NCBI GenBank assembly: GCA_016185545.1
Contig: JACPNJ010000005.1
Coordinates: 271,717-335,716 of the forward strand
Direction of reading: 5' to 3'
Length of the DNA: 64,000 nt
DNA from: Candidatus Yanofskybacteria bacterium
GTDB lineage: Bacteria; Patescibacteriota; Minisyncoccia; 2-02-FULL-40-12; IGHO2-01-FULL-4-A
The translations under genes and the position numbers were made by a program. Each line of letters starts with the position of its first letter. Within the stretch, counting starts at the first letter, position 1. The notes beneath the pieces are model-generated. The model saw only the letters and a program-made list of their open reading frames with translations, was not told the DNA's origin and did no database searches. Of this stretch, positions 1 through 64,000 are shown in pieces.

Positions 1-74
1 ATTTTTTTCGTCCTCGCGAAACCAAAGTTCATTGGCAAAAAAGGGCTTTTTACGCTCTCCGCTTTCAGTTTTAT

Positions 75-665
75 TCATTTCGGCATAATCCTTATTAAAT
101 TGCGGTTTTTCGCAACAGTTAACCATTTTTTTATTATATCACCGCTTGAATAGATATTCAAGAGATTATTTCGCATTAACATATAACTTGATATCAATAT
201 CAACACCGCGCCGGCTACGGCCAATGTAAAAGTTACAGCAAACGGCCAATACAATAAACTTACAAGGACGAAGTAAAGGATATAGGAAACGTGGTCAATC
301 GGCCGGCGGGGAAAAAATAATTTTTTTTCAACAATCATTCTTTTTGTCAGTACCACTGTGCCCCAAATTACACCCGGCAAATACAATAAAGCAAAGCTGA
401 TAGACCCCGGTTTTAAAAACATCACAAAATAAACGCCTATAAAAAATGTGAGATCGGCCACAGTGTCCAGCATTTTACCTTTAGGACTTGCTCCGTTCCA
501 ACGCCGAGCCAAATATCCGTCTAAGCGGTCGCCGACTGCCTGAAATATGATAAAACCCAAAAATAAATTATTTGCTCCAAGCCAAAAATAAATCGCGGCC
601 GGTATGGCCGATATCAGCCTCGCCGAACTAATGGCGTTTGGAATATATTTTTTAATTTTAATCAC
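75..665 (-). CDS. CDP-alcohol phosphatidyltransferase family protein (PgsA-like)
   Basis: Multi-TM protein. Motif DRLDGYLARRWNGASPKGKMLDTVADL fits the D-G-x2-A-R-x8-G-x3-D-x3-D signature. Confidence 0.6.
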   Translation of the reverse strand: MIKIKKYIPNAISSARLISAIPAAIYFWLGANNLFLGFIIFQAVGDRLDGYLARRWNGASPKGKMLDTVADLTFFIGVYFVMFLKPGSISFALLYLPGVIWGTVVLTKRMIVEKKLFFPRRPIDHVSYILYFVLVSLLYWPFAVTFTLAVAGAVLILISSYMLMRNNLLNIYSSGDIIKKWLTVAKNRNLIRIMPK

Positions 666-669
666 GGTT

Positions 670-2157
670 TTAATATAAAATCCTTAATAATTTTTTAACA
701 AACGGCGTAAGCTGGCCGGCCATATGCTCACTGACGGCTTTTCGGTTTATTCTGGAAGCGACGGGGTAGGGATATATTTTATTAAACAAGGTGTTAATTT
801 TCAAACCGGCGCTATTGGCCAAAATCAGTTCCTGGATCATTTCCCCGGCATTTTTAGCCGCCATGGTGCCGCCGAGAATTTTTTTGTCGGAAGAGATAAA
901 TAACTTAAGCATACCTTCCGTGGATTCGTCTACAATCGCGCGGTCATCGTTTTTAAAAGATTTTCTAATTGTAAGATACTTTAACTGTTTTTTATTTAAA
1001 TCTTTCCCGTTTAGGCCGAATGTTGCTATCTCCGGGTCGGTATAAGTTACCCAGGACATTTTATCGGTTTCCAATTTTTTCTTAAATGGCGAGAAAAAAT
1101 TTCTTAAAACAAGTTTGGCGTGCAATTCCGCCGCGTGAGTAAATTGGTGCTGACCGGCAATATCGCCCACCAGGAAAACTTTTTTGTTTGTGGTTCTAAG
1201 ATACGAATCAACTTTTATTTTTCCGCCTTCCATTTCAACGCCGGCTTTTTCAAGATCCAGCCCTTCTGTGTTTAAAAATCTGCCGACAGCGACAAGTAAA
1301 GCGTCAAATTCCAAACTGACTTCTTTATCAGCTCCTACTTTAATAACAATTTTATTTCCGTCCGCAATCTTTTCCGGCTGGCTGTTTAAATAAAACCTGA
1401 TGCCGTCTTTAGAAAGTTTTTCAAAAATAAAACGGGAAACTTCGGGATCTTCTTTATTCAATATTGAATCGCCCTTAACTACGACCGAAACATCCGATCC
1501 GAGATATTTGAAGGCCTGGCCTAGTTCCATTCCGATCGGCCCGCCGCCGATAACCACCATTTTTTTAGGAAGAAAATTAATGTCAAAAATCGTTTCGTTG
1601 GTAAATATGTTGGGCACATCTTTGATACCTGGAATATCCAGCTCTTTGGGGCGCGAACCGGTGGCTATTATAATTTTTCGCGCCTTATATTCTTGTCCGT
1701 CAAGAATAACGGTGTTTGAAGAAATAAATTTAGCCAAACCCAATTTAACGGTAATCCCCTTTTTACTGAGCGCTTGAAAATTTTCGTCCTCTCTTATGGT
1801 GTCTTGTTTTTCTTTTATGTACGCGACGACTCTGCCGATATCAACCGTGCCGTCCGTTTTCAGTCCAAATCTTTCAACATCCCGTCCGTTTTTAATCATT
1901 CTTGCTACATGAATAAGCGCTTTTGACGGTACGCAGCCAAAATTCAAGCAATCGCCGCCGATATTTCTGTCGCTTTTATCAATTAGCAGAGTTTTAAAAC
2001 CAGCCTTGTTCATAAAAGAAGCCGCATTTAAACCGCCTGAACCGGCTCCGATTATGATAATATCAAATTCATTTCCTGATAATTTTCTGCCGATTTTTGA
2101 TCTTGCCCATATAAAAAATATGGCTAAGATCGCGATTGTAAATATAATTATTTGCAT
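670..2157 (-). CDS. Class I pyridine nucleotide-disulfide oxidoreductase (lipoamide dehydrogenase/mercuric reductase-like) with N-terminal TM helix
   Basis: GAGSGG FAD-binding fold, redox-active GGDCLNFGCVPSK CxxxxC motif, second GGGPIG NAD fold. Confidence 0.7.
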   Translation of the reverse strand: MQIIIFTIAILAIFFIWARSKIGRKLSGNEFDIIIIGAGSGGLNAASFMNKAGFKTLLIDKSDRNIGGDCLNFGCVPSKALIHVARMIKNGRDVERFGLKTDGTVDIGRVVAYIKEKQDTIREDENFQALSKKGITVKLGLAKFISSNTVILDGQEYKARKIIIATGSRPKELDIPGIKDVPNIFTNETIFDINFLPKKMVVIGGGPIGMELGQAFKYLGSDVSVVVKGDSILNKEDPEVSRFIFEKLSKDGIRFYLNSQPEKIADGNKIVIKVGADKEVSLEFDALLVAVGRFLNTEGLDLEKAGVEMEGGKIKVDSYLRTTNKKVFLVGDIAGQHQFTHAAELHAKLVLRNFFSPFKKKLETDKMSWVTYTDPEIATFGLNGKDLNKKQLKYLTIRKSFKNDDRAIVDESTEGMLKLFISSDKKILGGTMAAKNAGEMIQELILANSAGLKINTLFNKIYPYPVASRINRKAVSEHMAGQLTPFVKKLLRILY

Positions 2158-2207
2158 TTAACAAAAACGAAGGATTATTTTTCTTAAAAAATAAATCCTT
2201 CGTTTTA

Positions 2208-3227
2208 TCATATAGCTGTGATAAACGGGGCAAGAGAAATCACATGCCTGACCAGCATTGAAGCATATCCCCATTCGTTGTCATACCAGACCATCACTTT
2301 CACTAGTTCGCCGCCAACCACTCTGGTTAAGTTCAAGTCAACGGTCGCGCCATGGGCGTTTTTCAAAATATCCGAAGACACCAGCGGCTTATCCGTAACC
2401 GTTAAGATTCCTTGCCACTCCGGTTTCTTTGACTCTTCAATAAAAATATTATTTATTTCTTCCGCCGAAGTTTTTTGTTCGGCTATAAAAGTAAAGTCCA
2501 GGATTGACCCGCTGACAACCGGCACCCGCAAAGCCAAACCGTCAAACTTGTCTTTCATTCCGGGAATTGCTTTGGCGGTGGCAATAGTGGCGCCAGTCGT
2601 CGTTGGAACGATATTCTGAGCCGCCGCTCTTCCTTTTCGATAATCTTTACCGGGCCCGTCAACCAAACCCTGGCTCGAAGTATAACCGTGGACGGTGTTT
2701 AAAAGAGAAAACTTGATACCGGGCCTTAAGGTCATCACTGCGGCCACCGGCGTAATAGCGTTAGTGGTACAAGAGGCGTTGGTGGTGATTTTGGATCTGG
2801 CAATTGCCTCCTCATTTATGTTTGGGGTAACGGTAATTGTTTCGCCCTCATCATGAGCTGGCGCTGTAAGAACAACTCTTTTCGCACCCGCGCCAAGATG
2901 CGCTTTAGCCTTATCGTAAGAAGTAAATCGTCCCGTTGCCTCAATGACCACATCAATGCCCAGATCCTCCCACGGAAGCTTTAGCGGATCTGGTTCGCTC
3001 AAATATTTTATCATTTTGCCGTCAACAACAAGATTGTTCTCCTGAACTTCAATTTTTTTATCAAAACGTCCGTAAACGCTGTCAAACTCCAAAAGATAGG
3101 CTAGATTAGCCAGTGCGCCCAGGTCGTTGAGAGCGACGATTTCCAATTCTGGCCGTTCAAAAGCGACCTTAAAAAATTGTCTGCCGATGCGGCCGAAACC
3201 GTTGATTGCTATTTTTATTTTCTTCAT
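2208..3227 (-). CDS. gap: Glyceraldehyde-3-phosphate dehydrogenase
   Basis: INGFGRIGR N-terminus; active-site ASCTTN signature. Confidence 0.9.
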   Translation of the reverse strand: MKKIKIAINGFGRIGRQFFKVAFERPELEIVALNDLGALANLAYLLEFDSVYGRFDKKIEVQENNLVVDGKMIKYLSEPDPLKLPWEDLGIDVVIEATGRFTSYDKAKAHLGAGAKRVVLTAPAHDEGETITVTPNINEEAIARSKITTNASCTTNAITPVAAVMTLRPGIKFSLLNTVHGYTSSQGLVDGPGKDYRKGRAAAQNIVPTTTGATIATAKAIPGMKDKFDGLALRVPVVSGSILDFTFIAEQKTSAEEINNIFIEESKKPEWQGILTVTDKPLVSSDILKNAHGATVDLNLTRVVGGELVKVMVWYDNEWGYASMLVRHVISLAPFITAI

Positions 3228-3451
3228 TTTTTAATTACTTGGTTAAATAATACTATCACCGCTTAATGAACCTAACGAATCTATTGGGGAATAATAATTT
3301 TGGCGCTTTCGAAAGATTTTTTAATTCTTATCCTAATTGATTAACCGGTTATCGACCCTCAAACCAGGAATGTGTAATACTATATTTCCTTATTTTATCA
3401 CAATGGATTAGATATCACCAGTTACAGATAATAACTTATTAATCCGTTAGG

Positions 3452-4837
3452 TTATGAAAAATAGGCGTCTAGCGAAGTACTTCTGTTTGTTTCGCACGGA
3501 TAACCCCCGGCACATTCGTTTTCCATTGTGTACTTGTCAAAACTAAATTTATTATTAAAAAATTTCATTATCTCTTCAGTATCTCTAACGGCATTGAAAA
3601 GACAAACCGAAGCGCCAGGAGAAGGCGTCATGTTAAAGATGATATGGTTTCCAATAATTCTTCCTTCACCGAGTTGCAGTTCATGAGTTTCCGTGTCTAC
3701 TCTTTGAAGTCTCATCCCGCCAAAACCCTTGGCTTTTTTAAGATCCCGGGCTTTGATAGATGGAACAATTTTCCTGATATTTGCCAAAAACAAAATTTTG
3801 CCTACCAAAGGAAGATCGTATAGGGCGTTTTTTACCAAATATTTAAATCTCGTATGGTCGCTTAAAATTTTAATAAAACTTTTTGCCGTGCAGTATCTAA
3901 AAAGTCCTGCTGACTTAAAATAATCTACTGAAGTGGAAAGTTTTCCGCTTTCCAATACCGGAAAAAATTTAGCTGTCGGTCCCCATCTTGTTTTATTGGA
4001 AACTTGTACGTCAGGATCACCATGAACTGATGCAAAGGGCAATTTTTTGTTCTGTATAGTATAAACTTTTCCATTTAAAAGCCGGTCTGAAAAATAAAAA
4101 TTGCCAGCAATCGGAACAAGCGAAAACTTATTTCCATATCCGAGTGATTTAGCAAAAAGTAAACTGTAAGAGTCGGCATCCACCACAACAACACCAGCCT
4201 TGAATACTCCTTGATTGGTGGCTACCTGATATACATCGTCGGTTCTTTTTATATTTTTCACCTTGCATCCCAAAAATAAGTTCGACCAGTTGTTTGCTCC
4301 TCTTTTGACTTCTTTTACAAAAGATGCCGCCAGCATTTCATAATCAACTGCATATCCATCATGTGTATATAATGCCAAGATTTCTTCATTTTCTCTTCTT
4401 CCTTTTGTTATATTTGGTTCTACTTTTTCAATTCCTCTTTTATCTAACTTCTGCAAATCTGGATATAATTCTTTAATTTCTTCGTATCTTTTTTCCAGCT
4501 GAACAACTTCGTCTTTAGCTACCGCTAAAACCATCTTAGATACTTTAAATAAAATTTTGTTCTGCTCATCGGGGTGCAGTTTTTTCACATAAGTAGGAAT
4601 CATCATGGCCGCTGTTTTTACTATTTTTGCTTTTTCTAATGGATAGTTGGTTTCAATATCGCCCACATGAAGAGTCTGGCTGTTGTTTCTGCCCCTAGAA
4701 TTAACCTGCGCTACTTTATTATACTTTTCAAGAAGAGCCACACTAGAAATATCCGTGTATTTGGATAACACGTAAAAGAGGGCAGTGCCGCTCACGCCTC
4801 CTCCGATTATTAATACATCATATTTATCTTTATCCAT
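3452..4837 (-). CDS. FAD-dependent oxidoreductase, malate:quinone oxidoreductase-like
   Basis: DVLIIGGGVSGTA Rossmann motif; ~460 aa; overall Mqo-like layout. Start moved to internal MDKDKYDV. Confidence 0.5.
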   Translation of the reverse strand: MDKDKYDVLIIGGGVSGTALFYVLSKYTDISSVALLEKYNKVAQVNSRGRNNSQTLHVGDIETNYPLEKAKIVKTAAMMIPTYVKKLHPDEQNKILFKVSKMVLAVAKDEVVQLEKRYEEIKELYPDLQKLDKRGIEKVEPNITKGRRENEEILALYTHDGYAVDYEMLAASFVKEVKRGANNWSNLFLGCKVKNIKRTDDVYQVATNQGVFKAGVVVVDADSYSLLFAKSLGYGNKFSLVPIAGNFYFSDRLLNGKVYTIQNKKLPFASVHGDPDVQVSNKTRWGPTAKFFPVLESGKLSTSVDYFKSAGLFRYCTAKSFIKILSDHTRFKYLVKNALYDLPLVGKILFLANIRKIVPSIKARDLKKAKGFGGMRLQRVDTETHELQLGEGRIIGNHIIFNMTPSPGASVCLFNAVRDTEEIMKFFNNKFSFDKYTMENECAGGYPCETNRSTSLDAYFS

Positions 4838-5090
4838 AATTATATTCAAAATTATATTGTAAATTATATTGGAAATATATATTTTTATCATGAATTGACC
4901 GTTTTAAAGTTAAAATTTAATTCAAACTTACCTGCTATCTTGGCTACATAAACGCAAAGAACACGACGTTTGCGTGTTGTGTTGGGGAGCATTGCCGCGC
5001 GGTCGATCACGGCCGTATCAATCATAACAATCAATAGTTTTGTTAGTTTTGTTCAGAGCGTTTTTTTAAGAAAGGGGGTGTAATCATATC

Positions 5091-5540
5091 ATGAAAAAAT
5101 CCACGAAAATAGCGGTTTCAATGGCCATTTTTGGCGTGCTGGCAATGACCGCGATTGTCGCTTATCCCGGCAATAACGCCAAGGCGGCAGGTATTGACGG
5201 CATTTCCAGAGCCGCCCACGGCAATGTTTCGCGACTAGGCGAACTGCTTGTGTTAGACGGATTGTTTGCCAATGATTTCAACAGCATAGATAATCGTATC
5301 GACGGTCCTTCACGCTTGGGCGAACTGATCGTCTTAGACGGATTGTTCGGCTTCGGCAACGGGCTTAACGGCAACGGCACGAGAAACGTTTCGCGACTCG
5401 GCGAACTGCTTGTCTTAGACGGATTGTTCGGCAATAGTATAGACGGAGTAACCGGTAGCAGAATCGGCGGCGCCTCTCGCTTAGGCGAACTGTTAGTCTT
5501 AGACGGATTGTTCGGCTTCGGCAACGGATTTATCAGGTAA
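5091..5540 (+). CDS. Secreted repeat protein with 4x SRLGELLVLDGLFG motif
   Basis: Strong signal peptide (MKKSTKIAVSMAIFGVLAMTAIVA). Four ~28-aa repeats, visible also as DNA direct repeats. Confidence 0.5.
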   Translation: MKKSTKIAVSMAIFGVLAMTAIVAYPGNNAKAAGIDGISRAAHGNVSRLGELLVLDGLFANDFNSIDNRIDGPSRLGELIVLDGLFGFGNGLNGNGTRNVSRLGELLVLDGLFGNSIDGVTGSRIGGASRLGELLVLDGLFGFGNGFIR

Positions 5541-5601
5541 GTCCGGCAGCAAGAGAGAATTGCAAGTTTCTCTCTTGTGCCGGATTTGTCATTATACCAT
5601 C

Positions 5602-5991
5602 ATGAGCGTGAGAAATTTCTTTTCTACCCACAACAAATTATTACTTATTATATTATTTGGTTTGGCTCTGTTCGGCACGGGTTATTTTGCGTTGGCACGT
5701 ACTTCCAGCATTATTACTATAGTCAATGAGCGGCCTGCCCACCCCGTCCTAGACGGGAGGGCGGGCAGAGGCAGGATCGGTGGCAACTCCGGCGCCGAAC
5801 CCTACTGCTATAATGGCGATAACAATCTTGGCCAACTGATAGTTCTTGACAGCTTATTCGGCACAGATTACAAAAAAGCCGACGGCAGTGACAGGTTCTC
5901 GCGCCTGGAACGGCTGATTGTTCTAGACAGATTGTTCTCTAATCAATCTAATTCCGGCGGACGTTCCTGTCTGTCACCTCTTGAGGAGTAA
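5602..5991 (+). CDS. Secreted/membrane-anchored paralog with 2x LGQLIVLDSLFG / RLERLIVLDRLF repeats
   Basis: Hydrophobic N-terminus, same repeat motif as the 5091 gene. Start set to the internal Met. Confidence 0.45.
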   Translation: MSVRNFFSTHNKLLLIILFGLALFGTGYFALARTSSIITIVNERPAHPVLDGRAGRGRIGGNSGAEPYCYNGDNNLGQLIVLDSLFGTDYKKADGSDRFSRLERLIVLDRLFSNQSNSGGRSCLSPLEE

Positions 5992-7216
5992 CGACAATAA
6001 CGTTCAGACCTAATTTGTTAAGTTCTTTGGTCAATCCCTCTTCGTGGCCAGCGCCGAATTGTATAACTCCGACCGTCTGGCCTGATTCTTTCAGGGCGGA
6101 AACGAAGTTCTCGGCCGCCTCAAAATTACGTTTTTCCACGACAGTCCTCTCAATCTTGGTTTCTGAATCAACCAAAAGTCGGCGCAAAAGATCGGTATTA
6201 TAGACGGCATTATAAGGATTGTCGGCTCGCGATGACGCATTGCCGGCTAAGTTCAACGCTGAATTGCCTTGGCCGGTCCCGGTCATTTCAGAAAACAAAG
6301 AACGGCAAAGTTCTATTTGCTGGGCCAGTTCTTGTTTGCCTTGCTGGTTGGCTTCCGATTCCAAAGCATCAAACCGACGCGAGACATCACTACCACCGCT
6401 CAGGATTAGGGTTAAGGTTTCAAGCAATGAAGCGTCAAAAAACCTGCCCAAGTAAGGGCCGGAGGCGGCCAGGGTTTCAAGATTATCCAACCTGTCCTGT
6501 AGATAGATGTTATCTCTGACCAAAGCGGCACTTTCTTGAAGCGTGGCTTGGTTTTCGGAACCAAACAGAGTTATATCGCCACCCTCGGCCTTGTAAACCA
6601 GCGGCGCACCTTTCAAGATGATTTCACGGCCTGTTTTGGCCAGTTGTTTATCAACGCCAGTCCTGAGGTCATCCTCAAGTTGAGGGTTAATGCTACCCTG
6701 CTCAAGTTCTTGGTTAAGTTTGCGGTATGCGGCCAGAAAGCGATCGCGAGTGTCTATTTTTTCTTTAAGCGGTTCAATGACGCTTGACGGTACCGGGCCG
6801 GCTAACTGGCCCTCCACGACAAACAATTTGACCCCGAATTGTCCGGCCAGATGTTTAACTATCTGAAGGGTTTGTTCTTGGTTCTGTTGCGCCGAATCGT
6901 TAATGCCGTCTCCGGCCTCCGAACCCGGATTCCTGTGATATTGAGGAATCAAGACAGCAGTGCCGAAGGTGGCTGGCGCCGAATGAAAGGTAACTTTGCT
7001 AACGGGCAAGTTGCGATAAGCCGCTATGTCCGACAAAATCTCGGCCGGATTATCCCTATTACCGCTTTCGTGGCCAATATTAACAACTGTTTGTTTCTCG
7101 CTAACAGCAGAAACCCCGCCATTTAAGAAACCACCACCAGCAAAAACGCCCAATAACAAAAGAACGGCTGCGGAAAGAACAACTATGATGTTTTTGGTTC
7201 TGAAATATATAGACAT
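5948..7216 (-). CDS. Hypothetical exported protein, possibly ChaN/Tiki/TraB-superfamily-like
   Basis: N-terminal TM. N-terminal IGHESGNRDNP and C-terminal VIQFGAGHEEGL motifs are reminiscent of the GxxH motifs of that superfamily. GC clearly above flanks. Confidence 0.4.
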   Translation of the reverse strand: MSIYFRTKNIIVVLSAAVLLLLGVFAGGGFLNGGVSAVSEKQTVVNIGHESGNRDNPAEILSDIAAYRNLPVSKVTFHSAPATFGTAVLIPQYHRNPGSEAGDGINDSAQQNQEQTLQIVKHLAGQFGVKLFVVEGQLAGPVPSSVIEPLKEKIDTRDRFLAAYRKLNQELEQGSINPQLEDDLRTGVDKQLAKTGREIILKGAPLVYKAEGGDITLFGSENQATLQESAALVRDNIYLQDRLDNLETLAASGPYLGRFFDASLLETLTLILSGGSDVSRRFDALESEANQQGKQELAQQIELCRSLFSEMTGTGQGNSALNLAGNASSRADNPYNAVYNTDLLRRLLVDSETKIERTVVEKRNFEAAENFVSALKESGQTVGVIQFGAGHEEGLTKELNKLGLNVIVVTPQEVTDRNVRRN

Positions 7217-7482
7217 GGTTATTGAAACTAATATTGCGCCGCCTTGTCTTCATTATTTTAGAGCCGATAAGCACTAATTGGCTTGATTTCGACCGGTAAA
7301 ATAACGATTACCTGGCTTACGCGTGAAGATATTAGTTCATTCGTCCATTATAATTTCACGATCCAGACAGTCAATAGTTTTCTTCACGTTTCTTCATAAT
7401 AGAAAAACCGTCCGATGATAATGATAATCGGCCAAATAAAAAATCCGCCGTACGCGGCGGATTTTTAATAATATCTTGAGGC

Positions 7483-8190
7483 TTACTTTTCTGTATTTGC
7501 TCTGGGGTAGCGGCCGTAGACATTCAGCCGATAACCAACTCCGCGGATTGTTTCCAGCATATTTTCACGAGAATTATTGCCGATTTTCTTCCTCAAGTTC
7601 TTAATATGCACGTCAACAATATTGCTGAACGAGGCGAAACCGAAATCCCAAAGATGATCCAGGATTTGTTCGCGAGTGATCGTCTGGCCGGGATTGCGCA
7701 TAAAGTATTCCATCAGACTGAACTCTTTGAGCGTCAAGGGCAGTTCTTTACTGTCACGGTAGGCTCTGTGGGTGTTGAGATTGATGCAGATATCGTTGAC
7801 TTTCAGGGATTCGGTAATAGTTTCCGCCGGCCGACGAAGCAAGGCTTTGACTCTGGCGTTTAACTCCTCAAAGAAAAAAGGTTTGACCAGGTAATCATCG
7901 GCGCCGCTATTGAGGAGCGTAACCTTGTCTTTGACGTCAAAGCGGCCGGTTAAAATCAAGATCGGAATTTTGATGCCGCTTTGGCGGATGCTTTTACAAA
8001 TCGCGAAACCGTCTTTGTGCGGCAACACTAAATCCAGGATTAATAAATCGTAACCATCGTGATTGATCTGGATGCGCCGCTCGCCTTCTTCGCCGTCCAA
8101 CAGATAATCAACGGCGTAACCTTCGTCCTCAAGATTTTTCTTAAGGCCGCTGGCAAGATCCTGGTTGTCCTCAATAATCAATATCCTCAT
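7483..8190 (-). CDS. OmpR-family two-component response regulator
   Basis: REC domain (MRILIIEDN...LILDLVLP...K) plus winged-helix C-terminus (RGVGYRL). Start set to MRILII. Confidence 0.85.
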   Translation of the reverse strand: MRILIIEDNQDLASGLKKNLEDEGYAVDYLLDGEEGERRIQINHDGYDLLILDLVLPHKDGFAICKSIRQSGIKIPILILTGRFDVKDKVTLLNSGADDYLVKPFFFEELNARVKALLRRPAETITESLKVNDICINLNTHRAYRDSKELPLTLKEFSLMEYFMRNPGQTITREQILDHLWDFGFASFSNIVDVHIKNLRKKIGNNSRENMLETIRGVGYRLNVYGRYPRANTEK

Positions 8191-8242
8191 GGTTTTTAAC
8201 ATCTTAGATAAAAAACGTAGTCTACATAAATGATAATTAAAG

Positions 8243-8722
8243 TCAAGTCCTGTCAAAACGGATCCCGGACTTAACACCTTTCCCGTTCTTCGCAATAGCG
8301 GTATAAACTAGCCCCAGAATAAAACCATACACTAAATGTCCCCATAAGCTTGGCAAGGCCATTTGTATTCCTTGCTTTGAAAGCTGGCTGCCTATACCCA
8401 AAAGCCAGGGCATAATAATCAGCGGTCCCAAAAACCACAAGACTAGAGAGAAAGCCAGGCCAAGCGCGATGTTTTTTGTTTTACCTGTCGTTTTACATCC
8501 CAGAAAAACAGCAAAAAATAAACCAAAGACGACACTGAATAATGTGTTCGTCATTAAGCCGAAAATGACTGAATCTCCACCCAGGAGCCTGGCGATAGTC
8601 GGCAGCATTCCCGTCGCGCCGCTTATAGCGCCAAAGACGGCACCGGCAATAAAGCTGGCCGTTATGCCAGCCTTGATACTACGGTGGCAGCTATTAATTT
8701 TGATTGCTAAGGCGTTTTGCAT
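8243..8722 (-). CDS. Small multi-pass membrane protein
   Basis: Four hydrophobic helices; no recognised motif. Confidence 0.45.
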   Translation of the reverse strand: MQNALAIKINSCHRSIKAGITASFIAGAVFGAISGATGMLPTIARLLGGDSVIFGLMTNTLFSVVFGLFFAVFLGCKTTGKTKNIALGLAFSLVLWFLGPLIIMPWLLGIGSQLSKQGIQMALPSLWGHLVYGFILGLVYTAIAKNGKGVKSGIRFDRT

Positions 8723-8743
8723 GGTTTTTATAATTAACTTTGT

Positions 8744-9814
8744 TTATTTGTTATTCAATAAGCCTGATTGCGCCTGCTCTAAGGCCAGCTTTACTTGATT
8801 GGCCGGGATGGCAAGACTGATGTTTTTGGCGCCATCTACTATGGCGGTGTTGATTCCTATGACCTCTCCCTGAAGATTCAGCAAGGGTCCGCCGGAACTG
8901 CCTGAATTTATAGCAACATCAGTTTGGATCAATTTATCCAAGCGCGCCAATTGTTTGCCGTTAGCGTTACCGACAGCGACAGAACGAGACAAATTAGAAA
9001 TTACACCGCGCGAAACGGTATTGGCAAATTTTCCCAAAGCATTACCGATAGCGATAACCGTTCGTCCATTTTCCAACTTGTCCGAATCTCCCAAAGTCAA
9101 AAAGGGCAGATTTGAGCCGTCAATCTTTATAATGGCCAGGTCTTTGTCCGGATCTCGCGATAAAACCTTTATTTTGTGTTTGACACCATCCTCGGTAATC
9201 GCGAAAAGTTCGCCTTTGCCCGCGTCAATCACGTGTTTGTTGGTTACGATCAGGCCGTCCGGACTGGCAATGAAACCGGAACCGACACTGGTCAATTCAT
9301 CAGCTTGCTTGCCGGGAGCCTGTCTGGTGATTTGTTTAGACGGCGTTTGGAATTCGGCTTCCGAACATTGTTTTCCCAAAGCAAGCTTCAATATGGGGTC
9401 TTGGCAGGTATTAGCAATAATCTTGTTTTTAAAATCCTCTTCTCGCCGCGTTTCCTGGCTTCTCTGGCTTTGGCTTTCCTTCTGTGCCGCATCGTCAGGC
9501 GTTGTTTCTATATTTTTGCTAATATCCTCACTATTAGTAGTACCCAAAATAGCAATGCTGACTACAGACGGGTTAGCTTTTTTGACCACACTGACCACAA
9601 GCGACTCTTCGGTTGTCATCGCCAAACCCGCTTCGGCATTAATTTGCCGACGCGCCAACACGGCCGCATCAACACCAATAAATTTGAAACTGGAAACAAG
9701 ATAACCGAAAAGACCGCCAACAAGACCACCAACCGCAGCAGACATTATAAAACTGGCCAGTAATCCCTTGCTTCCCCTGTTAAGGTTAAGATTTTGTATT
9801 TCGTTCATATCCAT
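8744..9814 (-). CDS. Trypsin-like serine protease (HtrA/S1C-like, no PDZ), membrane anchored
   Basis: TNKHV (His), DLAII (Asp) and NSGSSGGPLLN (Ser) catalytic motifs; N-terminal TM. Confidence 0.8.
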   Translation of the reverse strand: MDMNEIQNLNLNRGSKGLLASFIMSAAVGGLVGGLFGYLVSSFKFIGVDAAVLARRQINAEAGLAMTTEESLVVSVVKKANPSVVSIAILGTTNSEDISKNIETTPDDAAQKESQSQRSQETRREEDFKNKIIANTCQDPILKLALGKQCSEAEFQTPSKQITRQAPGKQADELTSVGSGFIASPDGLIVTNKHVIDAGKGELFAITEDGVKHKIKVLSRDPDKDLAIIKIDGSNLPFLTLGDSDKLENGRTVIAIGNALGKFANTVSRGVISNLSRSVAVGNANGKQLARLDKLIQTDVAINSGSSGGPLLNLQGEVIGINTAIVDGAKNISLAIPANQVKLALEQAQSGLLNNK

Positions 9815-10229
9815 AAGCGTACTTTTAATATATGGGGGTTAGTTGCTGATGTATTAAAGAAATGACAATTCATAGAGTTCTCACGGCGCCGTGGTAATTT
9901 CTGCTGTATAGTTCTTTGTTGTCTTTGGTGTTGTAATTTGCATTGCATTATTACGCCATTGCCATTCGCACTTGTGAATTAACGCACTTGAGAATTCTTG
10001 AGAATTATCGCGTATCGTGCGGATTACGCGTTAAGCGTTTACCACGGCTTTCTGGGGAATCTGGCTGGGGAATCTGGGAAGGAGAAGCCCGGAAAGAGGA
10101 GCCCTTTAGATAATGACTTTATAGTGATCCCAGAAAGCCAAAAGCCAGCTCCTTATAAGGAGCTGGCTTTTGGCTTTCTTTTGGCTTTCTTCGGTCCGTA
10201 AGGATCAAATTAAATATTACCCATTAGCC

Positions 10230-10258
10230 TTGACACTAGTAATAAAGTGACTTATTAT
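10230..10258 (+). promoter_or_regulatory. Sigma70-like promoter for the hybrid kinase gene
   Basis: TTGACA, 17-nt spacer, TATTAT, 13 nt upstream of the ATG at 10272. Confidence 0.4.
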
Positions 10259-10271
10259 ATAATTATATTAA

Positions 10272-12959
10272 ATGTCGCGTATTTTTGAAGCAAAACTAAT
10301 ATATAGTAAAAAAATCGCCGAAGATACGGTGGAGGTTAGGTTCGGAATCATGATCGCGGATCAAAAGTTTTGTCATCAGCCGGGACAATACCTGCGGCTG
10401 ACCCTGCCCAAGTTTCTATTCATAGATTCCATAGAAAATTCCAGAGACTTTTCCATTTTATCTTGCCGGCGCGAACAGAGAAAACAGGCTACTAAACAAA
10501 AACAAAACGAAGACTGTAACTGTGAGAAAGAGGTTGCGATCGCTTTTAGATTAACAGAGCCCTTTAGTAAATTTAAGAAAACCCTTCTCAAACTGCCGGC
10601 CGGTTCGCCTGTTATAATCAGCGGTCCTTACGGCAATATGACCTTACCTAAGACAAAGGAGAGAATTTCTTTGATTTTTTTTGCCGGCGGCATCGGAATT
10701 ACCGCGTTTATAGACAAGATAACGTCTGTATGCGAAGAAGGTTTGCCCTACCAGCTTACCTTGATTTGGGCTGACCGAAGTCAGAAAAAGGCCGCCTACT
10801 ATGAAGTCGTCAGGAAATACGCCGAGATCTGCCCTGATCGATTCAGACTGATAACTCTGTTTAAGGACAAAGGCAAGGCAATAAAAATAGATTCGGCATT
10901 TATCAAAAAAAACGTTCCTAATTACCTGACCGCCTTTTGGCAGATAGCCGGCCCGACCCCGTTTGTTAAGACTTGTGACGTCCAACTTAGTAAATTGGGA
11001 ATATCCGACGACAAAATAACTTGCGAAGACTACATCGGTTACAATCTGACAAATGGCAAGCTAAGAACCAGAGGCAGAAACATCAAGCCGGAAAACGAAT
11101 TAGGCAGGAAACGTTTCGGCGGATTTTTGGAAGCTATTAACGCGGCAGCCATGGTAACCGAAACGGACGCCCGAGGTAATATTACTTTTGCCAATAAACA
11201 GTTCACGGAAATCTCCAAGTATAGCCAGGAAGAATTAATCGGCCAGAACCACAGACTTTTTAAGTCCGGCCATCATACTACTGAATTTTACCAAAATCTT
11301 TGGCGCACAATATCCAGCGGTCAAGTCTGGCGCGGAGAAATCAATAACATCGCCAAAGACGGCTCGTATTTCTGGGCGGATACCAGTATCGCGCCGGTTT
11401 TTGATAATAAAGGCAAAATCATGAAATACGTTGCCGTGCGGTTCCTGATAACCGACCGAAAAGAAGCGGAAGACAAGGCTCATTATCTCGTTTCAGTCGT
11501 TCAGTCGTCCAATGATGCCATAATTAGCAGTAATTTGGATAATATTATTACTACCTGGAATAAAGGCGCGGAAAACCTTTACGGCTATACGGCCACAGAG
11601 GCAATCGGCAGAAATCACAGTATCATCCTACCGATTGATTGTCATAATGAACTGGCCGAGATACATGAAAAATTACAAAAAGGAAAGGCCGTACCCAATT
11701 ATGAAACCAAAAGAAAGCACAAAGACGGATCAATTGTTGATGTAGCCATGATCGTTTCACTGGTCTTGGACGCCGATGGCGAAATCGTCGGTTTATCAAC
11801 CATCGCCCACGACATTACCGAAAAAAAGAAATTTGACAAAAAAAAAGATGATTTTCTGGCGGTTCTTTCTCACGAGTTAAGAAACCCGCTAGCCGCGATT
11901 TTGTTATACACCCAACTTGCTCAAGCCAAACTTAAAACCACGGCTGGTTATGACGTCTTGATACGCGCCGAATTAGCCGAAGCGATAGATACGATCAAGA
12001 AACAAGCCGGCAATATGACCAGTCTGATTAATGACTTGCTTGACATCGGCCGCGTCATAAACAATAAAATCATCTTGCATGTTAAAAAGACGGATCTGGC
12101 TGATTGTGTTCGCAACGCTGTCAAGACCTCGGAATCCTTTATCCGCGAACGGCAAAATACTCTGTCGGTATCAATGCCCGAGCAACCCTTAATCGTCGAG
12201 GTTGACCCGGTCAGAATGGAGCAAATCATTGTCAATATACTTAGCAACGCTTCAAGATACAGCGCGCCGGGCAAACCGATAGAGCTGACACTAGGGGCCG
12301 GCGAGTCTTTTGGCGAGATTCAGATCAAAGATTACGGCCGCGGCATCCGCAAAGATATGATCGGCAATATTTTTAATATGTTCATCCAGGCTGACAAAGA
12401 CTCCGCCGGCTACAATCAGAACTTGGGCTTGGGTATTGGTTTGTCTTTGATCAAAAACTTAGTTGAACTTCACGGCGGAACCATAACTGTCCAAAGCGAC
12501 GGCCCCGACAAGGGCAGCGTATTTACGGTACGAATCCCGCTTTATTATGTCAGCCAAGCTGAAAGCAAAAACCCAAATACCCAGATTCTGGTGGTTGACG
12601 ATGAGAAAGAAGCGGCCGACGGCCTTGCAGAATTATTAAAAATTAATCTGCCACACAATTATATTATTAAATCGACGTATAGCGGCGACATGGCTCTAGA
12701 AATGATAGCCGCCGGATCAGTCAGCCCCAAATTTATCATGTTGGATATCGCCATGCCCGGTAAAAACGGCTACGAAGTGGCCAAAATAATCAAAAGAGAT
12801 ACCAAATTAACTGGTACCTCGTTAATTGCCGTTTCCGGCTTTGGACAAGAAAACGACAAGCTCAAAGCTAAAGAAGCGGGCTTTGATTATTATTTCACTA
12901 AGCCGTTAGCCAACGTAGATGAACTGCTGCATATTATACAAAAATCAGATAACATATAA
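10272..12959 (+). CDS. Hybrid sensor histidine kinase with N-terminal FNR-like FAD/NAD(P) oxidoreductase domain, two PAS domains, HisKA/HATPase and C-terminal receiver
   Basis: RDFSILS (RxYS), GPYGN and GGIGITAF motifs in the FNR-like domain. Two PAS domains. HisKA box SHELRNPLAAI, G-boxes, and REC (VVDDE...LDIAMPG...K). Confidence 0.8.
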   Translation: MSRIFEAKLIYSKKIAEDTVEVRFGIMIADQKFCHQPGQYLRLTLPKFLFIDSIENSRDFSILSCRREQRKQATKQKQNEDCNCEKEVAIAFRLTEPFSKFKKTLLKLPAGSPVIISGPYGNMTLPKTKERISLIFFAGGIGITAFIDKITSVCEEGLPYQLTLIWADRSQKKAAYYEVVRKYAEICPDRFRLITLFKDKGKAIKIDSAFIKKNVPNYLTAFWQIAGPTPFVKTCDVQLSKLGISDDKITCEDYIGYNLTNGKLRTRGRNIKPENELGRKRFGGFLEAINAAAMVTETDARGNITFANKQFTEISKYSQEELIGQNHRLFKSGHHTTEFYQNLWRTISSGQVWRGEINNIAKDGSYFWADTSIAPVFDNKGKIMKYVAVRFLITDRKEAEDKAHYLVSVVQSSNDAIISSNLDNIITTWNKGAENLYGYTATEAIGRNHSIILPIDCHNELAEIHEKLQKGKAVPNYETKRKHKDGSIVDVAMIVSLVLDADGEIVGLSTIAHDITEKKKFDKKKDDFLAVLSHELRNPLAAILLYTQLAQAKLKTTAGYDVLIRAELAEAIDTIKKQAGNMTSLINDLLDIGRVINNKIILHVKKTDLADCVRNAVKTSESFIRERQNTLSVSMPEQPLIVEVDPVRMEQIIVNILSNASRYSAPGKPIELTLGAGESFGEIQIKDYGRGIRKDMIGNIFNMFIQADKDSAGYNQNLGLGIGLSLIKNLVELHGGTITVQSDGPDKGSVFTVRIPLYYVSQAESKNPNTQILVVDDEKEAADGLAELLKINLPHNYIIKSTYSGDMALEMIAAGSVSPKFIMLDIAMPGKNGYEVAKIIKRDTKLTGTSLIAVSGFGQENDKLKAKEAGFDYYFTKPLANVDELLHIIQKSDNI

Positions 12960-13029
12960 ATGGTTTTTTAACGGCTATTTCTTCGGGCGTAAGCTTGGCG
13001 CCGTTATTTATTATTTTAGAACAATCAAC

Positions 13030-13737
13030 CTACAGACCGCCGTTTATTAACAGTTGATCTATCAAGCCGGCGAAAACTTGATATGGCTGGGCGCCAACAA
13101 GTTGACGGCCATTGAGAAAAAAGTTGGGCGTGCCGCGAGCGCCTAATCGAGCCGCGTCTTGGCTGTCTTTGGCTATTTCCTGCCGATATTTGCCTGATTC
13201 ATAACAAGAGCTGAATTGTTCCGCATCAAGCCCCAGATCAGAAGCAAATTTTATAAGATTATCTTTTTTAAAAACTCCGACATTATAACCGCGGCGTTCA
13301 GAATAGAGCCGATCATGATATTCCCAATATTTCTCCTGTTCTCCAGCGCATTCTGCCGCTTCAGCGGCATTTTGGGACTCGCGACCGTTGATAGCAAGAT
13401 CACGAAACACAATCTTTAGCTTTCCGGTTTTAACATATTTATCAATTAGAGTTGGCTCCGTCTCATTAAAAAACTTGGTGCAAAAAGTACACTGGTAGTC
13501 GCCGAATTCCACCAAAGTTACCGGGGCATCGGGATTGCCAAGCACGGCATCATTGTCTTCAAGAGATGCTGTATCCGGAACGATTTGCGCGGTTTGCGGC
13601 GGGCGTGGCGCGCTGTTGCCCAAATGATTTCTTTCGGGTTGATTAGTGGCTTTACCGCCAGCCAAAATCAGTATCACTGACAGACCGATAGCGCCCGCTA
13701 TCACGCTTATTGAAATTATCAGGGATTTATTTTTCAT
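13030..13737 (-). CDS. DsbA-family thiol:disulfide oxidoreductase (exported)
   Basis: Thioredoxin-fold CTFC active site; N-terminal TM/signal. Confidence 0.75.
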   Translation of the reverse strand: MKNKSLIISISVIAGAIGLSVILILAGGKATNQPERNHLGNSAPRPPQTAQIVPDTASLEDNDAVLGNPDAPVTLVEFGDYQCTFCTKFFNETEPTLIDKYVKTGKLKIVFRDLAINGRESQNAAEAAECAGEQEKYWEYHDRLYSERRGYNVGVFKKDNLIKFASDLGLDAEQFSSCYESGKYRQEIAKDSQDAARLGARGTPNFFLNGRQLVGAQPYQVFAGLIDQLLINGGL

Positions 13738-13740
13738 AAT

Positions 13741-14508
13741 TTATAAAAATCTATTTATATATTCTTCGTAAAATTGAAATTGCAGCAGCCAACCGCGAAA
13801 TTGGTTAAAAACCGGCGTGAACTGGTTGCTGATAAGAAGAGCGCCGAGCGCGATAAGAAAAATACCGGCGACAACATTGATGACCTTGAGCATTCGTCCC
13901 CACTTGGCAAAAGCCGTAAACGCTTTGCCGATAAGAAGCGCGGTGATCAAAAAAGGTATGGCCAGCCCCAAAGAAAACATCATCAGAAGAAATGTGCCCT
14001 GAGCCACTGTGCCGGATCCAGACGCCAGAAAAAGAATGGAGCCCAACAGCGGTCCGACGCAAGGCGACCAACCAAGAGCAAAAAGCGCGCCGATACCGAA
14101 CGAGTTTGTTTTATTAGATGAAGTAAAAAGCTTAGGCAATCGAATCTGTTTTTCTGCGCTCAACCAGGGTAATTTTAATAATCCCGACAAAAATAGTCCA
14201 AACAGTATTATCAAGATACCGCCGATTCTTTGAAGCCATATCCGGATAACAAAAATTTTGCCCAGAAATGAGAAAGCCACACCGAATAATATAAATACCA
14301 GTGAAAATCCAAGAACATAGAAAACGGCGTTGCCGAATATTTTCCAGCGTAACTGTTTTAGTTTCTCGGGATTGTTCAGCTCTTCTGGCCCGACGCCGGC
14401 AATCACGCCCAAAAACGCCGGCACAAGCGGCAAGGTGCACGGCGCGAAAAAGGTAAATACGCCGGCAACAAATGAAGAAAGTATTAATGCGATACCAAAT
14501 TCTATCAT
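13741..14508 (-). CDS. ccdA: Cytochrome c-type biogenesis protein CcdA / DsbD transmembrane domain
   Basis: Six TM helices with conserved Cys in APCTLPLVP and WSPCVGPLL. Confidence 0.75.
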   Translation of the reverse strand: MIEFGIALILSSFVAGVFTFFAPCTLPLVPAFLGVIAGVGPEELNNPEKLKQLRWKIFGNAVFYVLGFSLVFILFGVAFSFLGKIFVIRIWLQRIGGILIILFGLFLSGLLKLPWLSAEKQIRLPKLFTSSNKTNSFGIGALFALGWSPCVGPLLGSILFLASGSGTVAQGTFLLMMFSLGLAIPFLITALLIGKAFTAFAKWGRMLKVINVVAGIFLIALGALLISNQFTPVFNQFRGWLLQFQFYEEYINRFL

Positions 14509-14511
14509 CGT

Positions 14512-15075
14512 TTATTTGATTATTTTATTTATTTTTTGGATTAACTCTGCCTCTGTAAGCGGCCCCAACTTCATATCTTGTATTACTCCTTCGCGATCAA
14601 TAAACACGCTATGAGGCATCGCAAATCCTCCGTAACGTCCATAGGTAGAGTCGGATTTATCGTTAAGTAAAACAAAGGCATCGGCTAAACCAAGCTGATC
14701 CGTGAATTTTCGGCCGGTTTTTTGATCTTCGCCCCGATTAATCGCCAAAGTAACATATTGATCGCCGGATTGTTTTTGAACACGGGCCATAAGCGGGAGC
14801 TCCTCAACGCAAAACGGACACCATGTCGCCCAAAAATTTATGAACACCGGTTTTTGTCCGCGAAAATCAGACAACCTTACGGTCTTGCCGTTATAATCTT
14901 TTAATTCAAAATCGGGCGCGAGATTGCCGATTCGTGTTCCCACCGTTAGCTCGCCTTGCGGTTCTTTCGCGGTTGAGGGCGTTGAAACTGATGTTTCTTT
15001 GTTGTTGCTGTCCCGTAAAACTAACGCCAAAACCGCCGTGATAATTATTACTATAATTGGAATAATTTTTTTCAT
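14512..15075 (-). CDS. TlpA/ResA-like thiol-disulfide oxidoreductase
   Basis: FWATWCPFCVEELP WCxxC motif; signal anchor. Confidence 0.8.
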   Translation of the reverse strand: MKKIIPIIVIIITAVLALVLRDSNNKETSVSTPSTAKEPQGELTVGTRIGNLAPDFELKDYNGKTVRLSDFRGQKPVFINFWATWCPFCVEELPLMARVQKQSGDQYVTLAINRGEDQKTGRKFTDQLGLADAFVLLNDKSDSTYGRYGGFAMPHSVFIDREGVIQDMKLGPLTEAELIQKINKIIK

Positions 15076-15588
15076 TTACTTATTTTTTAAAAATTTTTCT
15101 AGAGCTTTCTTCTGAATATCCTCGAGATGTATAGATGGCCGTTTCGATTTAATAAGATTCAACGCTTCGTTGGCACTTTTGCCTTGCTTCATAAAATAAG
15201 CCGCCACCAGGGTTGGCGCTCGGCCGTGGCCATTTTTACAATGAATATAAAATTTCATTTTATTCTTTACAAAAAAGTCCATTACTTCCACCCCCAGCTC
15301 CAATTGATTTGGAGTAGGCGCCTGATGATCTTCAACCGGTAGCCAAAGAAAATAGTCAATGCCTATGGGATTATCAATCCGGTTTTTTTCTAAACTTATA
15401 TCACCTAAAACATTTTTTTGAATCAATTCTCTGGCATAGCCGACGATACAGCACATATTTGTGCCGATAAAAATTTCGTCGGTTATTTGATCGTAATCAA
15501 AACTTTTATCGGCGCTAAAATGATGATCGCGTTCGTGAGTTTGAATATCATGCTCGCTTAATTGTTTTTCCAAATCTGACAGCTCCAT
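15076..15588 (-). CDS. Dual-specificity / tyrosine protein phosphatase
   Basis: HCKNGHGRAP = HCx5R P-loop. Confidence 0.75.
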   Translation of the reverse strand: MELSDLEKQLSEHDIQTHERDHHFSADKSFDYDQITDEIFIGTNMCCIVGYARELIQKNVLGDISLEKNRIDNPIGIDYFLWLPVEDHQAPTPNQLELGVEVMDFFVKNKMKFYIHCKNGHGRAPTLVAAYFMKQGKSANEALNLIKSKRPSIHLEDIQKKALEKFLKNK

Positions 15589-15662
15589 GGTTTTATTTAT
15601 TTCGGATATATACCGGCTTCATAATATTCTTGAAATTAACAATCATAAGTTTTTCATATTAC

Positions 15663-16292
15663 TCATCTCGAATGACCTCGCGGAGCATTTATTCTCTCCG
15701 GACCAAGATTTTGGTAACGAGAAATAAAATCTTTAATGCGTTGCTGATCGATGCTGCCGGCTTCAACATTGAATTTATCCAATCGTCCCCAAGCCGCCAG
15801 AGCAATATCAGTGTCATTTTTTGAACGCAAGGTAACTATAATATTTCCGCCGGCAAAATCTTTAAGAATATCAATAACCTCGCTTGATAAGTCTGGTTTA
15901 TAAGTAATCCAAACATGGCCATGTTCTAAATTATGGACTAGTTGCTCGTCGGGCAACTCTCTATCGTAAAATCTTGCCGGAGCCGCAACCGCATAATGAT
16001 CGCCGGATGTCGGTGGATTTGAGTTATAGGAACCCACCATGCCATCAGACACATGGTTCCTTCCTAAAATCGAGATTGCTTGGCTGTAATCCTGCCCTTT
16101 GGGCGTACCGGCACGAACTATTAACCATCCGCCACCAATCACAATCGCTAGACCGATAAGCCAGTAACTAATCTTTTTAAAAACTCTTTTGCGGCGCCCA
16201 CTTGAAATCTCGGCTTCTCTAACGACCTTCTTTTGCCTTTGCCGTTCTTCATATGGCACGTTATTTAATTTTTCAGTATTTTGATCTGACAT
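15663..16292 (-). CDS. DUF3105-like membrane-anchored protein
   Basis: PPTSGDH and LEHGHVW motifs; single TM. Confidence 0.5.
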   Translation of the reverse strand: MSDQNTEKLNNVPYEERQRQKKVVREAEISSGRRKRVFKKISYWLIGLAIVIGGGWLIVRAGTPKGQDYSQAISILGRNHVSDGMVGSYNSNPPTSGDHYAVAAPARFYDRELPDEQLVHNLEHGHVWITYKPDLSSEVIDILKDFAGGNIIVTLRSKNDTDIALAAWGRLDKFNVEAGSIDQQRIKDFISRYQNLGPERINAPRGHSR

Positions 16293-16298
16293 TTTTCT

Positions 16299-16490
16299 CT
16301 AATGACAATCGCAGGAAGGGGTGTTGTCCTGCTTATGGGGCGCGCCGCACGTTGAACAGGTTTTGCTTTCTTCGTGATGTTTTTCGTGCTCACCCATTTC
16401 TTCAACCGGATGGTTATGCTCTTTATGCATTTCGCATGGACACGAACACGCCATGCATTCTTCTGATTTTTGATTATGATTTTGATTCAT
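16299..16490 (-). CDS. Cys/His-rich small metal-binding peptide (metallothionein-like)
   Basis: 63 aa with 8 Cys (CxCxCxC..CxxC..CxC) and 10 His. Confidence 0.4.
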   Translation of the reverse strand: MNQNHNQKSEECMACSCPCEMHKEHNHPVEEMGEHEKHHEESKTCSTCGAPHKQDNTPSCDCH

Positions 16491-16547
16491 ATTTTGATTG
16501 TATAATTGAAGTTATCCAAAACGAGGTTTTGAGATAATCTTAATTAG

Positions 16548-16784
16548 TTATTTAATTCCAAGTAATTGTGAAAGGTGTGATTTGTCAAAACCGACAATGA
16601 TCGTACCATCAACATCAATAATCGGCACCGCCATTTGACCGGATTTTTCCATAGCTTCCTTCGCCGCTTCACGATCTGCCGCTACATTTTTCTCCTCATA
16701 AATAACGTCATGTTCTTTGAAGAAAGCCTTAGCCACCTTGCAATACACGCATGTGGGAGTTGTATATATTGTTACTTTAGCCAT
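16548..16784 (-). CDS. Glutaredoxin / NrdH-like redoxin
   Basis: 78 aa; CVYC active site; thioredoxin fold. Confidence 0.8.
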   Translation of the reverse strand: MAKVTIYTTPTCVYCKVAKAFFKEHDVIYEEKNVAADREAAKEAMEKSGQMAVPIIDVDGTIIVGFDKSHLSQLLGIK

Positions 16785-16815
16785 AGTTTTAGTTTTATTT
16801 ATTTATCGTTTTTTA

Positions 16816-17202
16816 TTAACTAATTAACCTGTAATATCCGCCGGCGGTGAAAAATATCGCCGCGTTAGCCGCCAGTAATATCAAATCAAATTCCCAGCCG
16901 GTTTTATCCATGGCGGCGAAAGGAATTTTCCATTTCATCATCTTCATGCCAATTGCCCCGACCATGACAATTGCCAACAAAACGGCGGCCGCTTGCATAT
17001 AAATCCCCAGAATAAGGCCTAAGCTGGAAAGACTCTCAACTATTCCTAAGAAAAATACGGCAGCTCCGGATACTCCCATCATCTGACCCATCATTTTTGC
17101 CTTCATAAGTTTCGGCAGGCCGTGATAAAGAAAGATTATTGCTACCGCCAATCTCAATATAAACAGACCAAGATTGGCGTTCAGGAAAACCGATGGATCC
17201 AT
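16816..17202 (-). CDS. DoxX-family membrane protein
   Basis: FILRLAVAIIFLYHGLPKL DoxX-type N-terminus; four TM helices. Confidence 0.7.
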   Translation of the reverse strand: MDPSVFLNANLGLFILRLAVAIIFLYHGLPKLMKAKMMGQMMGVSGAAVFFLGIVESLSSLGLILGIYMQAAAVLLAIVMVGAIGMKMMKWKIPFAAMDKTGWEFDLILLAANAAIFFTAGGYYRLIS

Positions 17203-17373
17203 TTTGTTTTATTTTAATTAAGCTGATGATTCTCTGTTTTGCCTGCCCCGTAGGGTCGTGAAGCGACTCCTTCGGGGGTTTTCAACTCAGAAAATACACC
17301 ATTCTTAATTATTAATTGATCTCGCACGAGATCGCGAGGACTCGCCCCGAGTCTCTATCTCGTGTGGGACTGA

Positions 17374-18387
17374 CTATTTGAAAAGCTCGGTTTCGGGATG
17401 AACCGCTAACCAACTAAACCAGAATCCTCCGATATACGGCAACGGTTCGCGGTTAGCGCCTATAAACATTCTAATCTCGCCCTCCGGTTTCTTTTGGATA
17501 AAAATCTGTTCACCGTTAAATATGTCTTTTGTTTCGCCGGCTTTCAGAGCTTTTGAATGATATGCTTTATATTTTCCCTTAATTTGAACCCCCAAAACAA
17601 ATTCTTTTTGGTGTAATCGTTTATCATTAAATGAGGCGCCGAATGAGACATCGTTTGATGTATAGTAATCACCATAAGGGTCATAACCGTATGACCTGAT
17701 AGTTCCGGTGTCTTTGGAAAGAACCGTTGTGTTAGGATGAAGTTTTTTCCAATCCCCGTACCTAATAACATCCGAAGGAATAACTTTTAGTTTGGTACCC
17801 GTAAATTTTCCGACAATAGCTTCTCCCAATACTTGAGACCAAAGTGATTCTTTTTTCTCATCTTCGGTTCGATTATACATTACCAGATTTGATTTCCAAA
17901 GTTTGCCGGAAGTGCCGAATTCCACGACTTGACCTTCCAATTTTCTTTCAAAAACGATACCTGTCAAACAAAGGGGGCAATACGTAATCAATACTGGTTG
18001 GTTGCCAACGGTGTCATTCACAATTTCATGCCAAACCAATATTTGATAGGGATAAAATCGGCAATCATTACCAACACAAAGTCCCGTTCCTGTTTCTTCA
18101 TCTTTCAGAAAATCCGCTTCTTCGGTAGACAAAAATTTAGGATCATCAATTGATGGAATCCCGTCTTTGGGCGGACCGCCTGACAGGATTTCATCTAATG
18201 GCACGGAATGTTTTACCCCATCGGTAATCAGAATTTGTTTTTCGGATGTTTCTAAATCCGAATTATTTGGCATAGTCTCTAAAACTTGGGTATCGCCTTT
18301 GGGTAATTTAAACTGGCGAGATTGGTTATAAAAATAAAATCCGCCAATTCCAAGCATTAACACAAGTATTATAATCCACTTTTTCAT
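17374..18387 (-). CDS. DUF3179-like exported protein
   Basis: GGPPKDGIPSIDDPKF motif and CPLC pair; signal anchor. Confidence 0.5.
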   Translation of the reverse strand: MKKWIIILVLMLGIGGFYFYNQSRQFKLPKGDTQVLETMPNNSDLETSEKQILITDGVKHSVPLDEILSGGPPKDGIPSIDDPKFLSTEEADFLKDEETGTGLCVGNDCRFYPYQILVWHEIVNDTVGNQPVLITYCPLCLTGIVFERKLEGQVVEFGTSGKLWKSNLVMYNRTEDEKKESLWSQVLGEAIVGKFTGTKLKVIPSDVIRYGDWKKLHPNTTVLSKDTGTIRSYGYDPYGDYYTSNDVSFGASFNDKRLHQKEFVLGVQIKGKYKAYHSKALKAGETKDIFNGEQIFIQKKPEGEIRMFIGANREPLPYIGGFWFSWLAVHPETELFK

Positions 18388-18749
18388 TTTACCATTTTTA
18401 TAAGTTTTATTAAATGACTGGTCAGCTTATTTTCCCGATTCAAACAATAACATATTTCTTGACCGTAGCGGCATCCGGAAACAACGCCCAAAAGTTCTAA
18501 CTTCTTTAACTGGTGAGAAACGGCGGATAAAGACGAGTTCGTCATCTCGGATATTCTGCCTACGCACGGCTCTTTTTCGGAAATCAATACCTTAAAAATA
18601 CTTATCCTGGTAGGATCCGATAGGAGGCTAAAAATCTCCGCCGGTTCCAATTGTTTGTATTGTTTAGTCATCCCGTTAGAAGTCCTACGCAATCCAAAAA
18701 TGACTCGTTTATAAGCAGGGCTATTGCTGTTATTTATTCGATATTCCAT
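18384..18749 (-). CDS. ArsR/SmtB-family transcriptional regulator
   Basis: HTH (LSDPTRISIFKVL ... VSHQLKKLELLGVV). 4-nt overlap with the upstream gene. Confidence 0.6.
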   Translation of the reverse strand: MEYRINNSNSPAYKRVIFGLRRTSNGMTKQYKQLEPAEIFSLLSDPTRISIFKVLISEKEPCVGRISEMTNSSLSAVSHQLKKLELLGVVSGCRYGQEICYCLNRENKLTSHLIKLIKMVK

Positions 18750-18755
18750 TCGTTT

Positions 18756-18787
18756 AATCCGTTAGGGGGGTGCCTTCTAACGGGATT
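18756..18787 (-). promoter_or_regulatory. CCGTTAG hairpin 6 nt upstream of arsR-like start
   Basis: aatccgttag gggggtgcctt ctaacgggatt. Confidence 0.5.
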
Positions 18788-18839
18788 CATTGATTATTAG
18801 TAGAACTTAACATAAGTTGAATGTTTGAGCAACTACTCA

Positions 18840-18868
18840 AGTATACTGCCAAGCAAACATAAAGTCAA
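18840..18868 (-). promoter_or_regulatory. Near-consensus sigma70 promoter (TTGACT-17-TATACT) reading toward arsR-like gene
   Basis: The reverse complement reads TTGACTTtatgtttgcttggcagTATACT. The same 30-nt motif recurs at 20838-20866. Confidence 0.45.
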
Positions 18869-18949
18869 GCAAAAGCAATGTAAAAGAGAAAACCGAACCA
18901 ATTTCTGTTGGAAAGCACGAGTTATTCGTGAGTTTGCGCTTGGGATTGA

Positions 18950-19314
18950 TTAAATAATAAGTGTTTCCCAGCCGCTTGCGATGCGCGCGCCGATATCCGG
19001 ATGGCCGTTGTTTTCATCCATAAAATTTGCTCCAAGCGCCTTGAGTTCGTCCTCTACTTTGAATGCCTTGGAGCAAAAAGAGCACACGCCTTTAACGACA
19101 CCGCCCTCAAGAAGTTCTTGGTAGAGTCCTTTGAAGTGATCGTTCTTGGGAAACTCCGCGGCCCACTGTGTGCCGCCACCGTCAAATATGAGCTCGACCT
19201 CCAGGCCTTTTGCTTTTGCCTGTTTGGCTTGGCGTAAAGGAGCGCGTGCAAAGCGCGACCCATATTTTCGTGCGTGCTTTTGTCCGCCAGCAAAATGATT
19301 AAAAGTTTTTTCAT
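18950..19314 (-). pseudogene. DsrE/DsrF-like family gene interrupted by a 1-nt frameshift
   Basis: The N-terminus MKKLLIILLADKSTHENMGRALHALLYAK runs in one frame. GLEVELIFDGGGTQWAAEF...VCSFCSKAF...GHPDIGARIASGWETLII continues in another frame after an A-rich run near 19195-19215. Confidence 0.5.
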
Positions 19315-19472
19315 GAGTATTTATTTTAATCTGTTAATTTATTTCCAGCAAAATATCAATTAAATTTATAATTAAATGCTAATAAGCGTATCGTTGCGAA
19401 ATATGGGCCCCACCTCGACGCCAATCTCTGGCCCACACCCCGTTTCTTAACAAGACGCTGTTTGCTATGTCT

Positions 19473-19796
19473 TTAACGGGATTGTGTTATTTGTCGTTTT
19501 ACAGTACCAAAGAGAGGCGACTCTTTATCAATGCGATAATAAACGGATTTAATGTCCCTTCTTGATTTTACCAAACAACACTTTCTAAGCGCCTTCAGAG
19601 AGTGAGAAACAGCGGAAACGGAAACCCCTACCAACCCAGCGATCTCTGACACTGACAGTTCCTTATGTTTGCACAACAAATAACAAATCTTCATTCTTGT
19701 TAAATCGCCGAGAACATTAAAATCACAAGCGCATTTTACGAGGGCCTTTTTATTGCTAAGCTCTTTTTTTATTCTATTTCTGGTTTTTATATCCAT
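19473..19796 (-). CDS. arsR: ArsR-family metalloregulator with CxCD metal site
   Basis: KCACDFNVLGDL matches the ELCVCDL-type arsenite-sensing motif; HTH follows. Confidence 0.75.
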   Translation of the reverse strand: MDIKTRNRIKKELSNKKALVKCACDFNVLGDLTRMKICYLLCKHKELSVSEIAGLVGVSVSAVSHSLKALRKCCLVKSRRDIKSVYYRIDKESPLFGTVKRQITQSR

Positions 19797-19916
19797 CCCG
19801 TTAGAGACAGGTTGCGACTCTGTCGCAACCGTACCAAATTAATTTATAATTACTTCCCGTTTAAGTACAATAGCCACCGCTTTTTAGTTTTCGATACGCG
19901 CTATGTCTCTAACGGG
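19797..19916 (-). promoter_or_regulatory. CCCGTTAG terminal-inverted-repeat leader element abutting the arsR start codon
   Basis: cccgttagagaca (19797-19809) and tgtctctaacggg (19904-19916) flank an inner hairpin ggttgcgactctgtcgcaacc. Confidence 0.6.
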
Positions 19917-19927
19917 ATCCACTGGTA

Positions 19928-20512
19928 TTATTGGTTATATTTACTTGGCAGATTTTGACGACCCCAACGAAGCGTTTTGGCCATCCAAACCAGCTCTTCA
20001 AGAAAATTATCTACTCGCCGATAAACGGCTTCTTCTTTGGGTTTTCCGTTTTCATCAAAAAAATCTTGGACCTTGAAAAAGTTAAGGTCAGAAAATGTAA
20101 CCGCCAAACCAAGTTCCCTGACAACCTGAACCAGTTGTTCAATAACCCGCGCTCCTCCAAATCCGCCGGCTGATACGCCGACAAGTCCGACTGTTTTGTG
20201 AATATATTCCTTAAGAAGAACATCAAGAGCCCGCTTTAAACTTCCCGGGTAGCCATGATTATACTCCGGCGCAATGACAATAAGCCCGTCGGCACGGATT
20301 ATGGCATCGCGCCACTTTGTATTTTTTTCTTTCAAACCGCTATAACCCCCTTCGTCATCCATCGGCAAATCCATTTCACGCGGATCAAAAAGTTCCGTTT
20401 CAATTTCGGTATGTTTGGAAACCTGTTCAAATAAAAACTTAGCAACTTTTTCGCTTTGCCTATCTTTCCGGACAGTACCCAAAAGAATCGGTATAAATAA
20501 TTTTCTATCCAT
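19928..20512 (-). CDS. NAD(P)H-dependent FMN reductase (ArsH/SsuE-like flavodoxin fold)
   Basis: IVIAPEYNHGYPGSLKRALD motif. Confidence 0.75.
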   Translation of the reverse strand: MDRKLFIPILLGTVRKDRQSEKVAKFLFEQVSKHTEIETELFDPREMDLPMDDEGGYSGLKEKNTKWRDAIIRADGLIVIAPEYNHGYPGSLKRALDVLLKEYIHKTVGLVGVSAGGFGGARVIEQLVQVVRELGLAVTFSDLNFFKVQDFFDENGKPKEEAVYRRVDNFLEELVWMAKTLRWGRQNLPSKYNQ

Positions 20513-20837
20513 ATTGATTGAATGGTTACTGAAATTATATTCTAGCTATTAATATTTGACAATAAATAAATATTTCTGGATTAAACTTTCAGGAGGAAGA
20601 ACGATTTCGTTCTTCCTCCTGTGTTCCAGCCCTCGCTCTTTCTAATAAGAGGAGGGCTCCATACAGCAGCCCTCTTGGCAGTGGGCTACCGCGCGCAGGA
20701 ACCACTTTTTGCGCTGTGGCATGACTTTTCCCTCCTTTCCCTATGTAGTTGCTATAGACCAATGGACTTTTTAAGTCCGTGGCAATTTAGCAACCCATAG
20801 CAAGACAAGCAGGTGTTATCATTTGAACAACCATTCA

Positions 20838-20866
20838 AGTATACTGCCAAACGGACATGAAGTCAA
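20838..20866 (-). promoter_or_regulatory. Second copy of the TTGACT-17-TATACT promoter motif, followed by a ~300-nt structured leader
   Basis: The reverse complement reads TTGACTTcatgtccgtttggcagTATACT. The leader at 20513-20830 contains a perfect 12-bp hairpin (20591-20620). Confidence 0.4.
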
Positions 20867-20900
20867 TGTGGATAAAAATTACCCCTTTTGAAGGGGTAAT

Positions 20901-21602
20901 TTATTTGTCATCATTTGGTTTTTCTTTCAATAGCGCTTCGGTTCCTCCTCTGGTGCCGACCCTGGCAACATGTTTTTCTTCAAATTCGTTTATTTCTCCT
21001 TTGCGCGCTTTAATCAGCATGGCATAATTCATTAAATTACGGGCCATCACGTCTAGCATCGCTTTGGTGGCTTGATTTTTGCGGCGCTTTGTCGCGTCCA
21101 CATTCATGCCTCCGCCAACCTCGCCCACCCAATAAGCGACACTCTCGGGCGGTATGACAAATCCGAGCCACTGCAAGAAATTATACAAATTCCCTACAAT
21201 ATGCTGAACTCCGTCTTCGTGGCCGGTAATAACCAAACCGGCGACTTTATGATAGAGATCTGATTTTCCGGTCATAATATACGACTCGTCAAAATGAGTC
21301 ATTCGTTCCATAACTCGCTGAATCAAACTTGATTGTCCGCCCCACCAAATGGGCGTGGCGAAAATAACAATGTCCGCTTGTCGCAAAGCGTCGGCAATTT
21401 TGAGCCATTCATCGTCGTCAGACATCTTTTCCTCCAAGCCCACCGGAATATTCATATTGGCCAAACGAAACTTCTCTACCTCAACTCCATATTCGGCAAA
21501 ATGATTCAAAAGATCATTAACAAGCTCATCAGTATTAGACGGCTCATTCCCGGTCTTAAGAGTTCCCAATAAAACTATTGCTTTTAGTTTTTGTTCCGCC
21601 AT
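20901..21602 (-). CDS. Flavodoxin-like NAD(P)H:quinone oxidoreductase family protein
   Basis: IVIFATPIWWGGQSS motif. Confidence 0.7.
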   Translation of the reverse strand: MAEQKLKAIVLLGTLKTGNEPSNTDELVNDLLNHFAEYGVEVEKFRLANMNIPVGLEEKMSDDDEWLKIADALRQADIVIFATPIWWGGQSSLIQRVMERMTHFDESYIMTGKSDLYHKVAGLVITGHEDGVQHIVGNLYNFLQWLGFVIPPESVAYWVGEVGGGMNVDATKRRKNQATKAMLDVMARNLMNYAMLIKARKGEINEFEEKHVARVGTRGGTEALLKEKPNDDK

Positions 21603-21605
21603 AAT

Positions 21606-21839
21606 TTATTCGGTATTTATCTTGCAAAATTTGCAAAACTTGTGCCAAAAGTCAGGATGATCAACAATTAACTCTTCCAGTATAGCAAATGGGATAACGA
21701 TAACAACGGCTCCCAATACAACACGGGGATTTATTATTTGATCGGTCAAAAAATGCAAAGACAACAAATTGTCGGCCAGATTGGATATCAGACCAAAAAT
21801 TATAAATTCTAAAATTCTGAATTTAGTCCGTGTTTTCAT
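21606..21839 (-). CDS. Small hydrophobic protein
   Basis: 77 aa, two TM segments. Confidence 0.35.
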   Translation of the reverse strand: MKTRTKFRILEFIIFGLISNLADNLLSLHFLTDQIINPRVVLGAVVIVIPFAILEELIVDHPDFWHKFCKFCKINTE

Positions 21840-21845
21840 GAGGTT

Positions 21846-22229
21846 TTATTTTATCTGCCACTTGAAAATTAAATAGGATAAGATGCCAAGCTGAATAGTT
21901 GGCGTTAGGCCGGTATTTATCAACGGAATAATGGGCATAAATTCATTATACGCCCATCGGCCGGTTTTTAAAGCAGATAACTCTATTATAATTGCAACGA
22001 TAATGCCCATCAGCAACACATACCATTTTCTTTCTCTAAAGTAGACGATCTTAATAAATAATATGGCTAAAAGTGTTATAAAAACTGCATCAAAAAGTGT
22101 AGCTCGCAACAAAATGAGTCGAGTTATTTCTCCTGCCTTATAATGGATATACAGATATGAATGAAGATTTTCCCAAACCAAATTCAGTAAAAAGGCAACT
22201 GCAAATATTATGGAAAGTTTTTTGATCAT
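21846..22229 (-). CDS. Multi-pass membrane protein
   Basis: Four TM helices. Confidence 0.4.
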   Translation of the reverse strand: MIKKLSIIFAVAFLLNLVWENLHSYLYIHYKAGEITRLILLRATLFDAVFITLLAILFIKIVYFRERKWYVLLMGIIVAIIIELSALKTGRWAYNEFMPIIPLINTGLTPTIQLGILSYLIFKWQIK

Positions 22230-22304
22230 AGTCCTATTTTATATGATATATCTAGGTATTTAAATTGAGCTGAGAGCATTGGCAAGATCTTAACTAAATT
22301 CCAG

Positions 22305-22865
22305 CTATAATCTCCAACACACTGCCTTCGGTGTCCACACCCCATAATGGAAAGACTCGGGACCGTCAATTATACAGTAATCGGACCCGCCATCCCAAGC
22401 CGGATCCCTAAATTGAGAAAAATATTTTCCTTGGGGATGGGTTATAAGCTTAAAATCTATCCCGTCAGACGCATACACCCACGAATGGGCAATACCTCCA
22501 CAATTCAGGGATGGATCACTGGGCAATCTGAGGATGTATTTGGGAGCAAGGCCGGGAATATATTCCTGGCCAGAGCATTCCATCAGCTTAACTAACGGCC
22601 CTCCCGGCTCAAAGGTTTTAGGATAATTATAGTTTTCGGAACGATAAACCTCCAAAGCGATCTGAAGCTGTTCCAAATTAGTAATACGGGTCGTGTCTCT
22701 ATTTTTTAACCGTATTACATTTAATTGAATTGCAAATTGAGTTGATAAAATTCCCATAATTGATATGACCACCAAAAGCTCTATTAAAGTGAATCCTTGG
22801 TTATTTTTAATTATTTGGTAAATTTTCACTTGGTAAATTTTCCCGTAAATGGCTTTGAATACCAA
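22305..22865 (-). CDS. Type IV pilin / pseudopilin (prepilin N-terminal methylation motif)
   Basis: G|FTLIELLVVISIMGIL class III signal sequence. Confidence 0.7.
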   Translation of the reverse strand: MVFKAIYGKIYQVKIYQIIKNNQGFTLIELLVVISIMGILSTQFAIQLNVIRLKNRDTTRITNLEQLQIALEVYRSENYNYPKTFEPGGPLVKLMECSGQEYIPGLAPKYILRLPSDPSLNCGGIAHSWVYASDGIDFKLITHPQGKYFSQFRDPAWDGGSDYCIIDGPESFHYGVWTPKAVCWRL

Positions 22866-23067
22866 TAGTTTCTTCAGGATACTTTATTTGTAAAGATTTA
22901 TAAACAAAATACAAGCCAACCGACAGCGATATCGAGAATATCACAATAACCCATATCAATTTTTCTATCAAAAGATCTTTTTCTGACTTAATAGAGCCGG
23001 GTTTATATTGTAAGAAGGGAAAATTAAACTTCTTGTTAAAACCTAATATTTTTTCTAGTATCCTCAT
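22807..23067 (-). CDS. Hypothetical small membrane protein
   Basis: ORF with one TM; overlaps the pilin 5' end. Confidence 0.3.
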   Translation of the reverse strand: MRILEKILGFNKKFNFPFLQYKPGSIKSEKDLLIEKLIWVIVIFSISLSVGLYFVYKSLQIKYPEETIGIQSHLRENLPSENLPNN

Positions 23068-23457
23068 ACTTATTATTTTAAATTATTCCTGAAAAATTGA
23101 GAAGTGTATGCAGACCACAAGCCAATTCTGTCGCTTTGGGAGATAATAATTCTCTCAAGAAAAATTATCTTGAAAAAGTCGGCTCGAACCCCCAGCTCAC
23201 GGAGCGAGCGGTTTCGGTTTCGTTCAAAAATGACTGGCAAATTCTCGCTGAATTCAATGCCGAGCGGCGACTTGTCCGCTGAAGCCCGCAGGGCGAAGGA
23301 GGAAGCCGCGAGGCAACTTCTGATGTTTGTATTACTTGGCTGCGGAGTTAGAACACTCTCAAACTCTGAAGGAGAACAAGTTCCCTACGGGGCATGCTTT
23401 TGAAATCATCTTACCAAATCTGATACACAAATCCAAAAAGCGAAATCTCCGCTGATT

Positions 23458-26142
23458 TTACGGAATTTGCAGAGGCAGAGATGGTGCAAAAACTTTTTTC
23501 TTAGAAAACTCAATGAGCAAAATTTCCACCAAGCTTATGCTAAAGATAATTGACCACTCAATTATATCCAGCGGCTGGGTAGATAAAAGTTTCTGCAGTG
23601 GCGGCAAGTAAATCGCGCCAATGAGCAACAGAAAACTTATGACCACCGCCCCGACAAGATAACGATTTGAAAAGATATCCTTTCTGAAAATAGTTCGCTT
23701 AAACGAGCGGACGCTGAACACGAAAACGAGAGAATCGAGACCCATAAGGGCAAATACTATTGTCCGTGTTTTTTGTATGTCGCCCGTCAGTTTCCAAAGG
23801 ATAAAGAAAGAAAGAAATGCCGCTATCCCCGTAATTAAAAATATGGCGGCCATCCAATGCTTCATGGGTTTATTCAGTATCGGCTCTTTTGGATTTCTGG
23901 GCTTCTCTTCCATCACTCCTTTGGTTTCCTGCTCGATGGTAAGGGCGATATCAGGGAGGCCGTCTTCCACGAGATTGATCCAAAGAATTTGCGCAGGAAG
24001 CAACGGCAGCGGAAATCCCATCGCCATGCTTCCTAAAAATAAAAAGAGTTCGGAAAAATCATCGGCAACTAAATACACGAAAACTTTTCGGATATTACCA
24101 AAGACAACTCGGCCCTGCTCGATCGCTTTTACCACGGTTTTGAAATTGTCATCCAAAATAACCAGATCAGCCACTTCTTTCGCCACATCGGTGCCGGAAC
24201 CGACCGCCACACCGATATCCGCGGCTTTCAAGGCCGGCGCGTCGTTTACCCCGTCTCCAAGCATCGCCACCACTTCCTCGTTTGCCTGAAGCGCGGCAAC
24301 GATTCTTAATTTATGACGCGGGGAAACGCGGGCATAAATGGAAAGATGTTTGGCTTTTTCTCTCAATTTCTCGTCGCTCGTAGTTTCCAACTCTTTGCCG
24401 TCAATTATGTTTTCGTCTCCGGCGTCAAGGCCGATTTCTTCGGCAATGGCTTTGGCGGTTAATCGGTGATCGCCGGTTACAATGACGGTGCGGATTCCGG
24501 CCTTTTTGGTGATTCTAATATATTCTTTGGCATCTTGGCGAAGGGGATCTTTTAGGGCGATAAATCCCACCAGCGTGAGTTCTTTTACCAAGTCGGCAAG
24601 ATTTTGGTATTTTGTGTCGGCGTTGTAATCCTTGTGAGCGCAGGCAAGCACTCGCAATCCTTTTTGAGTCAGCGATTCGAATTTTCGGATCAATTTGTCG
24701 AATTCCGAAGTGCCGAGTTTTTCTTTTCGTCCGTCAATATCCAAATCAATGGAACGCGCGATGATTTCTTCCGGCGCGCCTATGACATAGAGCGAATTTT
24801 TATATTCGCTTACGCGATGGAAAGCGGCGGCGTATTTATAGTCCGACTCAAAACTGATCCTATCGATGACCGGGTATTGTTTTTCGAGTTCGTGCTTGTT
24901 TAAGCCGGCCTGCATTCCCGCTAAAAGCAGGGCACGCTCGGTCGGTCTACCGCGCATTATCCATTCCTGCAATTCGGCTTCTGGATTTTCTACAAAGGCA
25001 TCGTTTGCCAAGGTGGCAATTTTGAGCGCGGCAATGTGGGATTCTACTCCGTTGACATTCTCTCCTTTGGCAAGTCCATTAAGACCGTCGCTCATCAATT
25101 CCCTCGTGCTCGTCAAAATATGGCTCACTTGCATCTTGCCCTCGGTTAGCGTGCCGGTTTTATCGGTACAGATAACGGTTACGCCACCCAGTGTTTCTGT
25201 CGCAGATAATTTTCTTACTAAGCCGTTTGTTTTGAAAATGCGCCGCATTCCCAACACAAGAATAACGGTTATCGCTGGAAGCAAGCCCTCCGGGATTGCC
25301 GAAACCACCAAAGCCAGAGATGCCACAAAAACCTCTGCTAAATTTTTCTCGGTGAAATAACCTTCAATGAGAATAATGAAAATAATAGAGAGAATAAAAA
25401 CGCCGAGCCAGCGCGAAAGTAAAACGATCTTTTTTTGAAGCGGGGTCTGCCGCTCTTTTGTTTCTTTGAGGAGCGAAACAACTTCGCCGATTTGCGTATT
25501 GATTCCCGTTGCAACAATAACGGCAGTTGCCCGTCCTTCTTCAATAATCGTTCCCATGAAAATCATGTTGTTTCGCTCGGGAAGCGGCGCGTCTTTCGGG
25601 AGTAAATCAACAACTTTCTTTTCAACTGCTTGGGATTCACCAGTGAGGCTGGCCTCATTTATTTTCAGACCCTTTGAATTGATAATTCGGCCATCGGCTG
25701 GCACTTTGTCGCCTGATTGTAAAAGCACGATGTCTCCCGCGACCAATTCCTCGCCGTCAATTTCTTTCTCATAACCATCCCGTAAAACTCTCGCTCGGAT
25801 TTTTACCATTCTTTTGAGAGCTAGAAGCGATTGGTTGGCTTTATTTTCTTGATAAAACCCGACGGTTGTATTAATGAGCAAAACAACAATTATAAATATA
25901 GAGTCGGAGTAATGTCCTAACGAAAAAGAAATGAGCACTGTTGTGATTAGGATATACATCAAAGGACTATTGAACTGACCCAAAAAGAGCCGTATTTTTG
26001 AATACGGTTTTTCTTGGGGAAGAGTATTGCGTCCGGATTTTTTCAGCCGCCGATTTGCTTCCGAATCGGTAAGCCCGATCTCTTTCGTTTTTAATTCAGC
26101 GACAACACTGTTCAGTGGAATCGCATACCAATTTTTACCCAT
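23458..26142 (-). CDS. P2-type cation-transporting P-type ATPase (Ca2+/Mg2+-type)
   Basis: DKTGTLT phosphorylation site, TGES, GDGVNDAPALK hinge, 10 TM. Confidence 0.9.
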   Translation of the reverse strand: MGKNWYAIPLNSVVAELKTKEIGLTDSEANRRLKKSGRNTLPQEKPYSKIRLFLGQFNSPLMYILITTVLISFSLGHYSDSIFIIVVLLINTTVGFYQENKANQSLLALKRMVKIRARVLRDGYEKEIDGEELVAGDIVLLQSGDKVPADGRIINSKGLKINEASLTGESQAVEKKVVDLLPKDAPLPERNNMIFMGTIIEEGRATAVIVATGINTQIGEVVSLLKETKERQTPLQKKIVLLSRWLGVFILSIIFIILIEGYFTEKNLAEVFVASLALVVSAIPEGLLPAITVILVLGMRRIFKTNGLVRKLSATETLGGVTVICTDKTGTLTEGKMQVSHILTSTRELMSDGLNGLAKGENVNGVESHIAALKIATLANDAFVENPEAELQEWIMRGRPTERALLLAGMQAGLNKHELEKQYPVIDRISFESDYKYAAAFHRVSEYKNSLYVIGAPEEIIARSIDLDIDGRKEKLGTSEFDKLIRKFESLTQKGLRVLACAHKDYNADTKYQNLADLVKELTLVGFIALKDPLRQDAKEYIRITKKAGIRTVIVTGDHRLTAKAIAEEIGLDAGDENIIDGKELETTSDEKLREKAKHLSIYARVSPRHKLRIVAALQANEEVVAMLGDGVNDAPALKAADIGVAVGSGTDVAKEVADLVILDDNFKTVVKAIEQGRVVFGNIRKVFVYLVADDFSELFLFLGSMAMGFPLPLLPAQILWINLVEDGLPDIALTIEQETKGVMEEKPRNPKEPILNKPMKHWMAAIFLITGIAAFLSFFILWKLTGDIQKTRTIVFALMGLDSLVFVFSVRSFKRTIFRKDIFSNRYLVGAVVISFLLLIGAIYLPPLQKLLSTQPLDIIEWSIIFSISLVEILLIEFSKKKVFAPSLPLQIP

Positions 26143-26291
26143 ATATTTTTATTGTGGTATTTCTCAATCTTTTTTGTAGAAGGACTAAAAATTTCTTTAG
26201 AAATAGAAATGGTATTACCTAGGGTAGCGGGGTCATTAATTTTGTATTCAACATTGTCCATTTTAACTTTAGGTTCTAACTTACTAGCCTC

Positions 26292-26597
26292 CTAGATTAA
26301 ATAATTTCGTAATTGCTTTTTTAGATAAGTACGGCCAGAACCACTTTTCAAAAACTTCTCTCGACCTACTGCATCACGTCTATCAAGATAGGCTTCAGCG
26401 TAAATAAGTTTCCATTCGCCACTCTTTATTCTTGTGGTACGACCGCCTTGTTTAATATTATGCTCCTCGATACGCCGTTTTAAGTTATCGGTTTGCCCGA
26501 TATACCAAGATTTATCATTTTGATTTTCTAAAAGGTAGACGGTAAACATAAAATTGGCCCCGAAAAGTTCACTTCGTTCACCTCGGGGCTCACTCAA
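26292..26597 (-). CDS. GIY-YIG nuclease family protein (UPF0213-like)
   Basis: FTVYLL...WYIGQTDNLKRRIEEHN GIY-YIG core. Confidence 0.7.
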   Translation of the reverse strand: MSEPRGERSELFGANFMFTVYLLENQNDKSWYIGQTDNLKRRIEEHNIKQGGRTTRIKSGEWKLIYAEAYLDRRDAVGREKFLKSGSGRTYLKKQLRNYLI

Positions 26598-26650
26598 AAT
26601 AACGTTCTCGGCTCGCCACGAGATGAGCGAGCCTGCGAGCGAATTTTTCG

Positions 26651-26724
26651 TGGCTGCCGGGCTTGGATTCGAACCAAGATGATGTGATTCAGAGTCACAT
26701 ATCCTACCGTTAGATGACCCGGCA
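26651..26724 (-). tRNA. tRNA-Gln (CUG)
   Basis: Cloverleaf: acceptor UGCCGGG/CCCGGCA, D AUCU/GGAU, anticodon stem UGUGA/UCACA with loop CUCUGAA, T CUUGG/CCAAG with UUCGAAU; CCA encoded. Confidence 0.7.
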
Positions 26725-26795
26725 AATTTACTTAACTTTATAACAAAAAAGACGTTTTTACAACGCCCTAATTATCAATTACCAGTTACTAATTA

Positions 26796-27704
26796 CTAAA
26801 TCTTGAGGTGTTTTCTTATCGCAATCGCGCTTGAAACCATACCGAGAAACATACCGAGTAGAGTTACCATCAACACAACCTGCGGCACTCCTGTAATAAA
26901 ATAACCGAAGAGATTAATGCCGGGCGCAAAAGCCGCTATTTTATCGGAAGCAAAATAAACAGCAGGGTAAAAAATGGCAAGAGCGATAAACGCCGCGAAC
27001 AATCCATACAATCCCCCCTCGGCCAAATACGGCCCGCGGATATGCCAGTTGGAAGCGCCGACCAGCCGCATTATTTCAATCTCCTGCTTCTGGCTGAAAA
27101 TTGTGAGGCGAACAGTATTAAATGTCACTAAAACGGCAACCAGGGCAAGCACCAACGTAACTATCAAACCCCAGCTTCTGACCCCGCGTGAAATACTTTC
27201 AATTCTATCAATTACCCCCCGATTTTCATAAAAATTAATTTTGTCAATTACACCGCGCAGAGAACTATTTTCCAAAAATTGAGCAATTGACGCGTACTGT
27301 GACGGATCTTTAGTTTTTATATTAAGTGACGCCGCTAGGGGGTTAGAGTCAAGCTGTTCCAATGACTCTTGGATCAGCTCTTCTTGCGCGTGGCGCGCCT
27401 TGAAATCAGCCAAAGCTTCTTCCTGTGAAATATAGGTTACATCGGCTACTTCTGGAAGTATTGAAAGGTCGGATTTAATTTTAAGCGCCTGCTCTTCGGT
27501 GGCATCAGTTTTGAAGTAGGCACTGATGTCAATTTTTTCCTGCAGTGATGTAACGACTTGCAAACTTAAAAACTGAAGCGACAAAAGTCCAAGAAACAGA
27601 ACCAAAACCAGCGCCATAATACTGGTCGCGGCAAAACTTAAATAGCTATTTCGCTTAAAATTCGTCCACCCGGAATCAATAATTTTTTTGAAATTTATAG
27701 CCAT
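26796..27704 (-). CDS. ftsX: Cell division permease FtsX
   Basis: Four-TM FtsX topology with large periplasmic loop; downstream of ftsE. Confidence 0.75.
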   Translation of the reverse strand: MAINFKKIIDSGWTNFKRNSYLSFAATSIMALVLVLFLGLLSLQFLSLQVVTSLQEKIDISAYFKTDATEEQALKIKSDLSILPEVADVTYISQEEALADFKARHAQEELIQESLEQLDSNPLAASLNIKTKDPSQYASIAQFLENSSLRGVIDKINFYENRGVIDRIESISRGVRSWGLIVTLVLALVAVLVTFNTVRLTIFSQKQEIEIMRLVGASNWHIRGPYLAEGGLYGLFAAFIALAIFYPAVYFASDKIAAFAPGINLFGYFITGVPQVVLMVTLLGMFLGMVSSAIAIRKHLKI

Positions 27705-27824
27705 TTAATTTTACATAATCTATAATTTGACGGAGTTCAAGGCGGGCATGAGGAGCGAACCGAGACGTAGTTTGATGCTACGTCGAGGAAACACCGGAAT
27801 GCCCAACGCAGAAATCCGGCAAAT

Positions 27825-28508
27825 TTAGATTACGTAGCGACCGTTATGGGTCTGGTCGCGGACTATCTTCCCCCTATCCATACTCACCACCCTTTTCCCG
27901 ATAGAATTAACGATATTAGTATCATGCGAAGCCAAAACCACCGTCGTGCCAAGCTCGTTTATCTTCAATAATAATTTTACCACATCATAACTGTTAACCA
28001 AATCAAGGTTACCGGTCGGTTCATCGGCCAGAAGTATGCTGGGCCGGTGTATCATGGCGCGTGCAATCGCCAGCCGTTGTTTTTCACCGCCGGATAACTG
28101 CTCCGGGAAACTCTCTAACTTGTCACCCAATCCCACAATAGATAAAATCTGCGGCGCATCTTTCTCTATTTCTTCAGGCGCGGCATCAGACACCTCCATG
28201 GCAAAAGCAACATTTTCGTAGGCAGTTTTTCTGGATAATAACTTAAAATCCTGATAAACCGTGCCAATTTTGCGTCTTAAGTAGGGTATTTCTCTGTCCC
28301 TTATTTCGTCCAAGTCAGCACCTTCAATAAAAACCTTGCCGGATGTCGGACGTTCCTCTTTGGTCAGCATCTTGAGAAGGGTTGATTTACCCGCACCCGA
28401 CACCCCCACCAGGCAGACGAACTCCCCGGGTTTGATTTCCAGGTCAATGTTATCCAAAACCACATTGTGCGGTTCATATATTTTTTTTACTTTTTGGAAA
28501 CGTATCAA
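27825..28508 (-). CDS. ftsE: Cell division ATP-binding protein FtsE
   Basis: Walker [13 protein letters not shown] signature LSGGEKQR, Walker B ILLADEPT. Confidence 0.85.
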
Positions 28509-28559
28509 AAGCTATAAAGCTATAAAGTTATAAAGTTATAAAGCGGATGCTTTAAAATT
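28509..28559. repeat. Octamer tandem repeat spacer (gctataaa)2(gttataaa)2 between prfB and ftsE
   Basis: Seen directly in sequence. Confidence 0.85.
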
Positions 28560-29637
28560 TTACGGCTTTACGTCTTGTATTGCTTGGATCTCGGCCTCAA
28601 TAAAATCTTCCAGTTCCCCTTCTAACACCTTATCCGGCTGGCTGGATTCAATTCCCGTACGATGATCTTTGACCTGTTTGTAGGGATTCAGGACATAGGA
28701 ACGTATCTGGCTTCCCCATTCTATTTCACGCGATTCGGCACGCAATTGGGTCAGTTCGGCGACTTTTTTGTCTTCCATCAATTTGGCCAGCCGCGATTTG
28801 AGAATCTGCATAGCTTTTTCTTTATTCTGCGCCTGCGAGCGTTCTGATTGCACAGCAACCGCTATGTTTGTAGGAATATGCGTAATACGCACTGCGGTTT
28901 CAAGCTTATTAACATTCTGGCCGCCAGGACCGGATGAACGGAATGTGTCCACACGCAAATCCTTGGAATCAATTTCTATTTTAACATCTTCCAGCTCCGG
29001 CAAAATATCCACCAGCACAAATGAAGTATGGCGCAAACCTTTGGCCGAAAACGGCGAAATTCTCACTAAGCGGTGTACGCCCGATTCACCTTTCAGATAT
29101 CCGTAGGCAAACTGTCCACCGATTTCTGCAACCGCGTTTTTAGTGCCGTTTTGTTCACCAAGTGATTGGTCAAGAATTGTAAAACTCCAACCGTTATTCT
29201 CCGCATATTTCTGATACATCCTCAAAAGCATGCTAGCCCAATCTTGCGCATCAACCCCGCCAGCGCCGGAATATACGTAAAGTAAGGCATGCCCGCGATT
29301 ATACTTACCGGAAAGAAAAGCTCCGATATATCGTTTATCAAATTTTTTTTTAAACTGCAGGATCTCGGAAGAACGGCTAGAAAGCTCGAAATCGCTTAAT
29401 TGCAAAAAATCATCAAGTTTTTTGTTAAAATTGCCCCAGAAAACCGTTTCCTCTTTCAAATTATTTAATTCTTTTGATAATCGGCCGGCTTTTTCATGGT
29501 CTTTCCAAAAATCAGGCGACTGCATCTGGAATTCAATGTCACTGATTTTCAACCGCATTTCGTTCAATTCAAAGACGGTCCCAGATGGTCTGGGCTTTAT
29601 TTGCTATTTTATTCAACTCTAGGCGCAAATTTGTCAT
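28560..29637 (-). CDS. prfB: Peptide chain release factor 2 with programmed +1 frameshift
   Basis: ORF0 MTNLRLELNKIANKAQTIWDRL ends at CUU UGA (29569-29574). The +1 frame continues ELNEMRLKISD..., carrying the SPF and GGQ motifs. Confidence 0.85.
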
Positions 29638-29706
29638 AGTCTTATTTTATCAAATAAAATTCCATAAATCAAAAAGCGGCTTAAGCCGCTTTTTGATTTA
29701 TGGAAT

Positions 29707-31470
29707 TCAATAAGATCCGAGCAAAAATCTTATTATCGCTCCCAGATAAACACTATTCAGCAATGATTGCGGCTGTTCTGTTTCCGGCGGCAAAGGAGGA
29801 GGCACTTGAATTTCTGACGGGATAAACTGACCTTCGCCCGGCTGCGGCGGCAGTGGCAACGACCGGCCTTCAAATTCCAGTGGCTGATTTAATTCTTGGG
29901 GATGCTGATTTTGTTTTTCGGGGAAAGGTTGATTGAAAGGTTGATTGAAATTTTCAGGAAACGGCGGCCTATCCATGGACCTATCTCCTGGCATTGGCGA
30001 AAACTCCGGAGGTATTGGGAACGTTCGTGGCATCAATGGCCTTTCTCCCTGTTCTTCCAACGATTTATTAAAATCGCGACATTTTTCTGGATTTTGCAAA
30101 CATAAATTTTGGCATTCTTTTGGTGAACTGCAGCCTCCTGGACCTCGAAACCCACCTTGCTTACCTGGCGGAAAGCCTTCAGGCGGCATACCTTCTGGCG
30201 GCATATTTTCCGGCGGACCGTTCTCTTCACCCCGTCTATGGTTTATATCCGCCGGGGATTCCATTTCTCTGGGCGGAAATTTATCAAAGCAACTTTTCAT
30301 TTGGTTTCCTATCTGCGGACCAGGCGTTAGCTCTCCGGACTGTATTTTATTTATGATGTTTTCCCCCAATGCTGATTTGAGACAATCTTTTATTTCGGGC
30401 GGAGCATTATTCAAACCTTCCCGCATCCTGCCCATTCCCTCTTTCATTTCATTTATTTGTTCTGCCGGTATTAAGCCGTTTTCTTCGGCAAATTTAAAGC
30501 ATGCTTCCTGATTGGCAGAGTTGTTACAGAATGATTCGCATTCTTCTTTTCCCTTGCAGCCGCCGGGTCCCTTACCACGCGTTTTGCGAGCTATTTCGGC
30601 CTCCTTGCCGTCAATAAATCCGGCCGCTTCGGCAAAATTGGCACATTCATCAAAATGTTCATCGCTTTGGCAATAACTGTCGCACTCCGTTTTTCCTCTG
30701 CAATTTGGCGGTTTTATTCCTTTCTTAATGGCTGAGAGCATTTTTTGAGAATCTTCTTTCTCCTTGTCGTTCATCAACCCGGCTTCTATGGCAAAATTCA
30801 TACAGACCTCCAAATTGTCCGGCTGTTGGCAGTACTGATCGCATGCTTCCTTTCCTCTGCAAGGCGGCGGCTTAACTCCTCTTTTAACGGCTTGCAAAAC
30901 TTTTCGTGATTCCGCAAGTTCCCGGTCATCCATAAAACCGGCCTCTTGGGCAAAGGCAATGCATTCTTCCATGTGGTTTTGGTCTTCGCAATAACTGTCA
31001 CAAGCCTTCTTATTTCCGCAGGACGGAGGTTTAACCCCTCTTTTAATGGCGGCTCTAACCTTTTTTGCCTCTTCCAGTTCCTTAGGAGGCAGAAAATTAT
31101 TTTGTTCCGCGAAAGAAACGCATTCATCTATATTTGAAATATCGTTACAATAAGATTCGCATGAATCTTTCCCTGTGCATCCGCCTGGACCTTTATTGCC
31201 GGCAGCCGTGAATTTTCTTGCCATCTCTATCTCTTCTTTGGGCATCAGATTATTCTCTTCGGCAAAGTTAAGACACGCTTCGGTGTTTTCCGATTTATCA
31301 CAAAAATTGCGGCAATCTGTTTCACTTCTACAATTGCCGAGTTGGAGAATAGGATATTGAATATTGGCAGTACTAGTAGCTGCTGTTTGGGCAAAAACTA
31401 TGCTGATAAAAAACACTGATACTGCAGCAGTTAAGCCCAAAATGGATGTTTTTAAAATTTTATTTATCAT
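29707..31470 (-). CDS. Secreted cysteine-rich tandem-module protein with Pro-rich C-terminal region
   Basis: Signal peptide. ~7 repeats of a ~45-aa four-Cys module (GC.GK..C..YC...N..EC..FA...G...KE.E..RK). P/E/Q-rich tail. Confidence 0.6.
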   Translation of the reverse strand: MINKILKTSILGLTAAVSVFFISIVFAQTAATSTANIQYPILQLGNCRSETDCRNFCDKSENTEACLNFAEENNLMPKEEIEMARKFTAAGNKGPGGCTGKDSCESYCNDISNIDECVSFAEQNNFLPPKELEEAKKVRAAIKRGVKPPSCGNKKACDSYCEDQNHMEECIAFAQEAGFMDDRELAESRKVLQAVKRGVKPPPCRGKEACDQYCQQPDNLEVCMNFAIEAGLMNDKEKEDSQKMLSAIKKGIKPPNCRGKTECDSYCQSDEHFDECANFAEAAGFIDGKEAEIARKTRGKGPGGCKGKEECESFCNNSANQEACFKFAEENGLIPAEQINEMKEGMGRMREGLNNAPPEIKDCLKSALGENIINKIQSGELTPGPQIGNQMKSCFDKFPPREMESPADINHRRGEENGPPENMPPEGMPPEGFPPGKQGGFRGPGGCSSPKECQNLCLQNPEKCRDFNKSLEEQGERPLMPRTFPIPPEFSPMPGDRSMDRPPFPENFNQPFNQPFPEKQNQHPQELNQPLEFEGRSLPLPPQPGEGQFIPSEIQVPPPLPPETEQPQSLLNSVYLGAIIRFLLGSY

Positions 31471-31473
31471 ACA

Positions 31474-31740
31474 TCATTTGAACGGATTGGTTTTTACATT
31501 CTTGAATGGGTTTGTTTGGGACAAGGGGTTGGTATCGGGCTTGTTGCTTAATGGATTTAACTCTGGAAGTTTATCGCCGGGATTTTCCGCTTTCTGGTAA
31601 AGATCGCTGCCAATGCCGCCAGGGGTTGGCGTAACGACCGGCGCGATAACTTGTTGTCGGATTCGTAGCCGCCACAAAAGAACGGCAATTGCCGCAATGA
31701 TTATAATTGCAAAAACATACAATTTTACGCGATCAACCAC
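31474..31740 (-). CDS. Small membrane-anchored protein with NPL/NPF repeats
   Basis: N-terminal TM; C-terminal NPLSNKPDTNPLSQTNPFKNVKTNPFK. Confidence 0.4.
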   Translation of the reverse strand: MVDRVKLYVFAIIIIAAIAVLLWRLRIRQQVIAPVVTPTPGGIGSDLYQKAENPGDKLPELNPLSNKPDTNPLSQTNPFKNVKTNPFK

Positions 31741-31798
31741 ACATTTATTATATTACCTTGTGACTCGGCCGTAAAAACAAAATTGTTGATAACCAATA

Positions 31799-31846
31799 TC
31801 CTCCCTAAATCAAAACGGCCCACTGGGCCGTTTTGATTTAGGGAGG
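31799..31846. terminator. Perfect 23-bp-arm palindromic hairpin
   Basis: tcctccctaaatcaaaacggccc a ctgggccgttttgatttagggagga, directly abutting tRNA-Thr. Confidence 0.4.
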
Positions 31847-31918
31847 AGCCGGAGGTGAGACTCGAACTCACGGCCTGAGCTTTACGAAAGCCCTGCTCTG
31901 CCTCTGAGCTACTCCGGC
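31847..31918 (-). tRNA. tRNA-Thr (CGU)
   Basis: Acceptor GCCGGAG/CUCCGGC, D GCUC/GAGC, anticodon loop UUCGUAA, T GUGAG/CUCAC with UUCGAGU; CCA not encoded. Confidence 0.8.
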
Positions 31919-31998
31919 ATGAAAAGGTTGGTTTTCTAAAACCGCATATTTATGTTACTCTATTTTTAGCAATTTTAAAAGATCATGGGGGCGCTAAA

Positions 31999-32262
31999 AT
32001 GACCCAGATAGAAAAAAATTTAATAATAAAAACATCGTCTCACAGAATGCAACATCTTATACGCAGTGGGGCTAGAGTTATAGAATTCCAAAAATTCTTG
32101 GGCGTTCAGGGAGCTCAAATGTACAAAACGACAGTAAGCTGTAACTCACAAGTTTTTTATACTATCCAAGAAAAACCTTTTTCATATATGATCGATGCAG
32201 AGGGTCAATTGTTCACCGCTAATAAATGCGAATGTGCTCAATCTATTTCGTGCCTATTGTAA
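31999..32262 (+). CDS. Hypothetical protein
   Basis: Isolated plus-strand ORF, no motif. Confidence 0.25.
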   Translation: MTQIEKNLIIKTSSHRMQHLIRSGARVIEFQKFLGVQGAQMYKTTVSCNSQVFYTIQEKPFSYMIDAEGQLFTANKCECAQSISCLL

Positions 32263-32333
32263 GATAGGTTTTTTTATTTTGATAAAAAAACGGGCGTTGG
32301 CCCGCGTATAACATTCGAGGTTTTTTGCAAATA

Positions 32334-33506
32334 TCAATTTTCCAGCTGAAATATTCCAGCCGCGCCCATACCGCCGCCTATACACATTGTTTCAAGACCG
32401 AATTCCACGCCACGCCGCCGCATTTCGTAAATTAGCGTTGCGGCAATCCGCACACCCGAACATCCTAGCGGATGACCTAGCGCTATTGCTCCACCGTTCA
32501 CGTTGAGACTGCCACGATTAAGGGGAATCTCACGCAATACCGCAAGCGCTTGCACCGCAAATGCTTCATTAAGTTCAATCAAGCCAATTTGACTCAAGTA
32601 AAGCGAAGTCCTCCTTGATACTTCTTTAATCGCAGTCACCGGTCCAACGCCGAAAAGTTCAGGTTGCACACCAATAACTGCGTAATCAATTAGCCGCGCC
32701 AGCGGTTTTACACCGATTTCATTTGCACACTCGCGGGACATAAGCATTACCGCCGCCGCTCCATCGCTCATCTGGGAAGCATTGCCTGCCGTCACGGTTG
32801 AATCAGGGTCTTTATCTTTTTCTATTGGTTCAAGCTTAGCCAGTTTTTCCAAAGAAGTATTGCGCCTCGGTCCCTCATCAAGGTTAACCCAGCCGAGAAG
32901 TGTATTAACCGGTACAATTTCTTCTTTAAATTTTGAGTTATCTTGCGCTCGTACGGCTTTCCGGTGGCTTTCAAACGCAAATTTATCCTGTTCCTGACGC
33001 GAAATCCCGTATTTCTTTCTTAAAACTTCTGCGCCGCCGATGGTTGAGATGTATGCATGCGTTTCATTAAGAAGCACGGGATGGGGTTCAAACTTATTGC
33101 CCATCATAGGCACCATACTCATACTCTCCACGCCCCCGGCGATAATGACTTCAGCTCCTCCGGCTTTGATTCTGTCGGTTCCAAGCGAGATCGCCTGCAG
33201 TCCGGATGAACAGAAACGATTAACGGTCATGCCCGGAATAGTAATCGGTAATCCGGCTAATAGACAGATATTACGGGCAATATTCATGCCTTGCTGGGCT
33301 TCGGGAAAGGCACAGCCAAAAATAACATCATCAATACAAAATGGGTTGAGCTGTGGAACCATTTTCAAAAGATTCCTCACGACAATTGCGCCAAGATCAT
33401 CAGGACGGATTTGGCTTAATGCTCCCCTTATTTTGCCTACCGGCGTACGACATGCCGCCACAATAACCGCATCGTTATCAGACCCGCAAAAACACCTATG
33501 AGACAT
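32334..33506 (-). CDS. Acetyl-CoA C-acetyltransferase (thiolase)
   Basis: VNRFCSSGLQAI active Cys region, NVNGGAIALGHPLGCSG C-terminal signature. Confidence 0.85.
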   Translation of the reverse strand: MSHRCFCGSDNDAVIVAACRTPVGKIRGALSQIRPDDLGAIVVRNLLKMVPQLNPFCIDDVIFGCAFPEAQQGMNIARNICLLAGLPITIPGMTVNRFCSSGLQAISLGTDRIKAGGAEVIIAGGVESMSMVPMMGNKFEPHPVLLNETHAYISTIGGAEVLRKKYGISRQEQDKFAFESHRKAVRAQDNSKFKEEIVPVNTLLGWVNLDEGPRRNTSLEKLAKLEPIEKDKDPDSTVTAGNASQMSDGAAAVMLMSRECANEIGVKPLARLIDYAVIGVQPELFGVGPVTAIKEVSRRTSLYLSQIGLIELNEAFAVQALAVLREIPLNRGSLNVNGGAIALGHPLGCSGVRIAATLIYEMRRRGVEFGLETMCIGGGMGAAGIFQLEN

Positions 33507-33659
33507 CGACTACCCCCATGTTTTAAAGTCCAGTTTCACAGTCTAAACCTAAATAAAAACAGGAAAAAAGTCAAAAAATACACCAGTCAGCTGGTGTATT
33601 TTTTATTTTGAGCGGGCCGCCCTGTGGGCGAGCCTCGCTCAAAAATGCTAGCATTTTTG

Positions 33660-33730
33660 AGCGGGGTACGGGAGTTGAACCCGTTTCTCAACCTTGGGAA
33701 GGTCGTGTTAGGCCGTTTAACTAACCCCGC
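33660..33730 (-). tRNA. tRNA-Gly (CCC)
   Basis: Acceptor GCGGGGU/ACCCCGC, D GUUA/UAAC, anticodon loop UUCCCAA, T ACGGG/CCCGU with UUCAACU. Confidence 0.7.
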
Positions 33731-33734
33731 TTAT

Positions 33735-34133
33735 TTATCTGTTTATCAAATATTTCCACCATTGTTTTAGATTCGTGACAAATTTATTTTCAAAAATTTC
33801 CTGTGCTCGCCCCACTTCTAAACCAGTCTGGTGGAAGGGTGTGGTTTCCGTGTTTTTCCGATACACATAAACTACTCTCTCGTCGGGTTTTTTGTAATTA
33901 AGCTTCAGCCGCGCTTGTCTTTCCAAATAGTCATTACTTTTCAGATAATCACTGAGTTCTTTTAACTCTAAACTTGTTTTTTCCGCCTCGTTAATTTTTT
34001 GATCAAGGTTTTTAAGCTCTTTGCGAACAATCATAATCGGCGGCCCAAGTTTTATGGTAGAAATCAAAAAAAACCCGATTATTACCAAAACAATAACCGT
34101 AAACGATTTGGATTGTAAAATCTCTTTTAACAT
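33735..34133 (-). CDS. FtsB/DivIC-like septum formation initiator
   Basis: TM, then coiled coil, then a DYLERQARLKLNYKKPDERVV C-terminal motif. Start set after the palindrome. Confidence 0.45.
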   Translation of the reverse strand: MLKEILQSKSFTVIVLVIIGFFLISTIKLGPPIMIVRKELKNLDQKINEAEKTSLELKELSDYLKSNDYLERQARLKLNYKKPDERVVYVYRKNTETTPFHQTGLEVGRAQEIFENKFVTNLKQWWKYLINR

Positions 34134-34149
34134 TTCGGTCTGTACGTCT

Positions 34150-34195
34150 GTACGACATCGCAAGTCGTGCAATTGCACGACTTGCGATGTCGTAC
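34150..34195. repeat. Perfect 46-bp palindrome
   Basis: gtacgacatcgcaagtcgtgcaa|ttgcacgacttgcgatgtcgtac, preceded by a gtctgtac x2 tandem. Confidence 0.9.
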
Positions 34196-34247
34196 ATATT
34201 GTCATATATATGCCGTATATTCATTCGCAATTCATCGTCAAGCCTTA

Positions 34248-34733
34248 TTAGATTGTGCTTCTATTTTGCCTGATATTGTTTATTAGCTCTATCGTTTCAT
34301 CCGGGTTAGCGATTTTTTCCAAGATAATCTCGTTTTCCGCGGCAGTTCTGATTTTCAGGTCTCCATAATCATAAAGCGATGCGTTCATTCCACGCTTACT
34401 GTAAGTAATTTCCACGATGTCTTGGTACAAAAGTTCGGTTACAGTCTTTGAAAAAAATCCATGCTGCTCATTTTCAACAACACGCTGATTCGTTATAATC
34501 AAAGCATCATTTTTCCATATAAAACATTTCTGCAGTATAATGAAAGTAACAATGAGTGCGCTGAGAATTAAAGTTAAAGTCCAATAACCGAAGAAATCAA
34601 AATCTAGCGAATATCTGACCAGGAACAGTCCGACAACAATTAGCGGCCAGGTAAAAAACACCGGGATTAAAAACATCACGTGTTTCCGTGCAATTTTGAT
34701 TAATTCTTCATCCTGGCGTAAGATAATAGGCAT
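34248..34733 (-). CDS. Membrane protein with bacterial PH domain (YdbS/YdbT-like)
   Basis: Two TM helices followed by a ~90-aa PH-like domain. Confidence 0.45.
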   Translation of the reverse strand: MPIILRQDEELIKIARKHVMFLIPVFFTWPLIVVGLFLVRYSLDFDFFGYWTLTLILSALIVTFIILQKCFIWKNDALIITNQRVVENEQHGFFSKTVTELLYQDIVEITYSKRGMNASLYDYGDLKIRTAAENEIILEKIANPDETIELINNIRQNRSTI

Positions 34734-34946
34734 ATTCGTGTGCGCTATTCGTCAAGCGTATGTAACTATGTTTTCCAAAAAAGCTATTAAATATATCTCC
34801 ATAGTTGTAGCCGTCCTCACCATTGTCTCCATGGTCGCCTTTTTGCTTATTCCCCTTCTTCGTTTTTAAACTTCAGCAGGCAAATCTTCTTGAAATTAGA
34901 TAAATTATAACCCCGGGATATAAAAAAATAAATGATAGGGGGTCAT

Positions 34947-36764
34947 TTATTTTTTTAGCATTTCCAAAAATACCTTCTGTGGTATTTCCACTTTACCCCG
35001 CTCCTTCATTTTAGCTTTCCCGCGTTTTTGTTTTTCTAGCAACTTCTTTTTGCGGGTCACATCGCCGCCATACAGGTAACCCGTAACATCTTTGCGCAAA
35101 GCGGGTATGGTTTCTCGGGCAATGATTTTACCTCCGATAGCCGCCTGTAAAGATACCGCAAACCATTGCCGCGGCAATATCTTTTTCAATTTTTCAACAA
35201 TCCGCCTGCCTTCATGATATGTCCGCTCGCGCGGCACAATTTTGGAAAACGGCTCAACTTTTTCCTCGGCGACTAAAATATCCAGCCGTACCAAATCATA
35301 AACTTGATAACGAGCCGGCTCATAGCTCATGGAGGCGTAGCCGGAACTGACACTTTTGAGCCGGTCGTAAAAGTCTGTAATTATTTCTGACAATGGCACA
35401 AGGTACTTCAATATCGCCACCTCCTTGCTTAAATAATCGGTCGATCTATACTGGCTCCGCAATTCCGACAAAAGTTTCATTAATTGTCCCATGTACGATA
35501 CTGGGCTTAAAATTTCCAAATCAACCATCGGCTCTTCTATACTCTCTATTATGCCGGGGTCGGGTAGAGCGGCGGCTGAACGCACCTTTAGAACCTCACT
35601 TTTTTTTGTAGCAACATGATATTCCACAGATGGTGTGGAAACAATAAGAGCAAGGCCGAATTCACGACGCAAACGTTCGCTGACTATTTCAATATGCAAC
35701 ATGCCGAGAAATCCCAGACGAAAACCGCGCCCTAACGCCGGCGAAGATTCGGGTTCATAAACCAGCGAAGCATCGGTAAGCTTCAATTTGCCAAGTGCGT
35801 CTTTAAGTACGTCGTAATCATCGCTAGATTCAGGATAAAAACTGGCAAACACCATAGGTTTTGGCTCTTGATAACCGGATAGAGGTTTTAAAATTTCATT
35901 TTGAGATTTGAGATTTGAGATTTGAGATTTAAATATCGTATCGCCGACTCTAATTTGCCCGGGATCTTTTAGACCCGTAGCAATATAACCAATCTCACCG
36001 GCAGACAACATCGATTCCTTTTTAAGTTGCGGCGCAAAATAGCCGACTTCCACAACATCAGAAGTGGCCCTTGAGGCAAATAACTTAATTTTCTCTCCCG
36101 CTTTTATGGAACCGCCGAAAACTCTGACAAAAGCAATAACACCCTTATAAATATCAAAGGCTGAGTCAAAAATCAGAGCACGAAATGATGAGGGTTTAGG
36201 GTCTAGGGTATAGGGTATAGACGGCGTAATTTTGGCAATTACTGCTTCAAGAACTTGTTCCACTCCTTCGCCGGTTTTGGCGGAAATTTTTAAAATATCC
36301 TCGCGCGGCATGGTTAATAAATTTACCAGTTCTTCCTCCGCTTCGGCGACTCGCGCATTCGGCAAATCAATTTTGTTAATCACTGGAATAATTGCCAGCC
36401 CTTGTTTCTGCGCCAAATGTAAATTCGCCAGTGTCTGCGCCTGCACGCCCTTAGTCGCATCCACCAACAAAATCACTCCCTCAACAGCGGCAAGTGAACG
36501 GGAAACTTCATAAGAGAAATCCACATGACCCGGAGTATCAATAAGATTAAGCGTGTAACGGTTGGCATTTAGGGCGTAGGACATTCTAACAGGCTGGAGT
36601 TTAATGGTAATCCCCCGCTCGCGTTCCAGTTCCATCTGGTCTAAAAACTGCTCGTGCATCTTCCGTTTCTCAACCGTTCCAGTTAATTCCAAAAACCTGT
36701 CGGCTAAAGTTGACTTGCCGTGATCAATGTGGGCAACGATACAGAAATTGCGGATATTTTGCAT
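34947..36764 (-). CDS. lepA: Elongation factor 4
   Basis: AHIDHGKSTL G1 motif, DTPGH, NKID, LepA C-terminal domain. Contains in-frame tandem-heptamer stretches. Confidence 0.9.
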   Translation of the reverse strand: MQNIRNFCIVAHIDHGKSTLADRFLELTGTVEKRKMHEQFLDQMELERERGITIKLQPVRMSYALNANRYTLNLIDTPGHVDFSYEVSRSLAAVEGVILLVDATKGVQAQTLANLHLAQKQGLAIIPVINKIDLPNARVAEAEEELVNLLTMPREDILKISAKTGEGVEQVLEAVIAKITPSIPYTLDPKPSSFRALIFDSAFDIYKGVIAFVRVFGGSIKAGEKIKLFASRATSDVVEVGYFAPQLKKESMLSAGEIGYIATGLKDPGQIRVGDTIFKSQISNLKSQNEILKPLSGYQEPKPMVFASFYPESSDDYDVLKDALGKLKLTDASLVYEPESSPALGRGFRLGFLGMLHIEIVSERLRREFGLALIVSTPSVEYHVATKKSEVLKVRSAAALPDPGIIESIEEPMVDLEILSPVSYMGQLMKLLSELRSQYRSTDYLSKEVAILKYLVPLSEIITDFYDRLKSVSSGYASMSYEPARYQVYDLVRLDILVAEEKVEPFSKIVPRERTYHEGRRIVEKLKKILPRQWFAVSLQAAIGGKIIARETIPALRKDVTGYLYGGDVTRKKKLLEKQKRGKAKMKERGKVEIPQKVFLEMLKK

Positions 36765-36797
36765 AAACCACAAAACCTGCCTCTCGAAAGGCAGGTT

Positions 36798-37082
36798 TCA
36801 TTTTTCCAAAGTTTGATCCCCCGATTTGTCACTCAATTTTTCTAAAGATTCCATTTCAACTATTCTTTTTCTTTCTTTCATTCCCCTTTCTTTGCCTGCC
36901 CATATATCTCTTTCTTCTTTTTTAACTAAAACCTTACCCGCGAAAGGAGTATTTTCCCCAAAAATTTTTGTGATTTTCCAGCCGCTATCTTTTATACCGC
37001 GACCCAAAAGAATTGAAACCTCTTGGCCAATCTCGAAACTCGATTTGCTTACTTTTTTCTCGTTAAAATTTTCTTGATTCAC
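36798..37082 (-). CDS. Hypothetical protein
   Basis: 94 aa, Lys/Glu-rich, no motif. Confidence 0.3.
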   Translation of the reverse strand: MNQENFNEKKVSKSSFEIGQEVSILLGRGIKDSGWKITKIFGENTPFAGKVLVKKEERDIWAGKERGMKERKRIVEMESLEKLSDKSGDQTLEK

Positions 37083-37087
37083 GGATA

Positions 37088-39766
37088 TTAGTCTAACAAA
37101 ATATCAATCTCCCGGTCAACCGACAAATCAGAATTTAAAATTAAACTGTTGCCGATAGTCTGTAACTCGGCACTTTTGTTTAGCATGCTTTTACCATCAG
37201 GTAACTTGAAACTGAAACCAATCTGATCTTGGCCGGTACCGGATTGTTTCTGCCACAATAGACTATATTTCCCATCAGCAACAGAAGTCGGCGTTTTGTA
37301 TTTTAGTGTAACTGATTTGGTCTGTTTTGGTTTTGTAATCAGCCAAAAACCAAAAACTGTCTTGCCCGATTCCTCAAATACATCCACGCCGGCAAACGGC
37401 TTTTTGATACTGGATTCTATTCGTTCTAGTTCTTGATCACGCTTAAACCCAAAATCCTCATGGTCAATAAGGGGTCTGAAATCGGTTATTGATTGACCCT
37501 GGATACTTTCCAAAACCGATCCCTTGGGAACATAAACTTTAATATACGCCGAGTTGTCACGGTTATAAAACCCGTATTTGGAATCGCCGCCATTATGCAC
37601 CCTATTAACAGTAAGCACATGGTTTAATGTTCCGCCATCACCGATACTGGTTTCCAAATCCATTAGGTTTTCGGTCACAAAATCAGTTTTTGAACCCTTT
37701 ATATTAGAAAACACGACTTGCAGGTAATCTTCAAGTATTTGCTCAATCTCTCCGCCTAATCCGTTTTTAACCGCGACTTTTTCTAAATTAGAGTTTTCGA
37801 AGTATGCCAGAATGTGCTTTTGCTCCGCGGCCTCTGAAATAATTCTAAAAATCGCAAGCCATTGGTCTTTATTCTGTCGGGCAAGTCGTTCAAAAAACTT
37901 AGGCTGGAGGTCGGAAAGTATTTGTTTGGGAGCGGAACGGTTGGCTTCGTACTCAACCTCATTCTGGATTTTTGTCAGAAAATTACCGGCATCAAGCGTT
38001 AAACCGTATTCCGGCATTTCAATCGGACCGATAATATCTAAAATCTTGGCAATAACATCCGGCGTAATTGTAAGCACACCGTCCACTTCCGGCCCTCCGT
38101 CCAATTTGTAAAACTCCGTCACCTTGCGCGCCGAGGTGGGAAAATCGGCAAACCAAGCGGCATCGCGCATTCCCCAGTTTGGCGTGATATGCTGAAGCGG
38201 AATCGGAGGAATGATCTTTTCTTTCAAATTGGCATCAGCTCGGTAAACATCCTCAACAAAAATTTTCTTAAGAGAGCCGTTTTCAAAGGTTATCAGACCA
38301 TATGTGCCGGGAAAACCGCCAGTCGGCCTTAATTCGCTGTTATTTTGAAGCAAAACTAAATAGGTTTTAATGCCATCAGTACCAACAAACTTAAGCAGAA
38401 AGTCCGAATAATCAACCGCTTCGCCTATATATTTTTGAAACTCCGGAATTTTTTCTTTGAAATTCAAAAAAAGCTTTTGTTTATCAGCCGGAATAGCGGA
38501 AGCGTCAATATCGGCAAGCAAACTATCAGCATTTTTTATGTTCTTTTCGGCAAAAACCAAAATATCCTTGAACTCAGTAAGAAGTTTAGACAGTGAAAGA
38601 GATTGCGATGCACCCGAAGGGTCTAAAAATACAAGTAAGTTGGTTTTATAAAGAGTCCCGAATGCCAGCGATAAATTCTCCCCCGCCTTTGATAAATTTT
38701 GGCCCGCTTCAACCAGATTACTCGCCGCCTTGACCTTGTTAAGGCCGGGCAGATTACCGAAAAAAGAAAGAAAAGACGCGCCAAGCTGGCTAAGCGTTCC
38801 GGACGCCCTGTTAAGATCATCGTATGCCAGGGCAAAACTGTCAGCCGCTTTGATAAAATTAAAATTTTCCAGTTCTTGTTTGGCTTTTTCAAAATTCGCC
38901 ACAGCATTACTACCATTTTGAATAATGTTACTACGAGCCCAAATGCTCCGATGCCTGATTACGATACCGATTGATAGACTGGCCACAGCAATAGTTAGCA
39001 CCCAAACCATCGGCCGGCGATTAAATCTGAACCACGATAGCCACTTGGTTCCACTCTTGAAAGGGGTTTTTCTGGATTTTGCGTCTGAAAAACGCTTGCC
39101 ACTTTCAAAGATGGGATTGTGTGATAGCGACTGACGACCTTTCTGCAAATTTTCAAGCCATATTTCTATTTCGCGCGAAGCGGGTGAATGAACTCCATAG
39201 TGAAAATCAGAATGGCCTTCGGCATTACCCGCGTCTGCGACACGGGTAGCTTCAATTTCTACTGCGGGGAAAGTAAACTTGGTAAGTTCGGCGACCGGTT
39301 CGGCAGGTAATGTGCTGGGAAATAGTTCGGTCCCGGCGTTTTTTTCGGTTATCTTCCTACGATAAGCAATTTTAGATCTGGACTTTGTATTAAAAACCTC
39401 ATAAACGCGGCCACCAACGCGAGTTAATTCAACCGCAGCATCAATCGGTTCTGAAATAGTTTTTTCAAACTCCTCTAATATCGATTCTTTGCTGAATGCT
39501 GTTAATTCATATTTTTGAGAAAAGTCTGGACGTTGGGGCAATTTAACTATTAACTCTTCCCAATAGTCGTCATCTGACAGGGTTTCGGGTTTTTCAATAG
39601 TTGTTTTTGGTTTGCCAAGCCTTAGTTTAGGTTTATCCAAACTGGGGCTGGATTTATTCTCCCGCCGTAAATCAAGTTCGTTTTTAATTTGTTCCAAAAC
39701 TAAAGCTGCCGACTTACCTATCGGTCTGACATCAAACATCGCCAACAAGATATTTCTCTTTGGCAT
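37088..39766 (-). CDS. Large membrane protein with ~620-aa extracytoplasmic domain (DUF4012-like?)
   Basis: Single TM near aa 250; located in an envelope glycosylation cluster. Confidence 0.45.
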   Translation of the reverse strand: MPKRNILLAMFDVRPIGKSAALVLEQIKNELDLRRENKSSPSLDKPKLRLGKPKTTIEKPETLSDDDYWEELIVKLPQRPDFSQKYELTAFSKESILEEFEKTISEPIDAAVELTRVGGRVYEVFNTKSRSKIAYRRKITEKNAGTELFPSTLPAEPVAELTKFTFPAVEIEATRVADAGNAEGHSDFHYGVHSPASREIEIWLENLQKGRQSLSHNPIFESGKRFSDAKSRKTPFKSGTKWLSWFRFNRRPMVWVLTIAVASLSIGIVIRHRSIWARSNIIQNGSNAVANFEKAKQELENFNFIKAADSFALAYDDLNRASGTLSQLGASFLSFFGNLPGLNKVKAASNLVEAGQNLSKAGENLSLAFGTLYKTNLLVFLDPSGASQSLSLSKLLTEFKDILVFAEKNIKNADSLLADIDASAIPADKQKLFLNFKEKIPEFQKYIGEAVDYSDFLLKFVGTDGIKTYLVLLQNNSELRPTGGFPGTYGLITFENGSLKKIFVEDVYRADANLKEKIIPPIPLQHITPNWGMRDAAWFADFPTSARKVTEFYKLDGGPEVDGVLTITPDVIAKILDIIGPIEMPEYGLTLDAGNFLTKIQNEVEYEANRSAPKQILSDLQPKFFERLARQNKDQWLAIFRIISEAAEQKHILAYFENSNLEKVAVKNGLGGEIEQILEDYLQVVFSNIKGSKTDFVTENLMDLETSIGDGGTLNHVLTVNRVHNGGDSKYGFYNRDNSAYIKVYVPKGSVLESIQGQSITDFRPLIDHEDFGFKRDQELERIESSIKKPFAGVDVFEESGKTVFGFWLITKPKQTKSVTLKYKTPTSVADGKYSLLWQKQSGTGQDQIGFSFKLPDGKSMLNKSAELQTIGNSLILNSDLSVDREIDILLD

Positions 39767-39883
39767 CTTATTTAATTATACAATGAATCTCACTTTGCTA
39801 GCTGTGGATTGCCGCTCCACCGTTTCAAAAATAAAAGCCCCGATTGGGGCTCTGAAAAAAAGGGCGGTTTCGGTTTCAACGCG

Positions 39884-40414
39884 CTACTGATTCCTGTATG
39901 AGCCAACGAACATAGCTGCGCCCGCTCCAACCTTGTTTCCTCTCAAATCAATGTCGAAACGATTTGCCGCCATTTGTACGGCCATATAGGTACGGCCTAA
40001 TTCAATTGCAAGTTCGTGGATGCTCATGGATTTGCCATGTTGCTCTAGAAATTCAATTTCCTTTATTGTCCATCGCTGCCAGTGGTTTTTGGCTAAAGGC
40101 CGGGTTATATTCTGATGAAAATCTAAAATCTTTTTTCTTTCTTTGCTCTTTATTTCCGGATTCTTTTTGAGCCATTCTCGGCGTCTTTCGGGATATTTTT
40201 GGCGGAATTTAGAAATAGAAGCGCTTAAACAGCTCGGATGTCTTAAATCCATAGCAATATTGGCGACATACTGGTAAGAAGACCGGATTCGCTCTGCTAT
40301 TTCTTTATAGTTAAGTCCTTCTTTTAAAAGAGCCGCGATTTGCTGCCTTTTTGTCACAATTTCACCTCCGAAGCTCAATAGCCAAACACACCATACAGTA
40401 TCATTCATTAGCAA
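39884..40414 (-). CDS. Putative HTH DNA-binding protein
   Basis: Two helix-turn-helix-like segments; overlaps the GT4 start by 14 nt. Confidence 0.35.
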   Translation of the reverse strand: MLMNDTVWCVWLLSFGGEIVTKRQQIAALLKEGLNYKEIAERIRSSYQYVANIAMDLRHPSCLSASISKFRQKYPERRREWLKKNPEIKSKERKKILDFHQNITRPLAKNHWQRWTIKEIEFLEQHGKSMSIHELAIELGRTYMAVQMAANRFDIDLRGNKVGAGAAMFVGSYRNQ

Positions 40415-41480
40415 TCATGTCAACTATCTTGGTTTTGAAAATCGTTTTATCAAACTCAAGGGCGTGGGTGCGGATGGCGGCAGAATCCCATTGGGTCTGA
40501 TAGTATTGGCCTACTGCTTGGGCAAGAGCAATCTCGGTTTGTTCGTCAAAGAATATACCGGTTTTATTTTCTAAAATAGTTTCCAATGCTCCGCCGCCGT
40601 GATAGGCAATTACTGGCCGTCCGGAAGCCATTGATTCAAGCGGGACAATGCCGAAATCCTCTTCTTGCGGAAAAATCACTGCCTGCGCATGGGCATAAAG
40701 TTCCGGCATTTTGTAATCCGAAACCAAACCAAGGAAACTTATATTCGGCTTAGCCATTTTCTCCAACCGCTTGCGTTCCGGGCCATCACCGACAATTTTA
40801 AGGGGTTTCCCTATGGCATTGAATACCTTGACTGCCAAGTCAAAACGTTTATATGGCACTAGCCGACCAACCATTAAAAAATAATCTCCGGCTTCGTTAC
40901 TTATATAATATTTATGAGCATCAACCGGCGGATAGATGACTTCGGCATCGCGATTATAATATTTTTTGACTCTGGATTTCACAAAATTTGATATCGCCAT
41001 GAACTTGTCAACCCGCAATGCCGCCTCTTGGTCCCAAATACGAAGATAGGTTATGAAAAACGGCACAAGTTTTCTAATCGGCCAGGGATGGTTGAATTCT
41101 TCAATATAACGATGGCTATCATCCCAAAGAAATCTTGTCGGGGTCAGACAATAATTAATGTGTTTGGCATACGGTTTGGTTATGATGCCCTTGGCAAAAG
41201 ATGCCGATACCGACAAAACGATGTCATAATACGACAAATCAAACTGTTCAACCGCAAACGGCATAAGAAGTGAAAAAACACGGTGGTATTTGCGCGCGAA
41301 AGGAAGTTTTTGCAAAAAAGAGGTGTGTATCTCGCGGTTACAAAAAACACCGCCGGTCATACGCTCATCATAAAGCAAGGTATAAATCGGGGCATCTGGA
41401 AAAATCTCGCACAAAACCTCCAGCACTCTTTCTGCTCCCCCATACTGATTAAGATAATCATGAACCAAAGCAATTTTCAT
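40401..41480 (-). CDS. Glycosyltransferase family 4 (GT-B fold)
   Basis: N-terminal MKIALVHDYL...GGAERV and C-terminal E-x7-E type motif. Confidence 0.8.
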   Translation of the reverse strand: MKIALVHDYLNQYGGAERVLEVLCEIFPDAPIYTLLYDERMTGGVFCNREIHTSFLQKLPFARKYHRVFSLLMPFAVEQFDLSYYDIVLSVSASFAKGIITKPYAKHINYCLTPTRFLWDDSHRYIEEFNHPWPIRKLVPFFITYLRIWDQEAALRVDKFMAISNFVKSRVKKYYNRDAEVIYPPVDAHKYYISNEAGDYFLMVGRLVPYKRFDLAVKVFNAIGKPLKIVGDGPERKRLEKMAKPNISFLGLVSDYKMPELYAHAQAVIFPQEEDFGIVPLESMASGRPVIAYHGGGALETILENKTGIFFDEQTEIALAQAVGQYYQTQWDSAAIRTHALEFDKTIFKTKIVDMIANE

Positions 41481-41586
41481 CCCGTTAGAAGTGGCAATAG
41501 CGACATATAAACTAAACTTACAATCGCTGTTTTAACTTTTATTAAATAAAATTTGATTCGCGAACCCGTTAGGGCTACTTCTAACG
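41481..41586 (-). promoter_or_regulatory. CCCGTTAG leader element abutting the GT4 start codon
   Basis: cccgttagaagtggc at the ATG; distal aacccgttagggctacttctaacg. Confidence 0.6.
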
Positions 41587-41664
41587 AAATTCGTTGCTCA
41601 AAGCGTACCAAATTTATAAGCAAAAACAAAACCGGTTTACTGACTGACGAAATATTAATATTTA

Positions 41665-43086
41665 TCAGGCTGCGGATTTATCACGGAAAATTTTAAGAGC
41701 GGTTAGGATAATGATTTTGATGTCGTGCCAAAAAGACCAGTTTTCAATGTAAAACGTATCCAAGGCAACTTCTTCTTCAAAGGGCAAATCCGAACTGCCG
41801 GAAATTTGAGCTATTCCGGTTACGCCGGCTTTAATTGCTAATACGCGGCGGTGACGTTTTTGGTAACGCTCGATCTCGTCCGGCTGATGGGGACGCGGAC
41901 CAACGAGTGAAATTTCACCTTTTAACACATTCCATAATTGCGGAAATTCATCCAGACGGTAACAACGCAGAAAACGTCCGACACCGGTTATGCGCGGATC
42001 ATTTTTAATTTTGAACAACGGACTGTCGGCGCGCTCGTTAAATAAAATCAACTGTGCTTTATATTTTTCGGCGTCTTTCATCATTGAACGAAATTTGTGC
42101 AATTTAAAAAGTCTGCTTCCGCTTAGTCGGTCCAGATGGACAAAAACCGAACCTTCTGTTTCCCATTTAATCGCAAACGCGACGATCCCAAAAAAAGGCG
42201 CCAATATTACCAACCCGATCAGTGAACCGATAACATCAATTATCCTTTTGGTAATTCTCCCCCATCCGTCCAACGCCGTTCTTTTAAGTTCCACCAGCGG
42301 CACACCGGCCAGCGCGTCAAAAGCAAAATTTGCCGTCAAGGTCTGATAAATATTAGGTACGAATCTGAAGGTCAAATGGTTTTCGTGGCAAAATTCCACA
42401 ATTTCTATAACTTTATCGGCGGGATAATTGGGATTTGCCAATAAAACCTCATCAATCCCCGGGTTACCGATAGCAGATTTAACTTCAGCCACTTCGGGAT
42501 TGCTCAAATGCTTGACTATGCGATAACCGAAAGCCGGATTATCCCTGATATGCCGGACAACTTTTTGGGTAGTCTGGTCCTCGCCGATTATCATAACTTT
42601 GTGTATGCCAAAGTCACGCTGAGAAACAAGATATTTCTGGATATAGCGCATAATCAATCGCCCCAGCGAAACGAAAATAATTGTAAAAAACCACGCACCT
42701 AAAACCAAAAATCTGGAATCAAATAATTCCTGCCTTAAGAAAATAAAGATGATGATCGCCATTATACCGGCTGATGACGCAATCACAACTTTGGAAAATT
42801 CTTCAAGGGTTTTGCGCGTACTGGTAAGTTGGTAAAGCCCGGAAACGGCATAAGTAACAATGAACACGGCCGACATAACAATTATTAAAATCAAATATCT
42901 CTCAAACGGTAAGTTGAATTCAAAAAGCACTGGCCTGAATGATGACAATATCCGGGTACGCAAAAAGTAGGTGGTAATACCCGCCGCCATCAGCATCACA
43001 AAATCCACCGGCAAGAGCAACGTGCTGAATATGAGTTCACTGCGTTTCATTGGAATAAAACTACAACATAAAGAAACAGGATTCAA
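41665..43086 (-). CDS. Polyprenyl-phosphate glycosylphosphotransferase (WbaP/CpsE-like sugar transferase)
   Basis: Five TM plus a C-terminal bacterial sugar transferase domain (KRIIDVIGSL...GPRP). Confidence 0.85.
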   Translation of the reverse strand: MNPVSLCCSFIPMKRSELIFSTLLLPVDFVMLMAAGITTYFLRTRILSSFRPVLFEFNLPFERYLILIIVMSAVFIVTYAVSGLYQLTSTRKTLEEFSKVVIASSAGIMAIIIFIFLRQELFDSRFLVLGAWFFTIIFVSLGRLIMRYIQKYLVSQRDFGIHKVMIIGEDQTTQKVVRHIRDNPAFGYRIVKHLSNPEVAEVKSAIGNPGIDEVLLANPNYPADKVIEIVEFCHENHLTFRFVPNIYQTLTANFAFDALAGVPLVELKRTALDGWGRITKRIIDVIGSLIGLVILAPFFGIVAFAIKWETEGSVFVHLDRLSGSRLFKLHKFRSMMKDAEKYKAQLILFNERADSPLFKIKNDPRITGVGRFLRCYRLDEFPQLWNVLKGEISLVGPRPHQPDEIERYQKRHRRVLAIKAGVTGIAQISGSSDLPFEEEVALDTFYIENWSFWHDIKIIILTALKIFRDKSAA

Positions 43087-43121
43087 GCCACTAAAAATCG
43101 CGTGTTGCGCGATTTTTAGTG

Positions 43122-43670
43122 GCTTGGTAAATCTATAAGCCGAATTCTGTCACCCTTCGCTCGGCTATGCCGAGCTTCGGACGGACAAGTATTTGTGCTT
43201 GTCCTCCGTAGCTTTAGCGTAGGATGGATGATTATTTATCTGGGCCAATTATCGCTAATTAGCTCTAGCGTACGAACTTTTCGGGGTATCGCATTGCTGT
43301 GATACGACGCTGTACTTGCACTAGGCAGGGTTTAGCGCGACACCCATGTTGCCATGGGGCGTTCCCGTTCGGGAACTTTTCACCCGCAGTCCTCGGACTT
43401 GCGCCAAAGGAGCTCGGAATAGTTTCTGTGCCACTTTCCCTAAGCTTCGATTAGTAGCTCTTCTCTTAAGAGGAAGAAGTACCAACCTTATACTCGGTGG
43501 CCGTTAGCCACTGCCTTGCTGACGCAATCACTAATCACTAACCTCCAATCACCAATTTTGTTAGTAATTGACGACTAGCAGTTGGTGATTGCGTCAGCGG
43601 TGTTCGGACTTTCCTCTACCTTGCTCTTTCCAAAGAAAGGGCTGGGCAGAAATCACCCGATTTACCAAGC
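43122..43670 (-). ncRNA. rnpB: RNase P RNA (bacterial), unusually long (~550 nt)
   Basis: P1 pairing GCUUGGUAAAUC / GAUUUACCAAGC. P4 strands GAGGAAAGUCCGAACACC and ACAGAAUUCGGCUUA. GGGUGAAAAG J11/12-like segment. Long extra helix at 43500-43605. Confidence 0.7.
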
Positions 43671-43678
43671 TAATTTAA

Positions 43679-44119
43679 TTATAGCAATTTATTCAGCTCT
43701 TTGTCCAGTGCTGCATTCACCAGCTTGTCGGCACCGCGATTGTCTTCGCGGGGTATATGCTTGAAAATCACATCAGCAAAATCCACCTTTAGATTCCAGA
43801 GTTCAATAAAATGCTTCTGGATATTTTTATCCATAATTTTGTAATAGCCATTTAGCTGACGCTCAAGAAGTTCGCTGTCAACATGCGCTTCTACCGTAAC
43901 TTCGCCGACGGCCTTCTTGCCGATTAAAAGTTTCAATTTTTTCAAAGCAAAAATTACCGCACGATATTCGGCATCGTTATTGGTGGTTTCACCGATATAT
44001 TCGCCGTATTCCTTCTTGAACGATCCGCCACCGGCCTCAATCACCACACCAATTGCCGCCGGCCCCGGATTGCCACGCGAACCGCCATCGGTATGAATTA
44101 TATATTTTAATTCAGCCAT
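43679..44119 (-). CDS. rnhA: Ribonuclease HI
   Basis: HTDGGSRGNPG, NNDAEYRAV, HIPREDNRGADKLVN catalytic DEDD residues. Confidence 0.8.
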   Translation of the reverse strand: MAELKYIIHTDGGSRGNPGPAAIGVVIEAGGGSFKKEYGEYIGETTNNDAEYRAVIFALKKLKLLIGKKAVGEVTVEAHVDSELLERQLNGYYKIMDKNIQKHFIELWNLKVDFADVIFKHIPREDNRGADKLVNAALDKELNKLL

Positions 44120-45062
44120 TTTTATTCAAATATTCTATAATTTCTCCGGTAATTTTCATAATTTCTTTTTTTGAATTACTTTGGGTAGCGCCCACGTTTT
44201 TGTGACCGCCGCCTTTGTATTTTGACATCAACTCTCCAATATTCGTTTTTTCAGATTGACCAATCCAAGGATTTTTGCCTACACCAAGATGGTAATAATC
44301 ATTTCCCTTGCCCCTTTTGAGAATAACAGAATACTTAACACTGGGGTATAAGAAGTAGCTCATATAATGGGAAACATCAGGGCTAATATCAGAAACATCA
44401 AAAAAAATCGTAGAACCATAAGGCTTGGAAATAGTTTTCAAATCTTTAATCAACTTTTTTAATTTTAATATAAAATCAGAAACTCTTGTTTTGATTCGCG
44501 GCTCTTTAACTATTTTAGCCATAGATTTTTCCGCAAGTTTTTTTATTAAATCATGCGTGTTTTTAGAATTATTCTCGTCGGTGACAATAGCCATAAGTTG
44601 AAAAGCTGGTTTGCTATAACTAATGGCTTCTCGGGCGGATTTATAGCCAGCGGCATCAATAATGTCAGCCCATTTGGCCAATTCTGCAATATGTTTAGGC
44701 AGTTTAAAACCAAAATGTTTTTTAAGGTGGGCCAAAATAAGACCGCAACAAGATTTACGCTTCCGGTCCCAGCAATGTGTTTGATCATTTCTGAAATGTT
44801 TTTTCCATTCCGTTTTAACAAGCCGCGGAAATGACACTTCGTGATGATCAAACCACCAATCGGCTTTGGGATGATAACGAAAATCAACCAGAATAAATGG
44901 CTTTTTGAATTTGTAACCAACCCAGCTTGCTATTAATTTGGGGGTATAATCAATGGGGTTGAAGGACGCGATACTATCGCCGCGAGAATACAAAAAATTA
45001 AGTATTATTGCTCCCGATGCCGTACCGTCAAAATCGTTGTGATAGTAAAGATGATAATTCAT
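44112..45062 (-). CDS. DHH-family phosphoesterase (NrnA-like, DHH + DHHA1)
   Basis: HNDFDGTASG motif I, WWFDHHE motif III, GGGH DHHA1 motif. Confidence 0.75.
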   Translation of the reverse strand: MNYHLYYHNDFDGTASGAIILNFLYSRGDSIASFNPIDYTPKLIASWVGYKFKKPFILVDFRYHPKADWWFDHHEVSFPRLVKTEWKKHFRNDQTHCWDRKRKSCCGLILAHLKKHFGFKLPKHIAELAKWADIIDAAGYKSAREAISYSKPAFQLMAIVTDENNSKNTHDLIKKLAEKSMAKIVKEPRIKTRVSDFILKLKKLIKDLKTISKPYGSTIFFDVSDISPDVSHYMSYFLYPSVKYSVILKRGKGNDYYHLGVGKNPWIGQSEKTNIGELMSKYKGGGHKNVGATQSNSKKEIMKITGEIIEYLNKNG

Positions 45063-45110
45063 AAAATCCTAATTACCTTTTTAAAAGCGATCGCTTTTAA
45101 AATAACATTC

Positions 45111-46367
45111 CTAATTTTTATAATAATCAAGAACCTCTAACCCAGGCAGCCTGTTGCCGGCTAAAAATTCTAACATTGCCCCTCCGCCGGTTGAGACGAA
45201 ACTATAGCGGTCAAGTAAATCCAGCTTGTCTACTGCGGCAACAGTATCCCCGCCGCCAACAATAGATTTCGCCGCCGAAGCCACTGCTTTGGCAATGTCG
45301 CGGGTACCCTCGGCAAAAACTTCCACTTCTGATAATCCCATCGGCCCGTTCCAGATTACCATCTTGGCCGTTTTTATAATTTCGGCGTAATGTTTTGCCG
45401 TCTCCGGTCCGATATCAAGAATCAGATGACTGGAATCAATATTTTCTATCGGAGAAGTCTCTGCGCCAGAATCGCCAGTTTTATCTTCTGAAATCAAAAC
45501 ATCTTCCGGCAATATTATTTTCTCACTTTCCACGTCAAGCAAAAATTCATTATCAACCATTGACGCACCAACATTTATTCCCCGAGCCTTAAAAAAATTA
45601 TTGGCAACCGCACCGCCAATCAGGATTTTTTCCGCTTTATCCAAGAAATTTTTGATTACCGGCAATTTGGTTGAGATTTTAGCGCCACCGAGAACTAAAA
45701 CCTTACCGTCAACCGGCGCCTCCAGCGCCCGTCTAAGACTTTCGGTTTCTTTTTTTATTAAAAATCCGGCAAAAGAGGGTAGGTGTCTGGTTATTGCCAC
45801 AACGGATGCATGATTGCGATGCATTACCGCAAAAGCGTCATTTACATAATAGTCAAAACCGTTCGACAAGCTCACGGCGAGTTCCTCATTATTTTGAATC
45901 TCGCGCGAATTTTGGCGAATATTATCCAGAAGTAAAAGTGGGCCAACTCCAAAAAGTTTATCAACCCCGTACAAGGCAGAGGCACGCTGCGTGCCCTCGC
46001 GGCCTCGTTCGGGGTTAATTCCGTCCAATTCAGAATGCGGCACCAATGTAAGTGTTTGCCCCAAAATTTCACCCAACTCTTCAACAATCGGGCCAAAACT
46101 TGCCCCCGAAACATCATGCCCCAAGTGGCCCACCAATAAAACTTTAGCACCGAAGCTAATCAAATAATCAATCGTCTCCTTTTGCGCTTTGATTCTGAAA
46201 TTATCACCGATCTTGGTTAGCGATTGGCGACCTGCCCCGTAGGGAGACAAAGTCTCTCCTTCAGGGTTGGTAGTTGGTGATTGCGTCAGCGGCACGTCAA
46301 AATCAACCCGCAACAGGATTTTTTTGTTATTAAGCTCTTCTTTTTTTAATTCGTTAATATATTTCAT
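45111..46367 (-). CDS. pgk: Phosphoglycerate kinase
   Basis: RVDFDVPL, GHLG, GGGD and hinge motifs. Carries an in-frame ~20-aa insertion near the N-terminus. Confidence 0.9.
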   Translation of the reverse strand: MKYINELKKEELNNKKILLRVDFDVPLTQSPTTNPEGETLSPYGAGRQSLTKIGDNFRIKAQKETIDYLISFGAKVLLVGHLGHDVSGASFGPIVEELGEILGQTLTLVPHSELDGINPERGREGTQRASALYGVDKLFGVGPLLLLDNIRQNSREIQNNEELAVSLSNGFDYYVNDAFAVMHRNHASVVAITRHLPSFAGFLIKKETESLRRALEAPVDGKVLVLGGAKISTKLPVIKNFLDKAEKILIGGAVANNFFKARGINVGASMVDNEFLLDVESEKIILPEDVLISEDKTGDSGAETSPIENIDSSHLILDIGPETAKHYAEIIKTAKMVIWNGPMGLSEVEVFAEGTRDIAKAVASAAKSIVGGGDTVAAVDKLDLLDRYSFVSTGGGAMLEFLAGNRLPGLEVLDYYKN

Positions 46368-46515
46368 CCCGTTAGAAGTAGCTGCTTGCCCCGCAATTCG
46401 CCAGAGGCGATGGTTCGGGGCTGCGCAGTTTTACACACAAGTTGCGGCCGCACAACAAGCTTAAGATTATTTACAAATTATATTTGCAAACCCGTTAGGG
46501 CTACTTCTAACGGGA
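46368..46515 (-). promoter_or_regulatory. CCCGTTAG leader element filling the tpiA-pgk spacer, abutting the pgk start codon
   Basis: cccgttagaagtagc at the ATG. Distal cccgttagggctacttctaacggga can pair either locally or with the ATG-proximal copy (15-bp perfect). Inner hairpin gccccg...cggggc. Confidence 0.6.
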
Positions 46516-46519
46516 TTAA

Positions 46520-47326
46520 TCACAAACTAGAAACAATTTTTAAAACATCTCCAAATTCTTTTTTTCTCAAACTGGCGCCACCGATAACTGCGCCGAAGAT
46601 TTCCGGATATTTGAGGAAATCAGCAACATTTTTTTTGTTAATTGACCCTCCGTATAAAAACCTGAAACCTGAAACCTGCCCGGCCTTCGCAGCCGAAGCT
46701 ACTTCGGCGGAGTAGGCAAGCCCGAAACCTAATAACTCTTGAATAATTTTTATCGCTTCAAGCGTATTTTCGGGAGTATCTGGCTCCGCACCAGGTGTTG
46801 TGCTTATCGCCCAAACCGGTTCATAAGTAATCAAAACTTTGCCAACTTGATCGGCGGTTAAACCGGCTAAATCGGCGGTGAGTTGGGTTTCAAGGACTTG
46901 CTTGCGATCATCGCCACGGTTACGTTCACCCACCAAAAGCACCGGCGTAACTCCGGCTCCAAGCGCTGCCCCAATTTTCTTGTTTATTACCTCATCCGTT
47001 TCGCCAATTTTGTATCGCCTATCCGAGTGGCCGACAAGCACATGGGTTACACCAAAGTTCTTGAGCATATCAATCGATACTTCTCCCGTGTACGGCCCTG
47101 ATTTTTCCCAAAATAAGTCCTGACCACCCAAACTGATAGATGATGACTGACGGTTGACGGCTGGAACTTGCCTTGCGAGTTCTTCAAGGTAAACAAATGG
47201 CGGACAAATCACTACTTTCAGATTCTGATGCTTTGACGCTTCAGCAACCGAAAATTTAAAAAGTTCCAGGGCTTCCTCAAGATTAACGGGATTCATTTTC
47301 CAATTGGCAATAATAATCTTATTCAT
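46520..47326 (-). CDS. tpiA: Triosephosphate isomerase
   Basis: ANWKMN, GHSDRR, EPVWAI, YGGS motifs. In-frame palindromic insertion before YGGS. Confidence 0.9.
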   Translation of the reverse strand: MNKIIIANWKMNPVNLEEALELFKFSVAEASKHQNLKVVICPPFVYLEELARQVPAVNRQSSSISLGGQDLFWEKSGPYTGEVSIDMLKNFGVTHVLVGHSDRRYKIGETDEVINKKIGAALGAGVTPVLLVGERNRGDDRKQVLETQLTADLAGLTADQVGKVLITYEPVWAISTTPGAEPDTPENTLEAIKIIQELLGFGLAYSAEVASAAKAGQVSGFRFLYGGSINKKNVADFLKYPEIFGAVIGGASLRKKEFGDVLKIVSSL

Positions 47327-47945
47327 GAGTAAGGTGGCGTTTCTTGAGGTGGCGATAAATATACCAAATTACAAGTGCCGCTAAAATTAACATGGCAGCT
47401 TTCTCAGCAATATCAAGGTAAGGTTTAATTACGGCAAAGTTTTCCCCGGTTTTTTCGCCTAGTAACAACAAAAAAAAATTATAAGGCAACATCCCCAAAA
47501 AACTATAGACAGCAAAATTTTTAAAATTTAATCTTGATATGCCGGCCGGAATGGCAATTATTGACCTGGCAAACGGCAGGAAACGCCCCCAAAAAACCAA
47601 TTTTGTACCATACTTGACGAACAATCTGTCCAAATGATCTAAATCGTGTTTATAAACTAAAAAATATCTGCCGTATTTTTCTAAAAATGGCCGGCCGCCT
47701 TTGGCAAAAATTAAATAAAGAATTGATTCGCCAATCAGGGAGCCGATATTTATAACTATATAAATGAGCCAGATAGGGAAAACACCGCGTCCGCTTAGGA
47801 AACCGTAAAGAGGCAATAACACCTCGGATGGAATTAAAGAAATACTGACCCTATCTAGAATGGATAATAAAAAAGCTCCACCATAACCCCATCGCTCTAA
47901 AAGTTCCAATGACTTGGCGCCGATTGTACCTATTAAAAAATTCAT
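47319..47945 (-). CDS. DedA/SNARE-associated family membrane protein
   Basis: Typical DedA G-x3-RF...P loop. Confidence 0.7.
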   Translation of the reverse strand: MNFLIGTIGAKSLELLERWGYGGAFLLSILDRVSISLIPSEVLLPLYGFLSGRGVFPIWLIYIVINIGSLIGESILYLIFAKGGRPFLEKYGRYFLVYKHDLDHLDRLFVKYGTKLVFWGRFLPFARSIIAIPAGISRLNFKNFAVYSFLGMLPYNFFLLLLGEKTGENFAVIKPYLDIAEKAAMLILAALVIWYIYRHLKKRHLTHE

Positions 47946-48970
47946 TCCGTAGGATTAACTTCAATTGGATCTGTTTCACGCAATAATTTAGCCGCTTCAT
48001 CCGGATCAATAATATTCACGTCAATCCCGCTGCCCAACTCAAAAGCCCCGAATGTGGAAATCTTGGGTAAAACTTCGACGTGCCAAGTATAAAAATCGTG
48101 TACGTCTATCACTGTGTCTTCAAGCGGAGCAGTATGTACGAAAAAATTATAATCAGGATTTTTGAGAGCTAGCTGTATTTTTTTAAGAATCAACAGTAAA
48201 ATTTCGCCAAGATACACAAGCTGCTCCTCTGGCATTTTCTCAAAATGGGCATGACTTTCCTGCGGAAAAATTCTCACTTCGTAAGACGTCTTGGAAACGA
48301 AAGGACAAAAAGCGATAAAATACTTGTTTTCATAGACAATCCTTTTTCTCTCTTTCCTTTCCCAGTCAATCATCACATTATATATTCTTTTTTTATATTC
48401 ACGATAAAATTTTTCAGAACCGTTAATACTTCTTTTAACATCGGGAGGCAAGACTGGAATTGATATAATCTGCGAATGGGGATGCGACATGCTGGCTCCG
48501 GCGCGAGAACCATGATTATGGAAAATTAAAGCGTATTTACCATATGCGCCGCCGTCAGTCATAGTTCGGTATCTTTCCTGATAAACCTTTAATGCTTCAG
48601 CCAACTCTTCTTTGGAAAACTCGTGCAAAAATCTGTCATGATTCCTGAATATGACAACTTCATGCCTGCCCTTGGCTTCTTGAACATTAAAGGGGCCGAT
48701 AGACTCCGGCAGACTGGCTTTGCCTTCCAAAACTGCCGGGTATTTATTCTTTACCACCTTTATTGCCCAATCATTACGTTCTTTATTTAAGTATTCAGCC
48801 ACCACAATATTGCCGTATTTTTCCGGGTTCTCAAAGGGGCACTTGCTCTTAGGCAATGTTTTAGTTTTCGGTTTTTCTTGTTTAACCTGTTCCGGCCTTT
48901 GGGCTCGGCCCGTAGCAAAAAGCACCCATTCGCCGGAAACCAGGTCTTCTCTAAACTCGTTAACCACCAC
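47942..48970 (-). CDS. Galactose-1-phosphate uridylyltransferase-like (GalT/HIT superfamily)
   Basis: HNHGSRAGASMSHPHSQI HxHxQ-type active site, two half-barrel halves. Confidence 0.6.
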   Translation of the reverse strand: MVVNEFREDLVSGEWVLFATGRAQRPEQVKQEKPKTKTLPKSKCPFENPEKYGNIVVAEYLNKERNDWAIKVVKNKYPAVLEGKASLPESIGPFNVQEAKGRHEVVIFRNHDRFLHEFSKEELAEALKVYQERYRTMTDGGAYGKYALIFHNHGSRAGASMSHPHSQIISIPVLPPDVKRSINGSEKFYREYKKRIYNVMIDWERKERKRIVYENKYFIAFCPFVSKTSYEVRIFPQESHAHFEKMPEEQLVYLGEILLLILKKIQLALKNPDYNFFVHTAPLEDTVIDVHDFYTWHVEVLPKISTFGAFELGSGIDVNIIDPDEAAKLLRETDPIEVNPTE

Positions 48971-49031
48971 TAGTCACTAGCCACTAGCCACTAGCCACTA
49001 GTAATTTAACTAGTCGCTAGGCACTAGTCCG
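48971..49031. repeat. Heptamer-arm spacer element (cactagc)n
   Basis: cactagtcactagccactagccactagccactag + taatttaa + ctagtcgctaggcactagtccgctaggcac. Confidence 0.85.
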
Positions 49032-49793
49032 CTAGGCACTATACTTGTAAGTCCACAGATTCCACCTTACCTGCAATACCTCAAACAGCATTTTAATCAT
49101 CCCGCTTAATTTGACCTTACTTTCCGTATCATTCACCCATCGTATCGGCGCTTCTTCTATTTTAAAACCCAGTTTGAGGGCAATCGCCAAAATCTCCACG
49201 TCAAACGCCCAACGGAAAATTGTCTGTTTTTGAAATACCGCCTCGGTGGCTTTGCGTGAAAAACATTTGAATCCTGCCTGTGAATCTTTCACGCCAAGCG
49301 GTACGAGAGTATGCACGATCAGACGAAAAATTCCACCGAGAAAATCTCTGATCCATGGCTGCTTAACCGCTATATCAGCCCCGGCAATTCTACGGGAACC
49401 AATCACAATATCAGATCCTTGTGAAAAATATGGAAGAAAATTCTCAATTTGATCAATGGTTGTAGAATTATCCGCGTCCATAAATAAGCGGTAATCCCCC
49501 TGCGCCTCCAACATTCCCCGCCGCACCGCCCAGCCCTTGCCGTGATTTTCTTTGTCATCAATTATTTTCAGATTTGGGATTTGCCCGGCCTTCGTAGCCG
49601 AAGCTGCTACTTCATCGGGGTAAGTGGATTTGAGATTTGAAACAACGCCAACGGTATTGTCCTTTGATCCGTCACTAACCACAATGATTTCATAATCATA
49701 AGATTGCCGTGACAAATACTCGTGCACGCTCAAAAGCGTCTTTTCAATGCGTTTTTCCTCATTATAGGCAGGAATTATTACAGAAATATACAT
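49032..49793 (-). CDS. Family 2 glycosyltransferase (dolichol-phosphate mannose synthase-like)
   Basis: VIIPAYNEE, IIVVSDGS, DADN motifs. In-frame insertion PDEVAASATKAGQIP. Confidence 0.8.
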   Translation of the reverse strand: MYISVIIPAYNEEKRIEKTLLSVHEYLSRQSYDYEIIVVSDGSKDNTVGVVSNLKSTYPDEVAASATKAGQIPNLKIIDDKENHGKGWAVRRGMLEAQGDYRLFMDADNSTTIDQIENFLPYFSQGSDIVIGSRRIAGADIAVKQPWIRDFLGGIFRLIVHTLVPLGVKDSQAGFKCFSRKATEAVFQKQTIFRWAFDVEILAIALKLGFKIEEAPIRWVNDTESKVKLSGMIKMLFEVLQVRWNLWTYKYSA

Positions 49794-49811
49794 GAAACAA
49801 TTATAGCAGAA

Positions 49812-50585
49812 TCAGGGGGCGGTTAAAATTTGCGGTCCGTCTTCAGTTATCGCTACCGTATGCTCAAAGTGGGCGGCGGCAGAGCCGTCGGCGGTGTTGT
49901 AGGAGAAGCCGTCCTTGCCTTTGACTAATCGCCAATTGCCGACAACAACCATTGGCTCAATGGCAATTACCATGCCAGCCTCAAGTTTTGGACCGGCTTC
50001 GGCTGGACCGTAATTGGGCACTTGCGGTTCCTCATGCAATTCCCGACCAATGCCGTGACCGACTAAATCCCGGATAACATTGAAACCATTTTTTTCAACA
50101 ACGGTTTGGACAGCATGGCCTATTTTACCGATATGATTTCCTGCTTTTGCCTGTTTTATTCCGGCATTGAGAGCTTCTTTCGTAACTTCTATCAATTTGT
50201 AAAGTTGGGAATTAGACTTTGACCATTTTTCATAATCACCACCGCCCGTTACCGGCACTGTTACCGCCGCATCCAAATTAAACCCCTTATAAACCACGCC
50301 CATGTCCAAACTTATGGTTTCTCCTTCTTTCAATTCACGCTCTGACGGCACGCAATGCACCACTTCGTTATTAACGGATGTGCAGACAGCCGCCGGGTAA
50401 CCGCCATAATCCAAAAAGGCCGGCTTAACCTTATAAAACAAAACGAGCTCGCGCGCGAGCTTATCAAGATTTTTGGTGGTAATTCCTGGTTTCACCGCCT
50501 CTGACAGTTTTTTCAAAATTTCGGCCAGGATTCTGCCGCCTTCTCTCATGATTTCTATTTCTTGCGTAGATTTGAGATGAATCAA
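49812..50585 (-). CDS. map: Methionine aminopeptidase type I
   Basis: Pita-bread metal ligands (D, D, H, E, E) in conserved blocks. Confidence 0.9.
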   Translation of the reverse strand: MIHLKSTQEIEIMREGGRILAEILKKLSEAVKPGITTKNLDKLARELVLFYKVKPAFLDYGGYPAAVCTSVNNEVVHCVPSERELKEGETISLDMGVVYKGFNLDAAVTVPVTGGGDYEKWSKSNSQLYKLIEVTKEALNAGIKQAKAGNHIGKIGHAVQTVVEKNGFNVIRDLVGHGIGRELHEEPQVPNYGPAEAGPKLEAGMVIAIEPMVVVGNWRLVKGKDGFSYNTADGSAAAHFEHTVAITEDGPQILTAP

Positions 50586-50672
50586 CCATTCAGGTTATAG
50601 GTTATAGATTATAGGTTATAGCATTCTTCCATTATTTTTAACTATCACCTGTCACCTATTAGCTATCACCTC
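50586..50672. repeat. Heptamer-arm spacer element (ggttata)n ... (ctatcacc)n between map and adk
   Basis: caggttataggttatagattataggttatagc + loop + ctatcacctgtcacctattagctatcacc. Confidence 0.85.
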
Positions 50673-51341
50673 TCATAGATGTTTCATAATGTCTTCCTGT
50701 ACCTTCCCGATTGGCTGCTCGCCTTCAATAGTTATGGCATCATAGTCATTTTTTTTCAAAAAATCCAGCACCGGTTTGGTGTCTTTTAAAAATACGCGAT
50801 ATCTTTCCCTGATGATTTCCGGTTTGTCCAACGTCCTTGTGATTATCGGCGAACCATCTTCCGGACAGATGACAAGGTCACGGTACTGGGGAAAACCGGG
50901 TATGGGGTGCCTGCTTTTTTCACAAATCCTGCGGCTAGAATTTCGCCTAATTGATTCATTTTCGCTTAGCTTAATGTAAAAAATTTTTATGTTTTCTTTG
51001 CCATATAATTTTTCTAATTCCGGCATTTCATTTTCCGCTTCATATAAAGTGCGTGGTGAGCCGCTAAAAACTATGCCCCTGCCGACAGAAGCCAATTCCC
51101 TGATTTTTTCCACAATCAACTTGACAATCCACGGCGGCGGAAAGAGCTCGCCCATATTATATCTTCTTTTGGCTTCAGCGACTTCGGGGTCTTTTTTAAC
51201 AAGTTCTGGGTCGTTGATTTTAACTTCTCCCAGATTAGACGTTTCAATGTGCTCCAATCCAAATTTTTTAGCAATCAATTCCGCTTGCGTCCCCTTGCCC
51301 GCTCCCGGCGGCGCAATAAAAATTATGACTTGCTTAGACAT
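50673..51341 (-). CDS. adk: Adenylate kinase
   Basis: APPGAGKGTQ P-loop, FSGSPRT, Cys-containing LID. Confidence 0.85.
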   Translation of the reverse strand: MSKQVIIFIAPPGAGKGTQAELIAKKFGLEHIETSNLGEVKINDPELVKKDPEVAEAKRRYNMGELFPPPWIVKLIVEKIRELASVGRGIVFSGSPRTLYEAENEMPELEKLYGKENIKIFYIKLSENESIRRNSSRRICEKSRHPIPGFPQYRDLVICPEDGSPIITRTLDKPEIIRERYRVFLKDTKPVLDFLKKNDYDAITIEGEQPIGKVQEDIMKHL

Positions 51342-51413
51342 GCTACCTGAATTTTATCACAAAATTTTTAAAAACCAAAAACCGGCCTAACGCCGGTTTT
51401 TGTAATTTTAGAT

Positions 51414-52673
51414 TTAGTATTCATACATACTCAACTGGGCATCCGCTGACTTCATCGTTTCCAAGATAACACTGACAACAATCAGGATAGAAGTGCCGCC
51501 AACAGCAAAAGTGGTAATACCAGTTGCGCCTTGGACAATCTGCGGTAAAACAGCAATCAGACCCAAAAATATGGCACCCACCAATGTTACCCGATTTAAC
51601 AAGTGGAGCAGAAACTGCGATGTTGGTTGGCCCGGACGAATACCTGGTATGTAGCCGCCCTGTTTTTGAATATTTTCAGAAATTGACTTTGGGTCAAAAG
51701 TAACGGCAGTGTAAAAATAAGTGAATAAAACCACCAATAAAAAGTAGGATATGCCGTAAATTAACTGATTTTGCACAAAATTATTAAAAAATCCAGCGAT
51801 ACGGGCTACAAAAACGACACTTGAACCGCTTAAAAAACTGGCAATCATCCCGGGAAAAAGCAAAATAGACAAAGCAAAAATTATCGGCATCACACCAGCG
51901 TTATTTACTCTCATCGGCAGATAAGTGGAAACTCCGCCAAACACCCGTGAACCACGTATACGCCTGGCATAGTTAATCGGTATATTTCTTTGGGCTTCGG
52001 TAAGATAAACCACACCCGCAATAACGATAAGCGAAATTATTACGAATCCAATATAAGTAAATATCTGCTGGGAACTATAGGTTAAAAGTAATTGCCTAAC
52101 CGTAGTTGGAAAACCAGCGACAATGCCGGCAAAAATCAGAAGCGAGACTCCATTGCCTAGATTTTTCTCCGATATCAGTTCACCTAGCCACATCAAAAAT
52201 ACCGAACCGGCCGCAATTACCAAAAGTGAACCTGCCCAAGTGAATAAATCCAGCTGGCCTATCACCCCCTGACGTGACAAAAGAACAATAAAGGCATAAC
52301 CCTGAAGCATTGCCAATGGCACGGTCAAAAGCCGTGAATACTGATTAAATCTCTGCCGGCCGGCTTCACCCTCATATTTGTACATTTGTTCCAATGAAGG
52401 AAAAATCATGGTTAAAAGCTGCATTATAATTGAGGCAGTTATATAAGGTCCCAAACCAAGCATAGCTATTGAAAAGTTATCCAGTCCTCCGCCGGTAAAA
52501 GCGCTGATTAAACCGAAAAGCTGGTTATTCGCCAGAAAATCCTTGAGCCGCGACGGATCAATGCCGGGAATAGGGATTGCGGCGGTAACACGAAAAACCA
52601 CCAACATGGCCAAAATAAACAACACTTTGTTTCGCAGATCTTTGATTTTAAAAATTTTGAGTAAGCGGTTCAT
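51414..52673 (-). CDS. secY: Preprotein translocase SecY
   Basis: 10 TM; conserved SecY N-terminus and plug region. Confidence 0.9.
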   Translation of the reverse strand: MNRLLKIFKIKDLRNKVLFILAMLVVFRVTAAIPIPGIDPSRLKDFLANNQLFGLISAFTGGGLDNFSIAMLGLGPYITASIIMQLLTMIFPSLEQMYKYEGEAGRQRFNQYSRLLTVPLAMLQGYAFIVLLSRQGVIGQLDLFTWAGSLLVIAAGSVFLMWLGELISEKNLGNGVSLLIFAGIVAGFPTTVRQLLLTYSSQQIFTYIGFVIISLIVIAGVVYLTEAQRNIPINYARRIRGSRVFGGVSTYLPMRVNNAGVMPIIFALSILLFPGMIASFLSGSSVVFVARIAGFFNNFVQNQLIYGISYFLLVVLFTYFYTAVTFDPKSISENIQKQGGYIPGIRPGQPTSQFLLHLLNRVTLVGAIFLGLIAVLPQIVQGATGITTFAVGGTSILIVVSVILETMKSADAQLSMYEY

Positions 52674-52786
52674 TAAAATTTTAGCTTAAAATTCAAAACT
52701 CAAATTTCAAATTTTTATTGAAACTTAAAATCTAGATTTTAAAATGATTTGAGTTTTGAATTTTAGATTCCATTTAAAATTTGTGA
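52674..52786. repeat. AT-rich inverted-repeat spacer (aaattcaaaactcaaat ... atttgagttttgaattt); related copy at 57942-58064
   Basis: 18-bp near-perfect IR arms separated by ~40 nt. Confidence 0.85.
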
Positions 52787-53248
52787 TTACTCAATGGCTC
52801 CACCAGCTTTTAGTACTTTCTCCCTTGCTGACTTAGAAAATTTAAAACCTGAAAAACTAAGCTTCTTTGTTAATTCTCCATCACCCAAAATTTTTACGCC
52901 ATTTTTAGAATTTTTTATAATGCCTAACTTAACCAAAACTTTAGGTTCAACCCTGTTGCCATCTTTAAAATTAGAATTCACAGTATTAAGATCAATAATT
53001 ACTGGCTTATTGTACTTAACCTGAAATGCCCGATGTTTAATGTCAACTTTCTTGGTTGCGCCACGCTGTTTCGGAAAAAGTTTCCAAATTGGGTTGTCGC
53101 CGCCGCGAAAACCCGGCCGTATTCTAGCGCCGGCACGAGACTTCTGGCCCTTTGAGCCATGGCCTGAGTAGGTGCCACGCTTGCCACCCCGACCTACCCG
53201 CTTTCGTTTTTTATTTTTAGTTGTGTATTTTAGTTGGTGAAGCTGCAT
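52787..53248 (-). CDS. rplO: 50S ribosomal protein L15
   Basis: RVGRGG...GHGSKGQKSRAG motif. Confidence 0.9.
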   Translation of the reverse strand: MQLHQLKYTTKNKKRKRVGRGGKRGTYSGHGSKGQKSRAGARIRPGFRGGDNPIWKLFPKQRGATKKVDIKHRAFQVKYNKPVIIDLNTVNSNFKDGNRVEPKVLVKLGIIKNSKNGVKILGDGELTKKLSFSGFKFSKSAREKVLKAGGAIE

Positions 53249-53313
53249 TATTCAGGTTACAGGTTACAGGTTACAGGTTCAAAAAATTAAACCTAGCACC
53301 TGACACCTGACAC
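53249..53313. repeat. Heptamer-arm palindromic spacer element (caggtta)n ... (cctgaca)n, copy A
   Basis: (caggtta)3 + ttcaaaaaattaaacc + tagcacctgacacctgacacctag. Near-identical to 57614-57692. Confidence 0.9.
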
Positions 53314-53820
53314 CTAGTTTTTGAGCTTGCTCAACGCTCCTATCGTTGCTCTTGCTATATTTATCTTATTTCCGGTTCTTTTTATAAGCTTTGCGGAAAT
53401 ATTTTCAATACCAGAAAGTTTAGCCACTACACGTACCGCTCCTCCAGCCTTAACTCCGTTGCCAACTGGCGCGGGCTTAAGTAAAACCACCGCGCTGCCG
53501 TATTTATATTCAATTATGTGTGGTATTGTGCCGTTTTTTATCGGCACTGTGACCATGTTTTTACGTGCTTGATGTGTCGCTTTTTGCATTGACTGAGCCA
53601 CGTCATGACCTTGAGCAACTCCAACTCCTACCCTGCCCTTACCATCACCTATAGCAATAGTGGCACGGAAACTGAATCGCTTGCCACCCTTGGTTACACG
53701 AGTTACCCTAGCAATATCCAAAACTTTGGAATCAAATTCCGATTTTTCTTTGGGTGTCCCCCGATCTCTGCCGAAGCCTCTTCTGCCTCCGGTTTTTTTA
53801 TTATTTTTTTGTTCCTCCAT
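53314..53820 (-). CDS. rpsE: 30S ribosomal protein S5
   Basis: S5 dsRBD plus C-terminal domain. Confidence 0.9.
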   Translation of the reverse strand: MEEQKNNKKTGGRRGFGRDRGTPKEKSEFDSKVLDIARVTRVTKGGKRFSFRATIAIGDGKGRVGVGVAQGHDVAQSMQKATHQARKNMVTVPIKNGTIPHIIEYKYGSAVVLLKPAPVGNGVKAGGAVRVVAKLSGIENISAKLIKRTGNKINIARATIGALSKLKN

Positions 53821-54026
53821 GCCAGTTTGTCCAAACGCAGCGTTAACGAGTATTGGCTAACAAACTGCGCACCCCGCTCTTTCTAATCACTAATCGAGAT
53901 AAATAAAGTAGAAACTTTACCGATAGGCATTTATTACTTAATCTCGAATATCAATCAGAAAGAGCGGGGTTAAGTATTTTTTACTATGCTCGGCTCGCAA
54001 TAGCTCGCCTGCGCGTGGAAAAATAC
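53821..54026. repeat. GC-capped long inverted repeat spacer (accccgctctttc ... gaaagagcggggt) with the atgctcggctcgc...ctcgcctgcgcgtgga tail
   Basis: IR arms ~30 nt; tail motif shared with 55139-55170. Confidence 0.85.
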
Positions 54027-54398
54027 TTAAAATTTTAGTCCTCCCCTTCTTAATCCTTCCGCCAATGCTCTTATTCTCCCGTGATATTTGTAGCCCCCCC
54101 TATCAAATACGACCTTGCTTATCCTCATGTCTTTGGCTTTTTTTGCCAACGTTTCTCCGATTAAATCAGCTCTTGCGGTTTTACTTTCTTTTTTTATTTT
54201 AGTTCCGCTTTTCATACTATTTTTTACTTTCAGGATATCACTGGCACTTATCAGTGTTTTTCCGGTCGCATCATCAATTATCTGAACAAAAACGTGACGA
54301 CTACTGCGAAAAACCGAAACTCGCGGAGTCTCTTTTGTTCCACGCACTTTTGCCCTAACACGGTTATGTCTTTTTTCTCTGTGTTGCTTTTTATTCAT
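54027..54398 (-). CDS. rplR: 50S ribosomal protein L18
   Basis: L18 family; C-terminal RIRALAEG. Confidence 0.9.
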   Translation of the reverse strand: MNKKQHREKRHNRVRAKVRGTKETPRVSVFRSSRHVFVQIIDDATGKTLISASDILKVKNSMKSGTKIKKESKTARADLIGETLAKKAKDMRISKVVFDRGGYKYHGRIRALAEGLRRGGLKF

Positions 54399-54470
54399 GC
54401 TAAAGTTTCTAGTTTCTAGTTTTTAGTTTCTAGTGAATTTTACTAGCAACTAGAACCTAGAACCTAGCAA
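54399..54470. repeat. Heptamer-arm spacer element (tagtttc)4 ... (ctagaac)n
   Basis: Tandem 7-mers followed by an imperfectly complementary tandem arm; loop gtgaatttta. Confidence 0.9.
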
Positions 54471-55025
54471 CTATCCTGCCGTTGCTACCGCCTTCTTGCC
54501 CGCCTTTCTTAAAATAACTTCGTTCTTGTATTTAATGCCGGAACCCTTATACGGTTCCGGCGGTTTAGCCGCCCTTATTAAAGCCGCGACATGACCGACT
54601 TTTTCTTTATCCGGTCCAGTTACTTTTATAACATTTTTCTCCACCCGGAAAGTCACTCCTTCAGGCGCTTTTACCGAAACTGGATTGGTATAACCCAGAC
54701 TTAATTCAATGGAATCTTCCTTTACTTGAGCCTTGAAACCCACTCCATTAAACTCCAGTACCTTTTCAAAACCGCCAAAAACACCCTTTATCATTGTTGC
54801 CGCCAGCGCCCTGCCCAATCCCCAAAATTTAGAAGTTTCTTTGCTGGCATCAATGCCTTGTTTTAATCCAATAACAACGGCACCATCTTCCACTCTGGCA
54901 ATTAAAACATCCGGAAGAATTTTTTCCAGTTCGCCCTTGGGACCCTTGGCGTGAATTTTTTGACCGTCAATTTCCACTTCCACACCATCCGGAATTTTGA
55001 TTAGTTTTTTACCTATTCTAGACAT
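54471..55025 (-). CDS. rplF: 50S ribosomal protein L6
   Basis: MSRIGKKLIKIP; two L6 repeats. Confidence 0.9.
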   Translation of the reverse strand: MSRIGKKLIKIPDGVEVEIDGQKIHAKGPKGELEKILPDVLIARVEDGAVVIGLKQGIDASKETSKFWGLGRALAATMIKGVFGGFEKVLEFNGVGFKAQVKEDSIELSLGYTNPVSVKAPEGVTFRVEKNVIKVTGPDKEKVGHVAALIRAAKPPEPYKGSGIKYKNEVILRKAGKKAVATAG

Positions 55026-55179
55026 GCAAATTTGTCCAATCGGACAAGCGTAATCGCGTAGTCCGATTGGGTAACAGATTTAGCACCCCGCCCTCTAAGC
55101 ACTTTAATAGCTTAGAGGGCGGGGTAACTAACTGTTACCATGCTCGGCTCGCTTTGCTCGCCTGCGCGTGGACAGCTAT
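55026..55179. repeat. GC-rich multi-hairpin spacer element, copy 1 (paralog at 59432-59583)
   Basis: ccaatcggac..gtccgattgg; accccgccctctaagc...gcttagagggcggggt; ggtaactaactgttacc; atgctcggctcgc tail. Confidence 0.9.
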
Positions 55180-55578
55180 TTACCAAACCTCAAAAAGCAC
55201 CTCTCCTCCCAGTTCGGCTTTCCTTGCATCTTCGCCCGCCATTATCCCCTTGGATGTTGAAATCACAGAAATACCATAACCATTTTTCACGGGTTTTAAA
55301 TCTTTTTTACCGGCATACATTCTTCGCGATGGTTTTGAAACCAACTTAATTCCCTTGATTGCGCCTACACCGTTATCATATTTTAATTCAATTGCCAGCA
55401 TATTAAATTCGGATTTTTTGGTTTTTATTTTTCTCTTGTCAACACCGGCGATAAATCCTTTGGTTTTTAAAATTCCGGCAATTTCAAATTTAATTTTTGA
55501 AAAAGGTGAAACTATCTCGCTTTTACCGCGAGCCTGCGCATTTTTTATTTGGGTCAGCATGTTTGCGATTGGACTCAA
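55180..55578 (-). CDS. rpsH: 30S ribosomal protein S8
   Basis: DPIADMLTQIKNA-like N-terminus. Confidence 0.9.
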   Translation of the reverse strand: MSPIANMLTQIKNAQARGKSEIVSPFSKIKFEIAGILKTKGFIAGVDKRKIKTKKSEFNMLAIELKYDNGVGAIKGIKLVSKPSRRMYAGKKDLKPVKNGYGISVISTSKGIMAGEDARKAELGGEVLFEVW

Positions 55579-55687
55579 GTTAGTTTATCAAGTTTATAAA
55601 GTTTTAAAGTTTACAAAGTTAGATTCTGAATAACTTTACAAACTTTATGAACTTTATGAACTTTATGAACTTTTTACTGGTCGTGGT
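55579..55687. repeat. Heptamer-arm spacer element (aagttta)n ... (gaacttt(at))n
   Basis: caagtttataaagttttaaagtttacaaagtt ... aactttacaaactttatgaactttatgaactttatgaacttt. Confidence 0.9.
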
Positions 55688-55873
55688 TTACCACGAACTT
55701 TTATGTATTCCGGGCAGTAATCCTTGGCTAGCCAGCTCTCTGAAATGCACCCGGCACAAACCGAATTTCCTGATATAGCCGTGCTTGCGCCCGCACATAA
55801 AACAGCGGTTTACGATTCTGCTTGAAAACTTGGGCTTCTTATTTGATCTTGCGATTGTGGATTTTTTCGGCAT
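55688..55873 (-). CDS. rpsN: 30S ribosomal protein S14 (Zn-type)
   Basis: 61-aa form with CxxC...C..H; start set to MPKKST. Confidence 0.8.
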
Positions 55874-55946
55874 GCCAATTTTCTCAACGAGGCAAGCGTA
55901 TGCTCGCGACGCCGAGTTGTTAGAAAGCTTGAGCACCCCGCTGCAT

Positions 55947-56534
55947 TTAAAGGTTCCGCTTAATTGGAAACCCCGTCAATCTCAATAACTCCACGCCTTC
56001 TTCCTTAGATTTAGCCGTCGTTACCACTGTAACTTCCAAAGGAAATATGTCCTTCAGCGATTCATATGTAACTTCCGGAAAAATCGTCTGTTCTTTGATA
56101 CCGATGTTAATATTTCCGTGCTGGTCAAACACCTTCTGTTCCAAACCATGGAAATCCCGCGAACGCGGCAAAGCTATTGAAATTAACCTATCTATAAAAT
56201 CATACATTCGCCTTCCGCGCAAGGTCACCACCATTCCAACATCCAGTCCTTGGCGCACCTTAAAACCGGAAATTGATTGTTTCGCTTTGCGCATCGCGGC
56301 TTTTTGGCCGGTTATTTTAGCCAAGTCCTGCTCAATTTTTTCAATTGCTTTTGTCTCCTTGGCCACCGCCTTGCGCCCATAGCCGACATTAACCACGACT
56401 TTCTCAATCTTCGGCACCGCCATCACATTCTTGTAACCGAACTTAGCCTTCATCAAGGGTAGTACTTCTTTACGATACTTTTCTAATAATCTAGGTTGTT
56501 GTGTTTTCATTTTCATAAAAGGATCCCGCCCCAT
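55947..56534 (-). CDS. rplE: 50S ribosomal protein L5
   Basis: L5 family; true start probably a few codons downstream (MKMKTQQ). Confidence 0.9.
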
Positions 56535-56756
56535 CCGGGGTCATGGCTTCCTTGGCAATTTGGTTTTAACAAAACTCGCCTTCGGCTTTGATTTTATTTT
56601 GTCTAAAACTCTGCTACCAGAAGGGGCGGGATTGCGCTTGTTACCAGTGCTCGCCTCGCCATGCTCGGCTCCGCCCTGACAAGCTTACCTCTTTTCGGTA
56701 TTTAGTTAGTAATCTTGGTGTATTTAACATAATTAAATACTAGCAAAGCTAGTTTG
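56535..56756. repeat. GC-rich hairpin spacer (cccgcccc...ggggcggg) with atgctcggctc motif
   Basis: ggatcccgccccatccggggtc...gaaggggcgggattgcg; ccatgctcggctccgccc. Confidence 0.8.
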
Positions 56757-57062
56757 CTAGTTTTCTGATCCACATTTTTTGCATATTCTCTCTTTATTAT
56801 CTCCAACAATCTTATGCCCCACTCTTGTCGGCTTCCCGCAACTCTTGCATACTAACATAACTTTTGACGCATCCACCGCCCGCTCTTTATGAATTATCTG
56901 CCCCTTCTGCCCTTGCTTTCTGGCCCGCAAATGCCTGGCAACGGTATTCAATTTTTCAACCACAATTTTACCTTCGCGCGGAAAAACAAACAAAACCTTA
57001 CCCGTCTTGCCCCGGTCTTTACCGTTCAACATCACCACGTTGTCGCCTTTTTTGATGTTCAT
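56757..57062 (-). CDS. rplX: 50S ribosomal protein L24 with C-terminal CxxC...CxxC zinc-ribbon extension
   Basis: KOW motif IKKGDNVVMLNGKDRGKTGKV; C-terminus CKSCGK...CKKCG. Confidence 0.85.
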   Translation of the reverse strand: MNIKKGDNVVMLNGKDRGKTGKVLFVFPREGKIVVEKLNTVARHLRARKQGQKGQIIHKERAVDASKVMLVCKSCGKPTRVGHKIVGDNKERICKKCGSEN

Positions 57063-57241
57063 TTCTTATAAATTAAGTTTGAACTTTGTAAATTTTTCTT
57101 TTCTGGGCGAGCAGGAACAAATATTATCAAATTTCTGAAGTTTTTCGCTGATGGGAATCCACTATTGGAGCACATCTAGAAAAACGAGAAAATTTGATAA
57201 ATATTTGTAAGCGAGAACAAACAAAGAAAAATTTACAAAGT
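57063..57241. repeat. Nested perfect inverted repeats in the rplX-rplN spacer
   Basis: gtttgaactttgtaaattttt ... aaaaatttacaaagttcaaac (21 bp) enclosing atattatcaaatttc ... gaaaatttgataaatat. Confidence 0.85.
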
Positions 57242-57613
57242 TCAAACGATCTCTTGCGCCAAACTTGCAATGGTGTCAAATCCTCTTTCTTTTATTTCTC
57301 TGGGTATCGGCCCGAAAATTCTGCCGCCCTTAGGTTCCTTGCTAGTACCCTCTAATATCACTACTGCATTATCGTCAAATCTGACATAACTTCCATCTTT
57401 TCTTCTGAAATTATTCCTCTGGCGGACAATCACGGCCCTGAGTACATCTTTCTTTTTGACTTGTTTGCGCGGTTCGGTTTCTTTGACGGATATTACGATA
57501 ATATCGCCAAGCTGGCCGTATCTATGCCTCGTTCCGCCCAAAACCTGAATCACGCCAACCTTTTTGGCTCCACTATTATCAGCAACATTTAAAATTGAAC
57601 GCAGTTGAATCAC
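57242..57613 (-). CDS. rplN: 50S ribosomal protein L14
   Basis: MIQ..S.L.VADNSGAK. Confidence 0.9.
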   Translation of the reverse strand: MIQLRSILNVADNSGAKKVGVIQVLGGTRHRYGQLGDIIVISVKETEPRKQVKKKDVLRAVIVRQRNNFRRKDGSYVRFDDNAVVILEGTSKEPKGGRIFGPIPREIKERGFDTIASLAQEIV

Positions 57614-57692
57614 TTAATCAGGTTACAGGTTACAGGTTACAGGTTACAGGTTAAAAAATTAAACCTAGCACCTGACACCCGAAACCTGACAC
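57614..57692. repeat. Heptamer-arm palindromic spacer element, copy B
   Basis: (caggtta)4 + taaaaaattaaacc + tagcacctgacacccgaaacctgacacc. Confidence 0.9.
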
Positions 57693-57941
57693 CTATACTT
57701 TTCCTATGATTTGCCATCTCTTGTCTTTCGACATCGGCTTTGTTTCCCGAATAACAACTTTATCCCCAATATGATACTCCCCCTTCTCATCATGCGCCTT
57801 AAATCGTTTGGTAATTTTGTAATATTTCTTGTATTTTGGGTGCTTCTTTAATCTTATAACCGAAACCACCACAGTTTTGGTCATTTTGTCCGACACTACG
57901 ATTCCCTTTAATTGTCTTATCTTTTTGATCAATTGTTTCAT
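57693..57941 (-). CDS. rpsQ: 30S ribosomal protein S17
   Basis: S17 OB fold; GIVVSDKMTKT. Confidence 0.9.
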   Translation of the reverse strand: MKQLIKKIRQLKGIVVSDKMTKTVVVSVIRLKKHPKYKKYYKITKRFKAHDEKGEYHIGDKVVIRETKPMSKDKRWQIIGKV

Positions 57942-58064
57942 GGCTTATTAAATTCAAAACTCAAATTTTAAATTTTAATTGAAATTTCGAATTCAAAATA
58001 TAAAATAACATTTTAATTTTAAGTTTGCGGTTTCATTTGATTTTTTGAATTTTGTAATTTGAAT
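57942..58064. repeat. Second copy of the aaattcaaaactcaaat spacer family
   Basis: ttaaattcaaaactcaaatttt ... ttgattttttgaattttgtaatttgaat. Confidence 0.8.
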
Positions 58065-58274
58065 CTATTTATTTTTGGGTTTCGCGATTCGTGCTTCAAT
58101 CTTAATTGCTGTTAAAATTCTCGCTATGTCTTTTTTGGTTTTTTTAATTTGGCTCACATCTTTCACTGACTTATTTGCCAGCTCAAATCTCAATTTCCCC
58201 AGCTTAATCTGCAACTCCTTAAGCATTTCGTTTAATTCAACTTGGGATTTAGATTGTATATCGCTAAATTTCAT
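58065..58274 (-). CDS. rpmC: 50S ribosomal protein L29
   Basis: 69 aa coiled-coil; ELNEMLKELQ. Confidence 0.85.
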   Translation of the reverse strand: MKFSDIQSKSQVELNEMLKELQIKLGKLRFELANKSVKDVSQIKKTKKDIARILTAIKIEARIAKPKNK

Positions 58275-58303
58275 AAGCTGTAAAGCTATGGATCCGGAAA
58301 GTT

Positions 58304-58711
58304 TTATAGCTTTTTAATAAATCTGGTCTTAATCGGCAATTTGTGCGCCGCCAATCTTAATGCCTCCATAGCCGTTTTTTCGGTAACGCCATCCATCTCA
58401 AATAATATCCTGCCCGCTTCAACCGGTGCCACAAAATGAGATAACGATCCGGCACCACCGCCCATTCCGACTTCCGCGCCCTTTTGCGTCCGTGGTTTAT
58501 CGGGGAACACTCTTATCCATATCTTGCCACCGCGCTGAATGAAGTGGGTAATTGCTCGCCGTGCCGCTTCCAGCTGATTGGCCTTAAGCCAGCTTGATTC
58601 CATTGCCTTAAGACCGTAACTGCCAAAGCTCAAATAATACCCGCGCGTTGTGGTTTTTTTCAACGTTCCCTTGTGAACCTTGCGGTGTTTTATGCGTTTG
58701 GGCTGTAGCAA
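58304..58711 (-). CDS. rplP: 50S ribosomal protein L16
   Basis: MLQPKRIKHRK. Confidence 0.9.
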   Translation of the reverse strand: MLQPKRIKHRKVHKGTLKKTTTRGYYLSFGSYGLKAMESSWLKANQLEAARRAITHFIQRGGKIWIRVFPDKPRTQKGAEVGMGGGAGSLSHFVAPVEAGRILFEMDGVTEKTAMEALRLAAHKLPIKTRFIKKL

Positions 58712-58798
58712 ACTAGCTGATAGCTGATAGCTGATAGCTGATAGCTTTTTGAAGTCAAGCTATAACCCATCACCTAAAAACTATAACCTTTGCGATTG
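58712..58798. repeat. Heptamer-arm spacer element (tagctga)4 ...
   Basis: ctagctgatagctgatagctgatagctgatagc + loop + gctataacc...ctataacc. Confidence 0.85.
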
Positions 58799-59431
58799 TT
58801 AAAATCGCAAACCTTTATATATCCATACCTTAATTCCTACCGTTCCGTATGTCGTGTATGCGGTTGATTTTGCAAAATCTATGTCCGCCCTCAGTGTCTG
58901 CAACGGCAAGCTTCCTTGTTCAAGATGCTCCGTTCTCGCTATGTCATTGCCGTCCAGCCGTCCACCAACTGTAACTTTAGCGCCTTTTACATCACGGTTG
59001 GATATGATTTTAGCAAGTGATTGCTTTAACACGCGACGGTAAGGTAATCTTTTTTCTATCTGCTCAGCCATTTGTTCAGCAACTATTCTGGCTGAAGTTT
59101 CCGGATTTTTAAACTCCTGTATATCCAACCGAATCGCTGTTTTTCTCTTAATAAGTTTGATAACTTCGGCTTTTAAATCTTCGATGCCCGTACCGCCGCG
59201 GCCTATAATCAAACCCGGCCTTGCGGTGCGTATGGTAATGGCTAGAACATCCGGACTTCTTTCAATCTCTATATCATCTACACTCATGTTTTTGAGTTTT
59301 TTATCTAGAAATTTTCTGATTTCAACATCTTCTTTTAAAAATTCCGGATAATTTCTAACCTTAAACCAGCGGGATTTCCAATCCTTGTTTATCGAAACTC
59401 TTAATGATGTTGGGGAAATTTTCTGTCCCAT
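58799..59431 (-). CDS. rpsC: 30S ribosomal protein S3
   Basis: MGQKISPTSLR; KH domain. Confidence 0.9.
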   Translation of the reverse strand: MGQKISPTSLRVSINKDWKSRWFKVRNYPEFLKEDVEIRKFLDKKLKNMSVDDIEIERSPDVLAITIRTARPGLIIGRGGTGIEDLKAEVIKLIKRKTAIRLDIQEFKNPETSARIVAEQMAEQIEKRLPYRRVLKQSLAKIISNRDVKGAKVTVGGRLDGNDIARTEHLEQGSLPLQTLRADIDFAKSTAYTTYGTVGIKVWIYKGLRF

Positions 59432-59583
59432 GCAAATTTGTCCAATCGGACAAGCGTAATCGCGTAGTCCGATTGGGTAACAGATTTAGCACCCCGCCCT
59501 CTATGCACTTTAATAGCTTAGAGGGCGGGGTAACTAACTGTTACCGTACTCGTTCGCGTTGCTCACTGCGCTCGGACATTTAA
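59432..59583. repeat. GC-rich multi-hairpin spacer element, copy 2
   Basis: ~110 nt nearly identical to 55026-55135 (caaatttgtccaatcggacaagcgtaatcgcgtagtccgattgggtaacagatttagcaccccgccctct...). Confidence 0.9.
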
Positions 59584-60102
59584 TTAGATGGCTTTTCTTC
59601 TAAAAAACTTTTTTATCTTGCCTACCTGTCCGAATATTCCTCCCTTTTTGCCTAGTTCTTTTTTGATTTCCGGTTTTGATTTAGTTGGCATATTAACTTC
59701 TTTTGTTGTTTCGGTTATTTCTGCCGTTTCGGATTTTGGTATTATTTGTGATTTGGCTTTCAGACCGGGTACTTTTTCCTCCAACACAATCTTGATATGC
59801 GATGTCTTTTTCTCTATTGGTGAAGCCATGCCAAATCCTTTTGGCCTAAACCTTTTTAGTTTGGACCCTTCATTGACTATCACATCCTTAATAAACATAT
59901 TTTCCTTAACAAGGCCAAAACCATTATGCGCGTTAGCCATGGCCGAATCAAGCAATTTAGAAATAGGTTTGCTGGATTTTTTTATGATATAATCCAACTG
60001 GAACTTAGCCGAAATCGCGTCCATGCCCTTAATTGCACGCGCCACCAACCTAACCTTGCGCGGCGATATTCTTAGATTGTTTAATTGGGCTGTTATCTGC
60101 AC
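59584..60102 (-). CDS. rplV: 50S ribosomal protein L22 with C-terminal extension
   Basis: L22 core ARAIKGMD... plus a ~50-aa K/E-rich tail. Confidence 0.85.
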   Translation of the reverse strand: MQITAQLNNLRISPRKVRLVARAIKGMDAISAKFQLDYIIKKSSKPISKLLDSAMANAHNGFGLVKENMFIKDVIVNEGSKLKRFRPKGFGMASPIEKKTSHIKIVLEEKVPGLKAKSQIIPKSETAEITETTKEVNMPTKSKPEIKKELGKKGGIFGQVGKIKKFFRRKAI

Positions 60103-60173
60103 TTATTCAGGTTACAGGTTACAGGTTACAGGTTACAGTTTTTAACTGTCCACTGATCACTGGAAACTGGTCA
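60103..60173. repeat. Heptamer-arm spacer element sharing the (caggtta)3 left arm with a different right arm
   Basis: caggttacaggttacaggttacagtttttaactgtccactgatcactggaaactggtcac. Confidence 0.85.
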
Positions 60174-60512
60174 CTACTTTTTCTCTGGTTCCGCCTTTGC
60201 CGCTTGTGCCGCTTCAATCTCTTTTTGTTTGGCTGCGGCTTCTATTTCTTTTTGCATTCGTCCGCCGTGACGACTGAATCTTCTCGTCGGTGAAAACTCT
60301 CCCAACTTATGCCCAACCATATCTTCCGTCACAAAAACCGGTAAATGCGTCTTTCCATTATGCACCCCGAAAGTAAATCCGACCATTTGCGGTGTTATTG
60401 TTGATGCCCGCGCCCATGTCTTAATAATCGTTTTATCTCCAACCCTAAGCCGGCCGAGTTTTTTCAGCAACTTTTCATCCACATATACGCCTTTTTTAAT
60501 TGATCTGCTCAT
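60174..60512 (-). CDS. rpsS: 30S ribosomal protein S19 with C-terminal extension
   Basis: S19 core [11 protein letters not shown]; EIEAA repeat tail. Confidence 0.9.
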
Positions 60513-60514
60513 GT

Positions 60515-61342
60515 TTATTTCTTTCTTCTTCGTACTATAAATTTACTTGATTTCTTTTTCTTGTTACGAGTTTTGACGCCAAGCGCAGGTTTGCCCCAAG
60601 GGGTTTTGGGGTGCGGCATACCAATGGGTTGTCTGCCTTCGCCGCCGCCGTGCGGATGGTCAACCGGATTCATAGCCGTTCCGCGCACCTTCGGCCGCCT
60701 TCCAAGATACCTTGCCCTGCCCGCCTTACCAAGCACAATTGAACTGTGCTCTGCATTTGACAACTGGCCGATTGACGCCATTACCTCACCGTGAAACCTA
60801 CGCACTTCAGAAGAAGGCATAACCACTTGCACATACTCACCCTCATGCGCCAATACCGTTGCTCCGCCGCCAGCCGATCTGACTGCTTGGCCGCCCCTGC
60901 CCGGCTGCAGTTCAATATTATGAATGATCGCGCCTTGTGGGATATTTTTAAGTTTCATCCGATTTCCCGGTTCTAACGCTGTTTTATCGGCAACAGTTAT
61001 GTTTCCGCCAGCTCTCAATCCTTCCGGAGCCAATATATATCTCTTATCCCCGTCAGCATAATGCAGCCGCGCGATCCTGACGGTGCGATTGGGATCGTAT
61101 TCAATTGAAAAAACTTTCGCTGGAACATTTATCTTATTCTGCTTGAAATCAATGATACGATACAACCGCTTAACCCCAGCTCCTCGGTGACGCGAAGTAA
61201 CTCTGCCTTGATTATTTCTGCCAACAGCACGACGAAAACCGGCCGTTAATGATTTTAACGGTTCCACGCGCGACAAATTAGAAAAATCATATCCCACCAT
61301 TTGTCTGCGCCCGGGGGTTGTAGGCTTATATATTTTGGACAT
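60515..61342 (-). CDS. rplB: 50S ribosomal protein L2
   Basis: L2 signatures [16 protein letters not shown]; HPHGGGEG. Confidence 0.95.
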
Positions 61343-61451
61343 AATTTAAAATGTAAACATCAAAGTGTAAAATTCTAGTATTCATTCGGGACAATTTTTT
61401 TAATTTTAAATTTTATATTGTCATTTTGCATTTTGATTTTTGAATTTTACA

Positions 61452-61850
61452 TTATTGAACAATATCTATCTTACTTCCCTCCTTCAACGTAACTATCGCT
61501 TTCTTAAATCCCGGCTTTCTTCCTTCATGTCTGCCAACCTGCCTGTGTTTTGACGGCATATGCAAGACGCGGACTTCGGCAACTTCTACCTTGTATAAAT
61601 TGCCGACAGCTTTCTTGATGTCGATTTTATTAGCATTTTCGGTAACCTTAAAAATATATTTATTCTGTTCACCCAAAACTGTTCCTTTTTCAGAAATGTG
61701 CGGCGACAAAACTACCCGATAAGAATGAGCGTCACCGCCCTTGGGCAAAGACGCCCCAGCCGGAAGCTCCGCACTTTCTTCCTTCTTTGGGATTTCTTTT
61801 TCTTTGTCAGCCACTTCTTTTTCTTTTATTTTTCGCTTAAATAAAGCCAT
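61452..61850 (-). CDS. rplW: 50S ribosomal protein L23 with N-terminal extension
   Basis: L23 core in the C-terminal 95 aa. Confidence 0.85.
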   Translation of the reverse strand: MALFKRKIKEKEVADKEKEIPKKEESAELPAGASLPKGGDAHSYRVVLSPHISEKGTVLGEQNKYIFKVTENANKIDIKKAVGNLYKVEVAEVRVLHMPSKHRQVGRHEGRKPGFKKAIVTLKEGSKIDIVQ

Positions 61851-61923
61851 GGTCAGTTTCTAGTTTACAGCTTACAGTTTACAGTGAATTCTTAACTGAA
61901 AACTGACAACTGTAAACTGAAAA
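61851..61923. repeat. Heptamer-arm spacer element (tttacag)n ... (ctgNaaa)n
   Basis: gtttctagtttacagcttacagtttacagtgaattcttaactgaaaactgacaactgtaaactgaaaac. Confidence 0.9.
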
Positions 61924-62583
61924 CTATAATCGAAAGGTTCTTTCGATTATAGGCACCGCATCTTTTAACAAAATCAGATATTTCTTTGTTAGCACATCTT
62001 TGATATTCAAACTATTCGCCGACGTTATTTCTATAAACGACAAATTATTTACCGCCCGCGCAATGTTTTTATCTTGGGCTGGAGCCACAAGCAAAATAGA
62101 GTTTTTTTTCTTTTTTGTCTCTCTGTAACCATCCAGTTTGGACGATAACATCTTGATTGAATTATTGGCAGCTTTTGTTTTGGGAGTTTCAAACCGTAAT
62201 TCGTCCAAAACAAGCAGTTCTTTATCATTTGCCTTACTGGATAGAGCCATAAATAAAGCCTTGCGCTTCATTTTTTTATTGATTTTCTTCTCAAAATTTC
62301 TTTCCTTGGTCGGTCCGAATGCCACACCCCCGTGTCTCCATATTGGCGAACGTATTGAGGCGTGCCTAGCCCGACCAGTTCCCTTCTGCCGCCATGGCTT
62401 CCGACCGCCACCACGCACCTCGCTACGATCCTTGGCGTGAGCAATCACCTGCCTTGAATTAGCCGCCTGCGCGTCAATCACTTGTTTAACTAATTCGGCG
62501 TTCATTGCCACACCAAAAATTTTGTCTGGCAAATCAACATCGCCAATTATTTCGCCTGATTGATTGAAAAGTTTTGTTTTCAC
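61924..62583 (-). CDS. rplD: 50S ribosomal protein L4
   Basis: L4 family; PWRQKGTGRAR. Confidence 0.9.
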   Translation of the reverse strand: MKTKLFNQSGEIIGDVDLPDKIFGVAMNAELVKQVIDAQAANSRQVIAHAKDRSEVRGGGRKPWRQKGTGRARHASIRSPIWRHGGVAFGPTKERNFEKKINKKMKRKALFMALSSKANDKELLVLDELRFETPKTKAANNSIKMLSSKLDGYRETKKKKNSILLVAPAQDKNIARAVNNLSFIEITSANSLNIKDVLTKKYLILLKDAVPIIERTFRL

Positions 62584-62607
62584 TTTTTATAATTTAAAAT
62601 TTATAAT

Positions 62608-63207
62608 TTATAATTTTTGAATTTCTAATAATGTTCCTCTCCTCCCCGGTAGCGCTCCCTTAACTGCCAACAAATTATTTTCTTTATCAATGTTCACGAT
62701 TTTTAATCCTCTCGCGGTTATTCGCTTGCCACCCATGCGGCCGGGCATTCGCATTCCTTTTAATGTGTGCTGTGGAAACCGCTGGCCGATTGAACCGCCG
62801 TGTCGCAAAACATGATGATGACCGTGGCTGGCGGGCATACCGTGAAATCCGTGTCTTTTAACAACACCCTGGAAACCCTTGCCCTTTGAAACTCCAGAAA
62901 CTTTAATAACATCACCGACATTAAAAACTGAAACATCTAACTCGTCACCCCTCTTTTTGCCACCAAGCGTCTTGGTTTCTTTTAATGTTTTAAGCGGCTT
63001 CAAATCTTTCAAGTGCCCGGACTTGGGCTTGTTGGGCTTCTTTTCTTTGCCAAAACCGACTTGCACCGCCTCATAGCCGTCTTTTCCCTTGGTTTTTATT
63101 TGCGTCACCGTAACAGGCCCGGCCTCAATTAAAGTTACCGGCGTAACCACTCCGTCTTCGTTGAAAATCTGGGTCATTCCAATTTTTTTGCCTAATAAGA
63201 ACGCCAT
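62608..63207 (-). CDS. rplC: 50S ribosomal protein L3
   Basis: L3 family; GKGFQGVVKRHGF. Confidence 0.9.
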   Translation of the reverse strand: MAFLLGKKIGMTQIFNEDGVVTPVTLIEAGPVTVTQIKTKGKDGYEAVQVGFGKEKKPNKPKSGHLKDLKPLKTLKETKTLGGKKRGDELDVSVFNVGDVIKVSGVSKGKGFQGVVKRHGFHGMPASHGHHHVLRHGGSIGQRFPQHTLKGMRMPGRMGGKRITARGLKIVNIDKENNLLAVKGALPGRRGTLLEIQKL

Positions 63208-63377
63208 TGTAACAAAAAACCGGACTTAGCCGGCACATTTAAAATACCAACTAAATCAAAAGGATAGCTTAGGTTTTATTAAAAATTAAAACCATTTATT
63301 ATATTATTCTGTTGCTCTCACAGAGATAAGAGTAACAAAGATGGCTGTACAAATTTTGCACAGTCATCTTTGTTTCC

Positions 63378-63713
63378 CTACATTTTTAATTCTATGTCTA
63401 CTCCTGCTGGTAGATTCAAGTTCATGAGCGAATCAATAATTTTGGAATTGGGACTGGAAATATCAATCAGCCGTTTGTGGACACGCATTTCAAATTGTTC
63501 CCGGGAATTTTTGTCTATGAAGGATGAGCGATTAACGGTATACTTGTGAATCTCTGTCGGTAACGGCACCGGACCGGTAACAGCACCACCGTTTCGCTCA
63601 ATTGTCTCAACGATCTGTTTGGCAGATTTATCTAAAATCTTATTATCATAAGCCCGCAGTTTTATTCTGATACGCTGGGCTGGTTCCGATGGTTTTTCTT
63701 TCTTAGTTGCCAT
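63378..63713 (-). CDS. rpsJ: 30S ribosomal protein S10
   Basis: [11 protein letters not shown]...GPVPLPT. Confidence 0.9.
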
Positions 63714-63756
63714 AATATAATGAGCTAAAGAACAGATTTCGTTTTATGGACTAAAC

Positions 63757-63800
63757 GAGCCCCTCCCCAGTTTGTGTCACAAACTGGGGAGGGGCTCGTC
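63757..63800 (-). terminator. Hairpin between tuf and rpsJ
   Basis: cgagcccctccccagtttgtgtcacaaactggggaggggctcg, a perfect 17-bp stem. Confidence 0.5.
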
Positions 63801-63802
63801 GT

Positions 63803-64000
63803 CCTAAGTAATAATCTTGGTCACAACGCCTGCCCCTACTGTCTTGCCTCCTTCCCTGATGGCAAAGCGCTGCTTTTCTTCCATGGCAATCGGAGCAATG
63901 AGTTTAATCTTCACATTAACTGTATCTCCCGGCATTACCATTTCGGTTCCTTCCGGCAGGGTTACATCCCCGGTTACATCGGTCGTCCTAAAGTAAAATT
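63803..64000 (-). CDS. tuf: Elongation factor Tu, C-terminal fragment (5' part outside window)
   Basis: ...[53 protein letters not shown]. Confidence 0.85.

Follow-up and report, generated by a model that had tools for sequence, protein, structure and literature searches.

Hairpin-forming repeat elements probably colonise the gene junctions of a ribosomal-protein operon in Candidatus Yanofskybacteria

Results

The window, a 64,000-nucleotide stretch of a Candidatus Yanofskybacteria (CPR) MAG, carries the S10/spc ribosomal-protein operon on its minus strand; its L6 is matched at 100% by protein P0001, in line with this source. The operon genes were confirmed by Pfam, and the ribosomal-protein gene names assigned in a preliminary description of this DNA were correct. 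Of its 22 junctions, 19 measure 60 nt or more (2271 nt in total), compared with 10 of 22 (1597 nt) in the relative L005, and the majority form long hairpins. The duplicated spacers first described were all found at or near the positions given and far beyond chance, but their extent had been under-reported: at least 16 junction elements lie in the 48.9-62 kb interval, among them a palindromic element of 179 nt (57063-57241) and additional periodic hairpins that begin at 48971, 50586, 54399, 55579, 58712, and 61851. These junction elements fall into four classes, namely periodic hairpins, GC-clamped composite modules, AT-rich hairpins, and the single palindromic element. The hairpins start 0-16 nt past the upstream stop codon and end 0-20 nt ahead of the next start codon, and each element occupies nearly the whole stop-to-start gap. 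Because they lie within an unbroken run of same-strand genes, the elements should be co-transcribed with the operon.

The arms of the periodic hairpins consist of tandem 7-9-nt units with approximately one mismatch per unit. The members of this class are as follows.

48971..49031, minus strand: (CTAGTGG)n family, between genes 49032-49793 and 47942-48970 (TRF; z = -4.9)
50586..50672, minus strand: (AGGTTAT)n/(CTATCAC)n, adk to map junction (TRF; predicted fold)
53249..53313, minus strand: CAGGTTA family copy 1, S5 to L15 junction (TRF (CAGGTTA)3.9 at 100%)
54399..54470, minus strand: (CTAGTTT)n/(CTAGAAC)n, L6 to L18 junction (TRF; inverted repeats I8, I9; z = -3.4)
55579..55687, minus strand: 9-nt units (AACTTTATG)n, S14 to S8 junction (TRF; inverted repeat I3; z = -5.0)
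57614..57692, minus strand: CAGGTTA family copy 2, S17 to L14 junction (TRF (CAGGTTA)5.0 at 100%)
58712..58798, minus strand: (TAGCTGA)4.7 arm, S3 to L16 junction (TRF at 100%; z = -4.2)
60103..60173, minus strand: chimeric CAGGTTA copy 3, S19 to L22 junction (start-proximal (CAGGTTA)4.4 arm and AAUAA common to copies 1 and 2)
61851..61923, minus strand: (CAGTTTA)n/(AACTGAA)n, L4 to L23 junction (TRF; -26.6 kcal/mol, z = -8.2)

In mRNA sense, copy 1 of the CAGGTTA family reads 5' (GGUGUCA)n, loop, (UAACCUG)4, AAUA, AUG and folds at -27.9 kcal/mol (z = -5.8), while copy 2 folds at -32.6 kcal/mol (z = -4.9). The two had been said to share about 65 nt, and blastn aligned 61 nt at 95% (E = 4.5e-21), with copy 1 matching positions 57626-57685 of copy 2. 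Loop and flank are also common to the CAGGTTA copies (AAAAAATTAAACC, AAUAA). The third copy matches the other two over 39 nt at 95% and 31 nt at 100%, in the arm and AAUAA only; its other arm, (CCAGUnn)n, is unrelated to theirs, as the reported "new right arm" of the rpsS-rplV spacer had implied. By a count from the TRF and folding outputs, periodic hairpins are over-represented in the operon, at 9 of 22 junctions versus 3 of 52 in the rest of the window (p = 5e-4). A periodic hairpin is also located at the base of a 137-nt insertion in the window's RNase P RNA gene, and lepA contains perfect in-frame heptamer arrays.

The remaining classes comprise the following elements.

53821..54026, minus strand: GC-clamped module A, L18 to S5 junction (inverted repeat I1; fold -77.5 kcal/mol, z = -7.3)
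55026..55179, minus strand: GC-rich composite module B, S8 to L6 junction (inverted repeat I16; fold -82.5 kcal/mol, z = -9.4)
56535..56756, minus strand: GC-clamped module C, L24 to L5 junction (AUCCCGCCCC...GGGGCGGGAU outer stem; rearranged GCGAGC/GCCGAGC tail)
59432..59583, minus strand: GC-rich composite module D, a copy of B, L22 to S3 junction (fold -72 kcal/mol, z = -8.1)
52674..52786, minus strand: AT-rich long hairpin, L15 to SecY junction (19-bp perfect arms, I10; z = -3.8)
57942..58064, minus strand: AT-rich spacer related to 52674-52786, L29 to S17 junction (weak fold, z = -1.4)
57063..57241, minus strand: 179-nt palindromic element, L14 to L24 junction (inverted repeat I2, 100% complementary; z = -6.7)

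Module B combines a tail (UCCACGCGCAGGCGAGC-AAA-GCGAGCCGAGCAUGG), a GGUAACAG stem enclosing a 16-bp CCCCGCCCUCUAAGC hairpin, and a CAAUCGGAC hairpin. Its likeness to module D, put at about 110 nt by the preliminary description, extends over 149 nt at 93% (blastn E = 4.5e-58), or 124 nt at 98% by repeat search, and is unevenly distributed: the 115 nt closest to the start codon downstream contain a single difference (~99%), whereas the tail next to the upstream stop is ~70% identical. A GC hairpin with a similar tail had been thought to recur in modules A and C. Module A does place the tail motif of B in an enclosing stem of its own, together with a CCCCGCUC...GAGCGGGG hairpin with 33-nt arms, and aligns with 55116-55172 in B (59 nt at 83%, E = 4.5e-9), whereas module C is merely a loose relative in which the GCGAGC/GCCGAGC motifs follow a different order, and its spacer as a whole is no more stably folded than shuffled sequence (z = -0.9). 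Occurrences of the tail motif were found in this window only. Likewise, the two AT-rich spacers are related but not near-identical, with 52674-52786 aligning to 57943-58038 over 96 nt at 76% (E = 4e-12). The 179-nt element closes with a 25-bp perfect outer stem that overlaps the last 6 nt of rplN.

Compared with shuffled sequence, seven of nine tested spacers fold at z = -3.4 to -9.4, the exceptions being 60103-60173 (a weak fold, z = -0.9) and 57942-58064. Two Rfam searches (one at gathering thresholds, one at E-values up to 5) identified no family at the spacers, and sub-threshold matches were to microRNA/sRNA families only, far under gathering scores. Promoter-like sites in the region are not in excess (27 observed, 28.2 expected). 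Terminator-like sites exceed expectation (27 versus 16.1), but the periodic hairpins and the four GC modules contain none of those listed; the junction elements lack the T-run of intrinsic terminators. A Shine-Dalgarno-like 4-mer precedes 2 of 60 genes against a background of 8.7%. The genome makes no use of Shine-Dalgarno sequences, and an element that inserts at a junction therefore disrupts no ribosome-binding site.

Comparison of the window with L001, L002, L004, and L005 revealed a presence/absence mosaic of junction occupancy and length, in which a junction that is empty in one genome can carry a different family elsewhere, and the families found at a single junction in different genomes can be unrelated. 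At S8-L6, five genomes carry five different families and two further genomes have an empty junction, and the L6-L18 junction, filled by 54399-54470 in the window, is empty in L001, L005, and L205. Close relatives have gaps of 0-30 nt at sites that are filled in the window; in L001 the L14-L24 junction measures 2 nt and L15-SecY 0 nt. Each genome has its own dominant family with several near-identical copies, such as the pair of identical (CTACTTT)4 hairpins in neighbouring junctions of L001 and the five copies of the GTGCGTAA family in L002, and gain, loss, and replacement are fast. Two elements of the window reappear in relatives at junctions that are not orthologous: 57063-57241 at the S19-L22 junction of L004 (152-nt core at 89.5%) and 48971-49031 at the S5-L15 junction of L002 (61 nt at 88.5%). 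These identities of 88-90% are above those of the flanking ribosomal-protein genes (72-77%; 72.5% for L004 and 76.8% for L002). For the co-variation check proposed at the outset, paired positions were seen to change together in related hairpins: the window has (CAGGUGU)n/(AACCUGU)n where L004 has (UAGGUGU)n/(AAACCUA)n.

One L002 hairpin encloses a member of the widespread small TIGR02436/PF05635 gene family ("23S rRNA intervening-sequence protein"), whose four-helix-bundle product is related to Avd, a retroelement protein. The arms of this hairpin belong to the same family as four ORF-less junction hairpins of L002, the flanked protein is a TIGR02436 member (E = 3.5e-34) resembling PDB 2GSC, and two more loci, in a Bacteroidales MAG and a Microgenomates MAG, are arranged in the same way. 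At a score cut-off of 28, complementary arms bracket 50 of 72 testable metagenomic PF05635 genes versus 2 of 61 neighbouring genes (Fisher p = 1e-16), with a best arm period of 7 in 34 cases and 8 in 12; six of eight viral-contig loci reach this cut-off and the other two have weaker complementary arms. TAGCTGA, CAGGTTA, and 9-mer arms of the window match PF05635-flanking arms in unrelated metagenomes, the TAGCTGA arm (58712-58798) doing so in L127, L135, L142, L149, and L179, and the 9-mer arm (55579-55687) matching the 3' flank of the gene in L044. No link to PF05635 was seen for the GC-rich modules, the AT-rich hairpins, or the 179-nt element, and the 64-kb window contains no PF05635 gene.

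The periodic-hairpin architecture is present in many bacterial phyla and also brackets TIGR02436/PF05635 genes. More than 117 species from many phyla contain (CAGGTTA)n arrays, with a complementary arm within 400 nt at 29 of 117 loci (25%), and whole hairpins of the periodic design were found in Rickettsiales, Alphaproteobacteria, and Omnitrophota MAGs. A PF05635 gene lies within 8 kb at only 2 of the 117 CAGGTTA loci, so most arrays do not lie beside the gene, and slippage unconnected to it could give rise to tandem heptamers.

Discussion

The spacers of this operon probably represent several families of small, non-autonomous, hairpin-forming repeat elements that colonise stop-to-start junctions. 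Recurrence at non-orthologous junctions above the identity of ribosomal-protein genes, taken with the occupancy mosaic, supports the mobility or templated copying among non-adjacent junctions that had been proposed earlier, and the family swaps and co-variation point the same way. The accompanying label of MITE- or REP-like behaviour, however, holds as an analogy and not as strict membership: no target-site duplication was seen and no defined target motif was apparent, no transposase, RAYT, or reverse transcriptase was found in the 64-kb window, and some copies are partial tracts and not whole elements.

Alternatively, the hairpins could be old resident structures of the operon spacers, made nearly identical when neighbouring palindromes undergo gene conversion or short templated repair, and no mobile family would be needed. 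The lack of target-site duplications, and of a transposase in the window, would fit this view. In the 64-kb window, all copies of the modules first described are confined to the operon, within 7 kb, which local gene conversion also fits; 60103-60173 shares one arm only, the B/D pair combines a 99% core with a diverged tail, and each genome has its own homogenised family. However, the truly empty junctions in relatives, such as the 2-nt and 0-nt gaps of L001, imply outright gain or loss beyond homogenisation. Furthermore, families recur at non-orthologous junctions across genomes, the family member 48971-49031 is located outside the ribosomal-protein genes, and hairpins built alike are found in distant phyla as well as on viral contigs. 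We regard local concerted evolution as an unlikely sole explanation.

It has also to be considered that the hairpins are cis-acting RNA signals (RNase III processing sites, 3'-end stabilisers, or stop-start stems for re-initiation without a Shine-Dalgarno sequence) and that selection made them alike. The hairpins run almost exactly from stop to start, compensatory change preserves pairing relative to L004, Shine-Dalgarno sequences are not used, the elements are enriched in the most highly expressed operon, and RNase III acts on rRNA intervening sequences of this design (PMC4990558). Nevertheless, the junctions are dispensable, as the 0-30-nt gaps at these sites in close relatives show, no family is conserved at any given junction, and spacers 60103 and 57942 fold no better than shuffles. 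Selection on RNA signals is thus quite doubtful, failing only as the sole cause of duplication, as function and selfish spread are compatible.

If polymerase slippage intrinsically favours heptameric repeats, each junction might have grown its own heptamer microsatellite, with complementary arms gained through selection or chance and similar units by convergence. Heptameric simple repeats are over-represented in bacterial intergenic DNA, for which slippage has been proposed as the cause (PMC4692102). Moreover, one of the two arms is typically a perfect array and hence young, perfect in-frame arrays lie inside lepA too, and CAGGTTA arrays in other genomes are mostly solitary. Independent birth nonetheless leaves unexplained the loop and flank common to the CAGGTTA copies, the non-periodic families (B/D over 149 nt; the 179-nt element at 89.5% across genomes), and the bracketing of PF05635 genes; the present alignments already point to shared ancestry of copies at different junctions, and we judge this origin highly improbable. 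Chimeric joins or collapsed repeats, which can arise when short repeats mislead the assembly of a MAG, are barely conceivable here, as the S10/spc gene order is canonical with intact ORFs flanking every spacer, like spacers occur in independent NCBI, ENA, and Logan assemblies, and elements of 65-180 nt are below or near read length.

Returning to colonisation by repeat elements, the periodic hairpins of the window may be ORF-less, intervening-sequence-like elements, derived from gene-bearing TIGR02436/PF05635 cassettes. The ORF-less hairpin would then stand to the gene-bearing cassette as a MITE stands to the full transposon, or as an ORF-less rRNA intervening sequence stands to an ORF-bearing one. 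Spread is likely to occur at the DNA level, by copy-and-paste or by templated repair using the palindrome, because some copies are partial tracts that start on the downstream-gene side, and because outer stems differ between genomes yet remain perfectly self-complementary. In the mRNA, the long imperfect stems would loop the insertion out, bringing the stop and start codons together, and, by analogy with rRNA intervening sequences, they may plausibly serve as RNase III substrates.

Results

Spacer anatomy of the S10/spc operon

The window has a G+C content of 42%, and its minus strand holds nearly all of the genes. The S10/spc ribosomal protein (r-protein) operon lies at 49.8-63.7 kb of the window and follows the canonical gene order. 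Twenty operon genes were confirmed by Pfam (L23, L2, S19, L22, S3, L16, L29, S17, L14, L24, L5, S14, S8, L6, L18, S5, L15, SecY, Adk, and Map), and the assignment of S10, L3, and L4 relies on where they lie and on gene calls from relatives. The L6 protein is 100% identical to one encoded in a Candidatus Yanofskybacteria MAG. L15 follows S5 directly with no L30 gene in between, an absence that is typical for CPR bacteria.

The duplication of spacer elements between r-protein junctions, as claimed in the preliminary description, was borne out and is more extensive than had been noted, with 19 of the 22 S10-to-Map junctions being at least 60 nt long (2271 nt in total). The majority of the spacers form folds that are far more stable than those of shuffled sequence. 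Four classes of element, all on the minus strand, can be told apart:

Starts at 48971, 50586, 53249, 54399, 55579, 57614, 58712, 60103, and 61851: periodic hairpins, with arms made of tandem 7-nt units (9-nt units in one)
Starts at 53821, 55026, 56535, and 59432: GC-clamped composite modules, with a CCCCGC...GCGGGG-type stem and a tail of direct GCGAGC repeats
Starts at 52674 and 57942: AT-rich hairpins
57063-57241: palindromic element of 179 nt, with a 25-bp perfect outer stem that takes in the last six bases of rplN

The arms of the periodic hairpins contain approximately one mismatch or small internal loop per unit and, in the mRNA sense, the arm on the start-codon side is usually a perfect array and the arm on the stop-codon side is degenerate. 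Period-7 arrays were detected by TRF on both arms at 50592/50642, 53253/53297, 54404/54442, 57619/57669, and 61854/61894, and on a single arm at 58714 and 60108. Inverted repeats occur in all classes, with 25-bp perfect termini at 57077-57101 and 57223-57247 and arms of 16-33 nt in the GC modules; in the periodic hairpins, the inverted repeat makes up the whole element. The elements measure 65-220 nt with tandem-array arms, and the hairpins border closely on the genes, lying 0-16 nt past the stop codon and 0-20 nt ahead of the next start codon. When counted by hand from the TRF and fold outputs, periodic hairpins occupy 9 of the 22 operon junctions versus 3 of 52 elsewhere in the window (p = 5e-4).

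Copies within the operon

All of the duplicates that had been described are present. The GC modules at 55026-55179 and 59432-59583 align over 149 nt at 93% identity (E = 4.5e-58; 124 nt at 98% in the repeat search), the CAGGTTA hairpins at 53249-53313 and 57614-57692 over 61 nt at 95%, and the AT-rich spacers at 52674-52786 and 57942-58064 over 96 nt at 76%. Within the GC pair, a single difference is found over 115 nt at the side of the downstream start codon, and the tail at the side of the upstream stop codon is only about 70% identical. Reuse of an arm at 60103-60173 was also confirmed, as this spacer has only the (CAGGTTA)n arm and an AAUAA before the start codon in common with its counterparts, and its other arm is unrelated; its fold is weak (z = -0.9). 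The recurrence of a related GC hairpin and tail at two further junctions was seen at 53821-54026, which matches 55026-55179 over 59 nt at 83%, and in looser form at 56535-56756, where the same GCGAGC/GCCGAGC motifs are reordered. In a fuzzy search of loci L001-L205, the tail motif GCGAGC-N-GCGAGCCGAGC was found in the window only, and the remaining matches were GC-rich noise. Each named family has two to three copies, all of them inside the operon within the 64-kb window.

Turnover among relatives

The operon was fetched, in whole or in part, from seven other assemblies by means of L6 homologues. Locus L003 does not differ from L004 in its L6 protein or its gene layout, and only L004 was analysed.

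Operon loci of relatives and identity of their L6 proteins
Locus; source; L6 identity
L001; GCA_016181055; 84%
L002; ENA contig; 86%
L003; ENA contig; 72%
L004; GCA_001794195; 72%
L005; GCA_016181175; 69%
L204; Logan contig; 89%
L205; Logan contig; 88%

Junction lengths form a mosaic of presence and absence among the window, L001, L002, L004, and L005.

Lengths (nt) of three junctions in the window and in four relatives
Junction; window; L001; L002; L004; L005
L14-L24; 179; 2; 449; 166; 169
L15-SecY; 113; -1 (gene overlap); 87; 16; 3
L2-S19; 2; not covered; not covered; 389; 4

The S8-L6 junction carries five unrelated families in the window, L001, L002, L204, and L205, and is empty in L004 and L005. 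Every genome has its own dominant family with near-identical copies, such as the three CAGGTTA hairpins of the window, two identical (CTACTTT)4 hairpins in L001, and the GTGCGTAA family of L002, with five copies within 5.4 kb. Elements are also found at non-orthologous junctions. The L14-L24 element of the window matches the S19-L22 junction of L004 (152 nt at 89.5%) and the hairpin at 48971-49031 matches the S5-L15 junction of L002 (61 nt at 88.5%), as compared with nucleotide identities of r-protein genes to the window of 72.5% in L004 (maximum 78%) and 76.8% in L002 (maximum 85%). A stretch of about 48 nt (GCCCTCCTACGCTAAAGCTTCGGAAGGGCACTTCTTCGCTCCAGAAGAA) is identical at different junctions of L001 (3866-3919, L18-S5) and L004 (7899-7950, S17-L14), even though the L6 proteins of these genomes are only 84% and 72% identical to that of the window. 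Part of the stretch, CCTACGCTAAAGCT, is also present in the RNase P RNA of the window, close to its 3' end.

The 179-nt element and its L004 homologue have a common core and differing outer stems, both of which are perfectly self-complementary. Co-variation of copies to preserve pairing, a check proposed in the preliminary description, was found between cousin hairpins of the window and L004, where (CAGGUGU)n/(AACCUGU)n is replaced by (UAGGUGU)n/(AAACCUA)n with a compensatory change in every unit. When filled and empty junctions were compared in five genomes, the borders showed no target-site duplications, a search for which had been proposed in the preliminary description, and no target motif was seen in comparing such junctions.

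Signals and RNA families at the spacers

Promoter-like sites are not in excess in the region. Terminator-like sites exceed expectation region-wide (27 versus 16.1), and the consensus scan flags 51376-51402 and 63223-63257, although the sites that it listed all fall outside the four GC modules and the periodic hairpins. Behind the hairpins come AAUA(A) and then the start codon, not the T-run that should accompany a GC stem, and we rejected the hairpins as intrinsic terminators. No credible Rfam family was found at the spacers at gathering thresholds or at E values up to 5, the sub-threshold matches being microRNA and sRNA families only, with scores far below gathering. An autoregulatory r-protein leader RNA was likewise rejected, as leader families gave no Rfam match at E values up to 5 and spacer content varies among relatives.

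A Shine-Dalgarno-like 4-mer (GGAG, GAGG, or AGGA) lies at -18 to -4 in only 2 of the 60 window genes, which is below the background of 8.7%. The organism thus appears not to use Shine-Dalgarno-led initiation, and insertion at a junction would destroy no ribosome-binding site. The G-rich 5' arm was also considered as an indicator of the direction of transcription. This was rejected because a 5'-CAGGT...ACCTG-3' palindrome reads alike on both strands, and the arm asymmetries of 26:4 and 37:10 therefore reflect the palindrome and not the orientation of genes.

RNase P RNA and other repeats of the window

Rfam searches found no rRNA gene in the window. The RNase P RNA gene is enlarged by two insertions:

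43120-43668, minus strand: RNase P RNA gene, 549 nt versus 367 nt in the Rfam model
Near model position 91: insertion of 137 nt, with a heptamer-type periodic hairpin of (TAGTGAT)-type units at its base (CTGACGCAATCACCA...TAGTGATTAGTGATTGCGTCAG)
Near the 3' end: second insertion of about 60 nt, containing the hairpin GCTCGGCATAGCCGAGC

A further intergenic family has long-range inverted termini, CCCGTTAGA(AGT)...(ACT)TCTAACGGG, or CCCGTACGA in L005, that enclose variable hairpins:

46368-46519, 41481-41664, 19797-19927, and 18750-19053: copies in the window
3037-3160, 7441-7629, 10920-11050, and 16925-16997: copies in L005
About 1715-1830: copy in L004

Several Yanofskybacteria genomes carry this family, both within the r-protein operon and elsewhere, and it has CCCG-type termini in common with the GC modules.

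Three other sites of the window contain tandem or direct repeats. A 101-aa ORF with a GIY-YIG domain (26292-26795, minus strand) adjoins tRNA-Gln, and the spacer beside it carries a (CTAATTA)4.6 array and a GCGAGC/GCCGAGC motif that resembles the GC-module tail. In lepA (34947-36773, minus strand), the in-frame arrays (TTTGAGA)4.4 (100% matches) and (AGGGTAT)4.3 (91%) at 35900-35930 and 36191-36220 coincide with the linkers that follow the G domain (about aa 184-194) and domain 2 (about aa 281-291). At 5223-5943, a direct repeat of about 51 nt occurs five times at a spacing of 81-84 nt. The series runs from the 3' part of ORF 5091-5540 into the downstream spacer 5541-5947 and probably belongs to a repeat-containing protein without a Pfam match.

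Association with TIGR02436/PF05635 genes

In L002, a PF05635 gene lies between L14 and L24 and is flanked exactly by two arms of the GTGCGTAA family, which also occurs on this contig as four ORF-less hairpins. The encoded protein matches TIGR02436 ("four helix bundle protein"; E = 3.5e-34) and resembles Xanthomonas XCC0516 (PDB 2GSC), and its score against the model of the retroelement factor Avd is below the cut-off. A jackhmmer search of the loci fetched by then recovered two more PF05635 genes, one from a MAG of Bacteroidales and one from a MAG of Microgenomates, each inside complementary periodic arms.

We then surveyed 80 metagenomic PF05635 loci, 72 of which had enough flanking sequence. 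At a cut-off for arms of a local alignment score of at least 28, complementary arms bracket the ORF in 50 of the 72 (69%), and 55 loci surpass shuffled controls at z > 5. Such arms were found at 2 of 61 neighbouring genes (>145 aa) used as a control, both of which adjoin a PF05635 gene (Fisher p = 1e-16). The best arm period is 7 in 34 of the bracketed loci and 8 in 12. On the IMG/VR viral contigs L229-L236, heptamer arms reach the cut-off at 6 of 8 TIGR02436/PF05635 genes, and weaker complementary arms are present at the other 2. More copies of a locus's own arms, ORF-less hairpins included, lie within 3 kb at 5 of 43 metagenomic PF05635 loci.

The TAGCTGA, CAGGTTA, and 9-mer arms of the window have matches among the arms flanking PF05635 genes of unrelated metagenomes. 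The window itself has no PF05635 gene among all ORFs of at least 50 aa (jackhmmer), and no transposase, reverse transcriptase, or RAYT gene was found by Pfam in 60 of its 75 ORFs, the other 15 being mostly short. The sole ORF-bearing relative that was found carries a PF05635 gene, which is not a known transposase. The GC-rich, AT-rich, and 179-nt families showed no link to PF05635. Approximately 6 kb downstream of the r-protein operon in L003/L004 (GCA_001794195), an RVT_1 reverse transcriptase lies beside a bAvd gene (19503-20555), and this pair looks like a diversity-generating retroelement.

Periodic hairpins in other bacteria

A scan for CAGGTTACAGGTTACAGGTT in one genome per bacterial species returned at least 117 loci, and those listed include Acidobacteriota, Chloroflexota, Bacteroidota, Cyanobacteria, Gemmatimonadota, Patescibacteria, Rickettsiales, Omnitrophota, and others. 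At 29 of the 117 listed loci there is a complementary array no more than 400 nt away, and several of these loci are whole hairpins of the window type, in which a loop separates a degenerate G-rich arm from a perfect (AACCTGT)n arm. A PF05635 gene was found within 8 kb of only 2 of the 117 listed CAGGTTA loci. (CAGGTTA)n arrays are also present on 23 viral contigs.

Discussion

The best-supported interpretation of the spacers is that they comprise several families of small, non-autonomous palindromic repeats that colonise stop-to-start junctions, are co-transcribed with the r-protein genes, and turn over fast. Mobility or templated copying is indicated by the mosaic of occupancy, by sharing between non-orthologous junctions at identities above those of the genes, and by copy bursts specific to each genome. 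This part of the conclusion drawn in the preliminary description is upheld, but strict membership in the MITE or REP groups, to which the behaviour was likened, is not supported, with no target-site duplication seen and no transposase among the window ORFs scanned. Local gene conversion may contribute as well, because the named modules are confined to the operon within the window. Cut-and-paste transposition is less consistent with the lack of target-site duplications, the partial tracts, and outer stems that differ yet remain perfect, and these features favour a DNA process templated on the palindrome. The partial tracts start at the side of the downstream gene. Template switching or gene conversion would be palindrome-templated processes of this kind, by which the elements may spread.

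We infer a relationship between the periodic hairpins and TIGR02436 cassettes, of which the hairpins would be relatives lacking the ORF. The GTGCGTAA family of L002 and the survey statistics strongly support this relationship, and it is weakened by the listed CAGGTTA loci elsewhere, where most arrays are solitary and far from PF05635 genes. The periodic-hairpin insertion in RNase P RNA is in line with the IVS-like layout of PF05635 elements. For the GC-rich, AT-rich, and 179-nt families, the means of movement may be different. We found no paper on an association of PF05635 with heptamer arrays in the one open-access library searched, and this association is possibly new and general; the searches also gave nothing relevant on MITEs of CPR bacteria.

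Co-transcribed palindromic repeats, heptamer inverted pairs, and intervening sequences (IVSs) are known kinds of element, and the elements of the window are a variant of these. The IVSs of 23S rRNA have a long stem of complementary termini with an S23p ORF in the loop, are excised by RNase III, and have been called selfish (PMC4990558). Those of Leptospira and Coxiella resemble the present elements in their complementary termini, long stem, and PF05635/TIGR02436 ORF in the loop or none, as well as in their location within a very highly transcribed unit and their sporadic distribution as elements regarded as selfish (PMC4990558). The window elements differ in their tandem 7-9-nt arms with regular mismatches, which are not mentioned in PMC4990558. 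They also lie in mRNA junctions of protein genes instead of helix 25 or 45 of 23S rRNA, and the window copies have no ORF. L002 shows precisely the IVS layout inside an r-protein operon.

Tandem heptanucleotide repeats are also found in Calothrix, where they are called STRR sequences. Heptameric repeats are in unexplained excess in bacterial intergenic DNA, and Xanthomonas has 70-75 convergent pairs of GGGAATC arrays that were interpreted as G-quadruplex formers (PMC4692102). Similar to the window elements, the repeats of Xanthomonas (GGGAATC), Nostoc (GGGGA(T/C)T), and Calothrix are intergenic tandem heptamers, often in two convergent arrays with stem-loop potential, that are transcribed with their neighbours, have neither a known function nor a known origin, and differ in length between close relatives (PMC4692102). 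However, the window units CAGGTTA, CTAGTTT, TAGCTGA, and CAGTTTA lack the run of GGG needed for a G-quadruplex, and 83% of Xanthomonas sites are positionally conserved between two species (PMC4692102), in contrast to the rapid turnover in the window operon. A link to PF05635 is not mentioned in PMC4692102.

The elements also share properties with bacterial MITEs that are co-transcribed with operons (PMC3184786, PMC2229807), such as the ERIC/RU elements of enterobacteria and the Correia elements of Neisseria. These are small non-autonomous inverted repeats in intergenic regions of operons, form stem-loops in mRNA, and are polymorphic in presence and absence between strains. Unlike MITEs, the window elements showed neither a target-site duplication nor a terminal sequence common to all copies, have no known parent transposon, include partial copies, and have outer stems that vary by genome. 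REP/REPIN sequences, which occur in many copies and are mobilised by RAYT transposases, are similar in being extragenic imperfect palindromes, without target-site duplication and specific to the genome. In contrast, a REP unit is 20-40 nt long, has a conserved 5' tetranucleotide, and depends on a single-copy RAYT gene, whereas the window elements lack a common tetranucleotide, have arms of up to five tandem units, and occur in a window where no RAYT/Y1 transposase was found among the ORFs scanned.

The stems of Neisseria Correia elements are RNase III substrates, and in phage T7 early mRNA the RNase III hairpins between cistrons are fixed functional signals. The analogy to T7 is functional only. 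In both cases, imperfect stems with internal loops lie between co-transcribed genes and could yield separately stable mRNAs, but the two have no sequence relationship and the window elements are variable repeat families. Purely by analogy, processing of the stems by RNase III is plausible, and so is the idea that a stem would hold the stop and start codons adjacent for re-initiation.

A broader reading is possible, though we consider it rather unlikely. A single mobile IVS-like class, namely hairpins whose arms are tandem 7-8-nt units and whose loop may or may not hold a TIGR02436/PF05635 gene, would extend across phyla and insert into heavily transcribed DNA, that of operon junctions, RNase P RNA, and rRNA helices. 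The Avd-related four-helix-bundle protein would serve as its mobility or maintenance factor, and the class would be the source of the intergenic heptamer excess. In CPR bacteria that lack Shine-Dalgarno sites, copies without an ORF would be tolerated between cistrons as the stem loops them out of the mRNA.

CPR/Patescibacteria genomes are considered streamlined, yet repeat elements account for approximately 2.3 kb of this 14-kb core operon. This repeat DNA turns over faster than the surrounding genes, making the operon a sensitive marker of strain history, and the operon is also a natural experiment in which polycistronic translation tolerates large structured inserts without Shine-Dalgarno sequences. 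TIGR02436/PF05635 proteins, whose function is not known, carry no annotation beyond "four helix bundle protein" or "23S rRNA intervening-sequence protein". As most of the surveyed PF05635 genes lie inside inverted repeats of heptamer arrays, a testable idea of the protein's target is now at hand, and the link between PF05635 and the hairpins suggests an origin for the heptameric repeats that are over-represented in bacterial intergenic DNA.
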